Positions 1 to 64,000 of a stretch of 64,000 nucleotides of DNA are shown one piece after another (position 1 is the stretch's first letter; each line of letters begins with the position of its first letter). A program made the position numbers and the translations under genes. The notes under the pieces are model-generated. The model saw nothing but the letters and a program-made list of their open reading frames with translations, did no database searches and had not been told where the DNA came from. Origin of the DNA: Candidatus Omnitrophota bacterium (GTDB lineage: Bacteria; Omnitrophota; Gorgyraeia; Gygaellales; Profunditerraquicolaceae); NCBI GenBank assembly GCA_041663665.1, contig JBAYMG010000002.1:35509-99508 (forward strand), in the 5' to 3' direction.

Positions 1-376
1 TGGCAAACTCCAGTGTCTCCTCGACAACCAAACTACCTATATTTGTCTTTCTGATTTTGGCATGGAGTTCTAAAAAACGGTAAACCGGAAGATCGGAAAG
101 AAAATTAGTATGCTGGGTAATTAACGCTACAGGATTTTCTGATGGCTCATTGCCAAATTCATCCGGCAGAGCGGAATCATTAATAAGCAGACGCCTTCTA
201 GAAGGAGTATTTACGTTGGCAAACAGTTCTATATCATGAACTAATGCCGTCTTGCCTGAACCTGTCGGGCCGACAATACTGACAACATCGCCCATTTTAA
301 AACTTACTTCACTTACCTGTTCCTGCTCCCCCGTTCTTCCATAACCGCCGATTATCGTTATTTTCTTAATTTCCAT
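1..376 (-). CDS. ABC-type ATPase, N-terminal fragment (5' end inside window; runs off left edge)
   Basis: Minus-strand ORF starts at ATG 376..374. Translation begins MEIKKITIIGGYGRTGEQEQVSEVSFKMGDVVSIVGPTGSGKTAL. Walker A is GPTGSGKT, preceded by the ABC-like 'VSFxxxxGxxxxIvGPtGSGK' pattern. Confidence 0.45.
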   Translation of the reverse strand, partial: MEIKKITIIGGYGRTGEQEQVSEVSFKMGDVVSIVGPTGSGKTALVHDIELFANVNTPSRRRLLINDSALPDEFGNEPSENPVALITQHTNFLSDLPVYRFLELHAKIRKTNIGSLVVEETLEFA

Positions 377-420
377 AGGTAATTTTTCCCACAGCTAACC
401 CTTTAAACGTAAGCCGCATA

Positions 421-822
421 CTAAACTAAATCCGCAAGTTTTAAATGTTCCAATTTATTTGATACATAATCTCTTATTTCCTTTAAAACCCGCGTAACCT
501 TTTCTTCTTTCTCAACCGGAGTATGTGAAAAAAAATACTTGCTTACTGATTCTGTGGGCGCCAGGGCTCCATCCATTAAACGTACAATCTGAGCTAGAGT
601 TATCTTACGAGCAGACAATGCCAATTTATACCCACCCTGCGACCCGGTTTTAGTTACCAGATAACGCTTTTGTTTCAAAAGCAGAAATAATTGCTCCAAA
701 TACTTTTTGGGAATATTATATTTAGAGCATATTCTACTTATTTTTATAAAGCCTTCTTTCTCGTAGCGGGCAATATAAATAAGCGCCAAAAGCGAATATT
801 CGCTCTTTGTAGTGAGCTTCAC
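421..822 (-). CDS. Rrf2-family (IscR/NsrR-like) transcriptional regulator
   Basis: 133 aa. N-terminal wHTH pattern MKLTTKSEYSLLALIYIA...GFIKISRICSKYNIPKKYLEQLFLLLKQKRYLVTKTGSQGGYKLA is typical of Rrf2. Confidence 0.8.
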   Translation of the reverse strand: MKLTTKSEYSLLALIYIARYEKEGFIKISRICSKYNIPKKYLEQLFLLLKQKRYLVTKTGSQGGYKLALSARKITLAQIVRLMDGALAPTESVSKYFFSHTPVEKEEKVTRVLKEIRDYVSNKLEHLKLADLV

Positions 823-954
823 GTTATATTCCTTTCATTTAATTGTCTATGTAAATTATAGACAATTAAATTTATTTTGCAAGGGAAAAATATCACTTAG
901 GTTTAAAAAACTTAGGGGATTTTAAAGAAACAAGTGCGGTTGGACTACGTAACG

Positions 955-2313
955 TTAATTAATGTTCCGGATAGAAATAATTCGTTTCAATAAGCTGTTT
1001 TTTTGCGAGCCCTTGCCTAAAGAAAGATCACTAACCACTACTCGATTAAGAGCCCGGACAATATCGCCTCGCCATACTTTTTCCCGATAGCCATGCGTCT
1101 CATGTATCACATAGGGCGAACCGGCATACATACCCAAATACAAAAGTATATGGCCTTTTAGCTGCAAAACAGTAACACCGCCGATAGCTTGTTTATGCAG
1201 AATACTTAGTTTCAACCCATTGCCTGATTTTTCCGTAAAAATACCTAAACGCTCTCCAACTTCACCCTGAGCCGAAGAATTTCTTGGCAAAATTATACCG
1301 GTTGTTGCAAAAATTGCCTGGAGAAAACTAGAGCAATCCAATTTACCATCCTTGCCTCCCCAACCATAAGGAGTATCGAGAAACTTAAAAGCCTGCTGAA
1401 TAATATGACGCGGCGTATACGGTAAATACCCCTCATTGACATCTTCCTTCTTCACATAAGCCGGCTGGTTGACAAATTTTCCTTCTTTCCCCTGAAAGGG
1501 AATAAAAATTTTGATTGCTTCAGAATTAATATTTCCGTTAAAAGAGAACCTTGACCCCATTCTCACATAATCAAAATGTTGCGTTAAGGCTGGATCTAAA
1601 AAAATTCCTGTTTTATCGCTAGTCACAACCACAAAAGGTTTTGCTCCCCCAAAACTCTTAAATTCATCAATACTACAAAAGGCAATTCTTTCTTTTTTCG
1701 TCCAGCCCGAACTTGCCGGTGTGTGAGCGTAAGCCCAAACGCCATCCCTGCTTTCATGTAAAATTGCTAAAGGTACACCGATGTCCAAAGAGCTATTCTG
1801 AAGCTGATCAAAAGCAATATCTGCGGGTTCTTGAGTCAAAATTTCTTCAGTTGGCAAAATCCGCTGGTCAGCATAATAACAGATAAACCCATACCGCACA
1901 TTAATTCGGTCGGGTATTGCCTCAAAATTCATCTGCTCTTTTATCCGCCGGTAAAACTTCTTACCTATTCTTTTTGCGTCTCGATTGTAAAGTTTTTGCT
2001 TTGATAGGCTGGTTATTTCTTCCGCTAAAGAAAGAGCTAGCTCTTTACCAGGATAACTGGGACCAATCCGGGTAATGTTCTCCGTGAGTTTGAGCTCATT
2101 TTCAATTTTTGAATTGAATAACGCAATACCTGCGGAATCCAGGATTATTCTATCCGCAAAAGGATGGCGTTTAATCCAAAACCCGGGACTTTGCATCCCT
2201 CTATGCGTATTAGGAATTACATCCGGAGGAGCGTAATACTGTTTTTCTCTAACACCGCATCCCAGCATCAACAGCAAACAAGAAATCAATATAAAACAGC
2301 ATGGTTTCTTCAT
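955..2313 (-). CDS. NlpC/P60 (C40) family lipoprotein peptidase
   Basis: Signal peptide with lipobox (LLMLGCG). C-terminal NlpC/P60 core: DTPYGWGGKDGKLDCSSF (catalytic Cys) and GHILLYLG (His). Confidence 0.7.
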   Translation of the reverse strand: MKKPCCFILISCLLLMLGCGVREKQYYAPPDVIPNTHRGMQSPGFWIKRHPFADRIILDSAGIALFNSKIENELKLTENITRIGPSYPGKELALSLAEEITSLSKQKLYNRDAKRIGKKFYRRIKEQMNFEAIPDRINVRYGFICYYADQRILPTEEILTQEPADIAFDQLQNSSLDIGVPLAILHESRDGVWAYAHTPASSGWTKKERIAFCSIDEFKSFGGAKPFVVVTSDKTGIFLDPALTQHFDYVRMGSRFSFNGNINSEAIKIFIPFQGKEGKFVNQPAYVKKEDVNEGYLPYTPRHIIQQAFKFLDTPYGWGGKDGKLDCSSFLQAIFATTGIILPRNSSAQGEVGERLGIFTEKSGNGLKLSILHKQAIGGVTVLQLKGHILLYLGMYAGSPYVIHETHGYREKVWRGDIVRALNRVVVSDLSLGKGSQKNSLLKRIISIRNIN

Positions 2314-2436
2314 CTTTTTATATTACCTCTATTCTAAAAATGAGAACAAGTTATATTTAAATTGCAAAAAGGCAGGAATTGATAATTGCGTGTGTTAGTA
2401 TAAGTAATAACTATACCTCTAGACACGCAGATAGGT

Positions 2437-2464
2437 ATTATATAATATTAGAGGCAGATATCAA
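2437..2464 (-). promoter_or_regulatory. sigma70-like promoter of the NlpC/P60 gene
   Basis: Minus strand reads TTGATA, 16-nt spacer, TATAAT, about 120 nt upstream of the ATG at 2313. A homologous copy lies at 5095..5122. Confidence 0.5.
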
Positions 2465-2503
2465 GAAATTCAGCTTATTAAAGATAGATTAGTGGAACCT
2501 TTG

Positions 2504-3421
2504 TTACATTTTAGATATTAACTCCCATATAAATAATGTTACGCACAATATAGAAAACAATAAGAAGGGTATTTTCTCAAAAATCCTTCCGGGGTCTTTT
2601 ACAATGGTATTCTCTTCGCAAGCCAAATAGAAAAACCAAACGGTCCAAATAATAACAAATGGTAACAAAATAACCGGATTAACATCATGTTGCGTATAGA
2701 AAATGCCCATTAAACAATAAGAGATACAGAGAGACGTTATCATGAAAAATAGTAATTTCTTCCTGCTATAATAACTCATACTCTTCCGAAAATTTCCTAG
2801 CTGCTCTTTGTCCTGGATCAAGCCGATCTCTCCAAATCTTTTGGAAGACATTAGAAAAATACCGAAAAACCACAAAGCGAATACGATAACTACAGGAAAC
2901 ATCTTGTGGATATCCACAGCGACAGCATACCACCCGATGAGAAACCGTATAGGGCTGTTTAGCGCCTCAGAAATAAAATCTAGAAATGGCCTATCTTTTA
3001 ACCTTAAAGGCTGTAAATTATAAAATAACGCATTCACAAAATACAAAATAAACAATAAGGTTATAAGCCATTTTTTAAGAAAGATGGCGATACCAAATCC
3101 CAACAAATAAATAAACACCGAAGACAAAAAAACACTTACGGGTTTTAACCTTCCGGAAGGCAGCATCCTATTCTTTTTTTGAGGGTGGTATTTATCGTGT
3201 TCCATGTCAGAAATTTCATTAATCCCGTAATTTCCCGAGGAAATTAAACAGCCGGCGACCATCGCAAGCAAAATAGTCCGCCAAGCGTTAAAATCTGGCA
3301 CACGAAGTAATATAACGGCGCTTATCCCTCCCAAAAGAATAAGCAGATTTTGATACCATCTAATTGGCTTGAAAACTGAAAGAAAATCTTTATTTATTGC
3401 CTTAAATATCATTTTTCTCAA
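2504..3421 (-). CDS. UbiA-family prenyltransferase (decaprenyl-phosphate phosphoribosyltransferase-like)
   Basis: 305 aa polytopic membrane protein. PIRWYQNLLIL N-terminal pattern and NxxxDxxxD motif (NEISDMEHD). Confidence 0.65.
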   Translation of the reverse strand: MRKMIFKAINKDFLSVFKPIRWYQNLLILLGGISAVILLRVPDFNAWRTILLAMVAGCLISSGNYGINEISDMEHDKYHPQKKNRMLPSGRLKPVSVFLSSVFIYLLGFGIAIFLKKWLITLLFILYFVNALFYNLQPLRLKDRPFLDFISEALNSPIRFLIGWYAVAVDIHKMFPVVIVFALWFFGIFLMSSKRFGEIGLIQDKEQLGNFRKSMSYYSRKKLLFFMITSLCISYCLMGIFYTQHDVNPVILLPFVIIWTVWFFYLACEENTIVKDPGRIFEKIPFLLFSILCVTLFIWELISKM

Positions 3422-3502
3422 TATTTATTTGGAAGTGTGTAATTATAACTATGCTATAATGTATGAATTCCGGTTTTAAAATATCTTAAGTGCTAAACGC
3501 CC

Positions 3503-4954
3503 ATGGATCGAAAGATAAAAATAGGACTTTTAATATTTGCTCTGTTTAGCCTGGTTTATTTCCTTTCCGTAAGAGGCAACATAGAAATAAGCGATACCGG
3601 CTTTTCCGTACAAACAGCCAAATCAATTGTTACAAAGCATTCTTTATCAATCCAGGAATGCCGTGGAGGCTATTCCTATAAATCAGAAAAAGATGCCAAA
3701 TGTTATTCTAAATTCGGGTTAGGTTTAGCCTTAATATTTACCCCTTATGTACTCTTAGGAAAAATAGTAGCCACCTTAAGTAGCCTACCAGAGGCCCAAA
3801 CCATTAATTTTCTTATATCTTTTTATAATATATTTTTCGGAGCAGGAGCTTGCGTCGTAATGTTCTATATTATCAAATTTTTCGGAGGCTCCGATAGAAT
3901 TTCATTAAATATGGCCTTATTGTTAGGACTTGGAACTTTCTGCTGGCGTTACAGCATCTGGGACTTTTCTGAAGCAGCACAAATGTTTTTTCTCGCACTT
4001 TCTATTTACTGCGTCCTAAGGAATAGCATCAAAAGCCTCTCTTGGGGTGCGTTTTCTTTATGCTGCTTGCTCTTGCTAAAAGCTATCTATATTATTTATA
4101 TTCCTATTTTTATTATCTATATTTTAACAAAAAACAGGCAGGATGCAAAAGATACTTTAACGCGGGCAGGCATGTTTCTTTTAATCATTCTGGCGGGTTT
4201 CAGTCTTATTCTTTTATTAAACTATATTCGATTTGGAGAATTTTTTGAATTCGGCTATGGGTTGGAAGCAAGGGAGTTTTATTTTCTGGGAATCCAAGAA
4301 CATGTAAAAAAATTATTGTACTGGCTTGATAAGGGAGTATTTATTTATAACCCCTTATTTATTCTTGGCATACTGGGATATTGTAAACTATTTAAATTAT
4401 TCCAGAAAGAAGCGATTTTTTTCCTCTCCATTATTACCTTTCATCTCCTTCTTACCTCCATGTGGTATAGTTGGCATGGAGACTGGTCCTGGGGGCCAAG
4501 ATATCTAGTACCAACGGCTCCGCTCTGGCTAGTACCCTGCTTTCTTTTCTTCAACAAAAAGGGTATAGTTAAAATCGTATTAATTTTGTTTATTTTTGTA
4601 TCTTTATCAATACAGATTGTTAGTATTCTCCAAGGCAATCTTGAATACCTTACGATATGCAATACTCACAACCAAGAAGGATTTAAAAAAGGGATGCCGG
4701 CTCAAATTATCGGAGCAGCAATAACTTTAAAACATAAACTTATTAAAAATGATAACGTATACAGCCTCTCGGAGTTTGGAGTAAATTCCAATACGCAGAT
4801 AGATGTTTCTCAGGCTGGTTATAGGGGATTTGATTTTTGGTATCTGCACTTAGCAAGACACTTTAATAAACCTTGGTTAAAATATCTGCCGTTATTATTT
4901 TTGCCTTTTATAGCTATCCTTTTTATCCGCCTTTTTAAAATAACCGCAATATAG
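3503..4954 (+). CDS. GT-C fold integral-membrane glycosyltransferase-like protein (ArnT/PMT-like)
   Basis: 483 aa with more than 10 predicted TM helices. Acidic first periplasmic loop (EISDTGF). Sits next to a UbiA/DPPRT-like gene, as lipid-linked sugar transferases do. Confidence 0.45.
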   Translation: MDRKIKIGLLIFALFSLVYFLSVRGNIEISDTGFSVQTAKSIVTKHSLSIQECRGGYSYKSEKDAKCYSKFGLGLALIFTPYVLLGKIVATLSSLPEAQTINFLISFYNIFFGAGACVVMFYIIKFFGGSDRISLNMALLLGLGTFCWRYSIWDFSEAAQMFFLALSIYCVLRNSIKSLSWGAFSLCCLLLLKAIYIIYIPIFIIYILTKNRQDAKDTLTRAGMFLLIILAGFSLILLLNYIRFGEFFEFGYGLEAREFYFLGIQEHVKKLLYWLDKGVFIYNPLFILGILGYCKLFKLFQKEAIFFLSIITFHLLLTSMWYSWHGDWSWGPRYLVPTAPLWLVPCFLFFNKKGIVKIVLILFIFVSLSIQIVSILQGNLEYLTICNTHNQEGFKKGMPAQIIGAAITLKHKLIKNDNVYSLSEFGVNSNTQIDVSQAGYRGFDFWYLHLARHFNKPWLKYLPLLFLPFIAILFIRLFKITAI

Positions 4955-4985
4955 CTACCCGTGAAAAGGATAGAATTTGCCCCCT

Positions 4986-5022
4986 CTTCTCTAAATAAAA
5001 CCCTCTGTAAGTAAAGTACCTG
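4986..5022 (-). terminator. rho-independent terminator (minus strand)
   Basis: Minus strand: CCCTCTG, 15-nt loop, CAGAGGG, then TTTTATTT. About 70 nt downstream of the promoter-like element at 5095..5122. Confidence 0.5.
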
Positions 5023-5094
5023 CAGAGGGTTAAAAAACATTGGTTGCGCGCATTGGTATAGGTAATAACTGTATCTATCAATACACACAAGCTA

Positions 5095-5122
5095 ATTATA
5101 TAGGAAATTGGGCAGATATCAA
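5095..5122 (-). promoter_or_regulatory. orphan sigma70-like promoter (paralog of the NlpC/P60 promoter)
   Basis: Minus strand TTGATA-16 nt-TATAAT. About 100 bp including downstream leader is roughly two-thirds identical by eye to 2400..2500. No ORF follows; the terminator at 4986..5022 does. Confidence 0.45.
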
Positions 5123-5288
5123 GGAATTGTAGGCTATAAGAGATAGATTTTGTGTCACTTTTGTCACCTTTTTAAAGAACTATATCTCTCTAACTTATTC
5201 GTAAACAGAGAGTTAACGCATGTCACCTCTTTCAGGGGTGACATGCGCCAAAAAAACTACTATTTTTTCACAAAAAGAACAAACATTA

Positions 5289-6326
5289 TTAAACAAGTGG
5301 TTTTAACAATTTCTTTAATACACCTACGTTCTTTAACACAGCTGTGTCTTGAGGATTGACAAAAACAATAAAATTCGCAATGCCTAATAAGTGTTTTAGA
5401 TAATTAGCACGTGTATTTCTTATCCTCTGGAGATGAGAATCTAACCCGAATTTCTGTATATAATACATTTCTTGCCTAAATTTTTTCCGAAGCATCTTAG
5501 AAACCTGCAAATTTTTATTTGTTACTATCCCCGTAACTTCTTGCCTTTGATGAACATGCATTAGACGAGTTTTAGTTTCATTAATAGATAATTTCTCAGA
5601 TGCTAAAACGCTTTTAACAAAATTTATCATTGATCCAGACTTAATAGCACCAGAAAAAGTCAAGTCATCAGAATACCTTGTAAATCGAAAACCATATTTC
5701 TTAGAAAATCCGGCTATTCTTTTATCGATATTCATAGCAATTAAATTGGACAACGCAGGACTAGTAGGAGCTCCTTGAGGTAAACTACCATCTAAACAGC
5801 ACAAATTCGCAAACATTGTTGCAACAGGCTTGCTATACCCGAATTTCCTAAAGAGACTAAAAACTTTCCGGAATTTAATCGAACCGAAAAAGTCTTTTAT
5901 ATCAATCGTGAGCACTTTTTCTTGTCTAAGATGAAATCTGGCATTTTCCTTTATCGATACTCCCGAGACATAGGCTTTTGCATATTTACTACATTCACAT
6001 TTTTCCAAAATTTCCTTTAAAATCCATCTTTGGATTTCCTTTAGGGAAGGTAGCGGTTCCGCAATCTCACGAGAACCACCAGATTTTTTTTTAATAGTAA
6101 AAGTCCTATAAAACCAGTGGGGAGAATTAGACGCCTTTATCAAATATGACAATTTATACCCTACCAATAAAGCCAAATGTTGCTGATTATAAATTATTGG
6201 AAGATTTTGTTTAAAAAGGTAAGCTGCATAATTTAAACATTTATTTATCTGGTCTGTATCAAAACCATTGCGTTCAGCCCCTGCTGTAAACTCTTTCTGA
6301 TATTTTTCCCAAAGAATATTATCCAC
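5289..6326 (-). CDS. Retron-type reverse transcriptase
   Basis: 345 aa. RT motifs LPQGAPTSPALSNL (QGxxxSP), RYSDDLTFSG (YxDD), and the retron-specific VTG motif (RQEVTGIVTN). Lies directly downstream of a structured ncRNA bounded by inverted repeats. Confidence 0.85.
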   Translation of the reverse strand: MDNILWEKYQKEFTAGAERNGFDTDQINKCLNYAAYLFKQNLPIIYNQQHLALLVGYKLSYLIKASNSPHWFYRTFTIKKKSGGSREIAEPLPSLKEIQRWILKEILEKCECSKYAKAYVSGVSIKENARFHLRQEKVLTIDIKDFFGSIKFRKVFSLFRKFGYSKPVATMFANLCCLDGSLPQGAPTSPALSNLIAMNIDKRIAGFSKKYGFRFTRYSDDLTFSGAIKSGSMINFVKSVLASEKLSINETKTRLMHVHQRQEVTGIVTNKNLQVSKMLRKKFRQEMYYIQKFGLDSHLQRIRNTRANYLKHLLGIANFIVFVNPQDTAVLKNVGVLKKLLKPLV

Positions 6327-6338
6327 AACATCTCCATA

Positions 6339-6580
6339 CTAATGAATCTCGATAACCCCATTACCAATCAGTTTCTTCATCTTACACTAGAACAAATCAA
6401 AATTTGTTCTAGTGTCGTGCCGGCTTTAGCTGGCACGGAATGAAGATTGTGAGCGCAACTCCAGTTGCGCGAAACAGTCTTCATTCCAAGGCTTGAAAGC
6501 AAGTTCCTCTCAGGTTGACGACTCGCCAACCCTTGTGACCATAGCCACAATGAGCTAATGGGGTTATCGAGATTCATTAG
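6339..6580 (-). ncRNA. Retron msr-msd non-coding RNA
   Basis: A perfect 25-bp inverted repeat (6339..6363 vs 6556..6580; a1/a2) brackets about 190 nt. The interior holds nested hairpins: ggaatgaagattgt...acagtcttcattcc enclosing gcgcaact/agttgcgc, plus gtgccggc/gctggcac and cactagaacaaat/atttgttctagtg. Sits immediately 5' of the RT gene. Confidence 0.7.
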
Positions 6581-6887
6581 GCATCTTTCTTTTATCAGGT
6601 ATATATATTTCGTCTTTACTTAATTTTCTAACCCTATATTCTTCTTGGAGGCTAATCCATCCTTCTGTGTTTTTCCTACCAAATTTTTTATTTAATGCTG
6701 CTAACTTTTCTAAACCGCTTCCTGTTAAAACTAATTGGTCTCCCTTATTTTCAGCATAACCTTCTTTTTCAATAGAATGAATCAAGCTAGCGATTTGAGA
6801 ATATTCGAGTCCGGCTTTCCTCAAGCTATAAACTCCTCCATTATTCTTAAGGATCTGTAATAATAAAATAAGGTATTGTTCTTGCAT
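6564..6887 (-). CDS. Small winged-helix DNA-binding protein (retron accessory)
   Basis: 107 aa. Its stop codon lies inside retron repeat a1. In an operon between the PRTase-like gene and the ncRNA. Confidence 0.5.
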   Translation of the reverse strand: MQEQYLILLLQILKNNGGVYSLRKAGLEYSQIASLIHSIEKEGYAENKGDQLVLTGSGLEKLAALNKKFGRKNTEGWISLQEEYRVRKLSKDEIYIPDKRKMPNESR

Positions 6888-6892
6888 ACAAG

Positions 6893-7756
6893 TTAACCTG
6901 CTGAAAAAGGTGCAATAAATTTTTTCCCATTCTCCATGGAATTCTCACACCAATATACAGGGAAAGTATTATTGGGCGTTCTTGACATCATAGCCACAAG
7001 CGCTTCCGTCCTATTGTAACCAAAATTATATTTTTTCTTCACTTTTATTAAACTTTCAATAGATTCCATAATCCTTGATTTTGTTTCTCGTTCTGGATTT
7101 AAATAACTATCACTTATTCCTCTTTTTCTTATTATGCGTGAAAAAACTCTGATTCCAAGCCTGCTTAATCGTTGCACCCCCATTTCTTGTGCTACAAGAG
7201 AAACAACGAGAATCTTATTGTAATCTGTAATCCCAGCAAGACGACACATATCCTTCACTGCGGTTTCTCCAGTCTCTCCCGATCCAATAAAATCATCAAC
7301 TAAAATTAACATTGCCGGGATAAAATTTATGTCCTTGGGGATTGCCAAAGGACTGTCTATAAGACATATTTTCTTACCGCGAAATAAATCGTTGTTCGAA
7401 AGGTGTGATATTTTAATAAGATACCTAGTAAAAATGGCGCTTTCATTTCTAGTCTCATTTTCTCTTTTCTCCGGATAAGACTGTAATGGCAAAATATAGA
7501 TTTTATTACAATCCACCAATAATTTTTTTTCAATCATAAATAAAGAAGCATACAAATAAGATTCATATTTATTAAGCGTAACCCACAGAAATTCTCTAGT
7601 TAATTCAAAAATTAAACCTTGCTGTTCTGGGCTAAAGTGTTCTAACGCCTGGCAAAAACGATCATATTCTTCCCTATGATCTTCAATAGACCATCCGTTT
7701 TTATTAAATATTTCTGTGAGCTTTTCTAGGGCAACTAGACTGATATTCGTTTTCAT
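6893..7756 (-). CDS. Phosphoribosyltransferase (PRTase)-like retron effector
   Basis: 287 aa. Type I PRTase PRPP-binding motif ILVDDFIGSGETGETAV. 5-bp gap to the wHTH gene. Confidence 0.7.
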   Translation of the reverse strand: MKTNISLVALEKLTEIFNKNGWSIEDHREEYDRFCQALEHFSPEQQGLIFELTREFLWVTLNKYESYLYASLFMIEKKLLVDCNKIYILPLQSYPEKRENETRNESAIFTRYLIKISHLSNNDLFRGKKICLIDSPLAIPKDINFIPAMLILVDDFIGSGETGETAVKDMCRLAGITDYNKILVVSLVAQEMGVQRLSRLGIRVFSRIIRKRGISDSYLNPERETKSRIMESIESLIKVKKKYNFGYNRTEALVAMMSRTPNNTFPVYWCENSMENGKKFIAPFSAG

Positions 7757-7833
7757 TATTAAAGATCCACGTTCAATGTAAAAAAATTATTTGCCACTAC
7801 ATACGCATACCAAATATAATTATACCTCAGAAA

Positions 7834-8499
7834 TTAATGATAACAAGCGCACAAAAACTGCATAAGTACTGACATTTCAAATAAAACTCCATCAAATCCC
7901 TTATCTTTCTTTAAGTACTTATTATACGCCTCTTCCCCAGATACTAAATGGTATTTCTTCTTCTTAGAATCCCATTCAAACTTGATCCTTGTCTTATCTG
8001 GGGCTCTTGTGGACAGGGTTGAGAATGTCTTTTTTAAGCTCCTTGCAAGTTCTTCTTCATTCCAACCGTGTTTCTTACAATTCTTAAGAAGATATTTTTC
8101 ACGAAGCTCTCTAATGTAATCTGTCATCATTTCATCTTCCGTAACTGGCTTATAGGAAGAAGGTAATAAATCATCTATGGTTTTCTTATCATAAACAAAC
8201 CTCTGATACTCTGTTATCTTATTCTCAGAAATCCAGTTATCTATGCTTCTCTTATGAAAGACTACTTTGCTCCTAGGTAGCTTAGAAAATGGCATTTTTT
8301 GGCCATTTACCCAGGTTTTTATGGTGCTAAGAGGCACACGCAGGTAATCCGCCACTTCTTCTTCATTAAACACCTGTCGGCTTGTTTTCTTGATTAGGGA
8401 GGCTTCCTGGAGGGATCTTTGATCTAAAAACTCACCACAATGCTTGCATTTAATGGCTTCTTCCTGGATTTCTTCTGCGCAGAAAGGGCATCTCTTCAT
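7834..8499 (-). CDS. Zn-ribbon plus excisionase-type HTH protein (hypothetical)
   Basis: 221 aa. N-terminal CPFC...CKHCG zinc ribbon. HTH pattern VADYLRVPLSTIKTWVNG. 4-bp overlap with the upstream P-loop gene. Confidence 0.45.
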   Translation of the reverse strand: MKRCPFCAEEIQEEAIKCKHCGEFLDQRSLQEASLIKKTSRQVFNEEEVADYLRVPLSTIKTWVNGQKMPFSKLPRSKVVFHKRSIDNWISENKITEYQRFVYDKKTIDDLLPSSYKPVTEDEMMTDYIRELREKYLLKNCKKHGWNEEELARSLKKTFSTLSTRAPDKTRIKFEWDSKKKKYHLVSGEEAYNKYLKKDKGFDGVLFEMSVLMQFLCACYH

Positions 8500-9014
8500 C
8501 TTCCAAACAGAATATTGGTTCGCTGTTGAATTATTCTTGCATTGAAATAGGTAAAGTTTCTTGCATTAAGCGAAAAAGGCTCTATGTTTAGGTCTAGCCT
8601 ATTTTGCATGTCTCTGGGGATAACTCCATTATTATTCCTTCCTGGGTTGATAACAAATGAGCGTATCTCAAAACCACCTATCCTCCGCAAAAGACTGAAT
8701 ATTTGTTCAATTCTTATACGCTTCTTAGAATCAGTAGGTTGAATAGCCATTACTACACCCAGGGCATGTCTATCTTCAAGCACTGCTCTTAAAAATCTCC
8801 ACAACTGACTAATCGTAGCCTTGGGGTTTTCTTGGAAAGAATCTGGAATAACATATAATCTACGCAGCGGATTAACCGTTAGATTTTCCATTATATACAC
8901 GCGTAAGTCTCTAAAAAAATTACCTGTTCTTTTTCCACCACAACCCGTAAGACTTCGTATAATTGCGCTTTTACCAGACTTGCTATACCCAATAATTGCA
9001 ATAAATTTTTTCAT
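8496..9014 (-). CDS. Small P-loop NTPase (hypothetical)
   Basis: 172 aa. Walker A IAIIGYSKSGKSAI. Translationally coupled to 7834..8499. Confidence 0.5.
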   Translation of the reverse strand: MKKFIAIIGYSKSGKSAIIRSLTGCGGKRTGNFFRDLRVYIMENLTVNPLRRLYVIPDSFQENPKATISQLWRFLRAVLEDRHALGVVMAIQPTDSKKRIRIEQIFSLLRRIGGFEIRSFVINPGRNNNGVIPRDMQNRLDLNIEPFSLNARNFTYFNARIIQQRTNILFGR

Positions 9015-9023
9015 TATTAACTC

Positions 9024-9785
9024 CTATTTTAGCTCTACCCAACCATTAGGTTTTACAAATAAAACTTTTTTGTGATCAATAATGTAATCTAGTTCAAAAA
9101 ATTTATCGATATTAATAATATCGCTATCAGTAAAAATTTTATAAATCAGGAATTGTGGCTTTAATGAACAAACAAAAAATACAACATTTTTATTACTCTC
9201 AAATTTTATTTTTTTAGAAGAAATTAACTTTTTCAAATCTCCGGCATAATGAAGCAGGAGACCTTTTGTATTTTTTGTATTTGTTTTTAACGTACCTCTG
9301 TTAACACTTTCAAGCACATGAAACAACACGGCATCTTGCTGGGGTTCTTTGATCAATTTTTCAAGGTCTTGTATACAGGTTACTGTATGGGCTTTGAATT
9401 CTACTATTGTACTTCTTTTATATTTCTCATTCCCAATATCATAAATAGATAGATCTATAGACCCGGAACTTTCAACCCCACATTTACTTTTAAAATTATA
9501 TTTTCTTACTGTGGGTGTTTCAACAGAAAACCTTATTCCTCTTTTTTCCAGTTCAAAGGCAAAAAGAAATCTGGCTTCTTGTTCACTTATCCTAGTATAT
9601 GGTTTTCCTTTATTTATTGCCTTGGGAAAAATTAAATTTGTATAATCATCTGCATGACAGTATAATTCGTTTTTCATATCAAAAAGCTTCTTGGACACAG
9701 AAATGGCTATTTCTTTCAATTCAGATATCTTTTCTTCGTTTATCATTTTGTCTTTATCCATGCAAATATTAATTATATTTTCCAT
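9024..9785 (-). CDS. Hypothetical protein, possible PD-(D/E)xK nuclease fold
   Basis: 253 aa. Putative nuclease triad pattern SEQEARF...GSIDLSIYD...TIVEFKAH (E, D, ExK). Weak. Confidence 0.35.
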   Translation of the reverse strand: MENIINICMDKDKMINEEKISELKEIAISVSKKLFDMKNELYCHADDYTNLIFPKAINKGKPYTRISEQEARFLFAFELEKRGIRFSVETPTVRKYNFKSKCGVESSGSIDLSIYDIGNEKYKRSTIVEFKAHTVTCIQDLEKLIKEPQQDAVLFHVLESVNRGTLKTNTKNTKGLLLHYAGDLKKLISSKKIKFESNKNVVFFVCSLKPQFLIYKIFTDSDIINIDKFFELDYIIDHKKVLFVKPNGWVELK

Positions 9786-9824
9786 CAGTATAATACTGCT
9801 TATACACTTATGCGCCTTTAATGC

Positions 9825-11012
9825 TTAAAAATCAACATCTCTAAGAAAACTTGTGATTTTAGATGACTCCTTATCATCAATGCCATCCCACTTATTTTTA
9901 ATGTTAATTTTTTCAGGAGGTCTTGAAAAACTTGCAATATAAGACTTGATGTCATCAATTTGCTTCTTCGTTTTTCCCACAGCAGTTCCATGTATCTCAA
10001 TATCATGAGACAAAGGAGTGCCGTAATTTCCCTTATCCAAACCAAGAGCTTGTATATTTTGTTCATGATAAGCAAAACCTAGAAAATAAACCCGCTTTGC
10101 TTTTTGGAATATTTCCCTATAGTCTTCTTTTTCCAAAGGAAGCTCATGACTAATTCTAATCATTTTTGCCCGCTCGATGATTTCCTTGGCAAAAGTACTT
10201 CTAGACTGATCATTAATAAATTGACTTACTCCAAAATCCGCCTCACTAGCACCAAATGTTCCCACTTTGTCATATAATGGGAAAAGGTCTCTGAAAGTAA
10301 CAGGAGTAAAATCATTGATTACTTTTGGTTGTTTCCTGTGCGCCTGCTGATAATTAAATTGCCAAGACATTATACCCAGCTTCCCATGAACATGTTGAAT
10401 AGAGATTTCATCAAAAAAACTTGCAATCTTATTCTCATAATCATGTAAATTATATTGGGCCTTAATTGCTTTAAACAAAAAGATTTCTAATGAACGGTCG
10501 TAATTAAAAGTGATAATTTTTAGCCGGTTATTCTTAAGTTTTTTAAAATCTTTTCCAGTGTCATCTATGAGTCTTTCCCATAAATATCTATACCACCCCC
10601 ATTTTAATCCAAAATTTTTATTTCCTTGAAACCGTCTTATGTCTTCACACTCGGATAAAGCAAAAAGTATAAAAAGTTTTCCTATCAAGCTATATTTTGT
10701 AGGAGATAATAAAAAATCGTCAATTGAAGGAGGATTTGCATCCTCCAAGTCTGCGGCGAATTTTTGGATATCATCAACAGAATAGGAACCGTTATCTTCC
10801 TTTTTTTCTCCGGAAATATCTAATAAACGCCAAAGTAGATGAGAATTTCGCAAGGAATGATTGACAATGTCTTTGGGAGACCGCAAGTGAAGGCCTATAG
10901 TTTCTCCTGCGGCTAAATCAAGTATGTTTTTTATTAGCGTTTTCCCTAAAGGAAATCCCACTTCGTTACTTGAACCAGCTCCAAGAATCAAAACTGTTTC
11001 CTTATCAATCAT
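9825..11012 (-). CDS. SIR2_2-family (defense-type SIR2-like) protein
   Basis: 395 aa. N-terminal VLILGAGSSNEVGFPLGKTL matches the SIR2_2 'LGAGxS...G.P' Rossmann start. C-terminal RVYFLGFAYHEQN repeat of the FLG motif. Confidence 0.65.
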   Translation of the reverse strand: MIDKETVLILGAGSSNEVGFPLGKTLIKNILDLAAGETIGLHLRSPKDIVNHSLRNSHLLWRLLDISGEKKEDNGSYSVDDIQKFAADLEDANPPSIDDFLLSPTKYSLIGKLFILFALSECEDIRRFQGNKNFGLKWGWYRYLWERLIDDTGKDFKKLKNNRLKIITFNYDRSLEIFLFKAIKAQYNLHDYENKIASFFDEISIQHVHGKLGIMSWQFNYQQAHRKQPKVINDFTPVTFRDLFPLYDKVGTFGASEADFGVSQFINDQSRSTFAKEIIERAKMIRISHELPLEKEDYREIFQKAKRVYFLGFAYHEQNIQALGLDKGNYGTPLSHDIEIHGTAVGKTKKQIDDIKSYIASFSRPPEKINIKNKWDGIDDKESSKITSFLRDVDF

Positions 11013-11112
11013 ATTCTACTCTTGGCTACTCTCAACCTTCCAACTTTATCTCTTATATTATACATTTTCTAAATTAAATTCATTTATCAAAAAACTCAGA
11101 AAACTATAGATC

Positions 11113-14100
11113 TTAATTGCGCATCTCTTCGTCTCTATCTAAATGCTCTTTAATTATTACACCGATACTTTCGCTGCATTTTTTTATAATATCTTTCAGG
11201 CTAGCTGATTTTGCTTTAAGATATAAGCTTTCGAATGTATCTTTCAATTCTAATAAGACTGGAGGAACTTGACCAACTGGCGCAGACCAACCATCTTCAG
11301 GATAGGTCTTATGAAAAAATAGAGTTTTTACTTCATTCTCTAAATTGAGTTTTATAGCCTCCTCTCCAATTCCAATAAAAATTTCTTGGTTTTCTTTAGA
11401 TAATGTAAGAAATTCCATACAATACAAAGCATTCTGGACATCTTTTTGCCCCAATAGTTCCCGTATAAAAGCAACATGATAATTTGCTCCCGACCCCTTG
11501 TCGATAATATCTACTACTGTTTTAACTAAGCCCTTCAAATATAAATGCCCATACTTTTCTTCCTTTTCCCACTTAATAACACGTTTAATAAATTTTGTGT
11601 AATCATCGTAAGAATGGATTACTTCTCTCAGTGCTGTAATACCCTCAAATGGTATAACATAGAATCTATCTTCTCCAGATAGTTGTTTTTGTAATTCAAA
11701 TCTATTCTCAACAAAAATTAAGAGCTCATCAACATCTGTTATGCAGAATTTTAACAAATCTTGTTCATGCCATTCAAACTTAAGACTTTTTTTTAACATC
11801 TCAATAATTTTAACTCTAAATTCTTTAGTTTTCGGACTTTCCACTTTAATATCATTTTTAAGGCTGTGGACGAAGAAATCCACTGCGTCTGTAAATTCTT
11901 TAGCAGGATCTGACGTTTTACTTATCATCATAATGATAAACTCGATACATTCATCGAAATTTCCTGTTTGTTTTGAAATAAAATAAAGATTTCTAATAAT
12001 GCCAGGATACCACTCTTGTTTACCATCTTGAATCAACCTGATAATCCAATCCTGCCAAGGAACATTATTAATAGCTTTATCAATTAACCACAAGAAGTTA
12101 GAAATTTTGTTATAGGAAACGCTGGATAAGCTAGCAAAAATTTCGTTTGCCAATCGCAATAAATGACCTTCTTGAATATTAACAAGGGTATAATCAATTT
12201 GGTTTTGGAACATTTCTGTTATGTTGCTCCAGAATAAATCATTGTTCCGAATTTCTTTAAAGGCTTTTGGGTTGATTTTGACCCAACAATTGAGAAATAT
12301 TACACCACTCCAGCTTTGGCTATTAACAATAAGTTTTCCTAAATCCACCAAAAAATCGACAATCGATACCGGATCTCTGTATTTACTATTTAATTGTTGA
12401 ACTATGTTCTCAAAATCTTCTTCTTTCCTATTCCAACGATCAAGTCTACCGTTATGCACAAACCACTCCCAACGTTTATCTTCAGGAGCATTACTTTCAA
12501 CCTCACTAAAATCATCTATTATAAATTCTTCGGCAGCAAAGGCTCGAAATATTAAATATTCTGGAGTTCTAGGTATTATTCTCAAATATTTTGCGACATT
12601 TTCTGCTCCTTCTCGTTTAGTTGCCCAAAAACGAACAAACATATCTTCAATAGCGCTCAAAAGCTTAAAATCTTTTGTTTTGCTTATTATGGTTCCGACC
12701 TTTTCAACTGCTGCTCTAGTTTCTTCAATAATTCTAGGATAAAGAGGAAACTCAGATGAAGGCTTACCCAGACTCATCGCTCTATGACCAATATGACGGA
12801 CTACCTGTAAAGCATTTTGCCTCACCGATAAAGAATCATCATCTAACATCTTATAAAGTATTTCTATCGCTTTATCCCGCATGGCAATTACCTGGGGAGA
12901 ATTTTTCAAATAACGTTCTCCAAATACGAATTTATCCATATAGGAATGTGTGTACTCATGCGTACCCGCAAGAACTTCATTTAGTCCTGACTTCAAAAGT
13001 TCCACTCCCCGCGGTTTATCATCTTTCATCCAAGTCTCCATTAATAAAAGTCCGGAGAGGATATTCTCAAGATCATTTGATATAGGACAAACAAACTGTG
13101 AAATCAAAGTTTCAATGTGATAATTACTATATGATCCCTTTTTTACTAAGCCGCTAATATCATAAATAAAACTTAATACTTGTTCTCTAGCAGTACTAAC
13201 CGCCATTAGTCTTAAAAGAACCGGCCCATAGTCATCAGTGGAAAGTTCATACCTACTTGATTTTAGATATGGATTTTCTTCTTCGGGAGCAATTATCTTT
13301 TTATAGCTCCGCAACAATCTCATTGATTCTTCTGGTATAAGCGTAGCTACATCCTCAATAAATTTTAGATGCTGCCTTCTTTCGCTTAACGGCGTGATCG
13401 CCGCGTCTTGTTCCCACTTTAAAGCAATTTCAGACAAACAGACCTTTACTTTATTAATTTCACCATATCGAGAAGCAGAGCCTATGTTTGAAAAGACATT
13501 ATTAGGAGTAATGGTAATCCAATGCAAAATAATACCCCTAAGAAACGTTTCCTCCAAAAACTCTAGTTTATAACCTAGATATATATCTCCTTTCATATCA
13601 GTATTAAATCTTACACTATTGCCAACCTTTCTAAGAATGCCTACTTTTATTAGTCGTTCTATAGCGCCAGATATTAACTCCAGTTTCACCTCAAAATTTG
13701 TTGTCAAATTCTCCAGTATATTTTTGTCACCTATGTGAAAAGGAACTATACACGTTAGAGTAAATATAAATAGTTCAAAATCAATATCAGCGAATCCAGC
13801 TAAGCATTTCTTTGTATCAACTATTATGTCCTCGATGAACTTCTTTCTCAACGTAACAAAATCGGCAATCTTAGTCCCCTTGAGTTTATTCCCGATCCAT
13901 ACTATTAAATAAGGATTAGAATTATAATGAACAATCTGCTCCTCATCTTCAACGGGATTTTTACCAACAACTAATCTCAACAACTCCGTCAGCTCTTCCT
14001 TATTCCATTCCTTAATTTGGAACTCTTGCATATATTGAAAACATTTCATTTCTTGTACAACTTGAATAATAATATAAACTCCCGAGCTTCTTGTGGCAAA

Positions 14101-14952
14101 AATTACCTTTACATCCACGCCACTTTCTTTTAAGAAATGAAGCAGCGGACGAAGTTCTTCAACATAACGATCTGCGTCATCAACGATTAATAAATATTTC
14201 TTATCTGAACTTATTTCAGATTGGAGGGCTTCAATATTTGCAAAACCTGCCCGAACAAACCAAATTTGTCTTTCTCTATCAATACCCCGAACAAATAGAG
14301 AAAGATCTCGAAGAAGATGCGACTTTCCCTGCCCTCCGTGTGCATAAAGATGAAATATTTTTTGATCTTTTGAGCCCAAAAAACCACTTATACTGCGTTT
14401 GCATTCATTTAATGCAGGTCTTTCAATTGTAGAAGGAATAATTTCACGCTCGAAACTATTATAGTAATAACCGCTATCGACCAAAGCTGGATATGGATAT
14501 TCTTTAAAAAAAAGAAATCTTAAATAGGGATATCTTATAATGCGCATTTCAAGATTTTCTCGAGACCAAATCTCTAATGTTTCCACGTCTCCCTTATTAA
14601 TAGATTGTAACTCTAAAACATGCTCTATTCTTAACTCAGCATTAGTAGATATACGCAAATGGTTCACCTTATTGTCCTTAGCTTTCTTCAATTCTTCTTT
14701 AACGACTGTTTTTAAATACTCTCCTGCTTCGTCAAACGATTTTTTGGTCCATTTTGACTGTACTGAAAATACTCCTGAATCCTTTTCTAATTGATAGTAT
14801 CCTTTATAATAACCATCCCATCCTCCATCGGCACCGATATATGGACTTGATGGGATAAATCCTGGAGAATCACATTCTAAGGCAAATAAATGATTAGTTA
14901 ACCTCTGAAAAATTTTATCATTATCTATAAGATTCCAATTAAGCATCCTCAC
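11113..14952 (-). CDS. Mrr-like nuclease / STAND-type P-loop NTPase / C-terminal repeat protein (Avs-like)
   Basis: 1279 aa. N-terminal GADGGWDGY...VQSKW resembles the Mrr_cat GxDGGxDG...QxK motif. Walker A LYAHGGQGKSHLL and Walker B LLIVDDAD. About 900 aa of helical repeat region follow. Confidence 0.65.
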   Translation of the reverse strand: MRMLNWNLIDNDKIFQRLTNHLFALECDSPGFIPSSPYIGADGGWDGYYKGYYQLEKDSGVFSVQSKWTKKSFDEAGEYLKTVVKEELKKAKDNKVNHLRISTNAELRIEHVLELQSINKGDVETLEIWSRENLEMRIIRYPYLRFLFFKEYPYPALVDSGYYYNSFEREIIPSTIERPALNECKRSISGFLGSKDQKIFHLYAHGGQGKSHLLRDLSLFVRGIDRERQIWFVRAGFANIEALQSEISSDKKYLLIVDDADRYVEELRPLLHFLKESGVDVKVIFATRSSGVYIIIQVVQEMKCFQYMQEFQIKEWNKEELTELLRLVVGKNPVEDEEQIVHYNSNPYLIVWIGNKLKGTKIADFVTLRKKFIEDIIVDTKKCLAGFADIDFELFIFTLTCIVPFHIGDKNILENLTTNFEVKLELISGAIERLIKVGILRKVGNSVRFNTDMKGDIYLGYKLEFLEETFLRGIILHWITITPNNVFSNIGSASRYGEINKVKVCLSEIALKWEQDAAITPLSERRQHLKFIEDVATLIPEESMRLLRSYKKIIAPEEENPYLKSSRYELSTDDYGPVLLRLMAVSTAREQVLSFIYDISGLVKKGSYSNYHIETLISQFVCPISNDLENILSGLLLMETWMKDDKPRGVELLKSGLNEVLAGTHEYTHSYMDKFVFGERYLKNSPQVIAMRDKAIEILYKMLDDDSLSVRQNALQVVRHIGHRAMSLGKPSSEFPLYPRIIEETRAAVEKVGTIISKTKDFKLLSAIEDMFVRFWATKREGAENVAKYLRIIPRTPEYLIFRAFAAEEFIIDDFSEVESNAPEDKRWEWFVHNGRLDRWNRKEEDFENIVQQLNSKYRDPVSIVDFLVDLGKLIVNSQSWSGVIFLNCWVKINPKAFKEIRNNDLFWSNITEMFQNQIDYTLVNIQEGHLLRLANEIFASLSSVSYNKISNFLWLIDKAINNVPWQDWIIRLIQDGKQEWYPGIIRNLYFISKQTGNFDECIEFIIMMISKTSDPAKEFTDAVDFFVHSLKNDIKVESPKTKEFRVKIIEMLKKSLKFEWHEQDLLKFCITDVDELLIFVENRFELQKQLSGEDRFYVIPFEGITALREVIHSYDDYTKFIKRVIKWEKEEKYGHLYLKGLVKTVVDIIDKGSGANYHVAFIRELLGQKDVQNALYCMEFLTLSKENQEIFIGIGEEAIKLNLENEVKTLFFHKTYPEDGWSAPVGQVPPVLLELKDTFESLYLKAKSASLKDIIKKCSESIGVIIKEHLDRDEEMRN

Positions 14953-14983
14953 CCCTATTGTCTTGGTTACAGTTCAAAAAACA

Positions 14984-15023
14984 ATAAAACCTTCGTCTGC
15001 TTATTAAGCAAACGAAGGTTTTT
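14984..15023 (-). terminator. rho-independent terminator (bidirectional-looking) after the 15219..16247 gene
   Basis: Stem ccttcgt/acgaagg with T-runs on both strands. Confidence 0.45.
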
Positions 15024-15218
15024 CTTATTTTAAAGTGGAGGTTCCCCCTTCAAACTGCACCACTATAGTATCTTTTATTAACACCTTTAATGATACCACT
15101 AATTTAATACGCGTCAATAGAAATACCTTATCCCTAAAAATATTAGTTATGGCCCTATTTCATTACGAGACATTATTGCTAGGGAATAGGTAAGAATAAA
15201 TTCTCCCACGGTAGGTAC

Positions 15219-16247
15219 TTATTTAACCATTCCTTTTATTGCTTCTACAGCCCCAGCGCATTCATAAAGCGGGTATTTTTGACGCATCCGAAGGATATTA
15301 AGGTAGGCTTTCAATTTAAACCCTGTACTCTGCTTACGGAAACAGGCATACCGTAAACCATCTGTAATAATTAAAGATCCACAATGCTCCCGTCCCTTAG
15401 CGCGCGCATACTTGCTTACCTGATTGAGGTGTTCAAAAACAGAACTACCCTTAGCCTTTGTTTCGATAATGCAGCTTAAGAAAGAATCCTTGCGGGTTAT
15501 GCGCCTAAATAAGGCGATATCAATATTGCGCCATTCAATAGTCGTCTCTTTATGCGTCCAGTCAAGTGCACGTAAGAATGGAATAACTATATGGGTAATG
15601 GTTTCCTGCTCAGAAGGCCATTCGCCTAGCTTTTCCCTCTTTCCGTACCATTCACCGATCTTACGAATCGACTTGAGAGCAGAAACTACCATCTTTGCGC
15701 GCTCCTTGGAAAATCCTTGCGCTATAAGCTGTCTTTTGACTTCTTCATCCGTAAGACTGATCGATGTCTTGGGTAATGCCTTAAGCTTACGCTCTAACTG
15801 CTTTGAAGAAACCTTAAGCTGCCTTATCCAACGCAAAACTTGAAAATTATTCACGCTGGCAAATGTCCTTACCTGCGCTCCTAAAGTTCTTGGAAGAAAC
15901 CGCGTTCCCGCATTAGGAAACCATCTTACTCTGCGTGTATGCTGAATATGATAATCATCCACATCGGCAAACTCCTCAAGTATCATAGGATGATCATCAG
16001 CAATCACACCTACAGCGATAATTTTGGCTGTACCAAGCCTTGCCACCACTATATCCCCTTTCTTTGCAGAATGGTAAAAGCGCCGAATACTGTTCTTTAT
16101 ATCACCGTATTTGGAATAGTTCTTCTCATTGAATAATCCTTCGTCACCCGGGCCAATAGCCATTAGGTCGTATTTTAAGAAAAGATCCCCGTAGGAGCGC
16201 TGATTACTGCCGGTGCCAACTTGCCAAACCCTTCCCTTTATATCCAT
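15219..16247 (-). CDS. Hypothetical protein (G+C-richer; possible PD-(D/E)xK C-terminal domain)
   Basis: 342 aa. No confident motif. C-terminal IDIALF...CIIETKAKG could be a D...ExK. Composition stands out from neighbours. Confidence 0.3.
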   Translation of the reverse strand: MDIKGRVWQVGTGSNQRSYGDLFLKYDLMAIGPGDEGLFNEKNYSKYGDIKNSIRRFYHSAKKGDIVVARLGTAKIIAVGVIADDHPMILEEFADVDDYHIQHTRRVRWFPNAGTRFLPRTLGAQVRTFASVNNFQVLRWIRQLKVSSKQLERKLKALPKTSISLTDEEVKRQLIAQGFSKERAKMVVSALKSIRKIGEWYGKREKLGEWPSEQETITHIVIPFLRALDWTHKETTIEWRNIDIALFRRITRKDSFLSCIIETKAKGSSVFEHLNQVSKYARAKGREHCGSLIITDGLRYACFRKQSTGFKLKAYLNILRMRQKYPLYECAGAVEAIKGMVK

Positions 16248-16388
16248 GCCAACCTCCTTCTAGAGTATCAAGATAATCATCCCATAACAATCATTGCCAT
16301 ATAATCTGGCAAATAGCAAGTTAAAAATGATTATAGCACCGTAGGCACACGGTGTAAAGGTAAACGAAGATATGCGATAATTGCACCT

Positions 16389-16607
16389 ATGGAAAAGGAT
16401 GTGCGGCTTAAATTAGCAGCTAGATTAAGGCAGCTTAGAGAGAAATGCAAATATACACAACAGAAGCTTTCAGAGCTTTCTGATGTAGACTACAAACACA
16501 TCCAATTGTTAGAAAGTAAGAAGCCCTCTGCCGCAAAGATAGATACCCTGCAAAAGCTTGCGAGAGGATTCAATATCCCCCTTTCAAAGTTACTGGATTT
16601 TAAATAA
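16389..16607 (+). CDS. XRE-family HTH transcriptional regulator
   Basis: 72 aa. Cro/C1-type HTH LKLAARLRQLREKCKYTQQKLSELSDV. Confidence 0.75.
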   Translation: MEKDVRLKLAARLRQLREKCKYTQQKLSELSDVDYKHIQLLESKKPSAAKIDTLQKLARGFNIPLSKLLDFK

Positions 16608-16629
16608 ATTTAAATCAACAAACTGTCCA

Positions 16630-18294
16630 TTAGCCTCTCCTGTGCCAACCATACCAGCCGTAAGGCACGCGTCCAGTTGCATCTGGATACATATCGGGAT
16701 TACAAGGCAGTTTACTACCATCACCACCAACCCAAAACATAAAGTTATTATCCTCCAGAGCCAATTTTACAGCTAGCCATAAAGCATCTATTGCATCATC
16801 ATGCGCGCCTTTCGGACAATGTTTCATTTGTTCAATCAAAACATGCAGTCTTCTGCTAAGCTGTAGTACCCCGCTGGCAAAGAGAGGCTGAAGCGATTGA
16901 AAACGCCCCAGCTTGTCTGTAGTATTCGGAATACCCACAACTGGCACATAAACCTGCGCTAACTCGCTACGCCTTTTCAACTCAGAAGCAAGAAACTCCT
17001 GAAACTGGTTAGTTTCAACCCCGAACTTCGTGTAACCGCGTATCTTCTGATATGACATAATCGTCTCAATTATGTTATCGGGTTTGCGCTTCGCCACGTC
17101 CGCGTCAATAACATAAAGGGTTCCTTTTTCAGTGTCTTTTGCTACGGTTACAATAGCAGTATAGTCGCTCCTTCTGCTCTCTTTGCCAAGACTCGGGTCG
17201 CAACCGCCATACATCCTCTTCTTTGCGCCTAAATTTACCAGCAGATTTTCTGTACTAAAATGCTTATCCTCCAAACCACCGTAGCTATCGGCATCAAATA
17301 TCCGATCCCTGGGATTTACCGGCTCATTTTGCATTTCACTGTCAAAACTTGCTGTTCCTTCCTCTAAGCGCATGACCATAAGGTCATAATAACTGTATTT
17401 TGCCTCCCAGAGAACCTGGGCCCCCTCAAGCATCTGGGTTTTGTTTTGCTCAAAGAACCTTAGCGCCGCTTCAGGCCCTTCGCCTCCTTCAAAGGCATCC
17501 TGGTGGCTATATATCCTTTCCCATTTCTCCCACAGCTCAGGATGCACAGACCACGATATGATCGAACGGTAGATGCGTTTTTCCCAGCCAGGATGTGCGT
17601 CGGAACTTGTAAATTGCGCCAGGAGCGATCCGTAATTGTGGATTGTCCCAAGAAAAACTACATTGGTTGCGCTTGTGCCGGATTTTAATACTGACCGGGT
17701 GAGATAATCATAGAGTCTTTCGAAGTTCTCGGTAGACTGAATAGCATTACCCGCCTCCAGATCATCAAGAATGATCAAGCTGGGCCGTGATTGCTTGTAC
17801 TTACGGCTCCTGATCTGCTGGTTATAGCCAAGCGCAAGCACTTCGATGCCATTTTTGGTAATAATATCATCTTGTCTCCAGCGTGGCGGTTTGGGTTTTT
17901 CGCCGATTTCGCAAATATCGGGAAAATCATCCTTGAGACGCGGGTTAGTCTCAAGCTCAAACTTGATGTTAGTTAGGAAACTTTCGGCCTGCTCCTTGGT
18001 GTTGGAAATAATCACAATAAAATCTTCCAAATGGTAGCAAATACAATAAATTACAAACTCAAAGGACGCAATGGTGCTTTTGGCGCTGTTACGCGGGGAG
18101 GCCAGGGCAATACGAACTCCACGCTTCCTAGAAGCCCCCACTAGTAACTCCCCTATATCCCGATGGAATGGCGCATCGGCAATAGAATGGTAAAGCGGAA
18201 AATAATATTTTCTAAAATACTCGAAGTTTCTTCCGAAAGACCGCCGTAATTTTATTGCATCGCCTTTTACTTGATATAACTGGGCATTATTCAT
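16630..18294 (-). CDS. Phage terminase large subunit
   Basis: 554 aa. N-terminal ATPase region (RIALASPRNSAKST). C-terminal RNaseH-like nuclease region GGCDPSLGKESRRSDYTAIVTVAKD. Confidence 0.85.
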   Translation of the reverse strand: MNNAQLYQVKGDAIKLRRSFGRNFEYFRKYYFPLYHSIADAPFHRDIGELLVGASRKRGVRIALASPRNSAKSTIASFEFVIYCICYHLEDFIVIISNTKEQAESFLTNIKFELETNPRLKDDFPDICEIGEKPKPPRWRQDDIITKNGIEVLALGYNQQIRSRKYKQSRPSLIILDDLEAGNAIQSTENFERLYDYLTRSVLKSGTSATNVVFLGTIHNYGSLLAQFTSSDAHPGWEKRIYRSIISWSVHPELWEKWERIYSHQDAFEGGEGPEAALRFFEQNKTQMLEGAQVLWEAKYSYYDLMVMRLEEGTASFDSEMQNEPVNPRDRIFDADSYGGLEDKHFSTENLLVNLGAKKRMYGGCDPSLGKESRRSDYTAIVTVAKDTEKGTLYVIDADVAKRKPDNIIETIMSYQKIRGYTKFGVETNQFQEFLASELKRRSELAQVYVPVVGIPNTTDKLGRFQSLQPLFASGVLQLSRRLHVLIEQMKHCPKGAHDDAIDALWLAVKLALEDNNFMFWVGGDGSKLPCNPDMYPDATGRVPYGWYGWHRRG

Positions 18295-18932
18295 TTTTTT
18301 CCCTCCTGTTCTTGGGTTATTTCATTCTCAAGATGCTCGACTTCCGATTGGATATTTTTTATTTTCTCCTGATCAGATGGCTCAATTCCTCCTGTCTGGC
18401 TGGCAATGGCTTCAATATCTTTAATGCTGTTTTTTATCTCATCACACATCGCTTGACCATCTGAAGTGGAAAAATGGTGAAAGAAATCTCCTGTGAGAGC
18501 CTGTTCTTTTAGCGGTAAGAAACCGAGGCTCTGGAGCTTCTCGGTTAATTCCTTTACCACCCGCCAGGAGGCAAATTCAGCCTGAGTTTTCTCGCCAATT
18601 GAGCCATCTTTTGAGCGGGCAAGCCGCAGGAGATATAAATGGCTTGTTCTTGCCTTTTGAACCAATTCACCAATAAACTGCTTGGCCTGTTCTAAGCTTG
18701 GCGTAAGGGCGTTCTTCCTGCGGATTTCTTCAAAGTACCTATACACAGTACGATCCGATTTATTCAAAAGCTGAGCTATCTGGGATATTGAAGATCCTTC
18801 AGCGTATAAAACAGAAACAATCTGCTCAATTGTTTCAGGAGGAAGGCTCGAAACCCTAACGGTACCGCTCTGAATACCCTGGATATAAAAGGTGGTGGGT
18901 TTCTCAGAAGAATTTTTATTTTTTGCCATTTT
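18291..18932 (-). CDS. Terminase small-subunit-like HTH protein
   Basis: Internal start MAKNKNSS chosen to avoid overlap with the upstream gene. HTH SISQIAQLLNKSDRTVYRYFEEI. Directly upstream of TerL. Confidence 0.45.
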   Translation of the reverse strand, partial: KMAKNKNSSEKPTTFYIQGIQSGTVRVSSLPPETIEQIVSVLYAEGSSISQIAQLLNKSDRTVYRYFEEIRRKNALTPSLEQAKQFIGELVQKARTSHLYLLRLARSKDGSIGEKTQAEFASWRVVKELTEKLQSLGFLPLKEQALTGDFFHHFSTSDGQAMCDEIKNSIKDIEAIASQTGGIEPSDQEKIKNIQSEVEHLENEITQEQEGKK

Positions 18933-20181
18933 TACTTCCTCCAAAATACTTTTGCCGCACTTCCGGTGAAACCGAATCCATCCCGAAGGCGCGGATGTAA
19001 CGCCGAACAGCAACATCCACATAAAGGGGTTCAATCTCACAGCCCCGAAACACCCTACCCATTTGTTGGCAGGCAATAAGGTTAAACCCTGCGCCCATGC
19101 AGCCGTCAAAAACGACATCATTACGCTCACTGCTGTTAGTCAAGACACGCCGAGCAAGCGATACCGGTTTTGCCGTCGGATGTAATTTGCCAACAGCCTC
19201 ATCATGGTCGAATTGCCAGACATTAGTTTCATTTTTTGGCCCATACCAGCGGTGTGGCCCATTACCTTTGCGCCATGAATAAAGTAAAAACTCTGAGGAA
19301 AATTTGTAATCACCAAACCCTGGGCAGGCGGAGGGTTTAATCCCGGTTATCACATTGGCCACATGGAAATTCATCTCAAGCAAAAGCTGTGTCATCAAAC
19401 CAAAATTGCGGAATCCACCCCAGAGATAAACCGGCGCACCCTCAACGAGGAATTGCATAACGTTCGCCATCACCTCTCTGAGCCACTTTAAATACTCTTC
19501 CCCAACCAAATCATCGTTCTCGATAGGCTTCCAATCCGGCCTCTGCTTTTCTTTGTGCGCAGACTTCGGCCGGTTGCGGGAATCGTAAGCGCAACCGTAG
19601 GGAAGATCCATGTGCAAGAGCGAAATCTTTTCATCGCCTAAAAGGCGCTCAAGGTTATCTTTCTTGGCAGTATCGAAGCAACCGAACTTGTGAAGACCAA
19701 CCTCCACAATATCGCCAGGAACTGTAACCGGCTTATCTATTTGCGAGATTTCTTTTTCGATATCAAAGTCCTCGTCAATCTGCGCAGTGTAGGTATCTAG
19801 GATATGAAACACTTCAATCGGCTCAAATCCGGTTAGGTTCAGCAGTTCCGGAGTCTTCATAATCTCTTGGAAAATTACCGGCAGGCTGGGGTTATCAAAT
19901 TCCCCGACGAGTTTATTTAGCGCCAAATTTAACGCCATTTCCTCTTCAATTGACAGGTCTACCGAAACCACGTTAACTTCTGTATACCCCAACTCGAGCA
20001 GGGCGCGCAGGCGCTGATTACCTCCAACCACATGCCAAGTTCGCATATTGACGATAAGCGGAGAGTAAACTTTAAATCTTCTAATGTTTTCTTTGAGCTT
20101 CTCAAAAACCGCCTTCTTCATCCTGCGCGGGTTGTAAGGCGCGAACTTTAACTTTTCAATTGCCATCTTTTGTCTTTCCAT
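18916..20181 (-). CDS. ParB-like nuclease domain / DNA methyltransferase fusion (phage-type)
   Basis: 421 aa. N-terminal ParB/Srx pattern (KLKFAPYNPRRM...VVGGNQRLRALLELG). MTase motif IV-like DLPYG and motif I-like VFDGCMGAGFN near the C-terminus (beta-class order). Confidence 0.65.
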   Translation of the reverse strand: MERQKMAIEKLKFAPYNPRRMKKAVFEKLKENIRRFKVYSPLIVNMRTWHVVGGNQRLRALLELGYTEVNVVSVDLSIEEEMALNLALNKLVGEFDNPSLPVIFQEIMKTPELLNLTGFEPIEVFHILDTYTAQIDEDFDIEKEISQIDKPVTVPGDIVEVGLHKFGCFDTAKKDNLERLLGDEKISLLHMDLPYGCAYDSRNRPKSAHKEKQRPDWKPIENDDLVGEEYLKWLREVMANVMQFLVEGAPVYLWGGFRNFGLMTQLLLEMNFHVANVITGIKPSACPGFGDYKFSSEFLLYSWRKGNGPHRWYGPKNETNVWQFDHDEAVGKLHPTAKPVSLARRVLTNSSERNDVVFDGCMGAGFNLIACQQMGRVFRGCEIEPLYVDVAVRRYIRAFGMDSVSPEVRQKYFGGSKNGKK

Positions 20182-20275
20182 GCTAACCTCCTTAGTTTTA
20201 ATGGTTTAAGTTTGTTTATCTTAAAACAAATGCTGATGTCAGACCTCCTTTCTGTAGTTTTATGGCCCATAAAAT

Positions 20276-20327
20276 AGAAACGGCTACCGATAGTCGTGTC
20301 TGTCACAAACTATCAGTAGCCGTTTCT
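20276..20327. repeat. 18-bp inverted repeat (one mismatch) with 16-nt spacer
   Basis: agaaacggctaccgatag ... ctatcagtagccgtttct, about 100 bp upstream of the ParB-MTase start. Confidence 0.5.
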
Positions 20328-20586
20328 AAGAAAATTCCTCGAGCTACACCCAACGGTCTAAATATTCAAGAGTCTTGCCGCTGCGGTTTTATCTTAAGCC
20401 AACACTAAAGAAAGATCAAATTACAATAAAAGTATACACAATTTTTTTGAGATTTCAAGTGGCAAAATAAATATTTTTTTGATTTATCGACGAGGTTTAT
20501 ATATCTTTATGCAAGATTACGTTTTTTTATATATTAATAGTCAAAATTATATTTTTTTACTTATCTTTTTCGCAAACAGGTTATAC

Positions 20587-21009
20587 TTATTTTGTCTTGC
20601 TTCCCAAAATAGCATTATTTAACTGCCATTGCATGATTTCGGTCTGTTTATTCATTATTATTACTTGAGATACCCCAGCAATAACCAAGACCAGGGTAAG
20701 AAGAGCCATTATGGTAGAATTAATATTCTGAGATTTTGCTGACTCTTTGTTTGAATTAATAATTTTTTCCGTAGAGTCTTTAATAGAATCTCTCAGCTCT
20801 TTTATGCTTTTGTTCGTTATCCCTATTGTACCATTTAAACTCGAAACATTATTACTAAGTGCTTCTTTAAAGATTGCGATTTCACTACTTAAAAACCGGA
20901 TACATTTTGATTGCAAGACAGCCTCAGCGGGAGATGCACTTGTCGAATCGGTAACCCTAGAAAGCAGCTCTTCTAATTCATCGATTGACATCTTAGCCAG
21001 GTTATTCAT
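20587..21009 (-). CDS. Coiled-coil protein with C-terminal transmembrane helix (hypothetical)
   Basis: 140 aa. Hydrophobic segment IMALLTLVLVIAGVSQVIIM near the C-terminus. 52 bp downstream of the Ntn-hydrolase gene, same strand. Confidence 0.4.
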   Translation of the reverse strand: MNNLAKMSIDELEELLSRVTDSTSASPAEAVLQSKCIRFLSSEIAIFKEALSNNVSSLNGTIGITNKSIKELRDSIKDSTEKIINSNKESAKSQNINSTIMALLTLVLVIAGVSQVIIMNKQTEIMQWQLNNAILGSKTK

Positions 21010-21061
21010 ATGCGCTCCTTCTGATTATGAGTAATACATATATTTTTTGCATAGCTAAATG

Positions 21062-21889
21062 CTAGCTTTTAATTTGTAATTCTTTTTTTTGTATCCATTT
21101 AAAACCGTCACGATGAGTTATTACAGCTATATCTACATCACCGCCACATCCCGGAACATCCCCTGGACTCATATTTATACCATCAGAAAATCGTTGCATT
21201 TTAATAGTGCTATTAACCATTAATAATGCAAAATCTACTGCATCCTGTAAAGCCATCGTAGACCAGTTTATTACATATTGCAACCCTGCCACCTGTGTAG
21301 CAATCGGAAGTTGATTCAAAGGTGGATTTGCAAGTATGTGCTGAACGACCGGAAGTTGTTCAATCCTTGGATCGAAGCCAAGGACCAACCTCATTACAAC
21401 ATCTACCTGACCATTCCAATTACAGCCAGCATTATTAGTATTACGAAGCAAGCTCGGAGCTCCCGGTGGTATTTGACACAAATGGACTTCTCCTACTGTG
21501 GAATTTTGATTGTACCCAACTACTTGAAATCCTACCGCTATACCACCCTGTGGAGCTGGGTTCCATTTTAAGGAAGTAATATTGTAGTTATAGATTTGCT
21601 GAAAATACTCGGATAGACGGGTTGCGGCCTCAGCAACATTGATTTCAGGATCTAAGGTCGACCTAAAATCTTCAACCAAAGCACCAATACTTATAAGGGA
21701 ATTGGCAGTTTCAGGCTTCAAAAATCCCCAACCGAAAGTAGCTACTGCAATTCTAGGTGACAATTGGAAAACTTTCGAGGCAAAATCAGAACCAACCCTA
21801 GCTTGCTGTTTTGGGTTGATATTAGTTTGTCTGCTATCCGCTGCCAAAACTATTCCCTCAGGAATAGCAACCGATATAATTATCGACAT
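21062..21889 (-). CDS. Proteasome-beta/HslV-like Ntn-hydrolase family protein
   Basis: 275 aa. N-terminus MSIIISVAIPEGIVLAADSRQT aligns with the proteasome/HslV start ([21 protein letters not shown]). Lys33-region KVFQL...IAVATFGWG matches K(V)xxL..(V/I)A..F.GG. GCGG matches the GSGG loop. Extra C-terminal extension of about 80 aa. Confidence 0.6.
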   Translation of the reverse strand: MSIIISVAIPEGIVLAADSRQTNINPKQQARVGSDFASKVFQLSPRIAVATFGWGFLKPETANSLISIGALVEDFRSTLDPEINVAEAATRLSEYFQQIYNYNITSLKWNPAPQGGIAVGFQVVGYNQNSTVGEVHLCQIPPGAPSLLRNTNNAGCNWNGQVDVVMRLVLGFDPRIEQLPVVQHILANPPLNQLPIATQVAGLQYVINWSTMALQDAVDFALLMVNSTIKMQRFSDGINMSPGDVPGCGGDVDIAVITHRDGFKWIQKKELQIKS

Positions 21890-21902
21890 CTTACTCTCCT
21901 TG

Positions 21903-22790
21903 TTATTTAGGTAAATCTGCTGGTAAATCTGATTTTAGATACTTCTTCAAACCGGCTTTATCGCCCTTGCCAACCAAAAAATCACATACAAAACAACCAG
22001 GTCTCTTATTATCTTTGCTTGGAACAACTTTTCCTTGATCCATTCCTTTATAGGTTAACATGCGTTCTGGCTGCCTTATACCTGTAAGTAACATTAAAAA
22101 CTCTGTGACTGCTAATCCTGCGATAGTCGTGTTTAGAGAAATTACCGCTGGCGCAGTTACTGAAACACCCAATCCATATCCGTGATTTTTCCGAAATACC
22201 TTTTCCTCATCACTCTCAAGCTCTTGCTTTGCTATTTCCGGATCAATCTGATTAGCACATAATAAACAAAAATCACCTGGCCTAGCAATAACTACCCTGC
22301 CTCCAAAATTTATGATTTTATCTCCTTCGCAAAATATTTCTGTTGCACAATCGATTAACACCTTTCTGTATGCAGCCGCGAGCTCAGTCAATATCATCCG
22401 GGCGCTATCGTTGTCCACGCAACCAAAAATTACATCTGGAAATGTTGATAGGCCTTCCAATGCTTCTGCCGTACGTAGATTACCTAGAGAAATAACCCTG
22501 GCTTCTGAATTTATAGATTTAATAACTCTTTGAGCTACTTCGATCTTTAGAGTTTTGTTTGTAACATCTTCTCTCGTAGAGCCAACGAGTCTATTCAAAT
22601 TCGACCCCTCTACTCGATCATCATCAAGAAGCATAAATTCCTGGATACCCAAATAAGCTAACATTTGCAGAATGCAAGATCCCATGCCACCTAAACCAAC
22701 AATCCCAACTTTAGTATTCATTATTACTTTTTGCCCTTCTGTTCCGAAAGCAAGAATTTGCCTTGCAAACTTATCTTGCGATTCAACCAT
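21903..22790 (-). CDS. E1-like ubiquitin-activating enzyme (ThiF/MoeB family; BilD-like)
   Basis: 295 aa. VGIVGLGGMGSCILQMLAYLGIQEFMLLDDDRVEGSNLNRL Rossmann/ATP motif. C-terminal Cys pairs (LLCANQ...CFVCDF). Confidence 0.85.
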   Translation of the reverse strand: MVESQDKFARQILAFGTEGQKVIMNTKVGIVGLGGMGSCILQMLAYLGIQEFMLLDDDRVEGSNLNRLVGSTREDVTNKTLKIEVAQRVIKSINSEARVISLGNLRTAEALEGLSTFPDVIFGCVDNDSARMILTELAAAYRKVLIDCATEIFCEGDKIINFGGRVVIARPGDFCLLCANQIDPEIAKQELESDEEKVFRKNHGYGLGVSVTAPAVISLNTTIAGLAVTEFLMLLTGIRQPERMLTYKGMDQGKVVPSKDNKRPGCFVCDFLVGKGDKAGLKKYLKSDLPADLPK

Positions 22791-23331
22791 GATTCCACCT
22801 CCTAAAAATACTTAAAAGTGACTTCTTAAGGGGAACCCCAACAATGTATTTAAATTTACCCGCGCTATCAACAACCCTTATTTCATTTATAAGCAGTGGC
22901 TTGCTCTGCTTAGGTAACCATATCTGCCCCCGCACGCCGTTCTTTGTAAATACGACAGCACCATATAGCTTATTGGGCAGTTTCCACCATACATATTGAA
23001 CAAATGCGTCCAAGCCATGCACATCGCTTGGAGAAAAAGCGGCGGGTCCGTTAAAACGATTGGAGTGACATTCCATTAAGTCACAATCATATTCACGCGC
23101 CTTCAGCATTACCTCAACTTTTTCGCGCTCATCAAGCTCCAAATGACAGTCGCTTTGGTAGACCCACCCGCCAGCCCCTATAGCATGGATATCCTTTACT
23201 TCAAATTCTATTGAGGATGGCTTTATACTGCTTTTAACAAAGAGAAAACAGCCCTGTTCTTTTCTTCCCCTGAAGAGGTGCTTCCGAACAAGGCTGTATT
23301 GCCGTTCTACAAATGACAGAGCAATAAACAT
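22783..23331 (-). CDS. JAB/MPN-domain (JAMM) peptidase-like protein (BilC-like), non-canonical metal motif
   Basis: 182 aa. EQGCFLFV (JAMM Glu region) then ECHSNRFNGPAAFSPSD in place of the canonical HxHx7Sx2D. 8-bp overlap with the E1 gene. Confidence 0.55.
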   Translation of the reverse strand: MFIALSFVERQYSLVRKHLFRGRKEQGCFLFVKSSIKPSSIEFEVKDIHAIGAGGWVYQSDCHLELDEREKVEVMLKAREYDCDLMECHSNRFNGPAAFSPSDVHGLDAFVQYVWWKLPNKLYGAVVFTKNGVRGQIWLPKQSKPLLINEIRVVDSAGKFKYIVGVPLKKSLLSIFRRWNHG

Positions 23332-23717
23332 TAGTTCAATTCCCTCAACCTGAGGTTAACAGACTTCATAAAAGTAAGCAGATTATCCCCTTTCTGAATT
23401 TCAGCTGAGGGCTGCCATATTTCCGGGTGCCAAGAAAAACAGCCCCAAGACCCTTGTATTGGTACTTGAGCTCCTTCACTATAGCTTGCCAATGGATTGT
23501 TATTAGCGAATTTTAGCCCTGCATCAACATAAAAATTATCAGGGGAAGCATGCGGATATGAACTCGAGATCAAAAAAAGCAACCTGGTTGTTTTACAATT
23601 ATACCCCTCTGGTAAATTAAAATCTGGGATCATTATCCATGCATAGTTCTGCCCGAATTGTAAATTCGGGTACTTTGCCTTTAATAGACATGCTTCTTCG
23701 GCAATCCTTTCTTCCAC
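23331..23717 (-). CDS. E2-like ubiquitin-conjugating enzyme (BilB-like)
   Basis: 128 aa. YPHASPDNFYV (HPN-like) and a downstream Cys in GSWGCFSWHPEIW. 1-bp overlap with the JAB gene. Confidence 0.5.
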   Translation of the reverse strand: MEERIAEEACLLKAKYPNLQFGQNYAWIMIPDFNLPEGYNCKTTRLLFLISSSYPHASPDNFYVDAGLKFANNNPLASYSEGAQVPIQGSWGCFSWHPEIWQPSAEIQKGDNLLTFMKSVNLRLRELN

Positions 23718-23720
23718 TTT

Positions 23721-23966
23721 TTACCCCCTTTTAAATTTTGGGGCGCGACCGAATCTATGCCCGGGCTGCAAATAGACGATTTCACCCTCAGTAAGGGTTT
23801 TTTCAGTACCATCCGGAAATTCTTCAACTATAATCACATTCTGCGGCAAATTGCCCAATGCACGTATTTCGGCCGGGGTAATTGTTTCTTTATGCCAGGG
23901 ATATTCTGTACCTTCAATATTTACAAAGTATTTCTTGCCTTTATTATCATTCTCTTCATGATCCAT
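23721..23966 (-). CDS. Ubiquitin-like beta-grasp protein (BilA-like) with C-terminal Gly
   Basis: 81 aa, ends ...KFKRG. First gene of the Ubl-E2-JAB-E1 operon, 3 bp upstream of the E2 gene. Confidence 0.45.
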   Translation of the reverse strand: MDHEENDNKGKKYFVNIEGTEYPWHKETITPAEIRALGNLPQNVIIVEEFPDGTEKTLTEGEIVYLQPGHRFGRAPKFKRG

Positions 23967-24029
23967 TTTAACTCCTTTTGTTTGATGGTGTTATTTCACT
24001 GAACGCGGTGAAACCGAACTTAAAATTTT

Positions 24030-24584
24030 TTACCTGATTGGTTCATATACATACTGTCTACCACCTCCTGTCACTACCTCGTCTTTTGTCTTAGTCAATA
24101 GCCCCATATCTTTCAATCTGGTAAGACGGTTGCTTGCTGCACTTATATTGTCCATCTTGTCCAAATCAAAGATATCTCTAGTAGTAATCTTGCTCTTACT
24201 GACCGCGGCAAAATAGGTATTTCTTAACTCTTCGCTTAATTTCCCTAAAATTTCAACTTCAGAATTCTGTTTTGTATAAACGCAGACTAGTTCTCTTTCT
24301 TTCAAGGCCACGTTTATATTCTCTTTTAAAGAATCGCTTAGTTCCTCTAAAACAACAAACTTATCGCCGAGCTCACCACTTAGGATGCGCCGGATAATCC
24401 GGCAGAGCGTTTCATCAACAAAGGAAAAATCTATAAATTTTACTTTGCTGAAGTTTAATGGCAGGATAACATCAACTGGTTCGCTTTCGAGTCTTTTTAA
24501 TATCGACTCTCTTATGCGAGCACCTTCTTCCCTGCCACTTAACATCTCTTGATCTATTATAAAGGAAGCTATTTTTTTAAGCAT
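24030..24584 (-). CDS. STAS-like (DUF4325-like) domain protein
   Basis: 184 aa. N-terminal DVILPLNFSKVKFIDFSFVDETLCRI, an anti-sigma-antagonist-like fold. Confidence 0.45.
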   Translation of the reverse strand: MLKKIASFIIDQEMLSGREEGARIRESILKRLESEPVDVILPLNFSKVKFIDFSFVDETLCRIIRRILSGELGDKFVVLEELSDSLKENINVALKERELVCVYTKQNSEVEILGKLSEELRNTYFAAVSKSKITTRDIFDLDKMDNISAASNRLTRLKDMGLLTKTKDEVVTGGGRQYVYEPIR

Positions 24585-24650
24585 ATAATTAGTTCATCGC
24601 TTTCACTGAAGTAAGTATAAACGATTATCTTTACTTTGTCAAGGTGTTTT

Positions 24651-25538
24651 TTACGCTAATTCGGAAAGGCTTATAGACACCTGCGTTCCCGGGAACTGCA
24701 CTGTCTGAGACCCACGTGCATTATGACGCAGATATAATCGAGAATCACCAGAACGAATATGCAATGCGCCACCATAATCTTTTGCTATCTTTGAAACCAT
24801 ATATAAACCAAGCCCCCTATTGGGATAAGCTGAAAATTCTTTTTTTAAAGCCTGCACTATAGCGTCAAAATGGCTCCAGGATGAAACATCATACCTTGCC
24901 CCAAGGCTACTCTTAATTCCCACCCCTAAATCACCTACCCCAATTACAACATAGCGCTTGTTATCTAAGCGCCTTTGGTATCTTTGAACGGCCACAAACC
25001 CTTCATCCTTACTATGGTCTTTTATATTATAACAAAGCTCAGAAACAATATTGGTTAGATCTGATACTTCCTTTTCTCCAAAATTTAATTCACTATTAAG
25101 AATAGTGCTTAATCTCTCTAGGACATTTTTGATATCATCATGCGGCACTTTTTCCTTCTTCTCAATTTTAGTTAACTCAAGAACAACCTGTTGGCTCAAC
25201 TGTTGCCCAGAAGCTGAACCATCTACCGTGTTTTTAACTTGTGCGAAACTTTCGGCTAGCTTAACAAAACCCATAGCACGAAGATATGATTGGCAGTCAA
25301 AGTCATCGGGTAAAATAACGCTAAGGTTCTTAGATTTATTCCATAGCTGACGCCCGGCAAGACAAAGAGCAACTAATCCATAAGGATCAACAAACTTTAT
25401 TTTTTGCAAGTTTATTTCTACAGGAGAACCTTCTTCAAGAGGAATATTTATTTTCTTAAATAAATTGTCGCTTGTAACGGCATTCAAAGATTCATCTCCA
25501 ACGACAATTTGTTGCACTTCTAGCATAATATTTTCCAA
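24651..25538 (-). CDS. STAS-like N-domain fused to GHKL (histidine-kinase-like) ATPase
   Basis: 295 aa. VEINLQKIKFVDPYGLVALC (STAS-like). ATPase boxes SELCYNIKDHS, VIGVGDLGVGI (DxGxG), GLGLYMVSKIAKDYGG (G2). Confidence 0.6.
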   Translation of the reverse strand: MENIMLEVQQIVVGDESLNAVTSDNLFKKINIPLEEGSPVEINLQKIKFVDPYGLVALCLAGRQLWNKSKNLSVILPDDFDCQSYLRAMGFVKLAESFAQVKNTVDGSASGQQLSQQVVLELTKIEKKEKVPHDDIKNVLERLSTILNSELNFGEKEVSDLTNIVSELCYNIKDHSKDEGFVAVQRYQRRLDNKRYVVIGVGDLGVGIKSSLGARYDVSSWSHFDAIVQALKKEFSAYPNRGLGLYMVSKIAKDYGGALHIRSGDSRLYLRHNARGSQTVQFPGTQVSISLSELA

Positions 25539-25598
25539 TCTAGCCAGTCCTATAATCGCAAAGACGTAACTTAGAATGATGGGGGGCTTTCATCTTCT

Positions 25599-28406
25599 CT
25601 AGACCTGGCATGATTCTATCCACTCATTTAAGGTGTCGATAAAATTATCTACCGTAAGCTTATCATTTGGTGAACTGCCAACTCTGTGTTCGATATATTT
25701 CGGCTTCTGTAACTCCGCAAGAATATTGGCTTTCTCGTTACCCTTGCCAGAATGATGATATATCTGTCCCGTGATGATAATGTTAAAACGACTTTGCCCT
25801 CTCTTAAGGGATGAAAAAATATCTGTGTTACGAAGCTTATTATTTGGTATAAAATTAATATCAAAGTCTGTCGCTTTCAAACCATATTTTGTAAGTAGTT
25901 TTTTTGCTTCTTGCATAATACGATCATTGTCAACGGTTTCGCCAACAATACAAATATTAAGTGGTTTAGGTATCTTAGTTTCAACCTGGTCATAATTAAG
26001 TGCGTTCTGACGAATGGATGCTTCTCTTAACATTGCTCTAGCATTTTCAAGATCGATCTTTAAGATTTCATTTTGTTCCTCTTTGTCTTTAATCTTCCTG
26101 ATTGATTCGTTCAACTCACCTTCATATAGCTCAATTAATTCTTGGTCTTCCTTGGTATTCTTTATTTCATTTGCTGCTGCTATTTTTCTAATTTGCGCAA
26201 AACGAATTAAATCATTCTCGTATCGGGATCTAAAAGAATCTATTTCTTCTTGCTTCAACAATTCAAAAAATGTCGAATAATCTCTAGGGGAAAGAATAAA
26301 AAATAGGACCTTATCCTTTCCCGAATAGTTCTCAATGTATAATCTACCTGCATTTAACTTCAGAAGATTTTCATTTTTAAAATCTTTATCATCTTTAATC
26401 TCTACTATAATTGTTTCTTTCTTGGTCCGCACTATAAAATCAGGATAGAAACCATATAACGTATCTTCACCGCTTTTAGGATTCTGCTTTTTATATGGAA
26501 CCCCAAAGAACTTGCTTTCTCGATCTCCGTTCTTGAACCACCATAAAAGATAGTCATCAGAAGATTCCAATTTTAATACAAATTTCTGCTCGGGCTTTGA
26601 AATTGTAAGTTTTGAGTTCTTATCCTTCTTAAGATAATAAGGTAGCATGATTGATTTCTTAATCTGTTGCTGCTCCTCAAAATCACTGAACACGCTAATA
26701 TCTTCGGGCACTTGCCAATCATTATCTAAGATAATTGAATCTTCATGGGATGGTAAATTTGCATATTTTTGTTTTGCTTTATCAATTAATTTTTCAATAA
26801 ATGGTTGATTAATATCTCGAACAACAATATTTGCAATTTGATCCTCATCATCAATTTCAAAAAGTGAAATAAAAAGTGCGCGTAAATGACTTTTAAGTGT
26901 GTTGGTCGAGTCTACTTTTGCATATGGTACAGTACATGACTGTAAGAAACGATTATATAAATCAAAAATTTCTTCTCGGTTTTTTTCAATCTCAATTTCC
27001 TGTTTAAACTCGATTTCTTTTCTTTTCTCATCTATTGTCTTAGTGCAACCTTCAACGCCTATGGATTTTTTATAACTAGCAATTGAAATTTCTATATTTT
27101 TTTTAGCATCAAGCTCGTCTGCAGATTTAAACAAACAAGGCTTAAATGGTGATTGCAGCCGTGTTATTTCACGTTTTCTCCGAATATGTGCACTTGGTAA
27201 AGAAATTGTACGATAACATGCATTGTTACGCTCCATTACTGCACTGCTTGCGTAATCTTTAGCAATATCCTCAACAATTGTAAAATTATCAGATGCGGTG
27301 TAAACATAACCAAAATTCAGTTCTTCGTGTTCTTCATAATGCCTTTGTTCTGGCATACGCATGATACGCCCAAGTGTTTGAACATTAAATTCATAATTAT
27401 CAGAATTCCATTCTCGTTGTAATAAAAGTATGGCTGCCCGTGGACAATCCCATCCGGTTGCGATTGCTTCCTTAAAAATGAGAACATCAACAATGCTTGT
27501 CTTTTCCTTTATATCTTCCAGGTTAATCTGGCCTTCCTCTAGATAAATCCCAAGTGATCTGTTTTCTGTGGTTATACCAAACTTAGAAAGCACCTCAATA
27601 ATTTTCTCTTCTGGTGCTCGTACATCATTCTTATTTTTGCGAGGTATTTGTATTAGAAGAAGCGGGTTAATGTGTATTTTTTGTTTTTCATAACAAACTT
27701 TTAATTGCTTTCTTTTTTGCAATGCTGCTTCAACAATATCCTCATTAGTTTTAACAAAATCTTTTCGGAGACCAGGGTTAATACGTACTTCTTTTTTTAT
27801 CATCTGCTCTCCAACAACTTCTTCAATTTCAACTTTGCAACGATAATCACTAGCGACTTCTTTGGGGGTTGCCGACATTTCAATTGTTAATTCTGGATTA
27901 ATAATATCTATAACTTCTTTTGCTTTACTGGTTTTTGCTGATAAATGACTCTCATCAATTATAAGTACAACTTTACGTCCTTCATCTTTAGTATTTGAAA
28001 TTACCTTTGAAAGATTCCAATCAGTCTCATTATCTACCATAAAAAGATTACCTTCACGATTTAAGCTTTGCCAATTCACAAATAAAATTTGATTCTCTTC
28101 AAGTACGTTACCAATAATGTCTCGGATTCCTATACATTCTAAAATTCTTTCATTTTCAAAATGTTTTTCAAGACTATCACCACTTTGTTTGTGTAAATTA
28201 TTTACTGAGATCCACACAAAAGAAAGAGCATCCTTACCTTGGGTTTCTTTAACAATTTTAATTAACGATTCTGCCATTACTGTTGTTTTACCTGAACCTG
28301 TAGGAGCTTGAAATACCAAAACTTTTGGACTTGGTTCACTTAAAAATTCAACTGCATGAGTAACAATTTTATTTATGGCTTTCTGTTGATAAATTAGTTT
28401 TTTCAT
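25599..28406 (-). CDS. Type III restriction enzyme Res subunit (SF2 helicase-like)
   Basis: 935 aa. Motif I QAPTGSGKT, motif II LIIDESH, motif III MSATP. 4-bp overlap with the upstream mod gene. Confidence 0.75.
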   Translation of the reverse strand: MKKLIYQQKAINKIVTHAVEFLSEPSPKVLVFQAPTGSGKTTVMAESLIKIVKETQGKDALSFVWISVNNLHKQSGDSLEKHFENERILECIGIRDIIGNVLEENQILFVNWQSLNREGNLFMVDNETDWNLSKVISNTKDEGRKVVLIIDESHLSAKTSKAKEVIDIINPELTIEMSATPKEVASDYRCKVEIEEVVGEQMIKKEVRINPGLRKDFVKTNEDIVEAALQKRKQLKVCYEKQKIHINPLLLIQIPRKNKNDVRAPEEKIIEVLSKFGITTENRSLGIYLEEGQINLEDIKEKTSIVDVLIFKEAIATGWDCPRAAILLLQREWNSDNYEFNVQTLGRIMRMPEQRHYEEHEELNFGYVYTASDNFTIVEDIAKDYASSAVMERNNACYRTISLPSAHIRRKREITRLQSPFKPCLFKSADELDAKKNIEISIASYKKSIGVEGCTKTIDEKRKEIEFKQEIEIEKNREEIFDLYNRFLQSCTVPYAKVDSTNTLKSHLRALFISLFEIDDEDQIANIVVRDINQPFIEKLIDKAKQKYANLPSHEDSIILDNDWQVPEDISVFSDFEEQQQIKKSIMLPYYLKKDKNSKLTISKPEQKFVLKLESSDDYLLWWFKNGDRESKFFGVPYKKQNPKSGEDTLYGFYPDFIVRTKKETIIVEIKDDKDFKNENLLKLNAGRLYIENYSGKDKVLFFILSPRDYSTFFELLKQEEIDSFRSRYENDLIRFAQIRKIAAANEIKNTKEDQELIELYEGELNESIRKIKDKEEQNEILKIDLENARAMLREASIRQNALNYDQVETKIPKPLNICIVGETVDNDRIMQEAKKLLTKYGLKATDFDINFIPNNKLRNTDIFSSLKRGQSRFNIIITGQIYHHSGKGNEKANILAELQKPKYIEHRVGSSPNDKLTVDNFIDTLNEWIESCQV

Positions 28407-30286
28407 ATTTGCTTTGGCTTATAAAGATCTTTAAATATTTTACGGTATACATTCAAAATAACCTCAGGTATCGGCTTCACTTTAACATTTGCTATGTCTT
28501 CAAATTCAGTTTTATCTACCGTATGGTCATAACTAAACACATAGACAACAGTTGGTTTGGTAATTTTCTTTAACTCTCTTTTAGCCAAAGCAATTTCAGA
28601 TTCATCGTAAATAATAAGACTGACTTTTTCATCTGATTCGTATAAAGCATGCGTGGTATTTGTTACAATTTCTGTAAAAGTTTCTTCTCCGAGGCAAAGC
28701 ATCTCAGTAGCTTTACGGACAAAAACTCTTTTGTCTTTATCAGTTTTGATTTTTTGCACAAAAGCTGTTTGAAAATAACGCAGGTTTCCCCCTAGGCCTT
28801 TTTGAAAACCGCTGCTATTTGATTTACCTATAACCTTCAAAATCCCATCCGTGATTTTGATTTCGAAATCGTCAAAACGATCTTCATTGTCTGTTTTAAG
28901 CTTGTCTATTTTTCCCCAAATATTTTCAGATTTCCTAAAATCAGAAAGTGTGATTTTTTTCTCAAACAAAATACGACTATCGGACCCCTCATACTTATAT
29001 CCCTTTATTACATTTTGAATACGCGGAAGACAAATATCGCGAGCTACTTTAATGCCAGTATTGTCATTGTCTTCATTGTTGGTGCAAAGAATAAAACGCC
29101 GATCGCCCTTATCTTCTGCGTTCATCTCAAGTATCGCATGGCCTGTTGTCCCCGAACCTGCGAAGAAATCAAGCACAAGTGCATCTTGACGATTTTGTAT
29201 TACACATTCAAGACAGTCCTTCACTGTATAAAGAGATTTAGGAAATGGGAAGTCTTTCCCTGTAATTCGTTTTACAATTTTAGTACCATATTCATTCGCA
29301 TCATATCGAGTACCTGTCCAAATAGTTTTTGGACGATCCTCCGTCTTTGCAAGCTCTATTTCAATATCGCCGTTACGATTTTGTTTAACACGAAGAAGGG
29401 GGAGAATTTCTTCAACACTTTGTCTTGCGTATCTCCATTTTCTCTCCACTCCACCGTTATCAATAGGCCATACTTCTATTGCTCCATCCTTTGCCTTAAT
29501 ATTTTTTCCTTTGGGATTGAATGAGTCATTTGGAACATCACCGAAACCGACAATTATCTTATTTTTTACTAAAATTTTATAAAAACAATTTCTTGCATCT
29601 GATCGTAACGACTCGCCACCATTATCTCTGAGATTTCTAAATTCAATATCATTTTCGCTTCTTTCAAACCTTTGAATAATTTTTAGACCTTTTCTGAAAA
29701 TAAAAAAAGCAAATTCATTAGTATAAGCAAAATTATCACCTTGAACTCCGCGCGGATTATGGACAATCGCCACACAGTGAATTTCATAATCCTTGAAGAT
29801 ATCTTCGAGCAGCACCCCAAGATGTGTTTGTTCATTTTTATCAATCGCGCAAATCAGAACACCATCATCTTTGAGCAACCTTTTTGAATGCTTGAGACGC
29901 TTATCCATCATTGAAAGCCATTTGCTATGACGGAAATGATTATTTTTGTCAACGTAGTTATTGTTATATTTCCAATTTTTATCGCCATTGTTATAGGGAG
30001 GGTCAATATAAATACAATCAAAAGCTTTTTTGTGAGTGTAATTTAAAACAGATAATGCATGATAATTATCACCTTCAATAATGTAATTAAACTTTTTATT
30101 TTTATTAATGATAAGATCTTTGACTTCATTCACATTTTCAAGCACGGGTAGAAACTCTTTGCACTTCTCCGCTACCTCTTCATCTTGTGGCTCCCAAACA
30201 ATACCGAAACGCTTGCGCTTTAAAAGCACGTCGACAAAATGGACGAGCCTATCTTTTGACCATTCGTAATAAGGTTTATTTTTCAT
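28403..30286 (-). CDS. Type III R-M Mod subunit (beta-class N6A/N4C DNA methyltransferase)
   Basis: 627 aa. Motif IV CIYIDPPYNNG precedes motif I LDFFAGSGTTGHA by about 280 aa (target-recognition domain between them). Confidence 0.85.
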   Translation of the reverse strand: MKNKPYYEWSKDRLVHFVDVLLKRKRFGIVWEPQDEEVAEKCKEFLPVLENVNEVKDLIINKNKKFNYIIEGDNYHALSVLNYTHKKAFDCIYIDPPYNNGDKNWKYNNNYVDKNNHFRHSKWLSMMDKRLKHSKRLLKDDGVLICAIDKNEQTHLGVLLEDIFKDYEIHCVAIVHNPRGVQGDNFAYTNEFAFFIFRKGLKIIQRFERSENDIEFRNLRDNGGESLRSDARNCFYKILVKNKIIVGFGDVPNDSFNPKGKNIKAKDGAIEVWPIDNGGVERKWRYARQSVEEILPLLRVKQNRNGDIEIELAKTEDRPKTIWTGTRYDANEYGTKIVKRITGKDFPFPKSLYTVKDCLECVIQNRQDALVLDFFAGSGTTGHAILEMNAEDKGDRRFILCTNNEDNDNTGIKVARDICLPRIQNVIKGYKYEGSDSRILFEKKITLSDFRKSENIWGKIDKLKTDNEDRFDDFEIKITDGILKVIGKSNSSGFQKGLGGNLRYFQTAFVQKIKTDKDKRVFVRKATEMLCLGEETFTEIVTNTTHALYESDEKVSLIIYDESEIALAKRELKKITKPTVVYVFSYDHTVDKTEFEDIANVKVKPIPEVILNVYRKIFKDLYKPKQI

Positions 30287-30290
30287 ATGG

Positions 30291-30506
30291 CTATTTTATT
30301 AAATCATCTATAGTAATACCCAAGCCACTAGCTATTTTTATAACTGTTTGGATTGTCGGTTTTGTGATTACGTTAGCTTCAATCTTAGTAAGAGTGGTAT
30401 AAGGAAGATCTGACTTTCTGGCTAATCCATCTTGCGTTAAACCTAGCTTGTTTCTAATTTTTTTAATTTTGTTCCCGATTGTTTCGATATTACTTTGATT
30501 TTTCAT
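30291..30506 (-). CDS. XRE-family HTH regulator (element repressor-like)
   Basis: 71 aa. IKKIRNKLGLTQDGLARKSDLPYTTLTKIE. Divergent from the recombinase operon. Confidence 0.75.
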   Translation of the reverse strand: MKNQSNIETIGNKIKKIRNKLGLTQDGLARKSDLPYTTLTKIEANVITKPTIQTVIKIASGLGITIDDLIK

Positions 30507-30664
30507 ATACCTAAGTATGGTAGCATAATTATGGTTGCCTATATATCATTGCATAGATATGCTATCATATATTGCAATTATATACAAATAATAAATTCAT
30601 AAAATCCTCATCATTATAACTTGCTATATCTCTAACTGTATGGCTATATGTAACTAGGAGTAAA

Positions 30665-31147
30665 ATGGAGGCTATTATGGCAGAAACAAAACTCTCTCAA
30701 ATAATGGAACTTAAGGAAAAATCACTCGCTGAACTTAAGGCAAAATACGGCGAACTATTTCTCAGCCAGCAAGCGCCGTCTAATAATAAAATATTCCTTT
30801 GGCGCAAAATAGCCTTCCGACTGCAGGAGTTGGAATATGGAGGAATTTCAACAGAAACCAATGGTAAAATCAACGAGTTGATTCAGAAATACGACCCAAT
30901 AAACAATAAGTCTCTTAGGCCAGTCTGCAGCCCCAAAGAACCTCAGTCTAAAACAAAAGTCGGCCGGGATCGCAGAATTCCTATCCCAGGAACTGTAGTT
31001 ACTAAGGAATATAAAGGCATAAGCCTACAAGTCAAAGTAATAGAAAATGGGTTTGAGTATAACAATAAGGTTTACAAGAGTCTTTCAGCCATTGCCAAAG
31101 AAGTAACCGGGGCGCATTGGAACGGGTATTTATTCTTTAACCTATAG
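30665..31147 (+). CDS. DUF2924-like protein (recombinase-associated)
   Basis: 160 aa. Pattern ELKAKYGELF...LWRKIAFRLQELEYGG. 8 bp upstream of the serine recombinase gene. Confidence 0.4.
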   Translation: MEAIMAETKLSQIMELKEKSLAELKAKYGELFLSQQAPSNNKIFLWRKIAFRLQELEYGGISTETNGKINELIQKYDPINNKSLRPVCSPKEPQSKTKVGRDRRIPIPGTVVTKEYKGISLQVKVIENGFEYNNKVYKSLSAIAKEVTGAHWNGYLFFNL

Positions 31148-31155
31148 GGCCGTCC

Positions 31156-32799
31156 ATGGAAACCGAAACCAAACAAAAGAAACGCATCTACTGTGCAGCC
31201 TACTGCCGTAAATCGGTAGAAGAACGCACTGAGGAAACCTTTGGTTCAATTGAGAATCAGTATGAATCTATCCAAAGCTTCATCACAAGCCATAAGCAGG
31301 AAGGCTGGACATCTTTACCGGAAAGGTATGCAGATAATGGCTTCACCGGCTCAAATACTAACCGCCCCTCCCTTCAAAAACTTATCAACGATATTAAGGA
31401 ACACAAAGTCGATCTAGTTATCGTCTACAAACTCGACCGATTAAGCCGATCTCTGGTAGATTTTGTTCAACTCCTTAAGTTTTTTGATGAACATGGTGTT
31501 GCCTTTGCTTCAGTTACCCAACCAATTGATACAAGCACATCTACTGGCAAGCTAATGCTGCATATTTTGTCTTCCTTTGCCGAATTTGAAAGAGAGCTAA
31601 TTTCTGAAAGAACCCGCGATAAGATGGGAGCTGCGCGCAAACGCGGTCAGTGGATGGGCGGTAGACCACCACTAGGCTACGATATTGCAAAGGACTCGAA
31701 AAAACTAACAGTTAACCAAGGGGATGCCAAACTAATCCGTGAAATATTTAATCTTTATCTTCAAGGTAACTCTTTGCTTAAAGTAGCGCAGATTATCAAT
31801 GAAAAAGGCTATAGAACAAAACAGGCTACAGCTAAAAACGGGAGAAAATTTGGAGGAATAAAATTCGGGATAACCCATATCCAGTCAATAATTAAGAATG
31901 TGCTCTATCTGGGCAAGGTCTGCTATGCAGACCAAATCTATGACGGCCAGCAAGAGGCAATCATCGATGAAGAAACCTTCAAAAAAGCTCAAGAGAAGCT
32001 TAAAGAAAACCGAGTAGAGCGTAGAGCTACCAAGAACATTGAATGTACCGGATTATTAACCCATATTTTACACTGTAAGACCTGTGGGCATTTTATGTTC
32101 CACACCTATACCCTAAAGCACAAAACGCACAAATATCGCTATTATGTCTGCACTAACGCTCAGAAACGCGGGTATAACTCCTGTCCTACTAAATCCATAA
32201 ACGCACAGGCAATTGAGGATACCACGGTTGATTGTTTAAAACGAATCTTTATTGATAACCGCAAGAAGGGTGATCATCCAAATAAACAGGAGGTCGAAGC
32301 TCTTCTGTCCCCAATCTGGGACACTCTTTATCCAGAAGAAAAACGACGCATACTGAAGATATTAATCAAAGCGGTTGATTATGACTCAACTAGCAAAAAA
32401 GTGGGAATTGTGCTTAATGGCAGCGATACACGGCTTGAATTCGAGGTTGATTTAAAACAAGTGCGACCGTTAAATAAATGGCGTAAGGAAGAAGAAATAA
32501 AAAATGAACCCCTGATTCGCAGCACTCTTGTTCTAGCTCATCAAATCCAACTACTCGTTAATGAAGGTAAAATTCAACATCCTCGCAACGCCTGCAAGTG
32601 GCTCAACTTAAGCGTAACGCGTATGGATCAAATCATGAATACCCTTTTCTTAAGCCCTGCGATTCAAGACAAAATCCTCTCTTTAAACACACCTGCCATT
32701 AATGCCCTCACAGAGTTCAAAATTAGGCCCCTGCTCAAAGAAGTCAACTGGGACAACCAATTAGCCCAATGGCAAGTTTTAACCGTAGATAACCGTTAA
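31156..32799 (+). CDS. Large serine recombinase (integrase)
   Basis: 547 aa. Resolvase catalytic domain (AAYCRKS...; VYKLDRLSRS), recombinase domain, Zn-ribbon (CKTCGH...C...C), C-terminal coiled coil. Confidence 0.9.
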   Translation: METETKQKKRIYCAAYCRKSVEERTEETFGSIENQYESIQSFITSHKQEGWTSLPERYADNGFTGSNTNRPSLQKLINDIKEHKVDLVIVYKLDRLSRSLVDFVQLLKFFDEHGVAFASVTQPIDTSTSTGKLMLHILSSFAEFERELISERTRDKMGAARKRGQWMGGRPPLGYDIAKDSKKLTVNQGDAKLIREIFNLYLQGNSLLKVAQIINEKGYRTKQATAKNGRKFGGIKFGITHIQSIIKNVLYLGKVCYADQIYDGQQEAIIDEETFKKAQEKLKENRVERRATKNIECTGLLTHILHCKTCGHFMFHTYTLKHKTHKYRYYVCTNAQKRGYNSCPTKSINAQAIEDTTVDCLKRIFIDNRKKGDHPNKQEVEALLSPIWDTLYPEEKRRILKILIKAVDYDSTSKKVGIVLNGSDTRLEFEVDLKQVRPLNKWRKEEEIKNEPLIRSTLVLAHQIQLLVNEGKIQHPRNACKWLNLSVTRMDQIMNTLFLSPAIQDKILSLNTPAINALTEFKIRPLLKEVNWDNQLAQWQVLTVDNR

Positions 32800-33122
32800 T
32801 TATTGCCCACCATAAACAGAGATAGTAATCGCCATTTCCCAGTTTCTCGTTATGTTTTTAAACCAAAAAGGCCTATTATATCGTCAGATAACCGCGACAC
32901 TACACCTGAGAAACTAATAGCCAATACCGAGATAAAGAGATAGCCTGGTGAGATTTATTCGGCTGTTTTAGACGAACCCTGGTAGACATAATGATGTAGG
33001 CTTTAGAATAAATATTCATATTCAAAAATAACGCCCTAACTCTTTACGACGTCAAGGCATAAAAATACCCTGATCAGTGTAGCTAACCAGGGTTATTCTT
33101 ATCTCTCATATCTGGAGTTTGA

Positions 33123-33196
33123 GAGATTTAAGTGGTTGCCCCGCATGGACTCGAACCATGATAACAAGATCCAGAATCTTGTGTCCTACCATTAGA
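33123..33196 (-). tRNA. tRNA-Gln (anticodon CUG)
   Basis: Cloverleaf read by hand. Acceptor TGCCCTG/CGGGGCA, anticodon stem CAAGA/TCTTG with loop TTCTGGA, T-arm CATGG-TTCGAGT-CCATG, CCA encoded. Confidence 0.85.
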
Positions 33197-33330
33197 CGAC
33201 AGGGCAAAATAGTGTTTTAATTATATACTTGAGTTAAAAATCTTTCAAGAAGAATGATTAACAAGCCAAAAGGGCTAAAACGGTTAGATCCAGCCCAATT
33301 GTCAATAGTAGCGAAGTAAAAGTTAAGGAA

Positions 33331-33738
33331 TTATTCCAGTAATCTAATAGATTTCAATTTGTTAATGCTTTTTTTAGTTACTGCGTATTCCAAAAAAACC
33401 TTACTACCCTTAACTATTGCACTCAAAGCAATCGGATTGCCATCTTTATCAGTAGCAGTAGTTGCACCGGTAATAGAAGCGGAGGTTTTTACTTCGAAAC
33501 TCAGACTCTTTCCGTTTTCATCTGCGACCATTATTTTTTGGCCAGTTTTATTCACAGAATCACCCGATGTCAACCATTCAACCTTACCGGTAAATGTTTT
33601 TGTTTCAAGAAGTTTTAGAGCAGGTTGGCTGGCCGGTGCCGATACCTCTTGAGCAAAACCTAAAGAACTAAAAAACATAACAACAAGTAACGCCAAAAGT
33701 GTTTTTTTCATGTTTTCATCCTCCTTGATTATTGCCAA
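33331..33738 (-). CDS. Secreted hypothetical protein
   Basis: Signal peptide MKKTLLALLVVMFFSSLGFAQ. Ser/Thr/Gly-rich beta-type sequence. Confidence 0.4.
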   Translation of the reverse strand: MAIIKEDENMKKTLLALLVVMFFSSLGFAQEVSAPASQPALKLLETKTFTGKVEWLTSGDSVNKTGQKIMVADENGKSLSFEVKTSASITGATTATDKDGNPIALSAIVKGSKVFLEYAVTKKSINKLKSIRLLE

Positions 33739-33859
33739 TTATGCGACTAGGATTCATAAAATTTCAAACAATTTGAGGAGGCATCCAAATAAAAAGCCGG
33801 AGATAAGCCCGGCTTAATATTTAATGCTTGAAATTAACCATATATTGATTTATTTAAAA

Positions 33860-34057
33860 TTACCACAGATTATCTTTTATCCAGGTATCGGTTTTTTTAA
33901 CAAACCCTGCGTCATCTTTTAAGCCTTCGCTAGCTCCTGCTGCTGCCCCCTGGCCTGCCCCAGCAACCGCACCTCCCGTACATTTAGCTATAGTACAACC
34001 GCTGGCTAAAAAAGTAAAAGCAGAAAGAATTAATAACAAAAAATATTTTCTGGACAT
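33860..34057 (-). CDS. Small Gly/Ala-rich lipoprotein
   Basis: 65 aa. Lipobox LASGC. Glycine-zipper-like GAVAGAGQGAAAGA. Confidence 0.4.
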   Translation of the reverse strand: MSRKYFLLLILSAFTFLASGCTIAKCTGGAVAGAGQGAAAGASEGLKDDAGFVKKTDTWIKDNLW

Positions 34058-34280
34058 TGCCCCCCCTTGTTCAAGATAATGTAAAATGCGCCATTACAAT
34101 AAATCCCATATATATAATATGGGATAAAAGAAAAAAGGCAAGGGGAAATTTTTTGGTTTACATTCCTGGGCATTGCCTGCCCGCTGGTAGTTTGCCCCTC
34201 GCCTATTTAATCTTCTAAATAAATATAACATAAACTTGCACCTAATTTCAAGGGGTTGAGAAAATATTATTTCAATATAG

Positions 34281-34808
34281 CTATTCCTTCTTATCCTGCA
34301 AATTTATCTTGGTATTTCTAAGATTAGATAAAGCAGACTTAACCATCTCTTGATATTTAGGAGGCAGCTTTGATAAATCCGGCATTGTAGCAGGTTTCTG
34401 ACTTTCGGATAAAGCTTGGTCTATAGATGTATCCTTAGAAACCGGAATTGACTGATCGACCAAAACAGATTCTTGCTCAACCGGAACAGTAGCTTCTTCT
34501 ATTTTTACTTTCGGTTTATTATTAACCTTTAACCCGGCAGCATAAGCCTTATAAAGCGATTCCATTTCAGGAGTCATAACAATATTGGCATGCCCTAAAG
34601 CTGACTGCTGGTCAACCGAAGCTATTTCGTCGCTAAAATAGATTACCTCTGTTCCCTGGAAATTCAATTTAACGTATTTATCAGTTTGCTCAATAATTTT
34701 ACCTTCCACCTTCTGTCCGGACCTAAGCGTAAGAACCTCAGCAAAAGATAGCTCCTGAAATAAAATACAAAAAATTAAACAAAAAAAGTATTTTTTTATT
34801 TTACCCAT
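34281..34808 (-). CDS. Secreted hypothetical protein
   Basis: 175 aa with N-terminal signal peptide. No recognizable domain. Confidence 0.35.
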   Translation of the reverse strand: MGKIKKYFFCLIFCILFQELSFAEVLTLRSGQKVEGKIIEQTDKYVKLNFQGTEVIYFSDEIASVDQQSALGHANIVMTPEMESLYKAYAAGLKVNNKPKVKIEEATVPVEQESVLVDQSIPVSKDTSIDQALSESQKPATMPDLSKLPPKYQEMVKSALSNLRNTKINLQDKKE

Positions 34809-36088
34809 TTTAGAAGTCTCCTTTTACTACGCTCCTTTCCCAAATAATAAATTAGTTCGAACAACCCTGGACCGATAGTTTTACCTGTGAGAGCAACTCG
34901 TATGGGGTGAATTAATTTTTTCGCTTCAATACCCAGCTCGACCACTAATTCCCGAAAGCTGGATTCAATATTAATAACACTATAATCTACAAGATTGTCC
35001 AATCTTTGGACAAAGAGCCCAAACTCTTTTGATAGATCTTGTCCTAAATATTTTTTTACCGCCGTTTCATCCATTAACAGCTCTTCGAGAAAGAAAAAAT
35101 CAGCCCAATCTACAAAATCATTAAGCCTGGGCAATCTTGCTTGGAATAATTTGACTAAATCCAAAAGGTACTTACGGTCAAAATTATCCTTATTTATATA
35201 CCCCTTTGCCTCAAGCAACGGGACAAGCTGGTCGGCTAATTTTTCCGGATCCGCATTTTTAAGATATTGATTATTTATCCAATCCAATTTTTTGATATCA
35301 AACGTCGCAGAAGTTTTATTCACATTTTTTATGTCGAATAGCTTTACCGCTTCATTAACAGTAATAATTTCACGGTTATCTCCCGGCGCCCAGCTTAAAA
35401 GCAAAAGATAATTTAACAACGCCTCGGATAAATACCCCATTTTACGATAATCACTAATCGCGGTTGCCCCTGTTCTCTTCGAGAGCCTGCCTCCATCTAC
35501 GCCCATAATCAAAGGAAGATGCGCAAAAAGCGGCAAATCAAAACCTAAAGCCTGATATAAAAGAATCTGTTTAGGAGTATTAGAGATATGGTCATCTCCG
35601 CGAATAATATGCGTGATATTCATCTGGGCATCATCAATAACACAAGCAAAGTTATAAGTCGGGGTACCGTCAGACTTAATTAAAACCTGATCCTTGATTA
35701 AACTGGACTCAAATTCGATTTTCCCGCGGATCAAATCATTCACCTGTATTTTTTGTGCCGGCACCTTATAAATTATTGCCTCTTTACCTTCGGGAGATCT
35801 CTCAATGTAGGCTAGCCCGCTTTTAAGCAGCTTATCCGCATACATGCGATACTGATCAAAGCGCTGGCTTTGATAATAAATTTCATCCCAGTTAAACCCC
35901 AACCATTGCAGGCTATAAAGTATTTCGTCGACAAATTCCTTTTTTGAACGCTCCTTATCTGTATCTTCAATCCTTAAAACAAATTTTCCACCTTGCGATT
36001 GAGAAAAAAGCCAATTAAATAACGCCGTACGTCCGCCGCCAATATGCAAATTACCCGTCGGACTAGGAGCAAATCTAACTCTAACCAT
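34796..36088 (-). CDS. gltX: Glutamate--tRNA ligase
   Basis: RFAPSPTGNLHIGG (HIGH). KMSKS-like RLSKR. 430 aa. Confidence 0.9.
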   Translation of the reverse strand: MVRVRFAPSPTGNLHIGGGRTALFNWLFSQSQGGKFVLRIEDTDKERSKKEFVDEILYSLQWLGFNWDEIYYQSQRFDQYRMYADKLLKSGLAYIERSPEGKEAIIYKVPAQKIQVNDLIRGKIEFESSLIKDQVLIKSDGTPTYNFACVIDDAQMNITHIIRGDDHISNTPKQILLYQALGFDLPLFAHLPLIMGVDGGRLSKRTGATAISDYRKMGYLSEALLNYLLLLSWAPGDNREIITVNEAVKLFDIKNVNKTSATFDIKKLDWINNQYLKNADPEKLADQLVPLLEAKGYINKDNFDRKYLLDLVKLFQARLPRLNDFVDWADFFFLEELLMDETAVKKYLGQDLSKEFGLFVQRLDNLVDYSVINIESSFRELVVELGIEAKKLIHPIRVALTGKTIGPGLFELIYYLGKERSKRRLLKWVK

Positions 36089-36617
36089 GGTTTAATTTTA
36101 TCCCTTCTGCCAAAGCCTGTTGATTAATTTCTAAAATATTTTTATTGCCTGAAGGGGCTATTAGTTTAAAAACCTTCAGTATATTTTTAATCTTGATAAT
36201 TTTTTTAAAATCAATATAACAACCTAAAGCTACCATATTAGTTGTTCTGATATTGCCTAATTTTATGGCAATATCGGTAAAGGGAAACTGTAATATTTCT
36301 ACCTGGGCATAAGCATTACTTTTGGCTAAAGAAGAATTAAGGACTAAGAGGCCGCTATCTTTAACTTTATTTTTAAATCTTTCTAATGAAGGACTGTTTA
36401 AAATTATAAGCACGTCAGCTTTATTTATATAAGGCGAACCGATTTCCTGATCTGAGATAGTTACCATGCAGTGGCTGGTTCCCCCGCGCACCTCCGGGCC
36501 ATAGGCCGGCAAATAAGTAACCCGCTTACCTTCAAGCATGGCTGTTTGGGCCAAAACCTTGCCCAGAAGCATTACGCCCTGGCCGCCGGAACCGGCAATA
36601 ATTATACGCTCGATCAT
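36081..36617 (-). CDS. 2-oxoacid:ferredoxin oxidoreductase gamma subunit
   Basis: 178 aa. [19 protein letters not shown] start is typical of POR/KOR gamma. Confidence 0.8.
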
Positions 36618-37342
36618 TTAAGCCTTCCCAATGGAAACTCTTTCTGCATCAAATCTCTAATCCAATCTAAAGACTCTTTGGGACTTAATCCCCAATAAGT
36701 CGGACAAGGAGAAAGTAATTCTACTAAAGAAAAACCTAAATTATTTATCTGGTTTTGGAAGGCCTGCTTAATTGCGCGCTGAGCCTTTAATACCTCAGCG
36801 GGAGAGTGCAAAGAAACCCTTTCAATATAACAAACGCCGGGCAATAACGCCAGCATTTCAGAAATTTTCAGCGGATAACCATTTCTTATTTTTTCTCTGC
36901 CTTCAAGAGAAGTAGAAGTTTTTTGCCCTAAAAGTGTAGTCGGGGCCATCTGCCCGCCAGTCATTCCATAAACTGCATTATTAATAAAAATTACCGTCAG
37001 GTTTTCTCCCCGGCTTGCGGCATGTATTGTCTCATTGGTGCCAATAGCCGCCAAATCTCCATCACCCTGATAAGTAAAAACGATGTTTTTCGGATGTACT
37101 CTTTTTATACCCGTAGCAACTGCCAGGGCCCGGCCATGGGCGGCTTCTGAACAATCAAAATTCCAATAATCATAAGCAACCACCGCGCAGCCCACCGGAG
37201 CAACACCAATAACTTTTTCTCGAATACCTAATTCATCGATTGCCTGGGCTACCAAACGATGCGTAATACCATGCCCGCAACCCGGGCAATAATGCGTAGG
37301 TAAATCATATAACGCTTCTGGACGAGTAAATGTCTTTTTCAT
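36614..37342 (-). CDS. 2-oxoacid:ferredoxin oxidoreductase beta subunit (TPP-binding)
   Basis: CPGCGHG...; TPP motif GDGDLAAIG...[11 protein letters not shown]. Confidence 0.85.
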
Positions 37343-38391
37343 TATAATAATTTTTTAATCTTAGCGATAATCTCTTCCTCGCTAGGAACCCCTCCGCCTG
37401 ACCTGCCAAGAAATTCTACTTGCTGCATCCCATTAACTGCCAACCTTACATCCTCAAGCATCTGCCCATAAGACATTTCAATCACCAAATACTTTATTTT
37501 TTTATTTTTGACATGAAAAGGCGCTTGGGGAAACGGCCAAAGTGTAATTGGCCTGATTAATCCGATTTTTTTACTAGCACTTCTTAACCGGCTAACTGCG
37601 CTTTTGGCAATACGTGCCATTGTTCCATAGGCAACCAAAACAATTTTTGCGTCCACCAAATTAAAACCCTCATAACGAACTTCTTTTTTTCTGATAATCT
37701 GATAACTCTTCTGTAATTTAAGGTTAAATTCCTCTAGAGCCCCTTCGCGCAGAAAAAAAGACTTAACAATATTCGGTTTTCTTCCTTTGCAGCCGCTAAG
37801 CGCCCAAGTCTTTATAGGATTAGTTTTATTTTTTTTACTGGATATTTGCACCGGCTCCATCATTTGGCCTAGGATTCCATCACCTAAAATCATAACTGGA
37901 ATGCGGTACTTATCGGCTAGATTAAAACTAACTTGCGTAAGATTATACGCTTCCTGGACACACCCCGGGGCCAAAACTATCAAACGATAATCTCCATGTC
38001 CTCCACCGCGCGTAGCTTGGAAATAATCCGATTGCGCAGGAGCAATATTGCCTAAGCCTGGGCCGCCACGCATAATATTTACAATTACCGCCGGAAGTTG
38101 CGAACCGGCGATATAGGATATTCCTTCTTGTTTCAAACTGATCCCCGGGCTAGACGATGAGGTCATGCACCTGGCCCCGGCAGCAGAAGCGCCATAAACC
38201 ATATTAATCGCAGCTAACTCGGATTCAGCCTGAATAAACACGCCTCCAGACTTAACCATATGTTTGGACATATAAGCAATAATTTCATTTTGCGGGGTGA
38301 TTGGGTATCCGGCATAAAAACTGCAACCGGCGGCCAGGGCGCCTTGAGCAATCGCTTCATTACCGCTTAATAATATTTTATTTTTTACCAT
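37342..38391 (-). CDS. 2-oxoacid:ferredoxin oxidoreductase alpha subunit
   Basis: Internal start [22 protein letters not shown] chosen. The longer ORF start would overlap the delta gene by 64 nt. Confidence 0.8.
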
Positions 38392-38393
38392 AT

Positions 38394-38597
38394 TTATTTG
38401 TATACCTGAATACAACAATCCGGACAAATTAGAGCGCACTGCATACAACCAATACATTCTCCTTTTACATCAAATTCCACAGAATTTAAACCTTTATTAT
38501 TTAATTTTAAACTTTTTTTAATTAAGCCTTTTGGGCAAAAACTTATGCACAATAAACAACCCTTGCATCTATCTTGATTAATTATAATCTTAGCCAT
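38394..38597 (-). CDS. 2-oxoacid:ferredoxin oxidoreductase delta subunit (2x[4Fe-4S] ferredoxin)
   Basis: 67 aa. Two CxxCxxCxxxCP motifs. Confidence 0.8.
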   Translation of the reverse strand: MAKIIINQDRCKGCLLCISFCPKGLIKKSLKLNNKGLNSVEFDVKGECIGCMQCALICPDCCIQVYK

Positions 38598-40455
38598 TAT
38601 TTTTTATCACCTTAAGGATATTCGCAGCAATCTTCTCGGCATTTAATTCATATTTTTCTAAAATCTTTTCCCGGGAACCGTGGGGAATAAATTCCGAAGG
38701 TAGGCCCATGCGCCATACCTGCTTGCCTAATTCCTGAGCAACCACGCTGCCAAAGCCTGATTCCCTTACCCCTTCTTCGACTGTAAAAATAAATTTTGTT
38801 TTAAGACAAGTATTTTTAATTAATTTTACATCTATTGGGGCAACAAAACGAGCATTAATGAAATTTCCCGATAACCCTTTTTTACCCAATATTTCAATAG
38901 CTGCTTGCACAATTAAAACCATGCTCCCTAAAGCAATAATCGTAAAATCCTTACCCTCTTTAATTAACTCCGCTTTCCCTAATTCCAAAGGCTCCGCGGG
39001 GATATCTTCTAAAGAAACATTGCCGCGGGGATATCTTATCGCTACCGGCTTATTCAGCTGGACAGCAAACTCTAGCATCTGCTCTAATTCAATTCCATCC
39101 TTAGGTGCCATAATGATTAAATTCGGAATGCTTTTTAAATAAGCAATATCAAATATACCCTGATGCGTAACCCCATCTTCTCCCACAATCCCCGAGCGGT
39201 CAATAGCAAATATTACCGGTGCATCTTGCAATGCCACATCCTCAATAATTTGATCATAAGCACGCTGCAAGAATGTAGAATATATCGCAACTACCGGCTT
39301 AAACCCTTGCTTGGCAAGCCCAGCGGCGAAACAAACCGCATGCCCTTCGGCAATGCCGACATCAAAAAATCTTTCCGGGAAAGAGTCGCGGAATTTATTT
39401 AAGCCCGTTCCCCCGGGCATTGCGGCAGTTATCGCTATAATCCGACTATCGGCCTGCGCCAGCTTAACCAGCTTATCACCAAACACCTCGGTATAACTTT
39501 TTAACCCCACTTGAGACTTCTTTACTTCAACCTCTCCGGTATTTATGTCAAAACAACCGATTCCATGAAACTTCACCGGATTATTTTCAGCAAACTCGCA
39601 CCCTTTGCCTTTTTTAGTAACCACATGCAAAAGCCTCGGGCCTTTAATTTCCATGATGTTTCTTAATGTCGGAATTAACTTATTTAAATCATGTCCATCA
39701 ATGGGCCCAAAATAACGGAATCCCAGCTCCTCAAATAACATCCCCGGGACAAACAATCCTTTTATCCCTTCTTCAAACTTATTCATTAATTTTATTAAAC
39801 GGCTGCCCCGCGGGACACGAGTCCTTAAAAAATTCTCTAAGTTATTATGAAAACGATTGTAAACCGGAAGAGAAATGATTTTATTTAAATAGTTACTAAT
39901 TGCCCCCACATTGGGAGAAATGCTTAATTCATTAGTATTCAATATTACTAGAATATCTTTTTTAAGATGGCCAGCATTATTCAAACCTTCAAAACAAAGG
40001 CCTCCGCTTAATGCCCCATCTCCGATCAAGGATACAACTTTAAACTGCTCTTCTTTGGGGAGAAAATCCCTGGCGCAAGCAAGCCCTAAACCCAAAGAAA
40101 CTGCACTTGAGCTATGCCCGCTGGTAAAATAATCAAAAGGCGATTCATCTTTGGAAGGGAAGCCACTTAACCCCCCATACTGCCTAAGTGTAGAAAACTG
40201 GATATTCCTACCGGTTAATATTTTATGCGCGTAGGCTTGATGCCCCACATCAAAAATAATTTTATCTTTAGGTGTATTTAAACAATAATGCAGGGCAACA
40301 ATAATTTCCACCGCCCCCAAGCTTGAAGCAAGATGCCCACCAGTAGAAGAAACAACTTCAATTAATCTGTGGCGGATCTCTTTAGAAAGCCCAACAAGCT
40401 GGTCAATGCTTAATTTTTTTAAATCTAGGGGGGAACTTATTTTTTCTAATAACAT
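38590..40455 (-). CDS. dxs: 1-deoxy-D-xylulose-5-phosphate synthase
   Basis: 621 aa. GGHLASSLGAVEIIVALHY, GDGALSGG (TPP), transketolase-like C-terminus. Confidence 0.9.
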   Translation of the reverse strand: MLLEKISSPLDLKKLSIDQLVGLSKEIRHRLIEVVSSTGGHLASSLGAVEIIVALHYCLNTPKDKIIFDVGHQAYAHKILTGRNIQFSTLRQYGGLSGFPSKDESPFDYFTSGHSSSAVSLGLGLACARDFLPKEEQFKVVSLIGDGALSGGLCFEGLNNAGHLKKDILVILNTNELSISPNVGAISNYLNKIISLPVYNRFHNNLENFLRTRVPRGSRLIKLMNKFEEGIKGLFVPGMLFEELGFRYFGPIDGHDLNKLIPTLRNIMEIKGPRLLHVVTKKGKGCEFAENNPVKFHGIGCFDINTGEVEVKKSQVGLKSYTEVFGDKLVKLAQADSRIIAITAAMPGGTGLNKFRDSFPERFFDVGIAEGHAVCFAAGLAKQGFKPVVAIYSTFLQRAYDQIIEDVALQDAPVIFAIDRSGIVGEDGVTHQGIFDIAYLKSIPNLIIMAPKDGIELEQMLEFAVQLNKPVAIRYPRGNVSLEDIPAEPLELGKAELIKEGKDFTIIALGSMVLIVQAAIEILGKKGLSGNFINARFVAPIDVKLIKNTCLKTKFIFTVEEGVRESGFGSVVAQELGKQVWRMGLPSEFIPHGSREKILEKYELNAEKIAANILKVIKNNG

Positions 40456-40458
40456 AAT

Positions 40459-40701
40459 TTATTTTTCTTCGGTGCTAGAATCATCAAATTCTTCTAAACT
40501 AAGTTTACCGTCTTTTTTCATAAGCAGTTCTACCTTACGCTGAGCAGCTTCCAAAGTAAATGAGCAAGACTGCGCAATTTTTACTCCTTCTTCATACTTT
40601 TTAAGCGACTCGCCTAAAGTGATTTTCCCACTAGAGAGCTCCTCGACAATTTTCTGCAATTTTTTCAAATCTTCCTCAAAGGTTGATTTTTCTTTAGTCA
40701 T
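40459..40701 (-). CDS. xseB: Exodeoxyribonuclease VII small subunit
   Basis: 80 aa helical protein. FEEDLKKLQKIVEELSSGKITLGESLKKYEEG. Confidence 0.85.
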   Translation of the reverse strand: MTKEKSTFEEDLKKLQKIVEELSSGKITLGESLKKYEEGVKIAQSCSFTLEAAQRKVELLMKKDGKLSLEEFDDSSTEEK

Positions 40702-41929
40702 TAAATACCTCCTCGACTTGACTAATAAATACGCCTTTTTGTAAAATAGTTTTTAATTTATCGCCTATTTTCACTTGGGAAACTTCATTAATAATTAACT
40801 CCTGCGGCAATAACATGCTTAAGCTATAACCTCGGGACAATATCGAAAGCGGGCTAAGCGCTTCTAATCTTTGAATTAAAGAATTGCTGCGTTCAAAAGC
40901 AAATTCCAGACAATGCTTCATATTATAATCTAGCTCAACCGACAACTCGTCCATTTGTTGTTGTTTTTCAAACAAACTATCTTTTGGACTCTTAAGCGTA
41001 TGGGTAAGCGCCGTAAGCCTGTTTTCTAAATTACTGATTATATTATTCATCGCAAACGACAATTCATGTTTAAAGCCAGAAAGTTCGGCCAATAAGGCAT
41101 TCTTTTTATCAACAATAATCTTTGCCGCAGCCGATGGGGTTTCCACGAAAACATCGGCAACCAGATCACTTAAAGTAGTATTAATCTGATGCCCGACAGC
41201 AGAAATTATTGGAAGCCTAGAATTATAAATTGCCCGGGCCACAATCTCTTCATTAAATGACCAAAGATCCTCAGTGCTGCCGCCTCCGCGGCTAACAACA
41301 ATTAAATCCAGTTTTCCAAAATTATTTAAATCCTCGATTGCTTCGGCTATTTCCCCGGCTGCCTGTTCACCCTGCACACGTACAGAACGTAACACTACAT
41401 CTACACAAGGAGCTCCTTTTTTTAAAATTTGCAGAATATCACGTACCGCAGCTCCGGTAGTTGAAGTAACAATGCCGATAGAAAACGGCATTTTGGGTAG
41501 CAATCTTTTATGGCTTAAATCAAACAGCCCCTCTTGGGCTAATCTTTTCTTTAATTGCTCAAAAGCTAGTTGCTGCGAGCCCACCCCCTTAGGCTCAATT
41601 CTTTCAACGATAATCTGATATTGACCGCGGGGTGCGTACAAATCAACCTTACCAAAACAGATAACCTTAAGCCCATCCTCAAGTTTAAATTTTAATCCTT
41701 TATTGGCATGAGCAAACATCGCTCCTAAAATTATCGCGTTTTGATCTTTAAGGGAAAAATAGAAATGCCCGCTTGTGGCAGCTTTAAAATTGGAGATCTC
41801 ACCTTCAAGCCAAACTTCACCAATATTATTTTCCAGTAAGGCTTTAATTTCCTGGGAAATCTCAGTAACCGTATAAATACGTTTATTTATTTTCTGCACT
41901 TTTCCCTTCTTTAGGAGAAAAGCTCCCAT
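40694..41929 (-). CDS. xseA: Exodeoxyribonuclease VII large subunit
   Basis: 411 aa. N-terminal OB-fold (VWLEGEISNFK), catalytic core, coupled to xseB. Confidence 0.85.
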   Translation of the reverse strand: MGAFLLKKGKVQKINKRIYTVTEISQEIKALLENNIGEVWLEGEISNFKAATSGHFYFSLKDQNAIILGAMFAHANKGLKFKLEDGLKVICFGKVDLYAPRGQYQIIVERIEPKGVGSQQLAFEQLKKRLAQEGLFDLSHKRLLPKMPFSIGIVTSTTGAAVRDILQILKKGAPCVDVVLRSVRVQGEQAAGEIAEAIEDLNNFGKLDLIVVSRGGGSTEDLWSFNEEIVARAIYNSRLPIISAVGHQINTTLSDLVADVFVETPSAAAKIIVDKKNALLAELSGFKHELSFAMNNIISNLENRLTALTHTLKSPKDSLFEKQQQMDELSVELDYNMKHCLEFAFERSNSLIQRLEALSPLSILSRGYSLSMLLPQELIINEVSQVKIGDKLKTILQKGVFISQVEEVFND

Positions 41930-43778
41930 CTAGTTTTATTTCTGATTTTATTTCCGGAACTCCCGGTTTTACTTCTGTGATTACTTCTGATTTTACCTCT
42001 GGCTCCACTTGTTTTGTTTCCGGTTTCTTCTCAACTTGCCCAGCATCCGGCAAAATTTCAGCCGGGGAGGCGACCGGCTTTTTCTTAAAAACTAAAAACT
42101 GCACTGAATAAGGGCTCATTTCCAGCACTTCATTATAATCCTGGCTAGAATCTATGCCTTTTTCAACAACTGGTTTAAATTCACAATCCCGAACACAAGC
42201 ATTATCCATCGCATATTTAGTATAAACAGGCATACCCTTTAAGCCTTTTAAAGAAATTTTTACCTTGCGGTTTTCCTTGGAAAATTTTTGCATTAAACTA
42301 TTTAATTCTATCGCTTGGGCAAACATGCTTTTAGGCTTGGCACTTAAACGTAAATTTGCCATATTTAGAGTACCTGAGATAATTTTTCCCATTCGATCAG
42401 ATCTAATTATATTTAAAACTTCTTTTCTTTCTGTACTGTTTAAATAAACTATGTTACGGGATAAATAATTCATTGCCACATGCGGATCAATATAATTATA
42501 AACAAGTAACGCAAAATATTCCGTAGATTTTGTAGAAATAACCCCGACAAATTCATCATCAATACCGGTAGTAAATAAATCCTTGCCTAACAAGCTAAGC
42601 ATCCTAAAAACATTGTAGTTAGTTTTAGCATACCCCTTGGAGTCAGGATGTTTGATATCGAACGAAAATATTCCGAGATTCCGATTTGCCTGGGCCGGAT
42701 TACCACCAAAGTCTTCAAGGCAAAAATAAGCTTGATAATCAATCTTGGCTTCATACATATTTTTTAGCCTGGCGGGGATATAGCTGGCAGAAATATAAGC
42801 ATTTTTGCCTCTTTCCGACAAAATATTAACTGACCCATCGAAGTTCCACTCATCAATAATTAGCGGAATATTATTATCAAAACGAAAATAACTTAACCAT
42901 TCACGGATGAGCTGGACAATCGGCTTATTATAAATAGTGCTTTGCTTTTCCTCTCGCGGGTCGCTTGAATAGGCATGCCAAGAAATAAAATCCAAGGGCA
43001 ACCGATAACTATAGCAATATTTTATCAGTTCATAAATAAGGGAGCGTTCGGGAAAAAGTATATTATTAGATTCGATGTTCCTAAACCAGCTGCTTACCGA
43101 AGGCCCACCTAAAGGTATATGTATTTTTGACTCTTGGCGCAACTCAATTACTGCTTCGGCCACAACCCGGTATAAATTAAGATACTCCGATCTCTCGCCT
43201 AAAAAGAAATCTTCCTGATCCGGGGCATTCCATACTTCATACCAAATATTATATTTCTTCTGGCAACTTAATTCACGGATTGTGTTTTTAACCAACTCTT
43301 TATAAGCCTTTAAATTATGCGGAGAGCTGTTTTTATCAAGCACCCTCCCTAAACCATAGGGGGTACCAAACAAATCAAGAATAACCGTTCCACCGCTATC
43401 GCTTATTTTTTTAATAAGCTCATCATAACTATTGATAAGTTTTTCTTGTGCAGCCTTATCACCAGCTAGTTGCTCAATCTCCCAGAAATTATACTGAATG
43501 CGATAAAAATTAGTAAAACCCAAATCGGTTTGCCAAGAAGTTATTGAATCTTTAGCCGCTAGAGTCTGCGGAAGACTTGGATCGCGATGCATGCCTCGGC
43601 CGCTTAAATCAATGCTAGGTTTATATATATTTGGAAGGCTGACTACAGAGGAATTAAGATCTAAATTATATTCTAATTCGTCGGAAATTTGGGCAAAACA
43701 AGGGCTGCTTAAGAAAAATGGTAGAACAATTAAAAATAATAAAACTCTGCGCAACATATTTGGCTGTATTTTGCTCAT
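41883..43778 (-). CDS. Secreted glycoside-hydrolase-like protein (clan GH-A-like TIM barrel) with Pro/Glu/Lys-rich tail
   Basis: Signal peptide. WNAPDQE resembles the GH5/GH39 NEP acid/base motif. C-terminal PEVKSEVITEVKPGVPEIKSEIK repeats. Confidence 0.4.
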   Translation of the reverse strand: MSKIQPNMLRRVLLFLIVLPFFLSSPCFAQISDELEYNLDLNSSVVSLPNIYKPSIDLSGRGMHRDPSLPQTLAAKDSITSWQTDLGFTNFYRIQYNFWEIEQLAGDKAAQEKLINSYDELIKKISDSGGTVILDLFGTPYGLGRVLDKNSSPHNLKAYKELVKNTIRELSCQKKYNIWYEVWNAPDQEDFFLGERSEYLNLYRVVAEAVIELRQESKIHIPLGGPSVSSWFRNIESNNILFPERSLIYELIKYCYSYRLPLDFISWHAYSSDPREEKQSTIYNKPIVQLIREWLSYFRFDNNIPLIIDEWNFDGSVNILSERGKNAYISASYIPARLKNMYEAKIDYQAYFCLEDFGGNPAQANRNLGIFSFDIKHPDSKGYAKTNYNVFRMLSLLGKDLFTTGIDDEFVGVISTKSTEYFALLVYNYIDPHVAMNYLSRNIVYLNSTERKEVLNIIRSDRMGKIISGTLNMANLRLSAKPKSMFAQAIELNSLMQKFSKENRKVKISLKGLKGMPVYTKYAMDNACVRDCEFKPVVEKGIDSSQDYNEVLEMSPYSVQFLVFKKKPVASPAEILPDAGQVEKKPETKQVEPEVKSEVITEVKPGVPEIKSEIKLDGSFSPKEGKSAENK

Positions 43779-43799
43779 ACAAACCCCACCATATAACAG

Positions 43800-44591
43800 C
43801 TAGACTAACCTCGAAAGTTTCTCTTGTATTCTTAAAATCGAAATTGCTCTCCCAGTTGACTCATCAATCTCAACCAGTGCCCCATGCAATTGGATATTTT
43901 CTTCAGCAACCGAAATTTTAACCGGAATAGAGCTTAAAAAACGAGTAAGCACATCATCAACTCTTCTTCCAATAACGGAATCATATGGGCCAGTCATACC
44001 CACATCAGTTATATAGGCGGTACCCTTGGGAAGAATTTTTTCATCAGCAGTTTGGATATGTGTATGTGTGCCAAAAATAGCAGATACCTTACCATCTAGA
44101 TACCACCCCAAAGCAACTTTTTCAGAAGTAGCTTCAGCATGTATATCTAAGATGATAATTTTGGTCTCTAGGGCTAATTTTTCATAAGCAGCCAGCGCGG
44201 TCTTAAAAGGCGAATCAAGCGCTTCCATAAATACCCGTCCATTAACATTAATTACCCCAACCTTAAGGCCATTTTTAGCTTTAAAAATATTTGCTCCGCG
44301 GCCCGGTGCACCGCTGGGATAATTTAGCGGACGCAAAATTCTTTCTTCTTGATTAATTAATTCGAAAATTTCCGGTTTTTTCCAAATATGGTCCCCGGAA
44401 GTAAGCACATCTACTTGTGAAGAAAAAAGCTCAGTTGCCACCTTAAGCGTAATCCCTGAACCACCCGAGGCATTCTCCGCATTAGCAATTACAAAATCTA
44501 TTTTTAACTCTTGCTTTAACGGGCCGACTAATCTTTTAATCGCCTCTCTCCCGGGTGAACCAACGATATCTCCAATAAAAAGTATTTTCAT
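43800..44591 (-). CDS. YmdB-family metallophosphoesterase (TIGR00282-like)
   Basis: MKILFIGDIVGSPGR...GDHIW. Adjacent to rny as in Firmicutes. Confidence 0.8.
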   Translation of the reverse strand: MKILFIGDIVGSPGREAIKRLVGPLKQELKIDFVIANAENASGGSGITLKVATELFSSQVDVLTSGDHIWKKPEIFELINQEERILRPLNYPSGAPGRGANIFKAKNGLKVGVINVNGRVFMEALDSPFKTALAAYEKLALETKIIILDIHAEATSEKVALGWYLDGKVSAIFGTHTHIQTADEKILPKGTAYITDVGMTGPYDSVIGRRVDDVLTRFLSSIPVKISVAEENIQLHGALVEIDESTGRAISILRIQEKLSRLV

Positions 44592-44594
44592 TTT

Positions 44595-46151
44595 TTATTT
44601 AGCATACTCAATAGTACGCATCTCACGAATTACTGTAACTTTTATCTGCCCGGGGTATTCCATTCCCTCTTCTATTTTTTTACGTATATCCCGGCACATA
44701 GTAACTGCCTCATTGTCATTTATTTTTTCCGGCTGGACAATTACGCGTATTTCTCGTCCGGCCTGGATAGCAAAAGATTTTTCCACGCCCTTAAAAAGGT
44801 TGGCAATTGATTCCAGCTTATCCAAACGCTTAACATATATTTCAAGTGTTTCCCTTCTTGCGCCGGGACGGGCAGCACTAACCGCATCAGCAGCTACAGC
44901 TAAAACTGCGTAGATACCCTGCGGCTGGGTTTCTTCATGATGCGATTCAATTGCCGCAACAACTTCAGCGCTTTCATTATATTTTTTCGCCAGGTCTGCG
45001 CCGAGCTTGGCATGCGTACCTTCAACCTGATGATCCACGGCTTTACCAATATCATGCAAAAGCCCAATTCTGCGGCCTAATTTAAAATCAAGCCCTAATT
45101 CGGAAGCCATTATTCCTAAAATAAAAGAAGCTTCCTTAGAGTGCTGTAAAGCGTTCTGTCCGTAACTGGTACGATATTTCAGCCGGCCCAAAAGTTTAAT
45201 TATCTCTGGATGCAAACCATTGACCCCGGCCTCAAAAGCAGCCCGCTCTCCCTCTTCCTTGATTTTTTCATCCATCTCTTTTTTGGTTTTTTCGACAATT
45301 TCTTCAATCCGGCCGGGATGAATCCTTCCATCGGAAATAAGCTTCTCTAAACTTAGGCGGGCAATTTCCCGGCGCACAGCATCAAATCCTGACAAAGTTA
45401 CCGCACCCGGGGTATCATCAATAATAACATCAACTCCGGTTGCCATTTCTAAAGCCCGGATATTCCTGCCTTCCCGGCCGATAATCCTGCCCTTCATTTC
45501 ATCGCTAGGCAACGCTACTACGCTTACCGTTGATTCAACCGTATGCTCGGCCGCACAACGCTGGATAGCTAAACTTAAGATCTCTCGCGCTTTCTTATCT
45601 GCGACACTGCGCACTTCTTCTTCTTGGCGCTTAATAAATACTGCTTTTTCATTATTGAGCTCTTCGTTCAGGCGGGAAAGTAAAATCTGTTTAGCCTCTT
45701 CAGCGGATAAAGAAGAAATTTTCTGTAGCTTTTCTTTTTCTTCAGCAAACAAAGCATGCAACTGATCATCTTTTAACTTTAAAGACTCTTCCTGTTTTTT
45801 AAGGCCATCATTGCGCAGATCAATTTCTTTTTCCTTCTTCTCCAAAAGATCAATCCGGCGATCGGTATTTTCTTCTTTTTGCGATAATCTTTTTTCTAAA
45901 TTCACAATCTCTAACTTGCGATCCTTAACTTCACTCTCAAAATCCTGCCGCATACGGTAGAGAAGATCCTTGGCCTCAAGCTCCGCTTCTCGGCGCTTAT
46001 CAAGAACATCTTTTTGGGCTACTTCTAAAATATGCTCAGCTTGAGCTTCAGCGCTTTTTAACTTTTTCTCGGCATTATATTTTCTTAAAAAATAACCGCC
46101 GTAGCCAAAAGCCAAAGCAATAGATATCAAAACTACTATATTAAGAATCAT
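44595..46151 (-). CDS. rny: Ribonuclease Y
   Basis: N-terminal TM, coiled coil, KH ([11 protein letters not shown]), HD (LLHDIGK). Confidence 0.9.
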
Positions 46152-46195
46152 TTCTCTTCCTCCGTTTTTGACCTATTTATTAAGCTTTTTGGAGT

Positions 46196-46741
46196 TTAAG
46201 AAAAGATAATGCTGCTTACGCTTATATCGTATTTAGTGGCGGGAACTAGAGGTAAAACCTGGAAATCAAAAGCCAGGCCGATAGAAGATGATTTTTTGGA
46301 AAGCAGAGGTAAGAAACGGTCATAACAGCCTTTACCGCGGCCCAAGCGAGTGCCTTTTTTATCAAAAGCTAACCCGGGAACGATAACAAGATCCAAGTCC
46401 TCTGGCTTAACAAAAGTCTTTGTCGCAGGTTCTAAGACGCCATAAGGCCCTTTTTTTAACTTAGCCCGATCTTTAAATATAGCTGGCTGCATAATTTCTT
46501 TATCTTTTCTGTAAACTGGCACACATATTAGTTTGCCAGCTTTTTTTGCTTCCCTAATCATTTCTCTAGTATTTACCTCGCCACCAAAAGCGATATAAAA
46601 CATTATTATCTTCGCTTTTTTAAAAACCTTATTCCTTAAAAGTTTATCTTTAATGAGTTTACTTTTTCGGTTTCGGTCTTCCTCCTTCTGTATTTTTAAT
46701 GCTAAAAGAATTTTACTACGTATCTGGGCCTTTGTCAACAT
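46196..46741 (-). CDS. 5-formyltetrahydrofolate cyclo-ligase
   Basis: RLGRGKGCYDRFL motif. Confidence 0.8.
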   Translation of the reverse strand: MLTKAQIRSKILLALKIQKEEDRNRKSKLIKDKLLRNKVFKKAKIIMFYIAFGGEVNTREMIREAKKAGKLICVPVYRKDKEIMQPAIFKDRAKLKKGPYGVLEPATKTFVKPEDLDLVIVPGLAFDKKGTRLGRGKGCYDRFLPLLSKKSSSIGLAFDFQVLPLVPATKYDISVSSIIFS

Positions 46742-46749
46742 ACCTCAAC

Positions 46750-47187
46750 CTATAAACAAGTTTCCCCTTCGTGGGAATGGCCCATATCTTCAAAAGGCAC
46801 AACTTTTCCCTGCTTTTTATAATAATCTTTTAATGCCGAACGTAATGCTTCCTCGGCCAGAACTGAACAATGCATTTTTACCGCAGGCAACCCCCCTAAA
46901 GCTTCAGCCACCGCCTTATTGGTAATCTTTAATGCATCAACAATCGACTTTCCTTTAACCATCTCCGTAACCATGGAACTGGTAGCTACAGCTGCGCCGC
47001 AACCAAAGGTTTTAAACTTTACATCAGTAATTATTTCATTTTCTATTTTCAAATACATCTTCATTACATCCCCGCACACAGGATTACCCACAGTACCTAT
47101 ACCGCTGGCATCAGGAATCTCACCCACATTACGCGGGTTAGAAAAATGATCCATAACTTTTTCGCTATAAGGAAGTTGCTCGGGCAT
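46750..47187 (-). CDS. nifU: Fe-S cluster assembly scaffold (IscU/NifU N-domain)
   Basis: NPVCGD, FGCGAA, MHCS cysteine ligands. Confidence 0.8.
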   Translation of the reverse strand: MPEQLPYSEKVMDHFSNPRNVGEIPDASGIGTVGNPVCGDVMKMYLKIENEIITDVKFKTFGCGAAVATSSMVTEMVKGKSIVDALKITNKAVAEALGGLPAVKMHCSVLAEEALRSALKDYYKKQGKVVPFEDMGHSHEGETCL

Positions 47188-47188
47188 A

Positions 47189-47839
47189 TTACCTCATAAT
47201 TAATTTATGCGGCTTAGCTGTTTTTCTAAAATCTTTTGCTGCACGAATTTCTCGCAATAACCCTAATTTCTTGTTCTTTTCTAATTCATTATAGATTAAC
47301 GTCCAGGCGCAATCCCTATCGCTGTCCACTTCACATTTACCCTTATTTGCCCCGCCACAGGGCCCATTAAGCAGGCTCTTGGCACAAAGCGTAATCGGGC
47401 AAATTCCCGCAGTTTTATCTAAGATGCATTCAGCGCACATCGAACATTTTTCAAAAAAGTTCCCTCGGGCATCCATAACCGCACCAAACAAAGTATTGCA
47501 AGCAGGCAATACCGTTAAATTCAAACGGTCATTATCTTTAAACGACTGAACTGCCAAACCGCAGGCTAAAACCAAAACCGCCTCGGCCAAATTTAAATCT
47601 TGCGCATGCTTTACCAGTTCGGGCTTAAGTTTAGCTGCCACACAAGGCGCTGACGGGATACAAAAACCAGTAACCGTTTTACCGGCCGCCTCAAGACTCT
47701 GCCTCATTTTCAAAATCTCTGCTTCTCCGCCACTCTTACAGGCAGTTGCACATTCCCCACAGCCCACTAAAAATATTTTTTTATATTCTTTAAGGCTGGC
47801 CAATAGTTCATCCTGGGGTTTTAACTGGCTAATAATCAT
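47189..47839 (-). CDS. Cys-rich protein, methylene-THF reductase C-terminal-domain-like
   Basis: More than 15 Cys, including LNGPCGG...GKCE. Confidence 0.35.
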   Translation of the reverse strand: MIISQLKPQDELLASLKEYKKIFLVGCGECATACKSGGEAEILKMRQSLEAAGKTVTGFCIPSAPCVAAKLKPELVKHAQDLNLAEAVLVLACGLAVQSFKDNDRLNLTVLPACNTLFGAVMDARGNFFEKCSMCAECILDKTAGICPITLCAKSLLNGPCGGANKGKCEVDSDRDCAWTLIYNELEKNKKLGLLREIRAAKDFRKTAKPHKLIMR

Positions 47840-47910
47840 CTTAAAAATTTTAACACAATTTAAGTCCTATCTCAAGATAAATAAAGGACTTTTACGCCTG
47901 CAATTATTAC

Positions 47911-49953
47911 TTATTCATCGCGAAAGTGTTCTTCGATGGTTTCAAAAAAAGCCTTATTCTTATTTCTTTTTTCACCAACAATATCTTCCAGTTCAATATC
48001 ATCTAATTCATCCATGCCTGCACTTTGCACATCGACAAACTTTTTAAGTAAACCGCCCTGCTCTAAAAATCGCGAAACTTGGGTAAAGATTGACCCTCCT
48101 GCGTCCATAAAACTTCTCGGGGATCTATCAATATGCGGTTTTAACAAAAAGAGGTTTATCTTGGCCCGGGTAGCTGCAACATAAAATAATCTGCGCTCCT
48201 CTTCGACATCAGCTTCTGTTTCCAAGGATAGATAGGAAGGCAAATGCCCTTCCGCAACGTAAATTAAGAATACGGTATGCCATTCTAAGCCTTTAGCCGA
48301 ATGTATTGTTGATAAGGTAAGCGGCCCATCATCATTGTCTTTCCTGGCCGGCTCAATAATCATTCTTTCCGGTGGCTCCAAAGCCATGTCGACTAAAAAT
48401 TGCTCAACTGTTTTATAGCGTTGGGCAATTCTCAATAGGGAATCCAAGTCATTTAAACGCTTGTTAAAATCATCATACTTAATCTTTAACAAAGGCTGAT
48501 AAAATTTAAGGAATTTATCGATAATCTTAGCCGGGGCGTCTTTTTGGCAATCCACATCGCTTAACAGTTCGAACATTTTCTTAAGTTCTTGGTTTTTCGC
48601 TAATAACTCTTCAAGGCCAGAAATCCCCGGGCTTGCCGCAATAATTCTTGCTGCGGTTTTCGGGCCGATTTTAGGAATTAACAAAAGAGCGCGCAGCCAG
48701 CTAACCTGGTCCTGTTTATTATAGGCAATACGCAAATAGCTTATGACATCCTTAATATGGGCAGCTTCCACAAATTTTTGCCCGCCATATTTGGCAAAAG
48801 GAATATTACGGCTAGCTAACTCCACCTCCAAATCATTAGAATGCCACCCCGAACGGAAAAGTACAGCGACATCTTTTAAAGCAACCCCTTCTTCTCGTAA
48901 TTCTAAAATTTTATCGGCCACAAAGACAGATTGTGAATTCTCGTCGGGACAATCAATAAAAATCGGCACGTTACCATCCTGCTTCTTAGTGTAAAGATTC
49001 TTTTCAAATTTTTCTTTGGCTTGAGCAATAACCGCATTAGTCAAATTTAAAATCGGCTGAGTTGAACGATAATTTTCTTCCAGAGTAATAATCTTGGTGC
49101 CTTTAAATATTTTTGGAAAATCAATAATGTTTTTAAAATTAGCTCCGCGAAAAGAATAAATACTTTGAGCATCATCCCCAACTACCATAATATTAGAATG
49201 CGGCTCAGCTAAAAGACAAGCAATATGCGCCTGCAACTTATTAGTATCCTGGTATTCATCAACCATAATATATTTATATCTGGAAGAAATGCTCTCACGC
49301 GCAGCAGCGTGCTTGCTTAACAGATCTTTCAAGAATACCAATAAATCATCATAATCCAAAAGTGATTTTTGGCGTTTGTATTTGATATACTCATCGCGGA
49401 TTTTTTTTATCTCTTCAGTAAACTCCATAAACTGCGGGTATTCATCATAAAGCACATCAGTAATATCTTCAGACTTGTTCACGCTCTTAGAAATTAATTC
49501 TAAAATAGCATGTTTGCGTGGAAAACGTTTTTCCCCCTTATGAAAACCCAGTTGAGTCCGCACTAAATTAACGGCATCTTCAGCATCAGCTTGATCGAGA
49601 ATAGTAAAATTATTATTAAGCTCTAAAACCTTAGCATATTTTCTTAAAATCATATTGGCAAAAGAATGAAATGTCCCGCCGGAAACATTTTTGCACCTCT
49701 CATCTAAAAGCAAAATTGAACGCCGCAGCATTTCTTCGGCTGCCCGGCGGGTGAAGGTAAGCAGTAGAATTTCTTCCGGCTTTACCCCCTGTTCCACTAA
49801 ATAAGCAACTCGGTGTACCAAAACGCGCGTCTTACCGCTGCCGGCTCCGGCGATAACCAAATGCGGGCCATTGACAGACTCTACGGCCTGAAGTTGTGCA
49901 GAATTTAATTCTTTATGATAATCGATTTTAGACATAAATTTATTTTTGCACAT
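47911..49953 (-). CDS. UvrD/PcrA/Rep-family ATP-dependent DNA helicase
   Basis: VIAGAGSGKTRVL (motif I), DEYQDTN (motif II). Confidence 0.85.
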   Translation of the reverse strand: MCKNKFMSKIDYHKELNSAQLQAVESVNGPHLVIAGAGSGKTRVLVHRVAYLVEQGVKPEEILLLTFTRRAAEEMLRRSILLLDERCKNVSGGTFHSFANMILRKYAKVLELNNNFTILDQADAEDAVNLVRTQLGFHKGEKRFPRKHAILELISKSVNKSEDITDVLYDEYPQFMEFTEEIKKIRDEYIKYKRQKSLLDYDDLLVFLKDLLSKHAAARESISSRYKYIMVDEYQDTNKLQAHIACLLAEPHSNIMVVGDDAQSIYSFRGANFKNIIDFPKIFKGTKIITLEENYRSTQPILNLTNAVIAQAKEKFEKNLYTKKQDGNVPIFIDCPDENSQSVFVADKILELREEGVALKDVAVLFRSGWHSNDLEVELASRNIPFAKYGGQKFVEAAHIKDVISYLRIAYNKQDQVSWLRALLLIPKIGPKTAARIIAASPGISGLEELLAKNQELKKMFELLSDVDCQKDAPAKIIDKFLKFYQPLLKIKYDDFNKRLNDLDSLLRIAQRYKTVEQFLVDMALEPPERMIIEPARKDNDDGPLTLSTIHSAKGLEWHTVFLIYVAEGHLPSYLSLETEADVEEERRLFYVAATRAKINLFLLKPHIDRSPRSFMDAGGSIFTQVSRFLEQGGLLKKFVDVQSAGMDELDDIELEDIVGEKRNKNKAFFETIEEHFRDE

Positions 49954-50081
49954 GGAATGCTTTGATTAATATTTTTTGACTAAACGGAGGGTAAAGATAG
50001 CATAAAGTACCCTAGAAATTACCCCCTTTTTTTTAGAATGAGCCCTTAAAATAAAAGCTCATTTTGTTTACAGGAGGGATT

Positions 50082-50633
50082 TTAAGATTTAGGCTTTACG
50101 TATGCCCGAATAATCTTTTGATCGGTTATTGGGCGGTCATTTGCGCCAACCGGAGTATTTTCAATTTTTTGGACTACATCCAACCCTGAAACAACTTCAC
50201 CAAATATAGTGTGGCGCATATTTAACCAAGGAGTTTTCGCGCAAGTAATAAAAAACTGGCTTCCATTTGTATTTGGCCCGGCATTAGCCATGGCTAAAAT
50301 CCCCGGCCCATCAAACTTTGCTACCGGGGTAACCTCATCTTCAAAAGAACTTCCCCAAATCGATTCTCCACCCATCCCTGTTCCTGTCGGGTCTCCTCCC
50401 TGGATCATAAAACCTTTGATTACCCGGTGAAAAATTAAACCATTGTAATAACCTTTTTCAGCTAATTTAATAAAATTTTCACAAGCCTTAGGCGCAATAT
50501 CTGTTTTAAGCTGAATTTCAATGTTGCCCTGATTGGTTTCTAAAACCACAATTGTTTCATTCATCGCAAAAATTCCTCCGTAGTAAAATGTTAACCCTAA
50601 AACCATAAATAAAATCAATATTTTCTTCTTCAT
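50082..50633 (-). CDS. Cyclophilin-type peptidyl-prolyl cis-trans isomerase (secreted)
   Basis: [15 protein letters not shown]. Confidence 0.85.
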
Positions 50634-51403
50634 AATGTTTTTTCGACCTTTCCCTCTTGGGCCCCACCCACAAAAGATGTTTTTTTGCCGGCTTCATGAC
50701 GAAAACGCGCAATTTCTTCGGCGAACCTCTTTAGCCTTTCCTGGCTGGCCTCTAGTTTATTCTCTAATTGAGTATATTCCTGATTAAGCTTATTAAACTC
50801 TAATTTCGGCACCCACTCATTGATTTTTTCTTTTTTATTAAACTCAGCAATAGCAATTACCTGCTCATTAATAACTTTAAGCTGCTCTTGAACCTGCTGT
50901 TTAAGCGACTGAATCTGATCTTCTTTAAGCCGGACGGCAATTTCTTTTTCGGTAAAAGCTAACTTCATTTCATTAAGCGTGCGGGTTAAATTTACATTAT
51001 TGGTAAATTCTGTTTCTAAATCCCCCTCTTTAATAAGAAATTTATTGGTTAAATCGGAATTTTCTAATTTTATTTTTGCCAGCTCGGCTTCGGCTTTTGC
51101 CACCCAATCCTCTCTACGCTTCAATTCATCCAATAACTTAGCCTCATTCCCCTTAGCCCGGTTAAACACAGATTCTCCCTGAAGAAATTCTTCTTTATTT
51201 TTCTTCAGTTGGTTTTCTAATTCAGTTACCCGGCTTTGCAAACGTTGAATTTTTTGTTCTTTACCGGGATCTTCAAGCGCCGGCTGAGAATTTTCATTCT
51301 TTTTATTTTTATTTCTCGATTTTCCGGATACATAGATAGTAAAAACGGCATAAATTACCATGCCAACACTAAGTACTACCAATATTTGCATTATCAGTAT
51401 CAT
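50630..51403 (-). CDS. Membrane-anchored coiled-coil protein (hypothetical)
   Basis: N-terminal TM helix, then long heptad-rich region. Confidence 0.4.
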
Positions 51404-51681
51404 AATTTCTTATAAGTTCATCCGAGTTTAATCTCCTGTTCAATAAAAATCCCCGCAAAAGTGCCGTTGGAGAGATAGTCTGAACCGATTTGGTTTCAGG
51501 TGGGTGCCCTACCCTTGACGCCAAAGCGTCATGAGATTGTAGGCTCCCTTGAAAATAGTGTTGGTTCAACAATTATCAGGTTTCCAACGTGCACCGCAGG
51601 GATATCTAAAAGAGCTTTGTATGTTTAAAAAAAGTATAGCACATATTTTTACAAAATCAATCCAGCTGCGTTTTTTATTTT

Positions 51682-53712
51682 TTAACGCAATTTTGCAGCA
51701 AAACGTTCTTGCAATAAAGTACAAGTCGCATTATAAAAAGGCAGAATTTCTTCTTCAGTTAAAGTACGGTCTTCAAGCCGGTAAATGCAAGAGATAGTCA
51801 AGCCTTTAAAACCAGCGGGGATCTGCTTGCCCTGATAGTAATCAATAACCTCAACTGAATGTAATAATGGCGCACCTTTTTCTTTTATTGCGGATAGCAC
51901 ATCCTTAACGGCGATATTCTGTTTAATTACAAAACTTAAATCCCTGGTAATTGCCGGATATTTAAGAATACTCAAGAACTTTTTTTCTAATTTAACACAA
52001 CTAATTAACTGTCCTAAATTAATTTCGGCTAAAACAACTTGCCTATTCTTAATGTCGAAACTAGTTAAAGCCTGCTGGTTTAGGTCAAACATTATGCCTA
52101 TTTGTTTTTGGCCGACAATAATACTAATCTTATCATCATCCTGGCGGACAAAATCAAAACCGGTAATCCCAAGTTTGTTGAACAAAACCTCTAAGATGCC
52201 TTTTAGATGCAAGAGGTTGATTGTATCTTTGACCAAACCCTGCCTGACTAAAAAGGAATTGGTCCCGCATAAAGCTATGGCTAAAACTGGTTCCTCCTGC
52301 ACCGAAGCATTTTTATCCGAAAAAATATTGGCAACTTCAAAAATCCTTATCTGCTCCTGCTTTTGGTCTAAATTATACACCAGACAGCGGATAAGACTGG
52401 GTAAGAGTGTCGGGCGTAAAACTTCCTGCTCACAACTTAAAGGATTGAGAATCTCAATTAATTCTGAAGTTGTTTTAATCCCGGATTTGGCCAGTAAAGA
52501 GCGGTCGACTAAACTATAAGTAATCACTTCATGTAAACCTAAACCACATAAAATATTTTTTAATCCAGAGACTGTGTCCCCTCTGTCAAAAATCTTCTCG
52601 CTTGGCTTTACCGCTGGAAGAGTCTGAGCAATTTTTTCATAACCATAAATACGCGCAACCTCTTCAACTAAGTCTATTGGCAATTTCAAATCTAAACGAA
52701 AATCCGGTATTTTTACAGATAAAATATTCTTCGACTGCAATTTTACCTGTAAACCTAATTTGCTCAATATTTGCTTAATTTTAATAACCGGGATTTCTGC
52801 CCCTAACACTTTGTTTACATACACAGGATCTAGATCAATCGCCGGGCCATTTAATTTAGAGATACCCAGAGTTTTATAGCCACCAGGCCTACCAAAAGCT
52901 AGCTCTAAAATTAATTCCTGGGCTTTTAAAGAAGCCAAAGTCGCTGCGCTTAAATTTACCCCTCTTTCAAATCTATACGCCGATTCCGACTGCAGCCCTA
53001 ATTTTTTTCTGCCACAACGCACAAGCATAGGGTTAAATACTGCTGATTCAATTAAAATGTTGTGCGTACCTGCGGTGACCTCGGTATCTTTTCCTCCCAT
53101 TACTCCGGCAATAGCTACCGGATTATCCTTGCCCGCAATAACCAAAATCTCAGGACCTAATGCTCTCTCCTGGCCATCAATAGTAATAATTTTCTCGTTT
53201 AACTTGGCCCGGCGCACAGAAAGCTCACCCCCGACCAGCTTATCCAAATCAAAAGCATGTAACGGTTGGCCTAAAGCAAATAAAACATAATTAGTAATAT
53301 CAACAACATTATTTACGCTACGGCATCCCATTAATTCCAGCCTATTTTTAAGCCATTCCGGAGAAGGTTTAACTTCAACATCACGGATTATCCGAGCACT
53401 ATAGAACGAACAATCTTTTTTATCCGTAACTGAAATTTTTAAGGGCAAAATGGATTTAATTTTTGACTTTGCTTCCTTAAGATCAGGGTTTTTAAGTTCA
53501 CCCCCGCAAATTGCACCTACCTCACGGGCAATCCCCAAAAGACTTAACCAATCCGGCCGGTTTGAAGTTATTTCGATCTCAAAAACAAAATCCCCCCCGA
53601 CAGCCTCTTGAGAAACAACCTCGAGGCCGGCCATAGTCAGCTTTTCAGCTAGCTGGTCAGGTGAAATTTTTAAATTAATATAGTCTTTTAACCAATTGTA
53701 AGTAACTTTCAT
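51682..53712 (-). CDS. pheT: Phenylalanine--tRNA ligase beta subunit
   Basis: MKVTYNWLKDYINL start. B3/4 and B5 domains, coupled to pheS. Confidence 0.85.
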   Translation of the reverse strand: MKVTYNWLKDYINLKISPDQLAEKLTMAGLEVVSQEAVGGDFVFEIEITSNRPDWLSLLGIAREVGAICGGELKNPDLKEAKSKIKSILPLKISVTDKKDCSFYSARIIRDVEVKPSPEWLKNRLELMGCRSVNNVVDITNYVLFALGQPLHAFDLDKLVGGELSVRRAKLNEKIITIDGQERALGPEILVIAGKDNPVAIAGVMGGKDTEVTAGTHNILIESAVFNPMLVRCGRKKLGLQSESAYRFERGVNLSAATLASLKAQELILELAFGRPGGYKTLGISKLNGPAIDLDPVYVNKVLGAEIPVIKIKQILSKLGLQVKLQSKNILSVKIPDFRLDLKLPIDLVEEVARIYGYEKIAQTLPAVKPSEKIFDRGDTVSGLKNILCGLGLHEVITYSLVDRSLLAKSGIKTTSELIEILNPLSCEQEVLRPTLLPSLIRCLVYNLDQKQEQIRIFEVANIFSDKNASVQEEPVLAIALCGTNSFLVRQGLVKDTINLLHLKGILEVLFNKLGITGFDFVRQDDDKISIIVGQKQIGIMFDLNQQALTSFDIKNRQVVLAEINLGQLISCVKLEKKFLSILKYPAITRDLSFVIKQNIAVKDVLSAIKEKGAPLLHSVEVIDYYQGKQIPAGFKGLTISCIYRLEDRTLTEEEILPFYNATCTLLQERFAAKLR

Positions 53713-53715
53713 AAT

Positions 53716-54729
53716 TTAGAATTGCTTTAAAAATCTTAAATCATTTTCAAAAAATAAACGGATATCGTTGATCCCGTATTTTAACATAGCGATTCTTTCA
53801 ATCCCCATACCAAAAGCAAAACCGGAATATTTCTTTGCAGCATACCCTACCTGTTTAAAAACATTAGGGTGAATCATACCTGCGCCAAGGATTTCAAGCC
53901 AGCCTTTTTTACCGCAGACAGAACACCCTTTGCCTTTACAAATAATACAAGATATATCCACCTCTGCCGACGGCTCAGTAAAAGGAAAAAAGTGCGGCCT
54001 AAAACGCATTTTAATATCTTGGCCAAAAATATTCTTGGCAAAAAACTCTAACGTCCCTTTTAGGTCAGAAAATTTAATGTCGGTGTCAACTAAAAAGCCC
54101 TCAATCTGATTAAACATAAACAAATGGCTGGCATCAACAGCATCCGGCCGATAAACCCTGCCAGGAACTATAATCGCCAGTGGAGGTTTTTGGGTTTTCA
54201 TTGCGCGTACCTGCATTGGAGAAGTATGGCTACGCAAAAGAAGTTTAGAATATTTTTTTAGATAAAAGGTGTCAAAAGCATCCCGGGAAGGATGATCTAA
54301 GGGGATGTTCAAACCGGTAAAATTATTATATTCTGTTTCAACCTCCGGCCCCTGGACAATTGAAAAACCCATCCGCTTAAATATGGCGCAGATTTCATCA
54401 ATAACTTGAGTAATGGGATGCAGGGAACCTGGCTGATTAGCAATCCCCGGCATTCCGATATCTAAATTATTTTGCTCTAAAATACTGTTTTTATTTTTTA
54501 GTAACTTATCTTTTTCTTCAATGAAGCTCAGCAACTTGTTTTTTAAAACATTAACTTCTTTCCCAAATGGGCCTCTTTGCTCAACTGGAAGAGAAGCAAT
54601 AGTGCCAGTCAATTCTGAAATCAACCCCTTCCTGCCCAAATATTTAATGCGCACTTCTTCCAGGATGTCTAAAGAGGTGACTCTAGCTAAATCGGTTTCT
54701 ATCTGCGTTTGAATAAGGTTAATATCCAT
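53716..54729 (-). CDS. pheS: Phenylalanine--tRNA ligase alpha subunit
   Basis: Class II motifs FRPHFFPFTEPSAEVD and GAGMIHPNV...GFAFGMGIERI. Confidence 0.9.
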   Translation of the reverse strand: MDINLIQTQIETDLARVTSLDILEEVRIKYLGRKGLISELTGTIASLPVEQRGPFGKEVNVLKNKLLSFIEEKDKLLKNKNSILEQNNLDIGMPGIANQPGSLHPITQVIDEICAIFKRMGFSIVQGPEVETEYNNFTGLNIPLDHPSRDAFDTFYLKKYSKLLLRSHTSPMQVRAMKTQKPPLAIIVPGRVYRPDAVDASHLFMFNQIEGFLVDTDIKFSDLKGTLEFFAKNIFGQDIKMRFRPHFFPFTEPSAEVDISCIICKGKGCSVCGKKGWLEILGAGMIHPNVFKQVGYAAKKYSGFAFGMGIERIAMLKYGINDIRLFFENDLRFLKQF

Positions 54730-55187
54730 ATTAAAAATAACAGCCCCAGTAAAATAAGACTTAAGTATATTTTATCAATATTTAACTTTTGATTAACTAT
54801 CCGGCCGGTTCCGGTTTTACGTAAAGTTTGAGCATGGATATCCAGGTCTCCCCCATGCTCAAGGCAAGCCCGGTGGAATACCCCAACTACCTCTATAATA
54901 TCACCTCTTACCTTATAGCTACCAGAAAAATTTATATCTTTGGCCAAAGCAGAACTCATCCAAATACCCAGCGCATTATTCCCGTCATTAATATTGACCC
55001 AGGCAAATCTACCGCGAACCATCACATCCCCGATAATCTCGCCGGCATAGGTAACCAATTTTCCATCATATTGTTTGGAATTTTTAATTAATTCATTACT
55101 GTTTATGCTTTGGGAAAATGAAGTTTCCTGGCCAAAAGCTAAAACAAAAAACAAAATTGTCGAAATTAACTTAAGATTATTTGTCAT
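54699..55187 (-). CDS. Secreted protein with C-terminal membrane anchor (hypothetical)
   Basis: Signal peptide plus C-terminal hydrophobic helix LSLILLGLLFLIWILTLF. Confidence 0.35.
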   Translation of the reverse strand: MTNNLKLISTILFFVLAFGQETSFSQSINSNELIKNSKQYDGKLVTYAGEIIGDVMVRGRFAWVNINDGNNALGIWMSSALAKDINFSGSYKVRGDIIEVVGVFHRACLEHGGDLDIHAQTLRKTGTGRIVNQKLNIDKIYLSLILLGLLFLIWILTLFKRR

Positions 55188-56686
55188 TTCCCTTTAATTG
55201 CTGCGTATAAAAAGCCTAGAATTGTAAATACTGACATAAACTCTAACCGGCCTGCCCACATCTGTGTTATATAAGTAATTTTTAGCCCGGCGGGCATAGT
55301 GGTATTGGTAATCCCGCAGGATAATCCCACATTAGCTGCCGCAGAGGTAGATTCAAAAAGCGATTCTAAGAAAGGATTGCCGTAGAACATACCGACCAAT
55401 GCACCTAAACCATATAAAATTATATAAGCTAAAGTAATAATTAAGGCACTTCTAACTAATTTATCTTCTAAAAATATTTCTTTAATATGATGAAACTTCT
55501 CAACAACTACCGCCTTCTCCGGCATAATAATTCTTTTCAAATCTTCTTTAAATGCTTTTATAATTATACCAATGCGCAGCATTTTAATCGCACCGGTAGT
55601 TGAACAAACTGCGCCTCCTAAGGCCATCGCCAAAATTATCCCCGAAAGTGCCAGGGGGTTCCAATCGCTAATAAATTGTTGCGGATAAATTGTCTGGAAT
55701 CCTGTGCCGGTATGCCCGGAAACAAGTTGATAAAAACCTTTGCGGAAAAGCAGCAAAGCATCCGGATAACTTCCAAACTGCGCCAACCCGACAGCAACAA
55801 TAAAAAACGTACTAACAATAGTAATAAAAAGTGCGCGAGTTTCAATATTCTTAAATATCTCCTTACGATTGCCCATCCATAAATGATAATGTAATTTAAA
55901 ATTAAGCGCCCCTAAAATCATGATAACTATAGTAATAATCTCATAGGCTATACTATGATAATAAAGCATGCTCTGCGACTGTGGGCTAAACCCTCCGGTA
56001 TCAAAAGCAGCCATAAATATACATGCTCCGTGAAAAAATGAATTAACCGGTTTCATCCCGTTAAATATCCCGGTAACACCTAAAGCCAGTGTGCCTATAA
56101 TTAAATAAATAATGCTGACCATCCAGATAAACCTGGAGGTATGAATTACATTAGGCATAATCTTCTCATCGCGTGCTTCTCCGACATACATCTTAAATGC
56201 CCCGGAAAATCCTCGGACAAAAAATGAAAGAGCAATAACCACGATGCCTTGGCCACCCAAAAACATAATTAGATGCCGCCACAAATTATGCGTATAAGAA
56301 ATGTGATCTAAATTTTGTACTAATGTCAAGCCGGTGGTAGCAAAACCGGACATAGTATCAAAACAGGCATCGAGGAAAGATTTCCAGTGGCCGCTTAAAT
56401 ACAAGGGTATTGCACCTAAAATCATTGCCACAATCCAAGAAAGACTGACGACAATCATGCCTTGCATCCAGTTTAGATCTTTATCTGTATGGCAAATTTT
56501 AATTAAGAGAAAACCTAATAAAACTGATATTTCAATACCGATTATGAAATCTATGGCGGGATTAATTTCCTGAAAACAGAGGCCGGCTAAAATTGGGATA
56601 ACCATTGTAAAAGCTAGCCCTAAAATTATCTTGCCCAAATAAAAACCAATAATTTTTAAATCCTGGATACTAGGTCTAAGAATCAT
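55184..56686 (-). CDS. trkH: TrkH/KtrB-family K+ transporter membrane subunit
   Basis: 500 aa polytopic. Repeated pore-loop GxG segments (GFATTG, GHTGTGF, GLSCG). Confidence 0.8.
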   Translation of the reverse strand: MILRPSIQDLKIIGFYLGKIILGLAFTMVIPILAGLCFQEINPAIDFIIGIEISVLLGFLLIKICHTDKDLNWMQGMIVVSLSWIVAMILGAIPLYLSGHWKSFLDACFDTMSGFATTGLTLVQNLDHISYTHNLWRHLIMFLGGQGIVVIALSFFVRGFSGAFKMYVGEARDEKIMPNVIHTSRFIWMVSIIYLIIGTLALGVTGIFNGMKPVNSFFHGACIFMAAFDTGGFSPQSQSMLYYHSIAYEIITIVIMILGALNFKLHYHLWMGNRKEIFKNIETRALFITIVSTFFIVAVGLAQFGSYPDALLLFRKGFYQLVSGHTGTGFQTIYPQQFISDWNPLALSGIILAMALGGAVCSTTGAIKMLRIGIIIKAFKEDLKRIIMPEKAVVVEKFHHIKEIFLEDKLVRSALIITLAYIILYGLGALVGMFYGNPFLESLFESTSAAANVGLSCGITNTTMPAGLKITYITQMWAGRLEFMSVFTILGFLYAAIKGK

Positions 56687-56804
56687 AGCTTAAAGTATAT
56701 TACCGAACAAATTAAAAAAACTACCAGCAATATAATAAAAACATATAAAATTTCTGTAGCTATACCAAGAGTAATATTCCAGGTCGATCTGAATTTCATG
56801 ATTT

Positions 56805-57467
56805 TTAAAGTTTCCCAGCCAGAAGATTAAGCAGTTGCGGCTCGTTGCCAATCAAGGTAAGCGCGATAACATCATCACCGGGCTCTAACACCGTATCCCC
56901 CTTAGGAAGAATTACCTCTTCACCTCTGACAATAGAAACTAATACTGCATCTTTTGGTAAAGCAATATCTTTTACTTGTTTTTTAATAACCGGGGCATCA
57001 CTGGGCAGGTCTACGCGGACAATAGCCAGCTTGCCGCGTTTAAAACTCATTAAATTTACAAAATCTGAAAAAGAAACCTCTTCTTCGATAATTTTAGCAA
57101 TAATCTTAGTTGAATCAACCGGTATATCAACTCCTAATTCATTAAAAGTATGCTCATTATCGGGATTATTAACTCGCCCGACAGTACGCTGCAAATTAAA
57201 TTTTTCTTTAGCTAGTTGACAAATAATTAAATTATCCTCGTCATCACCGGTTACTGCTGCCAAAACATCAGCCCGCATAATTCCGGCTTCTTCAAGTATT
57301 TTTGGATCGCAGGCATCACCGCTGACTACGAGAACCTCTAATTCTTTGGCAATCTCTTCACAAATCTGACGGTCTTTATCGATAATACTTACTGTATGTT
57401 TGCCCTGGCAAAGCCGCTTGGCTAAAAAATACCCGACTTTACCTGCCCCAACGATCAAAATATACAT
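56805..57467 (-). CDS. trkA: TrkA/KtrA-like NAD-binding K+ transport regulatory subunit
   Basis: MYILIVGAGKVGYFLAKRL Rossmann plus TrkA-C. Confidence 0.8.
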   Translation of the reverse strand: MYILIVGAGKVGYFLAKRLCQGKHTVSIIDKDRQICEEIAKELEVLVVSGDACDPKILEEAGIMRADVLAAVTGDDEDNLIICQLAKEKFNLQRTVGRVNNPDNEHTFNELGVDIPVDSTKIIAKIIEEEVSFSDFVNLMSFKRGKLAIVRVDLPSDAPVIKKQVKDIALPKDAVLVSIVRGEEVILPKGDTVLEPGDDVIALTLIGNEPQLLNLLAGKL

Positions 57468-57469
57468 AT

Positions 57470-58123
57470 TTACTTATCTCCTAAATGAAGCTTCGCTCTA
57501 ACTTCTTTTAGGCTGGAGACTTTAACTAGCCCCATCAAAATATCTTTATCTTTCAAGACAGTTTTAGGCTCAGGTATAATAACCCCTTGCATCCGGCGCA
57601 AAGCAACAACAATAAGCTCCGCAGGTATATTTATATCCTGGATAGTTTTGCCTACCAAACTATCTTTTACTTCAACTTCAATAACCCCCAAGTCCTTAGA
57701 TTCAATCAAATAACTTGAAAACCGGCTATCAATAATTTTATCTCTAAGCATTGCGGCGAAAAGCGTAGTCCCGCTAATAATATTCAGGCCCAGAGCCGCA
57801 TAAATATGCGCGCGCTGAGGATCATAAACGCGGGCAAAAACTTTAGGCACACGGAAAATTTTCTTAGCAACTTGGGCGCTGATTAAATTAGTATTATCGC
57901 CGTTGGTTACGGAACAAAAAGCGTCAGCTTTTTCAATACCCACCTGTTTCAAAAGAGCCAAGTCAAAACCATTGCCGACCATGGTTAATCCGTTGAAAGT
58001 ATTCCCTAAACGGCCGAATGAATCCTGTGATTTATCAATCACTACTATATCATGGCCTTCTCCGGATAGAAGCTTAGCTAATTCTGCCCCCACCCTTCCG
58101 CAGCCCACAATAATTACATACAT
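57470..58123 (-). CDS. trkA: Second TrkA/KtrA-like NAD-binding subunit
   Basis: MYVIIVGCGRVGAELAKLL Rossmann plus TrkA-C. Confidence 0.8.
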   Translation of the reverse strand: MYVIIVGCGRVGAELAKLLSGEGHDIVVIDKSQDSFGRLGNTFNGLTMVGNGFDLALLKQVGIEKADAFCSVTNGDNTNLISAQVAKKIFRVPKVFARVYDPQRAHIYAALGLNIISGTTLFAAMLRDKIIDSRFSSYLIESKDLGVIEVEVKDSLVGKTIQDINIPAELIVVALRRMQGVIIPEPKTVLKDKDILMGLVKVSSLKEVRAKLHLGDK

Positions 58124-58222
58124 AAATAACCTCTTGCGTATAAATACACATTAAGCGCATTTTGCGCTACTTAAGATACAACACAATATCTATAACCGCA
58201 AATGTCGACTGACATCCAACGT

Positions 58223-58570
58223 TTATTTTTTTACTTTCTCGACTAATTTTTTGAAAGTAAGGCTGTCTCTTACCGCTAGATCTGCCAGAATCTTGCGGTC
58301 AAGATTGATTTTAGATTTTTTTAGTCCGCTCATGAATGCGCTATAAGTAATTCCGACCTCTCTACAGGCGGCATTAATGCGCGCAATCCAAAGCGCACGA
58401 ATTTCACGCTTTTTATTGTGTCGGTCACGATAAGCATATCTAAGCGCACGCATAAGGGTTCTTTTGGCCTGCTGATATTGCTTACTGCGATCACCCCAAA
58501 ACCCTTTGGCCTGCTTAAGAACCTTCTTTTTTCTTTTACGTGTTGCTACGCTGTGTTTAGCTTTTGCCAT
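58223..58570 (-). CDS. rplT: 50S ribosomal protein L20
   Basis: [26 protein letters not shown]... Confidence 0.9.
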
Positions 58571-58600
58571 TATTAATCTCCTTTAAAATACAACTGCTTT

Positions 58601-58801
58601 CTAACCATATGGTAACATAGACTTAATAAATCTTTCTTCCTTCTTACCCGCTAATGTCCGGCGTTTCCTTAAATCTCTTATTTTTTTCGTTCGCTTAGAG
58701 GAAGCTAAATGGCTTTTGCCACCGGGCGAATATTTAACCCGACCCTTCTTGGTAACCCTAAAACGTTTCGCCACTCCTCTTTTTGTTTTTAATTTTGGCA
58801 T
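58601..58801 (-). CDS. rpmI: 50S ribosomal protein L35
   Basis: Internal start MPKLKTKRGVAKRFRVTKKG; the ORF-track start lies 9 codons upstream. Confidence 0.85.
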   Translation of the reverse strand: MPKLKTKRGVAKRFRVTKKGRVKYSPGGKSHLASSKRTKKIRDLRKRRTLAGKKEERFIKSMLPYG

Positions 58802-58879
58802 TTTTCTCCTTTGCCCGCAAGGGCACACCGGCGCAATTTGAAATCAGCATCGGATATTAAACTAATCAATAATTATACC

Positions 58880-59386
58880 TTACTTTGGAGCAATCACAAA
58901 GGACATAATTCTTCCTTCGAGTATCGGCGCTTTTTCAACTAACCCGTCATTCTGCGTGTCAACAATAAATTTATCTAAAAGCTTTCTTCCCAGGTCCAAA
59001 TGTTCCATTTGCCTGCCCCGGAAAAAAAGATTTACTTTTACTTTATCTTTTTTCTTTAAGAAACTTGCCACCTGCTTAACCTTAGTTGCAAAATCATGCT
59101 CATCGATGTTTGGTTTAAGACGGATTTCTTTTAAGCGGCCCTGTTTCTGGTGTTTTTTAGATTCCCGCTCCTTTTTCTCAAGATCGTATTTGAACTTGCT
59201 AAATTCGATAATCCGGCAAACCGGTGGGGTAGCGCCTGAAGCTACCTCTACTAAATCTAATTCGTGCTGATTGGCAATCTCTAATGCCCTCTGAACAGAC
59301 ATCACACCTAATTGGCTGCCATCATGTCCAATAACCCTAACCTGCGGTGAACTAATCCTGTCGTTAATACGAATGAACTTTTTTAT
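58880..59386 (-). CDS. infC: Translation initiation factor IF-3 with non-AUG (ATA) start
   Basis: Frame stays open upstream of the GTG/ATG in the ORF track. It encodes IKKFIRINDRISSPQVRVIGHDGSQLGV, which aligns with the IF3 N-domain. AAGGGAGGAG SD precedes ATA at 59386..59384. Confidence 0.75.
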   Translation of the reverse strand: MKKFIRINDRISSPQVRVIGHDGSQLGVMSVQRALEIANQHELDLVEVASGATPPVCRIIEFSKFKYDLEKKERESKKHQKQGRLKEIRLKPNIDEHDFATKVKQVASFLKKKDKVKVNLFFRGRQMEHLDLGRKLLDKFIVDTQNDGLVEKAPILEGRIMSFVIAPK

Positions 59387-59399
59387 AGCTCCTCCCTTT

Positions 59400-61118
59400 T
59401 TATCTGCGTTCCTGAATCTGGTTGGTTAATTCTACGATAAATTTATCTAAAGCAACCGCTCCTTGATTTCCACTTCCTTTTTTACGCACACTGACGGTTA
59501 ACTGTTTTGCCTCCCGTTCACCTAAAATTAAACAATAAGGAATTTTATTTAATTCCGCATTGCGAATTTTTTTGTCCAGAGTTTCATTGCGCAGATCCAC
59601 ATCAACGCGCAGATTATTACTTTCCAATTTTTGCTTTACTTCTTCGGCATATTGGATAACCGTTTCTTTGATTGGAATTATTAAAACTTGTATTGGGGCC
59701 AGCCATAAAGGCAACTCCCCTTTGTAATGCTCGACTAAAGCACCGATAAAACGCTCAAGGCTGCCCAATAAAACCCGGTGCAGCATAATCGGTTGTTTTT
59801 CTTTCCCCTGCACATCAATATAAGCTAAATTAAACCTTTTGGGAAGAGCAAAGTCACATTGAATCGTTGCACACTGCCATGTCCTTTTAAGTGCATCTTT
59901 TAATTTTATATCAATCTTGGGGCCATAAAACGCACCGTCCCCATGATTAACTTCATAAACAATCCCTTTTTCTTTTAAAGCATCCTCTAAGGCGCTGGTT
60001 GCCACCTGCCAATCTTGTTCCGAACCAATGTATTTTTCCGGGCGCGTACTTAACTCTACCTCCCACTGATTAAATCCAAATATCTTCATTGTTTCAAAAA
60101 CAAAATCGATAATTTTTTTAATTTCATCCTGCAATTGTTCGGGTAAACAAAAAATATGTGCATCGTCCTGGGTAAACCCGCGAACGCGCAATAACCCGTG
60201 TAAAACCCCGGCTTTCTCCCTTCGATAAACCGTGCCCAATTCAAATAAACGTACCGGCAGATCTTTATAGCTTCTGGTTTTTGATTTATAAATTAAAATG
60301 TGGCCCGGGCAATTCATCGGCTTAAGAACAAATTCTTTTCCTTCGGTAACAAAAGAATACATGTTCTCTTTATAATAATCATAGTGGCCACTTGTTTTCC
60401 ATAAGTTAACATCCATAATATGCGGAGTAATTACAAGCTGATATCCATGCTTAAGGTGTTCTTTTTTCTCATAATCTTCAATGATTGTACGTAAAATTGC
60501 ACCCTTAGGATGATAAAAAACTAACCCTGCACCTGCTTCTTCATGATAAATATCAAAGAGCTCTAAAGCCGGCCCCAGCTTGCGATGATCCCGCAGTTTT
60601 GCTTCCTCGATGTTTTTTAAATACTCATCTAATTCATTTTGCGAATTAAAACAGGTCCCATAAATTCGCTGCAACATCGGATTAGTTTCAATCCCATGCC
60701 AATAAGCCCCGGCTATTGACAATAACTTAAAAGCCTTGATTTGACCGGTTGACTCTATATGGGGCCCGCGGCATAAATCTAAAAAAGCTTCGCCGGTTTT
60801 ATAAACAGTAACACTTTCTCCTGGCAAACTTTGGATAAGGTCAACCTTATAATTTTCTTTAAGTTTCTTAAATAATTCCAAGGCGTCGTTTTTATTTAAG
60901 TCTTCACGCAAAAATGATTCATCTTCAGTGATAATTTCCCGCATTTTGTTTTCAATTTTCAGCAGATCGTCATCGCTAAACGGTTCCTGTTTATCAAAAT
61001 CATAGTAAAAACCATCCTCAATTGACGGGCCAATAGCTAATTTTACCTCCGGCCAAAGCTTCTTTACGGCTTGAGCTAAAACATGTGAACAAGAATGTCT
61101 TAAAGTATCTAGATCCAT
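59400..61118 (-). CDS. thrS: Threonine--tRNA ligase (lacks N-terminal TGS domain)
   Basis: HSCSHVLA editing-domain motif, class II core, anticodon-binding C-terminus. Confidence 0.9.
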   Translation of the reverse strand: MDLDTLRHSCSHVLAQAVKKLWPEVKLAIGPSIEDGFYYDFDKQEPFSDDDLLKIENKMREIITEDESFLREDLNKNDALELFKKLKENYKVDLIQSLPGESVTVYKTGEAFLDLCRGPHIESTGQIKAFKLLSIAGAYWHGIETNPMLQRIYGTCFNSQNELDEYLKNIEEAKLRDHRKLGPALELFDIYHEEAGAGLVFYHPKGAILRTIIEDYEKKEHLKHGYQLVITPHIMDVNLWKTSGHYDYYKENMYSFVTEGKEFVLKPMNCPGHILIYKSKTRSYKDLPVRLFELGTVYRREKAGVLHGLLRVRGFTQDDAHIFCLPEQLQDEIKKIIDFVFETMKIFGFNQWEVELSTRPEKYIGSEQDWQVATSALEDALKEKGIVYEVNHGDGAFYGPKIDIKLKDALKRTWQCATIQCDFALPKRFNLAYIDVQGKEKQPIMLHRVLLGSLERFIGALVEHYKGELPLWLAPIQVLIIPIKETVIQYAEEVKQKLESNNLRVDVDLRNETLDKKIRNAELNKIPYCLILGEREAKQLTVSVRKKGSGNQGAVALDKFIVELTNQIQERR

Positions 61119-61138
61119 ATTTATATTTTTTTAATAAA

Positions 61139-61212
61139 TGGGCCCAAGTGGACTTGAACCACTGACCTTTGCGATGTCAACGCAACGCTCTAACCAGCTG
61201 AGCTATGAGCCC
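61139..61212 (-). tRNA. tRNA-Val (anticodon GAC)
   Basis: GGGCTCA/TGGGCCC acceptor, anticodon arm TTGCG-TTGACAT-CGCAA, T-arm AGTGG-TTCAAGT-CCACT. CCA not encoded. Confidence 0.85.
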
Positions 61213-61288
61213 GAACACAATTATTTTTTGCCTGGTGAAGCTCTGACGGTTTTTTCGTCAGGGCCTTAATTATTCTCAATAAAATAAC

Positions 61289-61371
61289 TGGGCAAGAAGG
61301 GAGTCGGACCCTTACGACCTTGCGGCCAACAGATTTTAAGTCTGTCGTGTATGCCATTCCACCACTTGCCC
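61289..61371 (-). tRNA. tRNA-Leu (anticodon UAA)
   Basis: 83 nt. Acceptor GGGCAAG/CTTGCCC, anticodon arm ACAGA-CTTAAAA-TCTGT, long variable arm. Confidence 0.8.
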
Positions 61372-61386
61372 GAAATATCAAAATTT

Positions 61387-61461
61387 TGGAGGCGACGAGC
61401 GGAATTGAACCGCTGAATAGTTGTTTTGCAGACAACTGCCTTACCACTTGGCTACGTCGCC
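61387..61461 (-). tRNA. tRNA-Cys (anticodon GCA)
   Basis: Acceptor GGCGACG/CGTCGCC, anticodon arm GTTGT-CTGCAAA-ACAAC, CCA encoded. Confidence 0.85.
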
Positions 61462-61465
61462 AAAT

Positions 61466-62011
61466 CTATATATATTTTTTAACCTGCGTTACAATATCAT
61501 CCAGCTCTGCTAAACAACCTACTCCAATAGCCCCGCATGCAAGCAGGCCTTTTTTTGGCGCAATAAATTGGTAACCTGAAGATTTTAATTTAATAATATT
61601 ACTTTGGGTAATTTTATTATTATACATATTTTCATTCATTGCCGGGGCAATGAGAACTTTAGCTTTACTGGCACAGACCGTACAAGTTAAAAGATCATCG
61701 CAAATACCTGCGCCGAATTTGGCAATTATATTCGCTGTTGCCGGGGCAATTAAAATCAGGTCTGCTTTTTGCGCCAGAGACACATGCTCAATCTCCCAGA
61801 TATCCTGCTCTTCAAACACCGCCCCCCGGTACACCCGATTACCGCTTAAAACTTGAAAAACAACCGGCTTGATTAATTCTTCTGCTTCTTTGGTCATAAC
61901 CACCTGAACATTAAAATCGCATTTAATCAGACGGCGAATAAGCTCACAGGCCTTATAAATAGCTATACTGGCAGTTACACCCAAAATAATATTCTTCTTT
62001 ACTCTTGTCAT
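61466..62011 (-). CDS. coaC: Phosphopantothenoylcysteine decarboxylase-type flavoprotein
   Basis: ILGVTASIAIYKACELIRRL flavoprotein start. 181 aa, CoaC domain only. Confidence 0.7.
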   Translation of the reverse strand: MTRVKKNIILGVTASIAIYKACELIRRLIKCDFNVQVVMTKEAEELIKPVVFQVLSGNRVYRGAVFEEQDIWEIEHVSLAQKADLILIAPATANIIAKFGAGICDDLLTCTVCASKAKVLIAPAMNENMYNNKITQSNIIKLKSSGYQFIAPKKGLLACGAIGVGCLAELDDIVTQVKKYI

Positions 62012-62220
62012 TACTCTTTAGCCTTTGATTTTTTAGCTTCAATTCTACCTGCTTCAATTTCATGCAAAGCCACAGTCGAAACCTTGACCGAGGCATCATC
62101 TGAAACTAATTTCGGCTGTCCTTCAGCAATCTCTAATGCTCTTTTAGAAGCTAAAATTACTAACTTAAAAATTGAACCCATACTTTTATCTAAAAGTTTT
62201 TCTCTGCCCTGATAATCCAT
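62011..62220 (-). CDS. rpoZ: DNA-directed RNA polymerase omega subunit
   Basis: SIFKLVILASKRALEI. Confidence 0.8.
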   Translation of the reverse strand: MDYQGREKLLDKSMGSIFKLVILASKRALEIAEGQPKLVSDDASVKVSTVALHEIEAGRIEAKKSKAKE

Positions 62221-62242
62221 CTTTTACCCCCAAAGTAGTTTG

Positions 62243-62842
62243 TTATGCATTAATTTCATGCAAGAATATATCTTTTAATTCCCTAAGGGCAACCTGTAGA
62301 TTTTGATTTAAAACAGAATAATCAAATTCTTTGGCTGCCAAAAGCTCGCCACGTGCAAGACGAATCCTGCGTGCCACTTCGTTTTTATTAGTCTGACTAC
62401 AACGATTTTCTATCCTACTTTTCAGCTCAGCAAGCGATGGTGGCAGGATAAAAATTGTAACTGTATTATTAGGATATAACTTCTTAAGGATCCTGGCGCC
62501 TTTAAGATCTAAACACAACCCGACATGTTTACCATCATTAAATTGTCTTTCTAAAGGCCCCTTAGGCGTCCCGTAATAATATCCCAAATACCTGGTCCAT
62601 TCAAGAATTTTTTTTGCTTTTAACAAATACTTAAATTCAATGGCTGAAACAAAAAAATACTCTACTTTATCTTTTTCTCCGGAACGCTCCGGCCGGGTTG
62701 TAATAGAGCATGATTTTACAAGCAATTTCCCGATTTTTTTATCTTTAATCAAACTAGCCAGCAGAGTGGTCTTGCCTGAACCTGAAGGCCCACAGATGAC
62801 AAAAATTTTACCTAATCTTCTTTGGCTTTTATTGGCTTTCAC
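62243..62842 (-). CDS. gmk: Guanylate kinase
   Basis: ICGPSGSGKTTL P-loop; TTRPER. Confidence 0.9.
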   Translation of the reverse strand: MKANKSQRRLGKIFVICGPSGSGKTTLLASLIKDKKIGKLLVKSCSITTRPERSGEKDKVEYFFVSAIEFKYLLKAKKILEWTRYLGYYYGTPKGPLERQFNDGKHVGLCLDLKGARILKKLYPNNTVTIFILPPSLAELKSRIENRCSQTNKNEVARRIRLARGELLAAKEFDYSVLNQNLQVALRELKDIFLHEINA

Positions 62843-63669
62843 TACTCGATATTCTGCACCTGTTCACGAATCTTTTCAATTTGGCTTTTCATCTGCACGG
62901 CCCTGCCCGAAATAATCATATCAAATGACTTTGCAGCTAAAGTATTAGCCTCACGCTGCATCTCTTGAGTAATAAAATCCAGTTCTTTACCGATCACCTG
63001 GCCAAGAGCAATTTTTTGCTGAAAATTCTTAATGTGAAAGTGTAGCCGGTCTAATTCTTCGGCAACATCGGCGCTTTTTAAGAAAGCTACCCGTTCATCT
63101 CCCATTTTAATTTTACTGCTTTTACTTTTAACCGCAACTAGAAACCGTTTCTTAATAAAAACTAAGTCCTTTTTAAGTAAATTACTCCTGCTTTTCAATA
63201 AAACAGCTAACGCCCGGCCTTCTTTCTGGCGGGCTTTAGTTAAATTTGAAAGCGCTTGTAAAAAAATTGGTTCAAGCTTTTCCCAGATATGAATCCCGCT
63301 TGACTTACTTTCCTTAAGGCCCAAAATTCCCGGAAGCCTCATTAAAGAATCCAAGCTTAAACCATTATCGATTTTAAATTCTTTTTTTATGCCATTCAGC
63401 TCATGCAAATAACTTTTAAGCAGCTTGCGGTTTACGAATATCCCGTCGGCCATTTGCCCTTTTATGTTTATTCCGCAATAAACCCTGCCTCGCTTAACTT
63501 TACTTTCAATTTCTTTTTTTAATTTCTCCTCTAAAGCAACCATTCCGTCGGGCAGATGAAAAACACTTTCGGTAAACTTATGATTAGTGCATCTTAGCTC
63601 GACGCTAATCCGCCCGAAAGAATCAACATCAGCTTCATAACTGCCAAAACCAGTCATACTACTAATCAT
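62842..63669 (-). CDS. yicC: YicC-family stress-induced protein
   Basis: MISSMTGFGS start typical of YicC/TIGR00255. Confidence 0.85.
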   Translation of the reverse strand: MISSMTGFGSYEADVDSFGRISVELRCTNHKFTESVFHLPDGMVALEEKLKKEIESKVKRGRVYCGINIKGQMADGIFVNRKLLKSYLHELNGIKKEFKIDNGLSLDSLMRLPGILGLKESKSSGIHIWEKLEPIFLQALSNLTKARQKEGRALAVLLKSRSNLLKKDLVFIKKRFLVAVKSKSSKIKMGDERVAFLKSADVAEELDRLHFHIKNFQQKIALGQVIGKELDFITQEMQREANTLAAKSFDMIISGRAVQMKSQIEKIREQVQNIE

Positions 63670-63684
63670 TATATTTTCCTTTTC

Positions 63685-64000
63685 TTAAGCCCAAACTTTG
63701 TTTTTAATTTCTTTTTGCACTAGTTCCTTAGTAGAATATAAATTAACAATAATTTCATCCGGGCCGAACCAAAGTTTGATTTCTCTTTCAGCTTCTGAAT
63801 CATTAGACGAAACGTGAATTACATTTTCATAAATCCCGCTGGTTGTGATCCGCCCATAAGAACCGCGAATAGAAGTCGAATCAGCCTCTTCCGGATTAGT
63901 TGCCCCGGCCAAATCCCGGCATTTTTTTATTGCATCCTGCCCCGCATATACCAGAGCCATAACTTTTTTACGATCATGCAATTCTCCTTGCAAGTATTGA
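63685..64000 (-). CDS. ndk: Nucleoside diphosphate kinase (C-terminal part; N-terminus beyond window)
   Basis: NVIHVSSNDSEAEREIKLWF C-terminal motif. Frame open to the window edge. Confidence 0.8.
   Translation of the reverse strand, partial: QYLQGELHDRKKVMALVYAGQDAIKKCRDLAGATNPEEADSTSIRGSYGRITTSGIYENVIHVSSNDSEAEREIKLWFGPDEIIVNLYSTKELVQKEIKNKVWA

Follow-up and report, generated by a model that had tools for sequence, protein, structure and literature searches.

We propose that positions 5289..7756 of the window, the whole stretch of 64,000 nucleotides (64 kb) that was analysed, very probably hold on their minus strand a complete retron of type III-A whose accessory proteins are split, the subtype being most likely III-A1. 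The genes run in the order PRTase-like effector, winged-helix (WH) protein, msr-msd non-coding RNA (ncRNA) and retron reverse transcriptase (RT), and sequence and comparison show each of the four to be intact. The assignment to III-A1 rather than A2 or A5 is the most likely one on the basis of the separate accessory genes and the RT profile scores. The original prediction had placed the locus in the PRTase/WH-associated retron class, and all three proteins indeed match the PADLOC III-A models over their full length. It had also presented the locus as a new instance; as an added member, from Candidatus Omnitrophota, this stands, whereas the novelty was overstated, as Mestre et al. 2020 (PMC7736814) had already set out the type III-A class. 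The models of standard defence finders would pick out 5289..7756 automatically as a retron and its class is already known, so that the retron is ordinary but for its host, an uncultured Candidatus Omnitrophota MAG. The SPIRE retron survey makes no mention of Candidatus Omnitrophota in its text, and a retron census preprint makes none of type III. The genes and the sites that flank them are:

7819..7846, minus strand: candidate sigma-70-like promoter (TTGTTA, 16 nt, TATAAT; a consensus match only), 63 nt before the PRTase start
6893..7756, minus strand: PRTase-like effector gene, 287 aa (PADLOC, Pfam, motifs)
6564..6887, minus strand: winged-helix accessory gene, 107 aa (PADLOC), starting 5 nt after the PRTase stop
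5289..6326, minus strand: retron RT gene, 345 aa, with a GTG start and GGAGA (6335-6331) 4 nt upstream
5215..5251, minus strand: strong hairpin, 38 nt past the RT stop and without a clean U-tract, a possible end of operon transcription

The RT carries the motifs NAxxH, LPQGAPTSP, YSDD and VTG. The retron-specific VTG, on which the prediction had relied, lies within QEVTGIV (VTG at 264-266), and T265 and G266 are invariant among 29 homologues, as are N128, A129 and H132 of NARFH (128-132) and Y218, D220 and D221 of YSDD (218-221). The protein matches PADLOC RT_III-A with an E value of 1.6e-146 over profile positions 3-339 of 341, and Pfam RVT_1 scores above its cut-off. Clustering with group II intron, DGR or Abi RTs had been named as grounds for giving up the retron reading. 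As the RT passes the cut-off of NCBIfam retron_St85_RT (239.6 bits against 235) and falls far below that of the group II intron RT (54.9 bits against 300), and as the 15 PDB sequence matches are without exception RTs, 13 being named retron RTs, the evidence points to retron RTs instead. The best of these matches is Ec86 (E 7e-42, residues 41-304). Judged by profile scores, the RT is nearer to the Ec107-like sister clade (321 bits, 1.5e-96, on PADLOC RT_Ec107-like) than to Ec86-type RTs (at most 284 bits on the RT_II-A models).

The upstream open reading frame expected to hold a type I PRTase motif does so: 6893..7756 carries LILVDDFIGSGETGETAV, the DD..GSG.T motif is present and the PRPP-binding loop is fully conserved, with D154, D155, G158 and G160 of the PRPP-binding motif LILVDDFIGSGET invariant in 66 homologues. 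The same 66 homologues share the invariant residues G246, P261, N262 and N263 of a second motif, G246-x14-P261-N-N-T-F-P, and a Gx14PNN motif has been described in retron PRTases (PMC12746101). PADLOC PRTase_III-A matches with an E value of 1.6e-72 over positions 3-265 of 267, and Pfam PRTase-CE (PF24390) scores 63.3 bits (cut-off 27). A search of solved structures by sequence gave no match to the PRTase, and its AlphaFold2 model (pLDDT 94.3) has type I PRTases as its best PDB fold matches, all of them at E ~5e-5, TM 0.3-0.47 and 8-18% identity. The model also has an N-terminal helical extension of 80 residues.

The predicted wHTH gene was likewise found upstream in the same operon. Its product matches PADLOC WH_III-A at 1.5e-29 over positions 1-100 of 101, and the evidence from fold is weak: Pfam HTH_45 matches weakly, no solved structure was matched by sequence, and the single-sequence AF2 model is moderate (pLDDT 64, and below 50 in the tail, 72-107), too weak for a structure search. 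WH homologues are encoded directly downstream of the PRTase in 10 loci, and the C-terminus bears a conserved W..P...(D/E)IY(I/L)P. The coding sequence of this (D/E)IY(I/L)P tail reaches as far as the a2 arm, and here it lies inside a2. The last 5 codons of the WH gene and its TAA stop (6566..6564) lie in the 5' arm of the repeat; the stop had been predicted to lie inside the repeat, which is correct, but in arm a1, whereas by the Retron-Eco11 convention the 5' arm is a2 and the 3' arm a1. The elements of the RNA are as follows:

6339..6580, minus strand: retron ncRNA (msr-msd) of 242 nt, with the a2/a1 inverted repeat at its ends
6556..6580, minus strand: a2, 5' arm of the repeat, 25 nt, 100% complementary to a1
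6555, minus strand: predicted branching (priming) G, the G of the invariant A-G after a2 (UUA|G)
6490..6554, minus strand: part of msr before the msd hairpins, with SL1, SL2 and the conserved UUUCAAGCC
6544-6550/6533-6539, minus strand: helix of msr SL1
6524-6531/6513-6520, minus strand: msr SL2, GGUUGGCG-AGU-CGUCAACC
6498-6490, minus strand: conserved msr motif UUUCAAGCC, also present in Retron-Bpu1
6364..6504, minus strand: predicted RT-DNA template (msd), about 141 nt, placed by homology to Bpu1 at both ends
6437-6487, 6417-6436 and 6384-6415, minus strand: three predicted msd stem-loops
6365, 6364, minus strand: GG ending the 3' single-stranded tail of msd, just before a1
6339..6363, minus strand: a1, 3' arm of the repeat, whose last bases TAG (6341-6339) are a stop codon in frame, shortly before the RT start

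The perfect 25-bp repeat that had been reported around 6339..6580 is there, its two arms lying 192 nt apart. Folding of this interval had been named as a check, and the 242-nt RNA of the minus strand reaches -123.5 kcal/mol, a value that none of 200 dinucleotide shuffles equalled (-60.7 +/- 4.5; z = -13.9). The plus strand folds as well as the minus strand, so folding alone gives no strand, and we assign the RNA to the minus strand because of the conserved msr motifs and the orientation of the RT. Nested hairpins had been described in the interior, including a 14-bp stem around an 8-bp stem; we find an outer stem of 14 nt, 93% paired (6437-6450/6474-6487), enclosing the 8-bp stem (6453-6460/6463-6470), next to a 10-nt stem at 6416-6425/6428-6437 and a perfect 14-bp stem at 6384-6397/6402-6415. 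A search of Rfam had also been suggested. Scanning 5000-8200 at E up to 10 gave no match reaching a gathering score, and the best sub-threshold matches were chance ones to unrelated families (CRISPR-DR17, snoRNAs, a miRNA). Thus no curated family covers this ncRNA, which indicates that Rfam is without a fitting model for it and is not evidence against a retron.

The architecture of the intergenic RNA is conserved among relatives, with covarying stems. A repeat of different sequence occupies the same place in them, spanning 208-256 nt and ending 5-24 nt before the RT start. Across 15 loci, 96.7% of the cells in the inner 14 bp of a2/a1 are paired, with compensatory changes in 13 of the 14 pairs, as compared to 36-49% pairing in slid controls; the arms were chosen by an inverted-repeat search, so the pairing is partly by construction, and independent evidence for them comes from their adjacency to invariant flanking bases (A-G after a2 and G-U before a1 in all 15 loci) and to the conserved msr motifs. 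MAFFT over the whole ncRNA aligned msr and left the variable msd unaligned, and covariation was therefore assessed on msr SL2 and the anchored arms. The family consensus of SL2 is GGYUGGCG-AGU-CGYCARCC, with compensatory changes in 7 of 9 pairs. A covariance model, R1, matches the window once in its 64 kb (6490-6570, minus strand, 81 bits, E 1.2e-13) and 12 other loci, and it finds the RNA in 13 of 99 sources; distant Bacteroidota loci have the PRTase and the RT with an RNA too divergent for R1.

As the repeats of relatives end in an invariant UUA|G (A14 and G15, invariant in 15 loci), G6555 is the predicted branching guanosine, a role assigned by analogy, and Eco11 has its unpaired branching G at the same place, behind the repeat (PMC12746101). 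The RT-DNA would be about 141 nt long, since both presumed ends are homologous to those of the 142-nt RT-DNA region of Retron-Bpu1 (S3 Table, PMC12548924). Single-stranded DNA complementary to the predicted msd folds at -41.3 kcal/mol (z = -10.6).

The retron lies within an island of ~28 kb that adjoins tRNA-Gln and also contains a serine recombinase; no direct repeat of at least 11 nt was found between 4900-5400 and 32750-33450 as att sites. The order PRTase, WH, gap, RT recurs in 21 fetched loci of several phyla, Bacillus proteolyticus and 20 others keeping both order and spacing, and the genes flanking the retron are not conserved among related loci. The upstream genes at 7834-11012 were considered as further parts and placed outside the system, as none of 111 related loci has a homologue of them. 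A scan for promoters and terminators gave no significant promoter, with no excess over shuffles, and called no terminator. The region has 14 promoter-like sites against 13.1 expected from shuffles, which makes the candidate at 7819..7846 a weak one, and the hairpin at 5215..5251, uncalled by the scan, folds at -24.3 kcal/mol (z = -4.8). A database look-up of the exact RT protein found none on record, and a genome scan with the RT gave relatives of at most 50% identity among the matches listed; the closest named relatives are Bacillota, at no more than 60% identity. Relatives of 80-83% identity, with the RNA conserved, occur in other metagenomes; a metagenome scan contributed one close relative, locus L084 at 83%.

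It is hardly credible that the 242 nt are an inserted miniature transposable element, or an attenuator or terminator between WH and RT, in place of msr-msd. MITEs typically have long, perfect inverted repeats at their ends and the equal folding of both strands would suit such an origin, yet the single R1 match in the window, the covarying arms and the occurrence of homologous RNAs, with the same msr motifs and different arms, at the same position in at least 13 loci argue against it, and in Bpu1 the homologous region undergoes reverse transcription (PMC12548924). Quite improbable, too, is a silent or non-defensive passenger, a retron acquired horizontally with the island and either unexpressed in Omnitrophota or serving a role unrelated to phage. 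The Bacillota affinity of the RT in an Omnitrophota host, the serine recombinase, the lack of a significant promoter in the scan and the absence of defence by Bpu1 (PMC12548924) would fit it. In contrast, the open reading frames are full length against their profiles and keep all invariant residues, relatives with conserved RNA persist in other metagenomes, and the perfect 25-bp repeat argues for ongoing selection.

For the retron that we favour, a course of events can be drawn by analogy to characterised systems. In the operon transcript a2 would pair with a1, the RT would bind the msr hairpins and prime from the 2'-OH of G6555, and copying of msd from ~6365 to ~6504 would give a branched RNA-DNA with ~141 nt of DNA in three stem-loops. 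The WH protein may bind this msDNA and, together with the RT, keep the PRTase-like effector inactive until a phage factor acting on the msDNA, as DNA helicases do in Retron-Eco11, switches it on; the effector would then consume PRPP, nucleotide metabolism would collapse and the infection would be aborted. A complex of RT, msDNA and effector that is triggered by phage and acts through PRPP depletion and abortive infection is likely, by analogy to Retron-Eco11. The mechanism is borrowed from the fused-effector subtype III-A3, with an RT of clade 9 as compared to clade 2 for III-A1.

A genuine III-A retron with another effector chemistry, which transfers phosphoribose onto a nucleobase, a nucleotide or a nucleic acid, or in which WH is the regulated toxic partner, is in our view unlikely but deserves serious consideration. 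Metabolic PRTases are only distant relatives of the effector, as the low identities and TM scores of its fold matches indicate, the effector bears the N-terminal helical extension and the additional invariant G-x14-PNNTFP, and PRPP depletion was demonstrated only for the fused III-A3 effector. Nevertheless, its PRPP-binding loop is fully conserved, and the sole experiments on a III-A effector, those on Eco11, point to PRPP depletion. We give somewhat less credence to another proposal, that split PRTase and WH retrons (III-A1) do not work as Eco11 does. The free WH could be an msDNA-bound adaptor, possibly an antitoxin-like partner, and free PRPP need not be the substrate of the divergent PRTase-like enzyme, which could attack a different one. 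Moreover, ribosomes finishing WH must open the a2/a1 stem, so that WH synthesis and msDNA priming would be mutually exclusive on each transcript, an exclusivity that, if true, could set the stoichiometry of the complex.

What the locus contributes is one more type III-A retron, intact and well delimited, from a poorly studied phylum, and the positions of its branching G, msr and msd are predicted. It could be used as one more template for retron editors and as a data point on the horizontal spread of defence islands. It raises no new question: those of the class, namely defence by split PRTase/WH retrons, its trigger, the chemistry of the effector and the structure of the complex, are easier to address in cultured relatives such as Retron-Bpu1.

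Retron-Bpu1 of Bacillus pumilus, a type III-A retron with PRTase and WH, makes RT-DNA and supports recombineering (PMC12548924). Its operon has the same order, PRTase first, and the PRTase N-termini can be aligned. The RT-DNA templates, 142 nt in Bpu1 and a predicted 141 nt here, share their ends, UUUCAAGCCUUG... and ...AAGAU...UUG(A)AUGG, and both have multiple hairpins, whereas the hairpin sequences are unrelated. Bpu1, the one retron of this split architecture to have been put to the test, failed to protect against 12 E. coli phages even when overexpressed (PMC12548924), which leaves defence by PRTase and WH retrons a putative role.

Retron-Eco11 of E. coli (III-A3) needs its ncRNA, RT and effector; UvsW and D10, two phage helicases, act as its trigger, and PRPP is depleted (PMC12746101), the trigger and the depletion being known for Eco11 only. 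Both systems have a PRTase-like protein with the PRPP loop and the retron-specific motif, a 25-bp a2/a1 repeat with the stop of the upstream gene inside, the effector's in Eco11 (PMC12746101), an ncRNA abutting the RT start, an unpaired G after the repeat and a C-terminal tail motif behind the wHTH, YYPxxLR in Eco11 and (D/E)IY(I/L)P here. In Eco11, however, PRTase and wHTH are fused and the RT belongs to clade 9, whereas in III-A1 they are split and the RT belongs to clade 2 (PMC7736814, PMC12746101); the repeat here is without the bulge of Eco11, and the msd of Eco11 has 101 nt in two stem-loops as compared to a predicted ~141 nt in three.

Retron-Eco1/Ec86 (II-A3), whose RT is the nearest solved one by sequence, likewise combines an RT, msDNA and a nucleotide-metabolism-like effector with a wHTH, but that effector is nucleoside deoxyribosyltransferase-like and not a PRTase, and the ncRNA family differs. 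Retron-Eco5/Ec107-like systems (clade 2, no effector) have a closely related RT and are without the PRTase/WH pair found here. Retron-Sda1 has a III-A1-like RT and an ncRNA of III-A1 type together with HipA/DUF3037, and it too is without the PRTase/WH pair, both members of which are intact here; the end motifs of our ncRNA resemble those of Bpu1 and Sda1. Subtype III-A1 itself is defined by a clade 2 RT, an IIIA1 ncRNA, PRTase-like cluster 113_1 and WH cluster 742_1 (PMC7736814). Like the present locus, it encodes the PRTase-like and the winged-helix protein in two separate genes that precede the ncRNA and the RT, and subtype and locus share the retron RT motifs, the PRPP motif and Gx14PNN, with no structural difference between them.

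The locus at 5289..7756 carries an intact set of retron parts, in which the three proteins are family members and the architecture of the RNA is conserved. The four elements follow one another nearly gaplessly:

7756..6893, minus strand: PRTase-like ORF, 287 aa
6887..6564, minus strand: WH (winged-helix) ORF, 107 aa, starting five bases past the PRTase ORF
6580..6339, minus strand: ncRNA, 242 nt, overlapping the final 17 bases of the WH ORF
6326..5289, minus strand: RT ORF, 345 aa, thirteen bases past the ncRNA, with a GTG start and GGAGA ahead of it

As originally predicted, the overlap places the WH stop codon inside a repeat arm, and this is typical of the class, since relatives and Retron-Eco11 are packed alike. 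Among relatives, 11-33 nt separate the stop of the upstream ORF from the branching G, and 5-24 nt lie between a1 and the RT start; in Eco11 the 25-bp a2/a1 pairing encloses the effector stop codon, with the RT start adjoining (PMC12746101). Past the RT stop, before the convergent gene at 3503-4954, lies a strong 15-bp hairpin (5215-5251, -24.3 kcal/mol, z = -4.8), preceded on the minus strand by a T-run, which could be a bidirectional terminator or an island boundary.

The predicted perfect 25-bp inverted repeat is present exactly, its arms at 6556-6580 and 6339-6363 (25 nt each) being 100% complementary and 192 nt apart, and the nested inner hairpins described with it are found as well. The ncRNA folds at -123.5 kcal/mol versus -60.7 for shuffles (z = -13.9); as the opposite strand folds equally well, the strand was assigned from other evidence. 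In 20 regions we searched the 400 nt ahead of the RT for inverted repeats: in 16 of them the best repeat spans 203-256 nt and ends no more than ~55 nt from the RT match, while in the other four the best-scoring repeat lies elsewhere. The arms are unrelated in sequence across loci, and yet the 5' arm always ends in UA followed by G, and a G always precedes the 3' arm. Across 15 loci the inner 14 bp of the arms are paired in 96.7% of cells, with changes on both sides at 13 of 14 pairs, and pairing drops to 36-49% when the 3' partner is slid by 1-3 columns; as the arms were picked by a repeat search this pairing is inflated, and the independent part is the anchoring to invariant flanks and msr motifs.

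Single-sequence folds revealed a common layout: a variable hairpin, the conserved hairpin GGYUGGCG-AGU-CGYCARCC (7 of its 9 pairs show compensatory changes) and the conserved UUUCAAGCC, then two or three long variable hairpins and an A-rich tail whose last bases, UAG or UGG, come right before a1. A covariance model of the msr matches the window just once, at 6490-6570 on the minus strand with 81 bits, and also matches 12 related loci, upstream of the RT every time; the Rfam search of the ncRNA returned no matching family. A 66-aa ATG ORF wholly within the ncRNA (6377-6577, minus strand) is likely an artefact, best read as chance.

The closest guide to the RT-DNA is Retron-Bpu1 of Bacillus pumilus, which is of type III-A, carries PRTase and WH genes and produces RT-DNA both in the native host and in E. 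coli (PMC12548924). Its listed RT-DNA region of 142 nt starts with CTGTATTTTCAAGCCTTG and ends with AATTGAATGG (PMC12548924); at the corresponding places the window reads ACTTGCTTTCAAGCCTTGG ... CTGATTGG. By this homology the template is predicted to be 6504..6364 (141 nt), and G6555, right after the 5' arm, is the predicted branching residue. DNA complementary to the template would form three stem-loops (-41.3 kcal/mol, z = -10.6).

All three proteins match their PADLOC type III-A models over essentially the whole profile (RT_III-A, 1.6e-146; PRTase_III-A, 1.6e-72; WH_III-A, 1.5e-29), and in Pfam RVT_1 and PRTase-CE exceed their curated cut-offs and the winged-helix match is weak. The RT retains the NAxxH, YSDD and VTG motifs at positions invariant among 29 homologues, bearing out the retron-specific VTG motif of the original prediction. 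It belongs to the retron lineage rather than to group II intron RTs: it scores just above the curated cut-off of the NCBIfam retron St85 family and far under that for group II intron RTs, and 13 of the 15 solved RT chains that it matches by sequence are named retron RTs, Ec86 being the best. A sub-threshold Rfam CRISPR-DR17 match inside the RT gene (6015-6039, plus strand; 26.7 bits against 42) was read as chance.

The PRTase, identical to a GenBank protein of a Candidatus Omnitrophota MAG annotated as hypothetical, retains the PRPP loop (D154, D155, G158, G160) together with G-x14-PNN, a motif that the Eco11 paper assigns specifically to the PRTases of retrons (PMC12746101). Neither it nor the WH protein has solved relatives detectable by sequence. 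The AlphaFold2 model of the PRTase, for which 66 homologues were used, is a confident one at pLDDT 94.3 and, among PDB structures, resembles type I PRTases only, and distantly (E ~5e-5, TM 0.3-0.47). The single-sequence model of the WH protein reaches a weak pLDDT of 64, and from residue 72 onwards its tail is of low confidence. Directly before the arm, retron WH proteins share a C-terminal motif, W..P...(D/E)IY(I/L)P, seen in the window (6564-6650) and in the related loci L081, L083-L087 and L003, past which a poorly conserved tail is encoded by the a2 arm; (D/E)IY(I/L)P recalls the conserved C-terminal YYPxxLR tail of the fused Eco11 effector (PMC12746101).

The RT family is large, with thousands of matches, the named ones mostly from Bacillota at no more than 60% identity. 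Bacillus proteolyticus and one metagenomic contig share the gene order, a PRTase of 288-307 aa and a WH of 99 aa being followed, after ~230-280 nt, by the RT, and tblastn against 111 fetched loci placed a PRTase upstream of the RT in 21 and a WH in 10. Directly upstream of the PRTase lie four further co-directional genes (7834-11012, minus strand) that can barely, if at all, be assigned to families: 7834-8499 encodes a zinc ribbon and HTH_17, its MAD1-like or excisionase-like match being weak, and 8496-9014, 9024-9785 and 9825-11012 have faint LmuB or SIR2 matches only. We rejected them as part of the retron, since none has a homologue in any of the 111 related loci; the functional unit is therefore 5289..7756 with its promoter, and the four genes could be a separate, undescribed module.

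The retron sits at one end of a ~28-kb stretch running from ~5.1 kb to tRNA-Gln (33133-33206), with housekeeping genes resuming from 34.2 kb. The cargo (5100-33210) includes:

11113-14952, minus strand: STAND NTPase, 1279 aa ('novel STAND NTPase 5', Pfam PF25199, 2.3e-10)
16630-20181, minus strand: phage-like remnant with a large terminase (phrog_38, 5e-93)
21903-22790, minus strand: ThiF/E1-like protein, weak PADLOC E1-E2 and BilD matches
25599-30286, minus strand: overlapping ResIII/SNF2-type helicase (935 aa) and N6/N4 DNA methylase (627 aa)
30665-31147: DUF2924, accompanying the serine recombinase
31156-32799, plus strand: large serine recombinase

This stretch has the appearance of an integrated defence island or mobile island adjoining tRNA-Gln, a setting that fits horizontal acquisition; the two presumed ends share no att-like direct repeat of at least 11 nt. 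The helicase/methylase pair is arranged like a type III restriction-modification system. The STAND protein, with no PADLOC match, is possibly an Avs-like sensor, and the ThiF/E1-like gene, flanked by two proteins without family matches, could belong to a ubiquitin-like conjugation defence module (21062-23331, minus strand), Bil-like or CBASS-accessory-like. The phage remnant also includes a ParB_N-DNA methylase fusion (PADLOC MTase_II, 1.5e-64) and, at the place of a small terminase, an HTH_7 protein; nearby, no further structural phage genes could be recognised. Across the whole window (38% G+C) strand asymmetry is strong, the plus strand having 14172 C versus 10193 G, and nearly all ORFs of at least 150 aa lie on the minus strand. 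The ThrS encoded in the window has an identical GenBank counterpart on a 188-kb contig of the Candidatus Omnitrophota MAG to which the PRTase match belongs.

The PADLOC III-A models, synteny and the RNA uphold the predicted membership in the PRTase/WH-associated retron class, and only the naming of the arms has to be reversed, as the arm with the stop codon, called a1, is a2 by the convention of the Eco11 paper (PMC12746101). Among the five III-A variants defined by Mestre et al. 2020 (PMC7736814), those with PRTase and WH as separate genes, as here, are A1, A2 and part of A5. As the RT scores higher with the PADLOC Ec107-like model than with Ec86-type models, and III-A1 is the sister lineage of Ec107-like according to the SPIRE retron survey, the subtype is most likely A1, as read from profile scores and gene layout. 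The text of that survey makes no mention of Omnitrophota. The locus is a further example of an already known retron class, ordinary for the field.

Following Bpu1, priming would occur at G6555 and yield an msDNA of ~141 nt. Following Eco11, a ternary or quaternary complex would hold the PRTase silent, its activation would come from a phage factor that acts on the msDNA, and PRPP depletion would lead to abortive infection. The catalytic function of these PRTases was left open by Mestre et al. (PMC7736814), and Bpu1 did not protect against any of 12 coliphages (PMC12548924). Eco11, from which this mechanism is drawn, belongs to a subtype whose effector is fused and has an RT of clade 9, whereas in the window PRTase and WH are encoded by separate genes.

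Follow-up and report, generated by a model that had tools for sequence, protein, structure and literature searches.

Defence hotspots of mobile elements have been described in P2/P4 prophages and satellites, in pipolins, and as the core defence hotspots of Pseudomonas (e.g., PMC11551731, PMC10250203). In these hotspots, conserved backbone genes flank a position at which unrelated defence systems are exchanged. Searches of the literature returned this general concept, and nothing on the three gene families described below or on mobile elements of Omnitrophota.

The DNA analysed here (the window) is a stretch of 64,000 nucleotides from a Candidatus Omnitrophota MAG. It contains an integrated element of about 28 kb (roughly 5.0-33.2 kb), which carries a serine recombinase and probably has one end beside a tRNA-Gln gene. 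The element is like the known hotspots in being integrative and recombinase-bearing. It differs from them in that its hosts are uncultivated Omnitrophota; its backbone includes TerL/ParB-MTase genes besides a large serine recombinase; its anchor is a single Zn-ribbon/HTH gene, with cargo that varies on both sides; and no cassette repeats of the integron type, nor any other intergenic element that recurs, were found in 4900..16700, and no att-like direct repeats at the presumed ends of the element, which share chance 11-mers only.

Three genes of this element, A, B and C (7834..9785), had been described in an initial annotation as an uncharacterized three-gene module. This stretch is likely to be the junction of variable cargo (A and B) with a conserved backbone gene (C), rather than a single system. 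A and B would each be a solitary member of its own patchily distributed, unannotated family, travelling independently, and each would be an accessory gene in its own right, connected with defence or restriction-modification. The cargo of this element would then comprise the STAND gene, the SIR2-like gene, A and B upstream of C, and a type III-A retron downstream.

Organization of the locus and of the element

The features of the element are listed in Table 1. The initial annotation had described A, B and C as co-directional genes on the minus strand, with a 4-bp overlap of B and C, within an uninterrupted run of minus-strand genes, and all of this is borne out. The ORFs lie precisely where they had been placed, the TGA stop codon of B and the ATG of C form the sequence ATGA, and the gene run extends from 5289 to 16247. 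The stop codon of A and the start codon of B are separated by a 9-nt spacer, which contains a GGAG Shine-Dalgarno sequence. The true start of A is possibly M14 (position 9746), where the N-termini of the A family align. Since full-length homologues form a family around each of them, A, B and C are real genes rather than chance ORFs.

Table 1. Positions of the features of the integrated element in the window
Feature	Position	Strand	Identification
Type III-A retron, complete	5289..7756	minus	fills cargo slot downstream of C
RT	5289..6326	minus	PADLOC RT_III-A 1.6e-146
Retron ncRNA	about 6339..6580	minus	inverted repeat and RNA fold
Winged-helix protein	6564..6887	minus	PADLOC WH_III-A 1.5e-29
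PRTase	6893..7756	minus	PADLOC PRTase_III-A 1.6e-72
Gene C	7834..8499	minus	221 aa; ORF call
Gene B	8496..9014	minus	172 aa; ORF call
Gene A	9024..9785	minus	253 aa; ORF call
Weakly SIR2-like protein, 395 aa	9825..11012	minus	PADLOC SIR2 E 1e-3, N-terminal; no Pfam match
STAND NTPase, 1279 aa	11113..14952	minus	upstream cargo; Pfam nSTAND_NTPase5 2.3e-10
Cro/C-protein-like HTH	16389..16607	plus	backbone; Pfam
TerL-like	16630..18294	minus	backbone; Pfam; tblastn 47% to related elements
HTH protein, 279 aa	18291..19130	minus	backbone; Pfam; tblastn 46-62%
ParB-MTase	18916..20181	minus	backbone; Pfam; tblastn 39%
Large serine recombinase	31156..32799	plus	Pfam Resolvase, Recombinase, Zn_ribbon_recom
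tRNA-Gln	33133..33206	minus	ARAGORN and Rfam

The base composition of the locus is a mosaic: the GC content is 0.287 for A, 0.368 for B, 0.375 for C, 0.34 for the STAND and SIR2-like genes, and 0.45-0.47 for the TerL and ParB-MTase genes. A terminator scan found a strong site ahead of the STAND gene (15022..14986) and no terminator-like site on the minus strand from the STAND gene to C; promoter-like and terminator-like sites occur at the frequency expected by chance. One promoter-like site, at 7846..7819, lies ahead of the retron. Given this tight packing and the lack of a terminator-like site from the STAND gene to C, co-expression and a lineage-specific functional link are possible. A scan of 1..34000 with Rfam gathering thresholds matched the tRNA-Gln only.

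The flanks of the three genes had been read as retron and SIR2 genes. The first of these is now specified as a type III-A retron; the second is less secure, since the SIR2 assignment comes from weak N-terminal matches in PADLOC. The ncRNA of the retron is bounded by a perfect 25-nt inverted repeat (a1/a2, 6339-6363 and 6556-6580), the only strong one in 4900..16700, and has a predicted fold of -118.7 kcal/mol (z = -11).

The serine recombinase beside the tRNA-Gln gene (31156..33206) is the probable end of the integrated element, and the C-bearing island of another locus, L052, is likewise bounded by a serine recombinase. The TerL, ParB-MTase and HTH genes are common to three further loci (L010, L012 and L051), as found by tblastn and in the gene-family table. 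A and B had no tblastn match in plasmid and phage collections, and C matched the phage collection through its Zn ribbon only. Scans of IMG/VR gave no relatives of A or B and, for C, matches to the Zn ribbon only; thus, A, B and C are not detectably phage-borne.

Protein families of A, B and C

Each of the three proteins has the domain character proposed in the initial annotation (a PD-(D/E)xK-like protein, a small P-loop NTPase, and a protein with a Zn ribbon and an excisionase-type HTH), and the statement that no named system could be recognised also stands for A and B, which have no family match in Pfam, PADLOC, NCBIfam or PHROG, beyond noise at the level of the P-loop for B.

The A family comprises 59 clusters of full-length homologues. 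In 57 sequences of the family the residues E89, D111, E129 and K131 are invariant (E89...D111...E129-x-K131), which is the constellation of the PD-(D/E)xK superfamily (Mrr, Cas4, viral nucleases). The AF2 model of A (pLDDT 87.7) has a restriction-endonuclease-like alpha/beta fold, in which these residues sit on the strands E85-96, E106-118 and E121-132. Its top match in BFVD is a viral PD-(D/E)XK nuclease (E 1.7e-4, prob 1.0), and it also resembles Cas4 and DUF2800 proteins. In the PDB there was no significant match (the best structure match had an E-value of 0.016), and a profile search of PDB sequences was empty. The differences from described PD-(D/E)xK families are a long N-terminal helix, a beta-rich C-terminal extension, the conserved motifs LIFP, RISEQE and ETPT, and the lack of a match in Pfam, NCBIfam or PHROG. 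A, whose family of some 60 clusters is unannotated, is read as a stand-alone cargo gene with a predicted PD-(D/E)xK nuclease fold, and would cleave nucleic acid by means of E89, D111, E129 and K131.

B belongs to a family with 100 representatives at E<=1e-3 (54 of these at E<=1e-10), which was detected by a full HMMER search and missed by a k-mer search, as the latter returned only B itself from 5.8 billion proteins. B is a divergent member within this family, and its nearest relative among 1.8 billion representatives has 51% identity. The Walker A sequence GYSKSGKS satisfies the G1 pattern of TRAFAC small GTPases (Ras/Rab/Arf, FeoB, Der/EngA), i.e., GxxxxGK[ST]; in the alignment of the family, G9, G14, K15, S59 and Q61 are invariant and S16 is nearly so. 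The AF2 model (pLDDT 89.3) shows, over about 170 residues, the alpha/beta fold of Ras-like proteins, and Foldseek matched it to Rab8, Arf1, Rheb and the G-domain of FeoB (prob 0.97-1.0, E 2e-4 to 2e-3), with TM-scores of just 0.4-0.52. A search of PDB sequences with the B profile gave matches limited to the P-loop region. Unlike TRAFAC small GTPases, the B family lacks the G3 motif DxxG and the G4 motif [NT]KxD, having neither a conserved Asp nor NKxD: its consensus has SSPQE after strand 3 in place of DxxG, and AIQP after strand 5 in place of NKxD. A further conserved motif, LDGRRFAxxNA, is specific to the C-terminus of the family. B is read from its sequence and model as a small Ras-like P-loop cargo gene of an unannotated family with a non-canonical G3 and G4, and is predicted to act as a nucleotide-dependent switch.

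C is conserved to a greater extent. Its orthologues form about 55 full-length clusters of 47-84% identity, 16 of which have at least 73%, and the named orthologues are all from Omnitrophota-type MAGs. The mean column identity in the alignment of the family is 63%, and C4, C7, C18 and C21 are invariant. In Pfam, C matches Zn_ribbon_3 and, over residues 43-93, HTH_17 (35.4 bits, cutoff 27). It thereby resembles the HTH proteins of the excisionase/MerR type, although the excisionase model TIGR01764 was just missed (27.8 against 28.8 bits). It differs from these in that the HTH is preceded by a Zn ribbon at the N-terminus and followed by a conserved, unique C-terminal domain of 120 residues, for which a profile search of PDB sequences revealed no relative. 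C was also considered as MAD1 of the MADS system and rejected, as NF047737, with its cutoff of 80, scored 30.8 bits and covered the HTH alone; the PADLOC mad1 model (E 1e-4) likewise matched residues 41-92 only. The regulators BrxR and CapW are DNA-binding proteins that adjoin many different defence systems. C is similar to them in being a predicted DNA-binding protein beside varied defence systems, and different in having no WYL domain. Judging from its domains, C would be the element's own DNA-binding factor, most likely acting in the regulation of transcription or as a recombination-directionality factor.

Independent families and a defence hotspot marked by C

Every ORF of 53 retrieved loci was searched with an HMM for each of the three families; tblastn was used as well. 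The A family was confined to its own 9 loci and the B family to its own 26, and full-length C occurred at no loci but its own 8. This sample of contexts is modest, corresponding to about 6 independent loci for A, about 18 for B and 6-7 for C, many of them on short contigs. At none of the 43 other loci with any homologue were two of the three families present, so A-B-C is not a conserved module and the three-gene unit proposed earlier falls. The initial annotation had suggested a comparison of gene neighbourhoods and had named scattered homologues as an observation against a module; homologues of A and B are indeed scattered in other contexts, and conservation of A-B-C was not seen. The difference in conservation between A or B (51% identity at best) and C (16 clusters of at least 73%) was also counted in favour of independence.

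Homologues of A and B stand alone in varied contexts and in several phyla. Some are in restriction-modification or Abi islands (L005, L014, L018 and L038), and others adjoin RecA, QueC, Ldh or luciferase-like genes. Most B homologues are beside unrelated genes (RecA, a RecQ fragment, QueC, DUF2130 and one gene whose translation we take to be NrdR), and the clustering of neighbours gave no recurrent partner for B or for C. At two loci there is a nuclease-like neighbour: Mrr lies directly upstream of the B homologue in L018, and in L014 this position is occupied by a protein of 197 aa that has a D...IEFK motif. These two cases hint at a looser association of a nuclease with B. The 197-aa protein was examined as a relative of A; it aligns only weakly, across D...EFK (hhalign prob 1.5%), and is retained as no more than a hint. 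The genes 3' of A homologues (237 aa in L003 and L009; 258 aa in L001) were rejected as cryptic relatives of B (hhalign prob about 0.1%).

C is the sole family common to all seven C loci in the gene-family table, and DNA similarity between the loci is confined to its ORF, from the ATG to the stop codon. Its direct neighbours on either side are unrelated from one locus to the next. Upstream are found AbiEii, a gene with a faint Mrr_cat match, DUF2779/Cas4, sigma-70 and a 157-aa protein; downstream are found AAA_15/21 with TIR, a tyrosine integrase, AbiE, CBASS II and a 665-aa protein. The cargo families DUF2779, AbiEii and Lactamase_B shift their position relative to C from locus to locus. Thus, the C gene marks a defence-cargo hotspot with variable slots on both sides, and most of the recognisable neighbours are defence genes. 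In L051 and L052, an unrelated DUF2779 gene overlaps the start of C by 4 bp, so the overlap of B with C is non-specific. Compact co-transcription of cargo with C would account for the close packing of the genes and for the overlap at ATGA, without a dedicated partnership.

Alternative explanations and implications

The closest competitor of this junction of cargo and backbone, and an unlikely one, is that A and B, perhaps joined by C, constitute a new, lineage-specific defence system in which, by analogy with McrBC and Septu, invading DNA would be cut by the nuclease, and the NTPase would serve for sensing or licensing. The close co-directional spacing, the GGAG before B and the ATGA into C would fit this, as would the position amid a defence island and the B homologues in restriction-modification loci, downstream of Mrr (L018) or of the possible D...EFK protein (L014). 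However, the two families are together at no other locus; the contig of the nearest A relative (51% identity) has neither B nor C and its other neighbours are different; the GC contents of A and B are 8 points apart; most B homologues adjoin unrelated genes; and B, unlike McrB, does not belong to the AAA+ GTPases, its PADLOC match to LmuB being at the level of the P-loop (E 0.01). A wider unit, in which A and B would be effectors or accessories of the STAND and SIR2-like genes in one four-gene, operon-level system, is more improbable still. STAND/Avs-type systems often have nuclease or SIR2 effectors, and the placing of the terminators, with a strong one before the STAND gene and none from there to C, would suit a single operon. 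Against this, tblastn found no relative of the STAND or SIR2-like genes in any of the 35 loci that carry A or B homologues, and the GC content of these genes (0.34) is unlike that of A (0.287).

The initial annotation had also suggested a pairing of B with C, of the toxin-antitoxin-like or the sensor-regulator kind, or a role for all three genes as extra accessories of the retron. Both suggestions are largely refuted and there is very little chance that either is correct. The ATGA overlap and the predicted DNA-binding HTH of C, which many antitoxins and regulators have, speak for a pair; but the adjacency of B and C is not conserved, as no B-family gene lies upstream of the C orthologues in seven other contexts, the DUF2779 gene gives the same overlap, and C is widely conserved whereas no close B homologue was found anywhere searched. 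As for the retron, A-B-C adjoin it directly and are transcribed in the same direction. However, all three proteins canonical for a type III-A retron are present, as is the ncRNA, which makes it complete in the absence of A, B and C; the PADLOC retron models match 5289..7756 alone, and none of the component models matches A, B or C; a retron is present at only one of the seven C loci, C orthologues adjoining CBASS, AbiE, TIR and integrases; and no RT was found in the loci of A and B homologues. Since the retron is complete and C orthologues are beside other genes, A, B and C are not retron accessories.

The proposed three-gene defence system is thus not upheld, which spares the cloning of the wrong unit, and in defence islands tight spacing and 4-bp overlaps are no evidence of partnership. 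What emerges in its place is two families that are unannotated in the databases, a putative PD-(D/E)xK nuclease and a Ras-like NTPase without DxxG and NKxD, both sometimes inside restriction-modification loci. C is a highly conserved anchor for a two-sided hotspot of defence cargo in an uncultivated phylum and could be used for discovery through guilt by association. Perhaps, at rather long odds, C organises the hotspot, directing or regulating the exchange of defence cargo at both ends of its own gene, with A and B as new single-gene defences or as a loose pair of nuclease and NTPase. If this is true, the use of C as bait would bring to light a large pool of new defence genes in Omnitrophota.

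Distribution of the three gene families

Genes A, B and C lie side by side on the minus strand, with coordinates exactly as the initial annotation gave them. They are genuine genes, because a full-length homologue family exists for each: 59 homologue clusters for A, about 55 full-length orthologue clusters for C, and for B 100 representatives, which an exhaustive HMMER search returned at E<=1e-3. A 9-nt spacer, with GGAG inside it, separates the stop of A from the start of B, and the stop of B and the start of C share ATGA. A strong intrinsic-terminator-like hairpin (17-bp stem and T-run) lies between the gene for a 342-aa protein and the STAND NTPase gene, which points to the start of a transcription unit immediately before STAND. 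Because no terminator-like site was found on the minus strand within the run from STAND to C (in a scan where such sites were overall at chance level), while the strong one precedes it, this run may, judging from sequence, be co-transcribed.

Features of the window and of loci fetched for comparison (L numbers)
Feature	Coordinates	Strand	Remarks
a1/a2 inverted repeat	6339-6363 / 6556-6580		between WH and RT genes
Probable msr-msd RNA	6339..6580	-	enclosed by a1/a2
66-aa ORF	6377..6577		probably spurious
Gene C	7834..8499	-	221 aa
Gene B	8496..9014	-	172 aa
Gene A	9024..9785	-	253 aa
SIR2-like gene (tentative)	9825..11012	-
Terminator-like hairpin	14986..15022	-
342-aa protein	15219..16247	-
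Cro/C-protein-like HTH	16389..16607		divergently transcribed; recurs with C
TerL-like protein	16630..18294		recurs with C
HTH protein	18291..19130		279 aa (222-279 aa across loci); recurs with C
ParB-MTase	18916..20181		recurs with C
Candidate conjugation cluster	21062..23331	-	ThiF/E1-like protein at 21903..22790
HATPase_c protein	24651..25538
Type III R-M pair	25599..30286	-	Res 25599..28406; Mod 28403..30286
Large serine recombinase	31156..32799		DUF2924 gene upstream
tRNA-Gln	33133..33206		adjoins serine recombinase
237-aa gene after A homologue, L003	3569..4282
237-aa gene after A homologue, L004	3517..4230
237-aa gene after A homologue, L009	3409..4122
Noncoding element 3′ of C, L010	8667..8819
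Noncoding element 3′ of C, L051	8667..8845

The three genes had been read as an uncharacterised module. Neighbourhoods were fetched for homologues of A (L001-L009), B (L014-L039) and C (L010-L013 and L050-L053), and every ORF of all 53 loci fetched was searched with profile HMMs of the A, B and C families; tblastn was also used. A was restricted to the A loci, B to the B loci and full-length C to the C loci; neither approach found a locus outside the window with two of the families, and the A-B-C neighbourhood was conserved nowhere across the 53 loci. Conservation is also discordant: 16 clusters of C orthologues have at least 73% identity, and the homologue searches returned no relative of A or B above 51%. 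The GC contents differ sharply (0.287 for A, 0.368 for B, 0.375 for C). Thus, the three families are independent of one another, and the module is not supported. Nor is the proposed NTPase-regulator pair of B and C, as B never occurs in the C loci fetched; the overlap of B and C is no evidence of partnership, because in L051 and L052 an unrelated DUF2779 gene likewise overlaps the start of C by 4 bp. A minority reading pairs B instead with a nuclease-fold gene upstream, as Mrr lies directly upstream of the B homologue in L018, and a 197-aa protein with a D...IEFK motif, which may have a nuclease fold, does so in L014; the alignment of the latter with the A family is weak (hhalign probability 1.5%).

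The suggestion that the three are retron accessory genes fared no better, as the type III-A retron downstream of C has its full set of components without these genes, and no retron adjoins C orthologues at other loci. PADLOC matched PRTase_III-A (E 1e-72), WH_III-A (E 1e-29) and RT_III-A (E 1e-146). A perfect inverted repeat of 25 nt encloses an RNA with a predicted fold of -118.7 kcal/mol (z = -11), which is probably the msr-msd ncRNA with the a1/a2 stem expected for a retron; an Rfam scan did not detect it.

Genes A and B as members of unannotated families

The domain calls made initially for all three proteins were right. No model in Pfam, PADLOC, NCBIfam or PHROG matched A, and its family is unannotated. 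In an alignment of 57 sequences, P54, R65, S67-E70 (RISEQE), E89-P91-T92 (ETPT), S107, D111, E129, K131, D140 and K143 are invariant, and include the classic E...D...ExK constellation. AlphaFold gave a confident model (pLDDT 87.7, pTM 0.86), with the invariant residues on consecutive strands. Foldseek gave no significant match in the PDB (nucleases are frequent among the weak matches); among predicted viral structures the top match was an annotated PD-(D/E)XK nuclease (E 1.7e-4, prob 1.0), followed by Cas4, DUF2800 and RecU-like proteins. The PD-(D/E)xK call is thus borne out in both motif and fold, and A is predicted to cleave nucleic acid via E89, D111, E129 and K131.

Homologues of A are solitary. 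In L005 the homologue is part of an R-M/AbiE island that also has ResIII helicase, DNA methylase, Cas4/DUF2779 and AbiEi/AbiEii; those in L003 and L009 lie near an REase-ARP gene, and those in L002 and L008 amid housekeeping genes. In one subclade, which includes L003, L004 and L009, the A homologue is directly followed, with a 4-bp overlap, by a conserved, uncharacterised 237-aa gene, unrelated to B; these could be a different two-gene unit.

B is a small P-loop NTPase of Ras-like fold whose G3 and G4 motifs are non-canonical. Its family, whose members have about 160-190 residues in the full HMMER scan, has an invariant P-loop (G9, G14, K15), a conserved SSPQE where Ras-like GTPases have DxxGQ, AIQP where they have NKxD, and LDGRRFAxxNA in the C-terminal part. 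The model is confident (pLDDT 89.3) and matches Rab, Arf, Rheb and the FeoB G-domain (prob ~0.99, modest TM-scores of 0.4-0.52). The window's B is divergent, with at most 51% identity to any relative, and a k-mer-based search of 5.8 billion proteins returned B alone. Hosts of homologues include Kiritimatiellales, Acidobacteriota and one betaproteobacterium. Some homologues are in or next to R-M loci: flanked by hsdS and hsdR, along with an Abi_2 gene (L014), after HsdM and Mrr (L018), or beside an Eco57I-like enzyme (L038). Others adjoin RecA, a RecQ fragment, QueC, DUF2130 or what is, in our reading of the translations, presumably NrdR; clustering of neighbour genes gave no recurrent partner. 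Neither family was found in the plasmid, phage and IMG/VR collections searched. B would act as a nucleotide-dependent switch, and both A and B would be stand-alone cargo tied to defence or R-M.

Gene C and the mobile-element backbone

C combines a CxxC...CxxC Zn ribbon with an HTH_17 excisionase/MerR-type domain, which scores above the Pfam threshold, and with a C-terminal domain of about 120 residues conserved family-wide (mean column identity 63%), which has no detectable relatives among PDB sequences. The MADS MAD1 and TIGR 'excise' models match its HTH only, below their cutoffs. In an all-against-all comparison, C was the sole gene family common to the seven C loci compared, and its immediate neighbours are unrelated from one locus to the next. 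Upstream of C lie B in the window, a 157-aa protein (L010), AbiEii (L012), a protein with a faint Mrr_cat match (L013), DUF2779/Cas4 (L051) and a 388-aa protein after a sigma-70 gene (L053); downstream lie the retron in the window, a 147-aa and then a SIMPL-domain protein (L010), AAA_15/21 then TIR (L012), a tyrosine integrase (L013), an AbiE-like pair (L050), a complete type II CBASS (L051) and a 665-aa protein (L053). In DNA alignments, similarity between loci starts at the ATG of C and ends at its stop codon. C is thus an invariant anchor flanked by two slots in which cargo, mostly recognisable defence genes, is exchanged. Just 3′ of C, the otherwise unrelated contexts of L010 and L051 share about 90 nt of conserved noncoding sequence, absent from the window, with a hairpin GTCCCGAG...GGAC and then AAAACCTTCG; it could be a small RNA or regulatory site.

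Four other genes recur in C loci at variable distances from C, i.e., a backbone common to several loci. This gene set is shared by the window and L010 (39-47% identity); the 279-aa HTH protein is possibly a small terminase. The segment is phage-like, with no capsid or portal genes visible. Large serine recombinases bound the island in the window and in L052. The recombinase of the window, together with the adjoining tRNA-Gln, probably marks the boundary of an integrated element of about 28 kb, whose presumed ends showed no att-like direct repeats. Variable neighbours, recurrent backbone genes and serine recombinases, taken together, make C a backbone gene of an integrative-element family, whose named members are from Omnitrophota MAGs. 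C would be a DNA-binding factor that belongs to the element itself: it would either regulate cargo or element genes or act as the recombination-directionality factor of the serine recombinase.

Other genes of the window

The gene called SIR2 is tentatively so assigned: PADLOC SIR2 models match weakly at the N-terminus (E 1e-3, residues 4-33, GAGSS), and Pfam gave no match. The 342-aa protein, encoded in the first of the cargo positions that follow the backbone HTH gene, has weak PADLOC PDC-S02 and HSDR_N_2 matches and is a candidate for another uncharacterised defence gene. The ThiF/E1-like protein, with PADLOC E1-E2 and weak BilD matches, has an unannotated gene on either side (275 aa and 182 aa); together they are a candidate defence cluster for ubiquitin-like conjugation (Bil- or Cap2-like). 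The type III R-M pair (MTase_III 2.7e-69, REase_III 6e-17 in PADLOC) is next followed by the HATPase_c protein.

The A-B-C interval is ordinary in kind: in a mobile element laden with defence genes, cargo adjoins a backbone gene. A role of C as organiser of the hotspot, or of A and B as new defence genes, is unlikely. The interval yields two unannotated families, A and B, and C may prove useful as a hotspot anchor in an uncultivated phylum.

Follow-up and report, generated by a model that had tools for sequence, protein, structure and literature searches.

The window, a stretch of 64,000 nucleotides from a Candidatus Omnitrophota MAG contig, carries two open reading frames on the minus strand, 100 bp apart (Table 1). 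The larger encodes an Avs-like STAND protein and the smaller, directly downstream, a standalone SIR2-fold protein. A preliminary description, made from the sequence of the window, had placed a 1279-residue frame at 11113..14952, with a SIR2 gene downstream of it across a 100-bp gap. Both frames were recovered and the spacer is exactly of that length. In the NCBI annotation the STAND protein has 1277 residues and begins at the ATG at 14946, which is likely to be the true start of the gene rather than the GTG.

Between the gene upstream, which encodes 342 residues, and the STAND gene lies a terminator-like hairpin, which marks the point at which a new transcription unit opens with the STAND gene. 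No terminator-like site was found in the AT-rich spacer between the STAND and SIR2-like genes. Since the two are co-directional, closely spaced and lack a detectable terminator between them, co-transcription is possible. A promoter-like site at 11035..11008 scores 10/12, and such sites occur in the region only at chance rate. The spacer has no homology to the sequence lying 3′ of the closest STAND homologue.

The two genes lie in a defence island whose GC content is 0.33–0.35, against 0.39–0.45 in its flanks. Also present there are a type III-A retron, comprising an RT and a PRTase, and a type III R-M-like res/mod pair, and the SIR2-like gene sits between the STAND gene and the retron. Rfam, searched over 4500–17000 for a retron RNA, returned no match of any kind.

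Table 1. Features of the two-gene locus, in window coordinates.
Feature	Coordinates	Strand	Remarks
Standalone SIR2-fold gene	9825..11012	(-)	395 aa; NCBI MFA6357390.1
AT-rich spacer, 100 bp	11013..11112	(-)	STAND stop codon to SIR2-like start codon
Avs-like STAND gene	11113..14952	(-)	1279-aa ORF from GTG; NCBI MFA6357391.1
C-terminal region, ~800 aa, presumed ligand sensor	11116..13542	(-)	conserved full-length in homologues
STAND NTPase module, ~residues 180–470	13543..14415	(-)	Pfam PF25199 on residues 181–289
N-terminal domain, ~150 aa, PD-(D/E)xK-like, putative nuclease effector	14503..14952	(-)	invariant residues
Terminator-like hairpin	14986..15022	(-)	17-bp stem + T run; between upstream 342-aa gene and STAND gene

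Architecture of the STAND protein

The centre of the large protein is a P-loop STAND NTPase, as had been proposed. It matches the Pfam family nSTAND_NTPase5 with an E value of 2.3e-10 (score 40.9 bits, cut-off 34). The Walker A motif is HGGQGKSH at residues 205–212 (GGQGKS core, 206–211) and the Walker B motif LLIVDDAD at 254–261, with its two aspartates at 258–259; G209, K210 and D258 are invariant in an alignment of 41 sequences. Helical and winged-helix subdomains follow the NTPase core. An AlphaFold model of residues 1–560 (pLDDT 87) was compared with known structures by Foldseek, which returned Avs4, Avs5, Avs3, SAMD9, Apaf-1 and plant and animal NLRs, together with the archaeal AAA+ proteins SSO1545 and PABY2304. 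The top PDB match is EcAvs4 (8dgf; E 2.6e-12, 698 aligned columns). No PADLOC model, those for Avs1 to Avs5 included, matched the 1279-residue protein at E ≤ 0.1, and single-sequence and profile searches of the PDB gave no sequence relative of the family, which counts over 100 homologues of full length among bacteria and archaea.

The N-terminal domain had been described as an Mrr-type PD-(D/E)xK nuclease on the strength of the motifs GADGGWDGY and VQSKW, which are present at residues 40–48 and 64–68. Residues E26, D42, D46 and Q65-x-K67 are invariant across 41 STAND homologues. In the model the domain comprises a helix (residues 12–26), two strands (47–53 and 58–67), a second helix (73–93) and a further strand (98–103), an order compatible with the PD-(D/E)xK core. 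These features would suit a PD-(D/E)xK-like domain; the designation as Mrr drew no sequence match. Searched alone against Pfam at E ≤ 10, the N-terminal 175 residues did not match Mrr_cat (PF04471) and returned a single unrelated family at E 0.11. Neither a profile built from 16 N-terminal domains nor the single sequence matched any PDB sequence, and a hidden Markov model of the domain found nothing in a set of 95 neighbour proteins that includes two with Mrr_cat.

The N-terminal effector module of this family is modular and swappable. Paralogues that carry a SMEK domain align with the STAND protein from residue 190 onward only, and one STAND homologue has an HTH N-terminal extension instead. 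The family thus retains an effector of its own, and both the invariant catalytic-type residues of the N-terminal domain and its replacement by SMEK in paralogues are typical of Avs proteins that are self-contained.

The C-terminal region, which had been called a helical-repeat sensor, is kept over its whole length of about 800 residues in homologues of 25–59% identity, more than 100 of them. Matches to HEAT, Arm and Cnd1 repeats are sub-threshold only. Residues 480–560, at the end of the AlphaFold model (limited to residues 1–560), are modelled as helices, and the region probably consists of alpha-helical repeats. Used as the sole query, the sensor region retrieved only two proteins.

In overall plan the protein resembles EcAvs4, which combines an Mrr-type nuclease, a STAND NTPase and a portal-binding sensor; both have an N-terminal nuclease-like module, the NTPase and a long C-terminal region. 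Avs4 has been reported to carry an Mrr effector, which tetramerises (bioRxiv 10.64898/2026.08.25.746987). The window protein nevertheless has no sequence match to Avs4, its NTPase belongs to nSTAND_NTPase5 and its sensor is unrelated by sequence. EfAvs5 (9jap) also matches the fold of the STAND module (E 2.1e-8) and joins a STAND NTPase to a SIR2 NADase effector. Avs5, however, carries its SIR2 domain as an N-terminal fusion, whereas in the window the N terminus is nuclease-like and SIR2 is encoded separately, downstream and in an unconserved pairing.

A bare SIR2-fold protein

We are confident that the 395-residue protein adopts a single-domain SIR2 fold, as its AlphaFold model (pLDDT 92.8) presents one SIR2 domain with insertions. 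Foldseek matched the model, at a probability of about 1.0, to the SIR2 domain of SIR2-HerA, KomC, the SIR2 domain of SPARSA, FAM118B, sirtuins and DSR2. The sequence contains GAGxS at residues 11–15, FNYD at 169–172 and HVHG at 207–210. Among 62 sequences A12, G13 and N170 are invariant, and G11, D172 and H207 each occur in 90% or more.

The protein had been assigned to the SIR2_2 family. No Pfam family matched it at E ≤ 0.1, and the PADLOC SIR2 models aligned weakly and over short stretches (E 1e-3 to 3e-2), but the fold, the GAGxS, N-x-D and His motifs, and the presence of SIR2_2 (PF13289) in remote homologues of about 300 residues connect it with that family indirectly. With these qualifications, the domain reading offered at the outset is borne out in essence, with an Avs-like nuclease–STAND–sensor protein encoded by the large gene and a standalone SIR2-fold protein by the small one.

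At E ≤ 1e-30 the family numbers 6,644 cluster representatives, a count that rises to 11,965 at E ≤ 0.001, and profile searches of the PDB retrieved no sequence relative. Of the best 150 among the 6,644 representatives, nearly all are standalone proteins of 295–480 residues; no STAND fusion occurs among these 150, none of which is long enough to be one.

The best fold matches are the SIR2 domains of SIR2-HerA (Nezha; 8su9 and 8j4u), which are likewise about 400 residues long (E 2e-4, probability 1.0), although identity is only 13–15% and the TM-score about 0.37. No HerA-type ATPase was found beside the gene when eight neighbouring proteins were compared with Pfam and PADLOC. DSR2, ThsA and SPARSA, which are weaker fold matches, have in common with it the SIR2 fold and a catalytic Asn and His at a similar spacing (N170 to H207 in the window protein). 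They differ in that DSR2 has a large C-terminal region, ThsA a SLOG domain and SPARSA a fixed pAgo partner, whereas the window protein consists of a SIR2 domain with insertions and nothing more. The features of Thoeris ThsA do not recur at the locus: the window protein has a single domain, and no TIR or SLOG match was obtained from Pfam or PADLOC in the neighbours scanned. The SIR2 domain of Avs5 is absent from the best 50 fold matches.

Genomic neighbourhoods of the two families

Whether the pair recurs was read from a pooled sample of 135 fetched loci (1.2 Mb) searched with tblastn for both families. STAND relatives were found in 37 loci (about 33 distinct) and SIR2-like relatives in 98 of the 135, and no locus had both (0/135). 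A SIR2 gene of the window type stands beside none of the about 33 distinct STAND loci, nor does a STAND gene stand beside any of the about 98 SIR2-like loci. That the two families never co-occur is thus what tblastn returned, but a profile search uncovered one SIR2_2/STAND adjacency. At this single exception, locus L082 of a Methanobacterium MAG, the gene for a different SIR2_2 protein lies upstream of a STAND homologue 33% identical to the window protein, with 31 bp between the two. It belongs to a different subfamily, matching the window SIR2 family over only 70 columns in hhalign, has an extra N-terminal domain and precedes the STAND gene, the opposite of the order in the window. This N-terminal domain was considered as a counterpart of the STAND N terminus and rejected (hhalign probability 0.1%).

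The closest relatives of the two window genes, P0122 (59% identity; contig of 4.4 kb) and P0002 (83% identity; contig of 1.5 kb), are on contigs too short for neighbours to be read. No STAND relatives were found in IMG/VR viral contigs or in plasmids; viral contigs contained only five SIR2-like relatives, all distant and none with a STAND gene. The accession numbers of the two proteins are not mentioned in the literature searched, the STAND-catalogue supplements of Lee et al. lying outside that text.

Genes downstream of STAND relatives are variable (FRG, DUF4062 and other families) or absent. At the closest informative relatives (40–48% identity) they differ from SIR2 and comprise a GIY-YIG-like ORF, a convergent radical-SAM gene, a 286-residue gene, GmrSD and a 250-residue membrane protein. 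Many homologues have no co-directional downstream gene (for example those at L082, L091, L092, L100, L105 and L110), and type I R-M genes lie beside some. About a third have a tightly coupled downstream gene, from a 1-bp overlap to a 15-bp gap, and FRG, a 289-residue family and a 255-residue family recur as downstream partners in divergent lineages. This coupling and recurrence hint that the STAND family is able to work with accessory genes. A 253-residue gene, second downstream of the window STAND gene, was considered as its real partner, from which it would have been parted by insertion of the SIR2 gene. This was rejected, and the 253-residue protein has no similarity to the 250-, 255-, 229-, 283-, 286- and 289-residue products encoded beside STAND homologues.

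The SIR2-like relatives closest to the window protein among those with readable neighbours form a subclade of about 400 residues (36–52% identity) in which the upstream gene differs in each lineage seen. It is hsdM, with overlapping stop and start codons and with hsdS after the SIR2-like gene, at L001/L129 and L120; hsdR, 132 bp away, at L125-127; Hachiman HamA/HamB, the SIR2-like gene following HamB by 26 bp, at L117-119; an SLFN-helicase fused to Peptidase_S24, 3 bp away, at L002; a small TPR gene, beside an integrase, at L121; and a gene for 178 residues of no assigned family at L004/L123. The hsdM–SIR2–hsdS order is kept while HsdM is 83% identical and the SIR2-like protein falls to 56%. 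Across the wider family no Pfam family is present in more than two of 95 immediate neighbours, and BLAST clustering of neighbours yielded no cluster with at least three members. Relatives of about 300 residues have housekeeping neighbours, such as MutS, epimerases and dehydrogenases, as often as defence ones.

Two separate modules or one system

The structure of the genes, the folds of the proteins, the conservation of the catalytic residues and the absence of conserved pairing are established, and because relatives of the two genes almost never adjoin we favour, at a probability of about 0.64, a reading in which they are separate single-gene anti-phage modules that have become chance neighbours in a horizontally acquired, low-GC island. 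The preliminary description had raised two independent systems as its alternative, and it is this alternative that the neighbourhoods support better. We infer an anti-phage function, as well as the triggers and enzymatic outputs, for both genes; for the STAND gene it is the genomic context that points to such a function.

As separate modules, the two genes would act as follows. By analogy with Avs3 and Avs4, the STAND gene would encode an Avs-type pattern-recognition receptor, whose C-terminal region of about 800 residues may bind a phage protein. Binding would promote ATP-dependent oligomerisation through the STAND NTPase and bring the PD-(D/E)xK-like domains together, which would then cut DNA and abort the infection. 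The SIR2 gene would encode a single-domain enzyme with its N-x-D...H catalytic set intact that, when triggered, would most likely break down NAD+ or ADP-ribosylate a target. Its family appears to travel alone and to insert into other defence operons, either internally or at their 3′ ends, and the inserted genes probably borrow the transcription of these operons.

The reading first put forward, a split STAND and SIR2 system with two effectors, did not hold up against the sample of loci and is unlikely. In such a system the STAND protein would sense a phage protein, oligomerise, fire its own nuclease and also activate the separate SIR2 NADase. The shared strand, 100-bp spacing and missing terminator would suit a two-gene operon, as would a modelled SIR2 protein devoid of an obvious sensor domain, the tight coupling of variable downstream genes to other STAND homologues and the second adjacency at L082. 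A precedent exists in Avs2-trypsin-MBL, a conserved pair in which the fused protease activates a separately encoded MBL nuclease by cleavage (bioRxiv 10.64898/2026.08.25.746987). Like that pair, the window combines a fused N-terminal effector with a second effector encoded apart. In contrast to it, the window pair is unconserved, and it is not apparent how a nuclease-like domain would activate SIR2. Moreover, neither family adjoins the other at any further locus (about 33 STAND, 98 SIR2-like); the L082 protein belongs to a different subfamily, has an additional domain and is encoded in the reversed gene order; and two SIR2 neighbours among roughly 60 neighbour slots in defence islands is, on a rough estimate, near chance. 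The downstream genes of other STAND homologues match the PADLOC single-gene defence candidates PDC-S15 and PDC-S60 and so look like ordinary island neighbours.

A second possibility, which we regard as improbable, gives up the specific pairing and makes the SIR2-like clade of about 400 residues a portable add-on effector or guard that fires when an upstream NTPase-based defence is engaged or is inhibited by phage. In a stricter and likewise doubtful version, the bare NADase domain would be co-transcribed with, and physically licensed by, HsdM/HsdR, HamB, an SLFN-type helicase or STAND. In the contexts seen, members of the clade always follow closely behind another gene on the same strand. That gene encodes a large defence enzyme in five of these contexts (hsdM, hsdR, HamB, SLFN-helicase and, at 100 bp, STAND); in two, only small TPR or unassigned genes lie upstream. 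The modelled protein is a bare catalytic domain, as an add-on would be, and the hsdM–SIR2–hsdS arrangement persists despite drift of the SIR2-like protein. For trypsin-MBL modules, too, more than one partner sensor has been reported: Avs2, HamAB and Ago (bioRxiv 10.64898/2026.08.25.746987). However, the upstream partners have no identified common feature, the wider family of 300-residue proteins adjoins housekeeping genes as often as defence genes, and insertion at operon ends is also predicted by simple promoter piggy-backing.

An add-on guard of this kind would resemble PrrC, which is encoded within the type I R-M locus EcoprrI and guards EcoprrI. Were the SIR2-like clade to act similarly, the concept of guard or backup effectors would extend beyond PrrC and would explain the small effector genes nested in R-M and other defence operons. 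The window pair would then be one case of a general plug-in architecture, and the FRG, DUF4062, 289-residue and 255-residue families, encoded in tight coupling downstream of other STAND homologues, would be alternative plug-ins.

Finally, the SIR2-like gene is very unlikely to be a regulatory or housekeeping deacylase or ADP-ribosyltransferase that merely resides in the island: the sheer size of the family (11,965 representatives), the many housekeeping neighbours of its 300-residue relatives and the classical sirtuins among its fold matches would fit such a role, but the 400-residue subclade recurs embedded among type I R-M genes, Hachiman genes and mobile elements, its best fold matches are the defence proteins SIR2-HerA, KomC and SPARSA, and the gene itself is lodged between the STAND gene and the retron in low-GC DNA.

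On the favoured reading of two separate modules, the locus adds two uncharacterised members, from little-studied lineages (Omnitrophota, Patescibacteria and methanogens), to the Avs-type STAND receptors and the defence SIR2 enzymes. The SIR2-like family, with thousands of clusters but no sensor domain and no fixed partner, is of interest for the mechanism by which it is controlled. The STAND family, conserved at full length in bacteria and archaea and lacking a solved relative, could reveal a new phage-protein trigger.

Domains and fold of the STAND protein

The two open reading frames lie exactly where the preliminary description placed them (see the table of features), and NCBI annotates both, with identical sequences, as consecutive hypothetical proteins on a 188-kb Candidatus Omnitrophota MAG contig, starting the large protein at the ATG at 14946, two codons after the GTG. 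The Avs-like architecture proposed for the large protein is borne out by its NTPase, full-length homologues, invariant residues, fold and module swapping. Pfam assigns residues 181–289 to nSTAND_NTPase5 above threshold, and full-length alignments at 25–59% identity extend to more than 100 homologues of ~1280 aa. These come from bacteria (Omnitrophota, Patescibacteria, Gammaproteobacteria and Planctomycetia) and archaea (Methanobacterium, Theionarchaea and Bathyarchaeia), with E26, D42, D46, Q65, K67, G209, K210 and D258 invariant in 41 of 41 aligned sequences. The best PDB fold match to an AlphaFold model of residues 1–560 (pLDDT 87) is EcAvs4 (8dgf; E 2.6e-12, 698 columns), followed by SAMD9, EfAvs5, Avs3, Apaf-1 and NLRs. 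Alignment to SMEK-domain paralogues begins only at residue 190, so the N-terminal module is swappable. None of the PADLOC Avs models matches the protein.

The label 'Mrr-type' for the N-terminal domain is weaker. It draws on the D...QxK signature, a compatible helix/strand order and the top overall fold match, since Avs4 carries an Mrr effector (bioRxiv 10.64898/2026.08.25.746987), but neither single-sequence nor profile searches match the domain to anything in Pfam or among PDB sequences. Its catalytic-type residues are kept in all STAND homologues. The C-terminal 800 aa are likewise conserved among homologues, but the helical repeats proposed there correspond only to sub-threshold HEAT and Arm matches. 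One homologue, in a Bathyarchaeia MAG (L105, 10001–13836; L numbers denote fetched loci carrying relatives of either protein), is split into a 982-aa and a 306-aa ORF, reflecting either a frameshift/pseudogene or an assembly error.

A SIR2-type protein without a Pfam match

The SIR2-like protein had been called a SIR2_2-family member. It has no direct Pfam match, and PADLOC SIR2 models match it only marginally, over short stretches; homologues, motifs and fold nevertheless agree on membership of the SIR2 superfamily. Its 570 homologues comprise a subclade of ~26 proteins of ~400 aa (35–83% identity) and a far larger set of ~300 aa, some of which bear PF13289 (SIR2_2). The motifs GAG and FNYDRS (N170, D172) and the residue H207 vary little or not at all. 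AlphaFold predicts a single continuous SIR2-type domain with insertions (pLDDT 92.8, pTM 0.92), which Foldseek matches with probability ~1.0, at only 13–15% identity and a TM-score of ~0.37, to the SIR2 of SIR2-HerA, KomC, SPARSA SIR2, FAM118B, sirtuins and DSR2. Searching 1.84 billion representatives with the family profile returned 6,644 at E <= 1e-30, of which the 150 best-scoring ones are almost all standalone proteins of 295–480 aa, none fused to STAND.

Neighbours of the two families

On the STAND side the survey covered 27 genome loci plus another 6 distinct ones. The downstream gene is missing or convergent in six (L082, L091, L092, L100, L105 and L110). Elsewhere it encodes FRG (L101 and L103, two lineages), DUF4062 (L084) or a 289-aa family lacking family matches (L085, L086 and L098, two lineages); the FRG and DUF4062 neighbours match the PADLOC single-gene candidates PDC-S15 and PDC-S60. 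A 255-aa family follows the STAND gene in L087 and precedes it in L110, Methanomicrobiales homologues are followed by an 89-aa and 372-aa gene pair, and SOD, FtsK-like, GmrSD, a GIY-YIG-like ORF and a membrane protein occur at one locus each. About one-third of STAND homologues have a small 3' gene within 15 bp or overlapping.

Relatives of the SIR2-like gene keep different company, with no STAND relative nearby in 80 metagenome loci. Among the informative members of the ~400-aa subclade, those of L001/L129 and L120 have hsdM on one side and hsdS on the other, and stop and start codons overlap; HsdM is 83% identical between these two lineages and the SIR2-like protein only 56%, which implies a much faster pace of evolution for the embedded gene than for its host type I R-M operon. 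Elsewhere in the subclade the gene follows hsdR at 132 bp (L125–127), Hachiman HamB at 26 bp (L117–119), an SLFN-type helicase fused to Peptidase_S24 at 3 bp (L002) and a 178-aa gene without an assigned family (L004/L123), and overlaps a small TPR gene, with an integrase adjoining, in L121. In the wider family, at most 2 of 95 immediate neighbours share any one Pfam family, and every neighbour cluster has fewer than 3 members.

At three loci a Peptidase_S24 (LexA-like) domain lies at the C terminus of the large NTPase beside the SIR2-like gene, an unusual fusion that may be linked to it. A conserved two-gene set is found just 3' of SIR2-like genes in L004/L123 (11431–13709) and L117–119 (11002–13256); the first gene (323–329 aa, no family match) is 51% identical between loci and the second, a 430-aa metallo-beta-lactamase/RMMBL protein, 62%. 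The set may be related to the trypsin-MBL effector module described in the literature.

The preliminary description had raised an unusual dual-effector STAND and SIR2 configuration, which finds no support: when all 135 loci were searched anew, tblastn found the two families together in none. A broader SIR2 profile recovered one further adjacency, in a Methanobacterium sp. MAG (L082, NZ_JBNAKN010000002.1), where a 33%-identical STAND homologue is preceded, 31 bp upstream and on the same strand, by the gene for a 468-aa protein (8563–9969). This protein has a clear C-terminal SIR2_2 domain (E 2.5e-21) but is of another SIR2 subfamily, and the gene order is opposite to that in the window. With this sole exception the families were not found together elsewhere, a pattern that the preliminary description had named as counting against a joint system. 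The protein's extra N-terminal region of ~260 aa has a D...EIK motif; no relation to the STAND N terminus was detected. The nearest relatives (STAND 59%, SIR2-like 83% identity) are on contigs too short for neighbours to show. Two SIR2 neighbours among ~60 neighbour slots in defence islands is, on a rough estimate and not a computed test, about what chance adjacency would give.

Given this near-absent co-occurrence, two independent systems, the alternative already named in the preliminary description, is the most economical reading, to which we assign a probability of about 0.64. The STAND protein would be a self-contained Avs-type receptor. On the model of Avs3 and Avs4, its C-terminal region would bind a ligand and thereby trigger NTP-dependent oligomerization, juxtaposing the nuclease-like domains at the N terminus. 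The SIR2-like protein would be a solitary enzyme, probably one that consumes NAD+, from a family that inserts inside other defence operons or behind their last gene. Both genes add members to known kinds from under-studied lineages.

Alternatives to independence draw on the 100-bp, AT-rich gap between the genes, in which no terminator was detected, the lack of a sensor domain in the SIR2 protein, the recurrent, tightly coupled partner genes beside some STAND homologues and the adjacency in L082. Avs2-trypsin-MBL is a precedent: there an Avs protein can drive a separately encoded effector besides the one fused to it, and effector modules of this kind can serve several sensors (bioRxiv 10.64898/2026.08.25.746987). 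A true two-gene STAND–SIR2 system is nonetheless improbable, as the families nearly never co-occur elsewhere. A portable SIR2 clade that serves heterologous NTPase defence proteins as an add-on, or guards them, would be interesting if true, and is equally unlikely on present evidence. What probability remains falls to a role of the SIR2-like gene outside defence, or to something else.

The surrounding defence island

Both genes lie in a defence island, with GC of 0.33–0.35 over 4–14 kb versus 0.39–0.45 in the flanks. The minus-strand order is the 342-aa gene, a hairpin, STAND, SIR2-like, 253-aa, 172-aa P-loop and zinc-ribbon/HTH genes, and a retron.

Features in and around the defence island, with Peptidase_S24 fusions at other loci
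Feature	Position	Strand	Remarks
Retron module, type III-A	5289–7756	-	PRTase, 107-aa protein, RT
Retron RT	5289–6326	-	NCBIfam retron St85-family RT, E 4e-71
Retron 107-aa protein	6564–6887	-	Winged-helix look by eye; no profile match
Retron PRTase	6893–7756	-	PADLOC PRTase_III-A, E 1.6e-72
Three tightly packed genes	7834–9785	-	Directly downstream of SIR2-like gene
SIR2-like ORF	9825–11012	-	395 aa
STAND ORF	11113–14952	-	1279 aa from GTG
Strong terminator-like hairpin	15022–14986	-	17-bp stem; after 342-aa gene, setting STAND gene apart from it
342-aa gene	15219–16247	-	Weak PADLOC PDC-S02 matches (E 4e-5); sub-threshold HSDR_N_2 nuclease-domain match
ThiF-family E1-like protein	21903–22790	-	
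HATPase_c protein	24651–25538	-	
ResIII/SWI2_SNF2 helicase	25599–28406	-	935 aa
N6_N4 methylase	28403–30286	-	627 aa
Peptidase_S24 on SLFN-type helicase	L002 7596–9992		E 1.7e-10
Peptidase_S24 on HsdR	L120 6107–9577; L125 3266–6868		Weak

The 237-bp gap at 6327–6563 is the likely place of the msr-msd RNA; an Rfam search of 4500–17000 for the retron RNA gave no match. In the trio downstream of the SIR2-like gene, the 253-aa protein matches no family and may carry a D...EFK nuclease-like motif, the P-loop gene starts 9 bp after it, and the zinc-ribbon and HTH_17 gene overlaps the P-loop gene by 4 bp. Apart from stray zinc-ribbon/HTH and P-loop matches, no relatives of the trio were found beside the STAND or SIR2-like families.

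On the other side, minus-strand genes at 16630–20181 encode a terminase large-subunit-like protein (Terminase_6C, E 1e-8), an HTH_7 protein and a ParB-N6/N4 methylase fusion, and could be a prophage remnant or satellite adjoining the defence genes. More defence-like content follows on the same strand at 21903–30286, where the helicase and methylase resemble a type III R-M pair.
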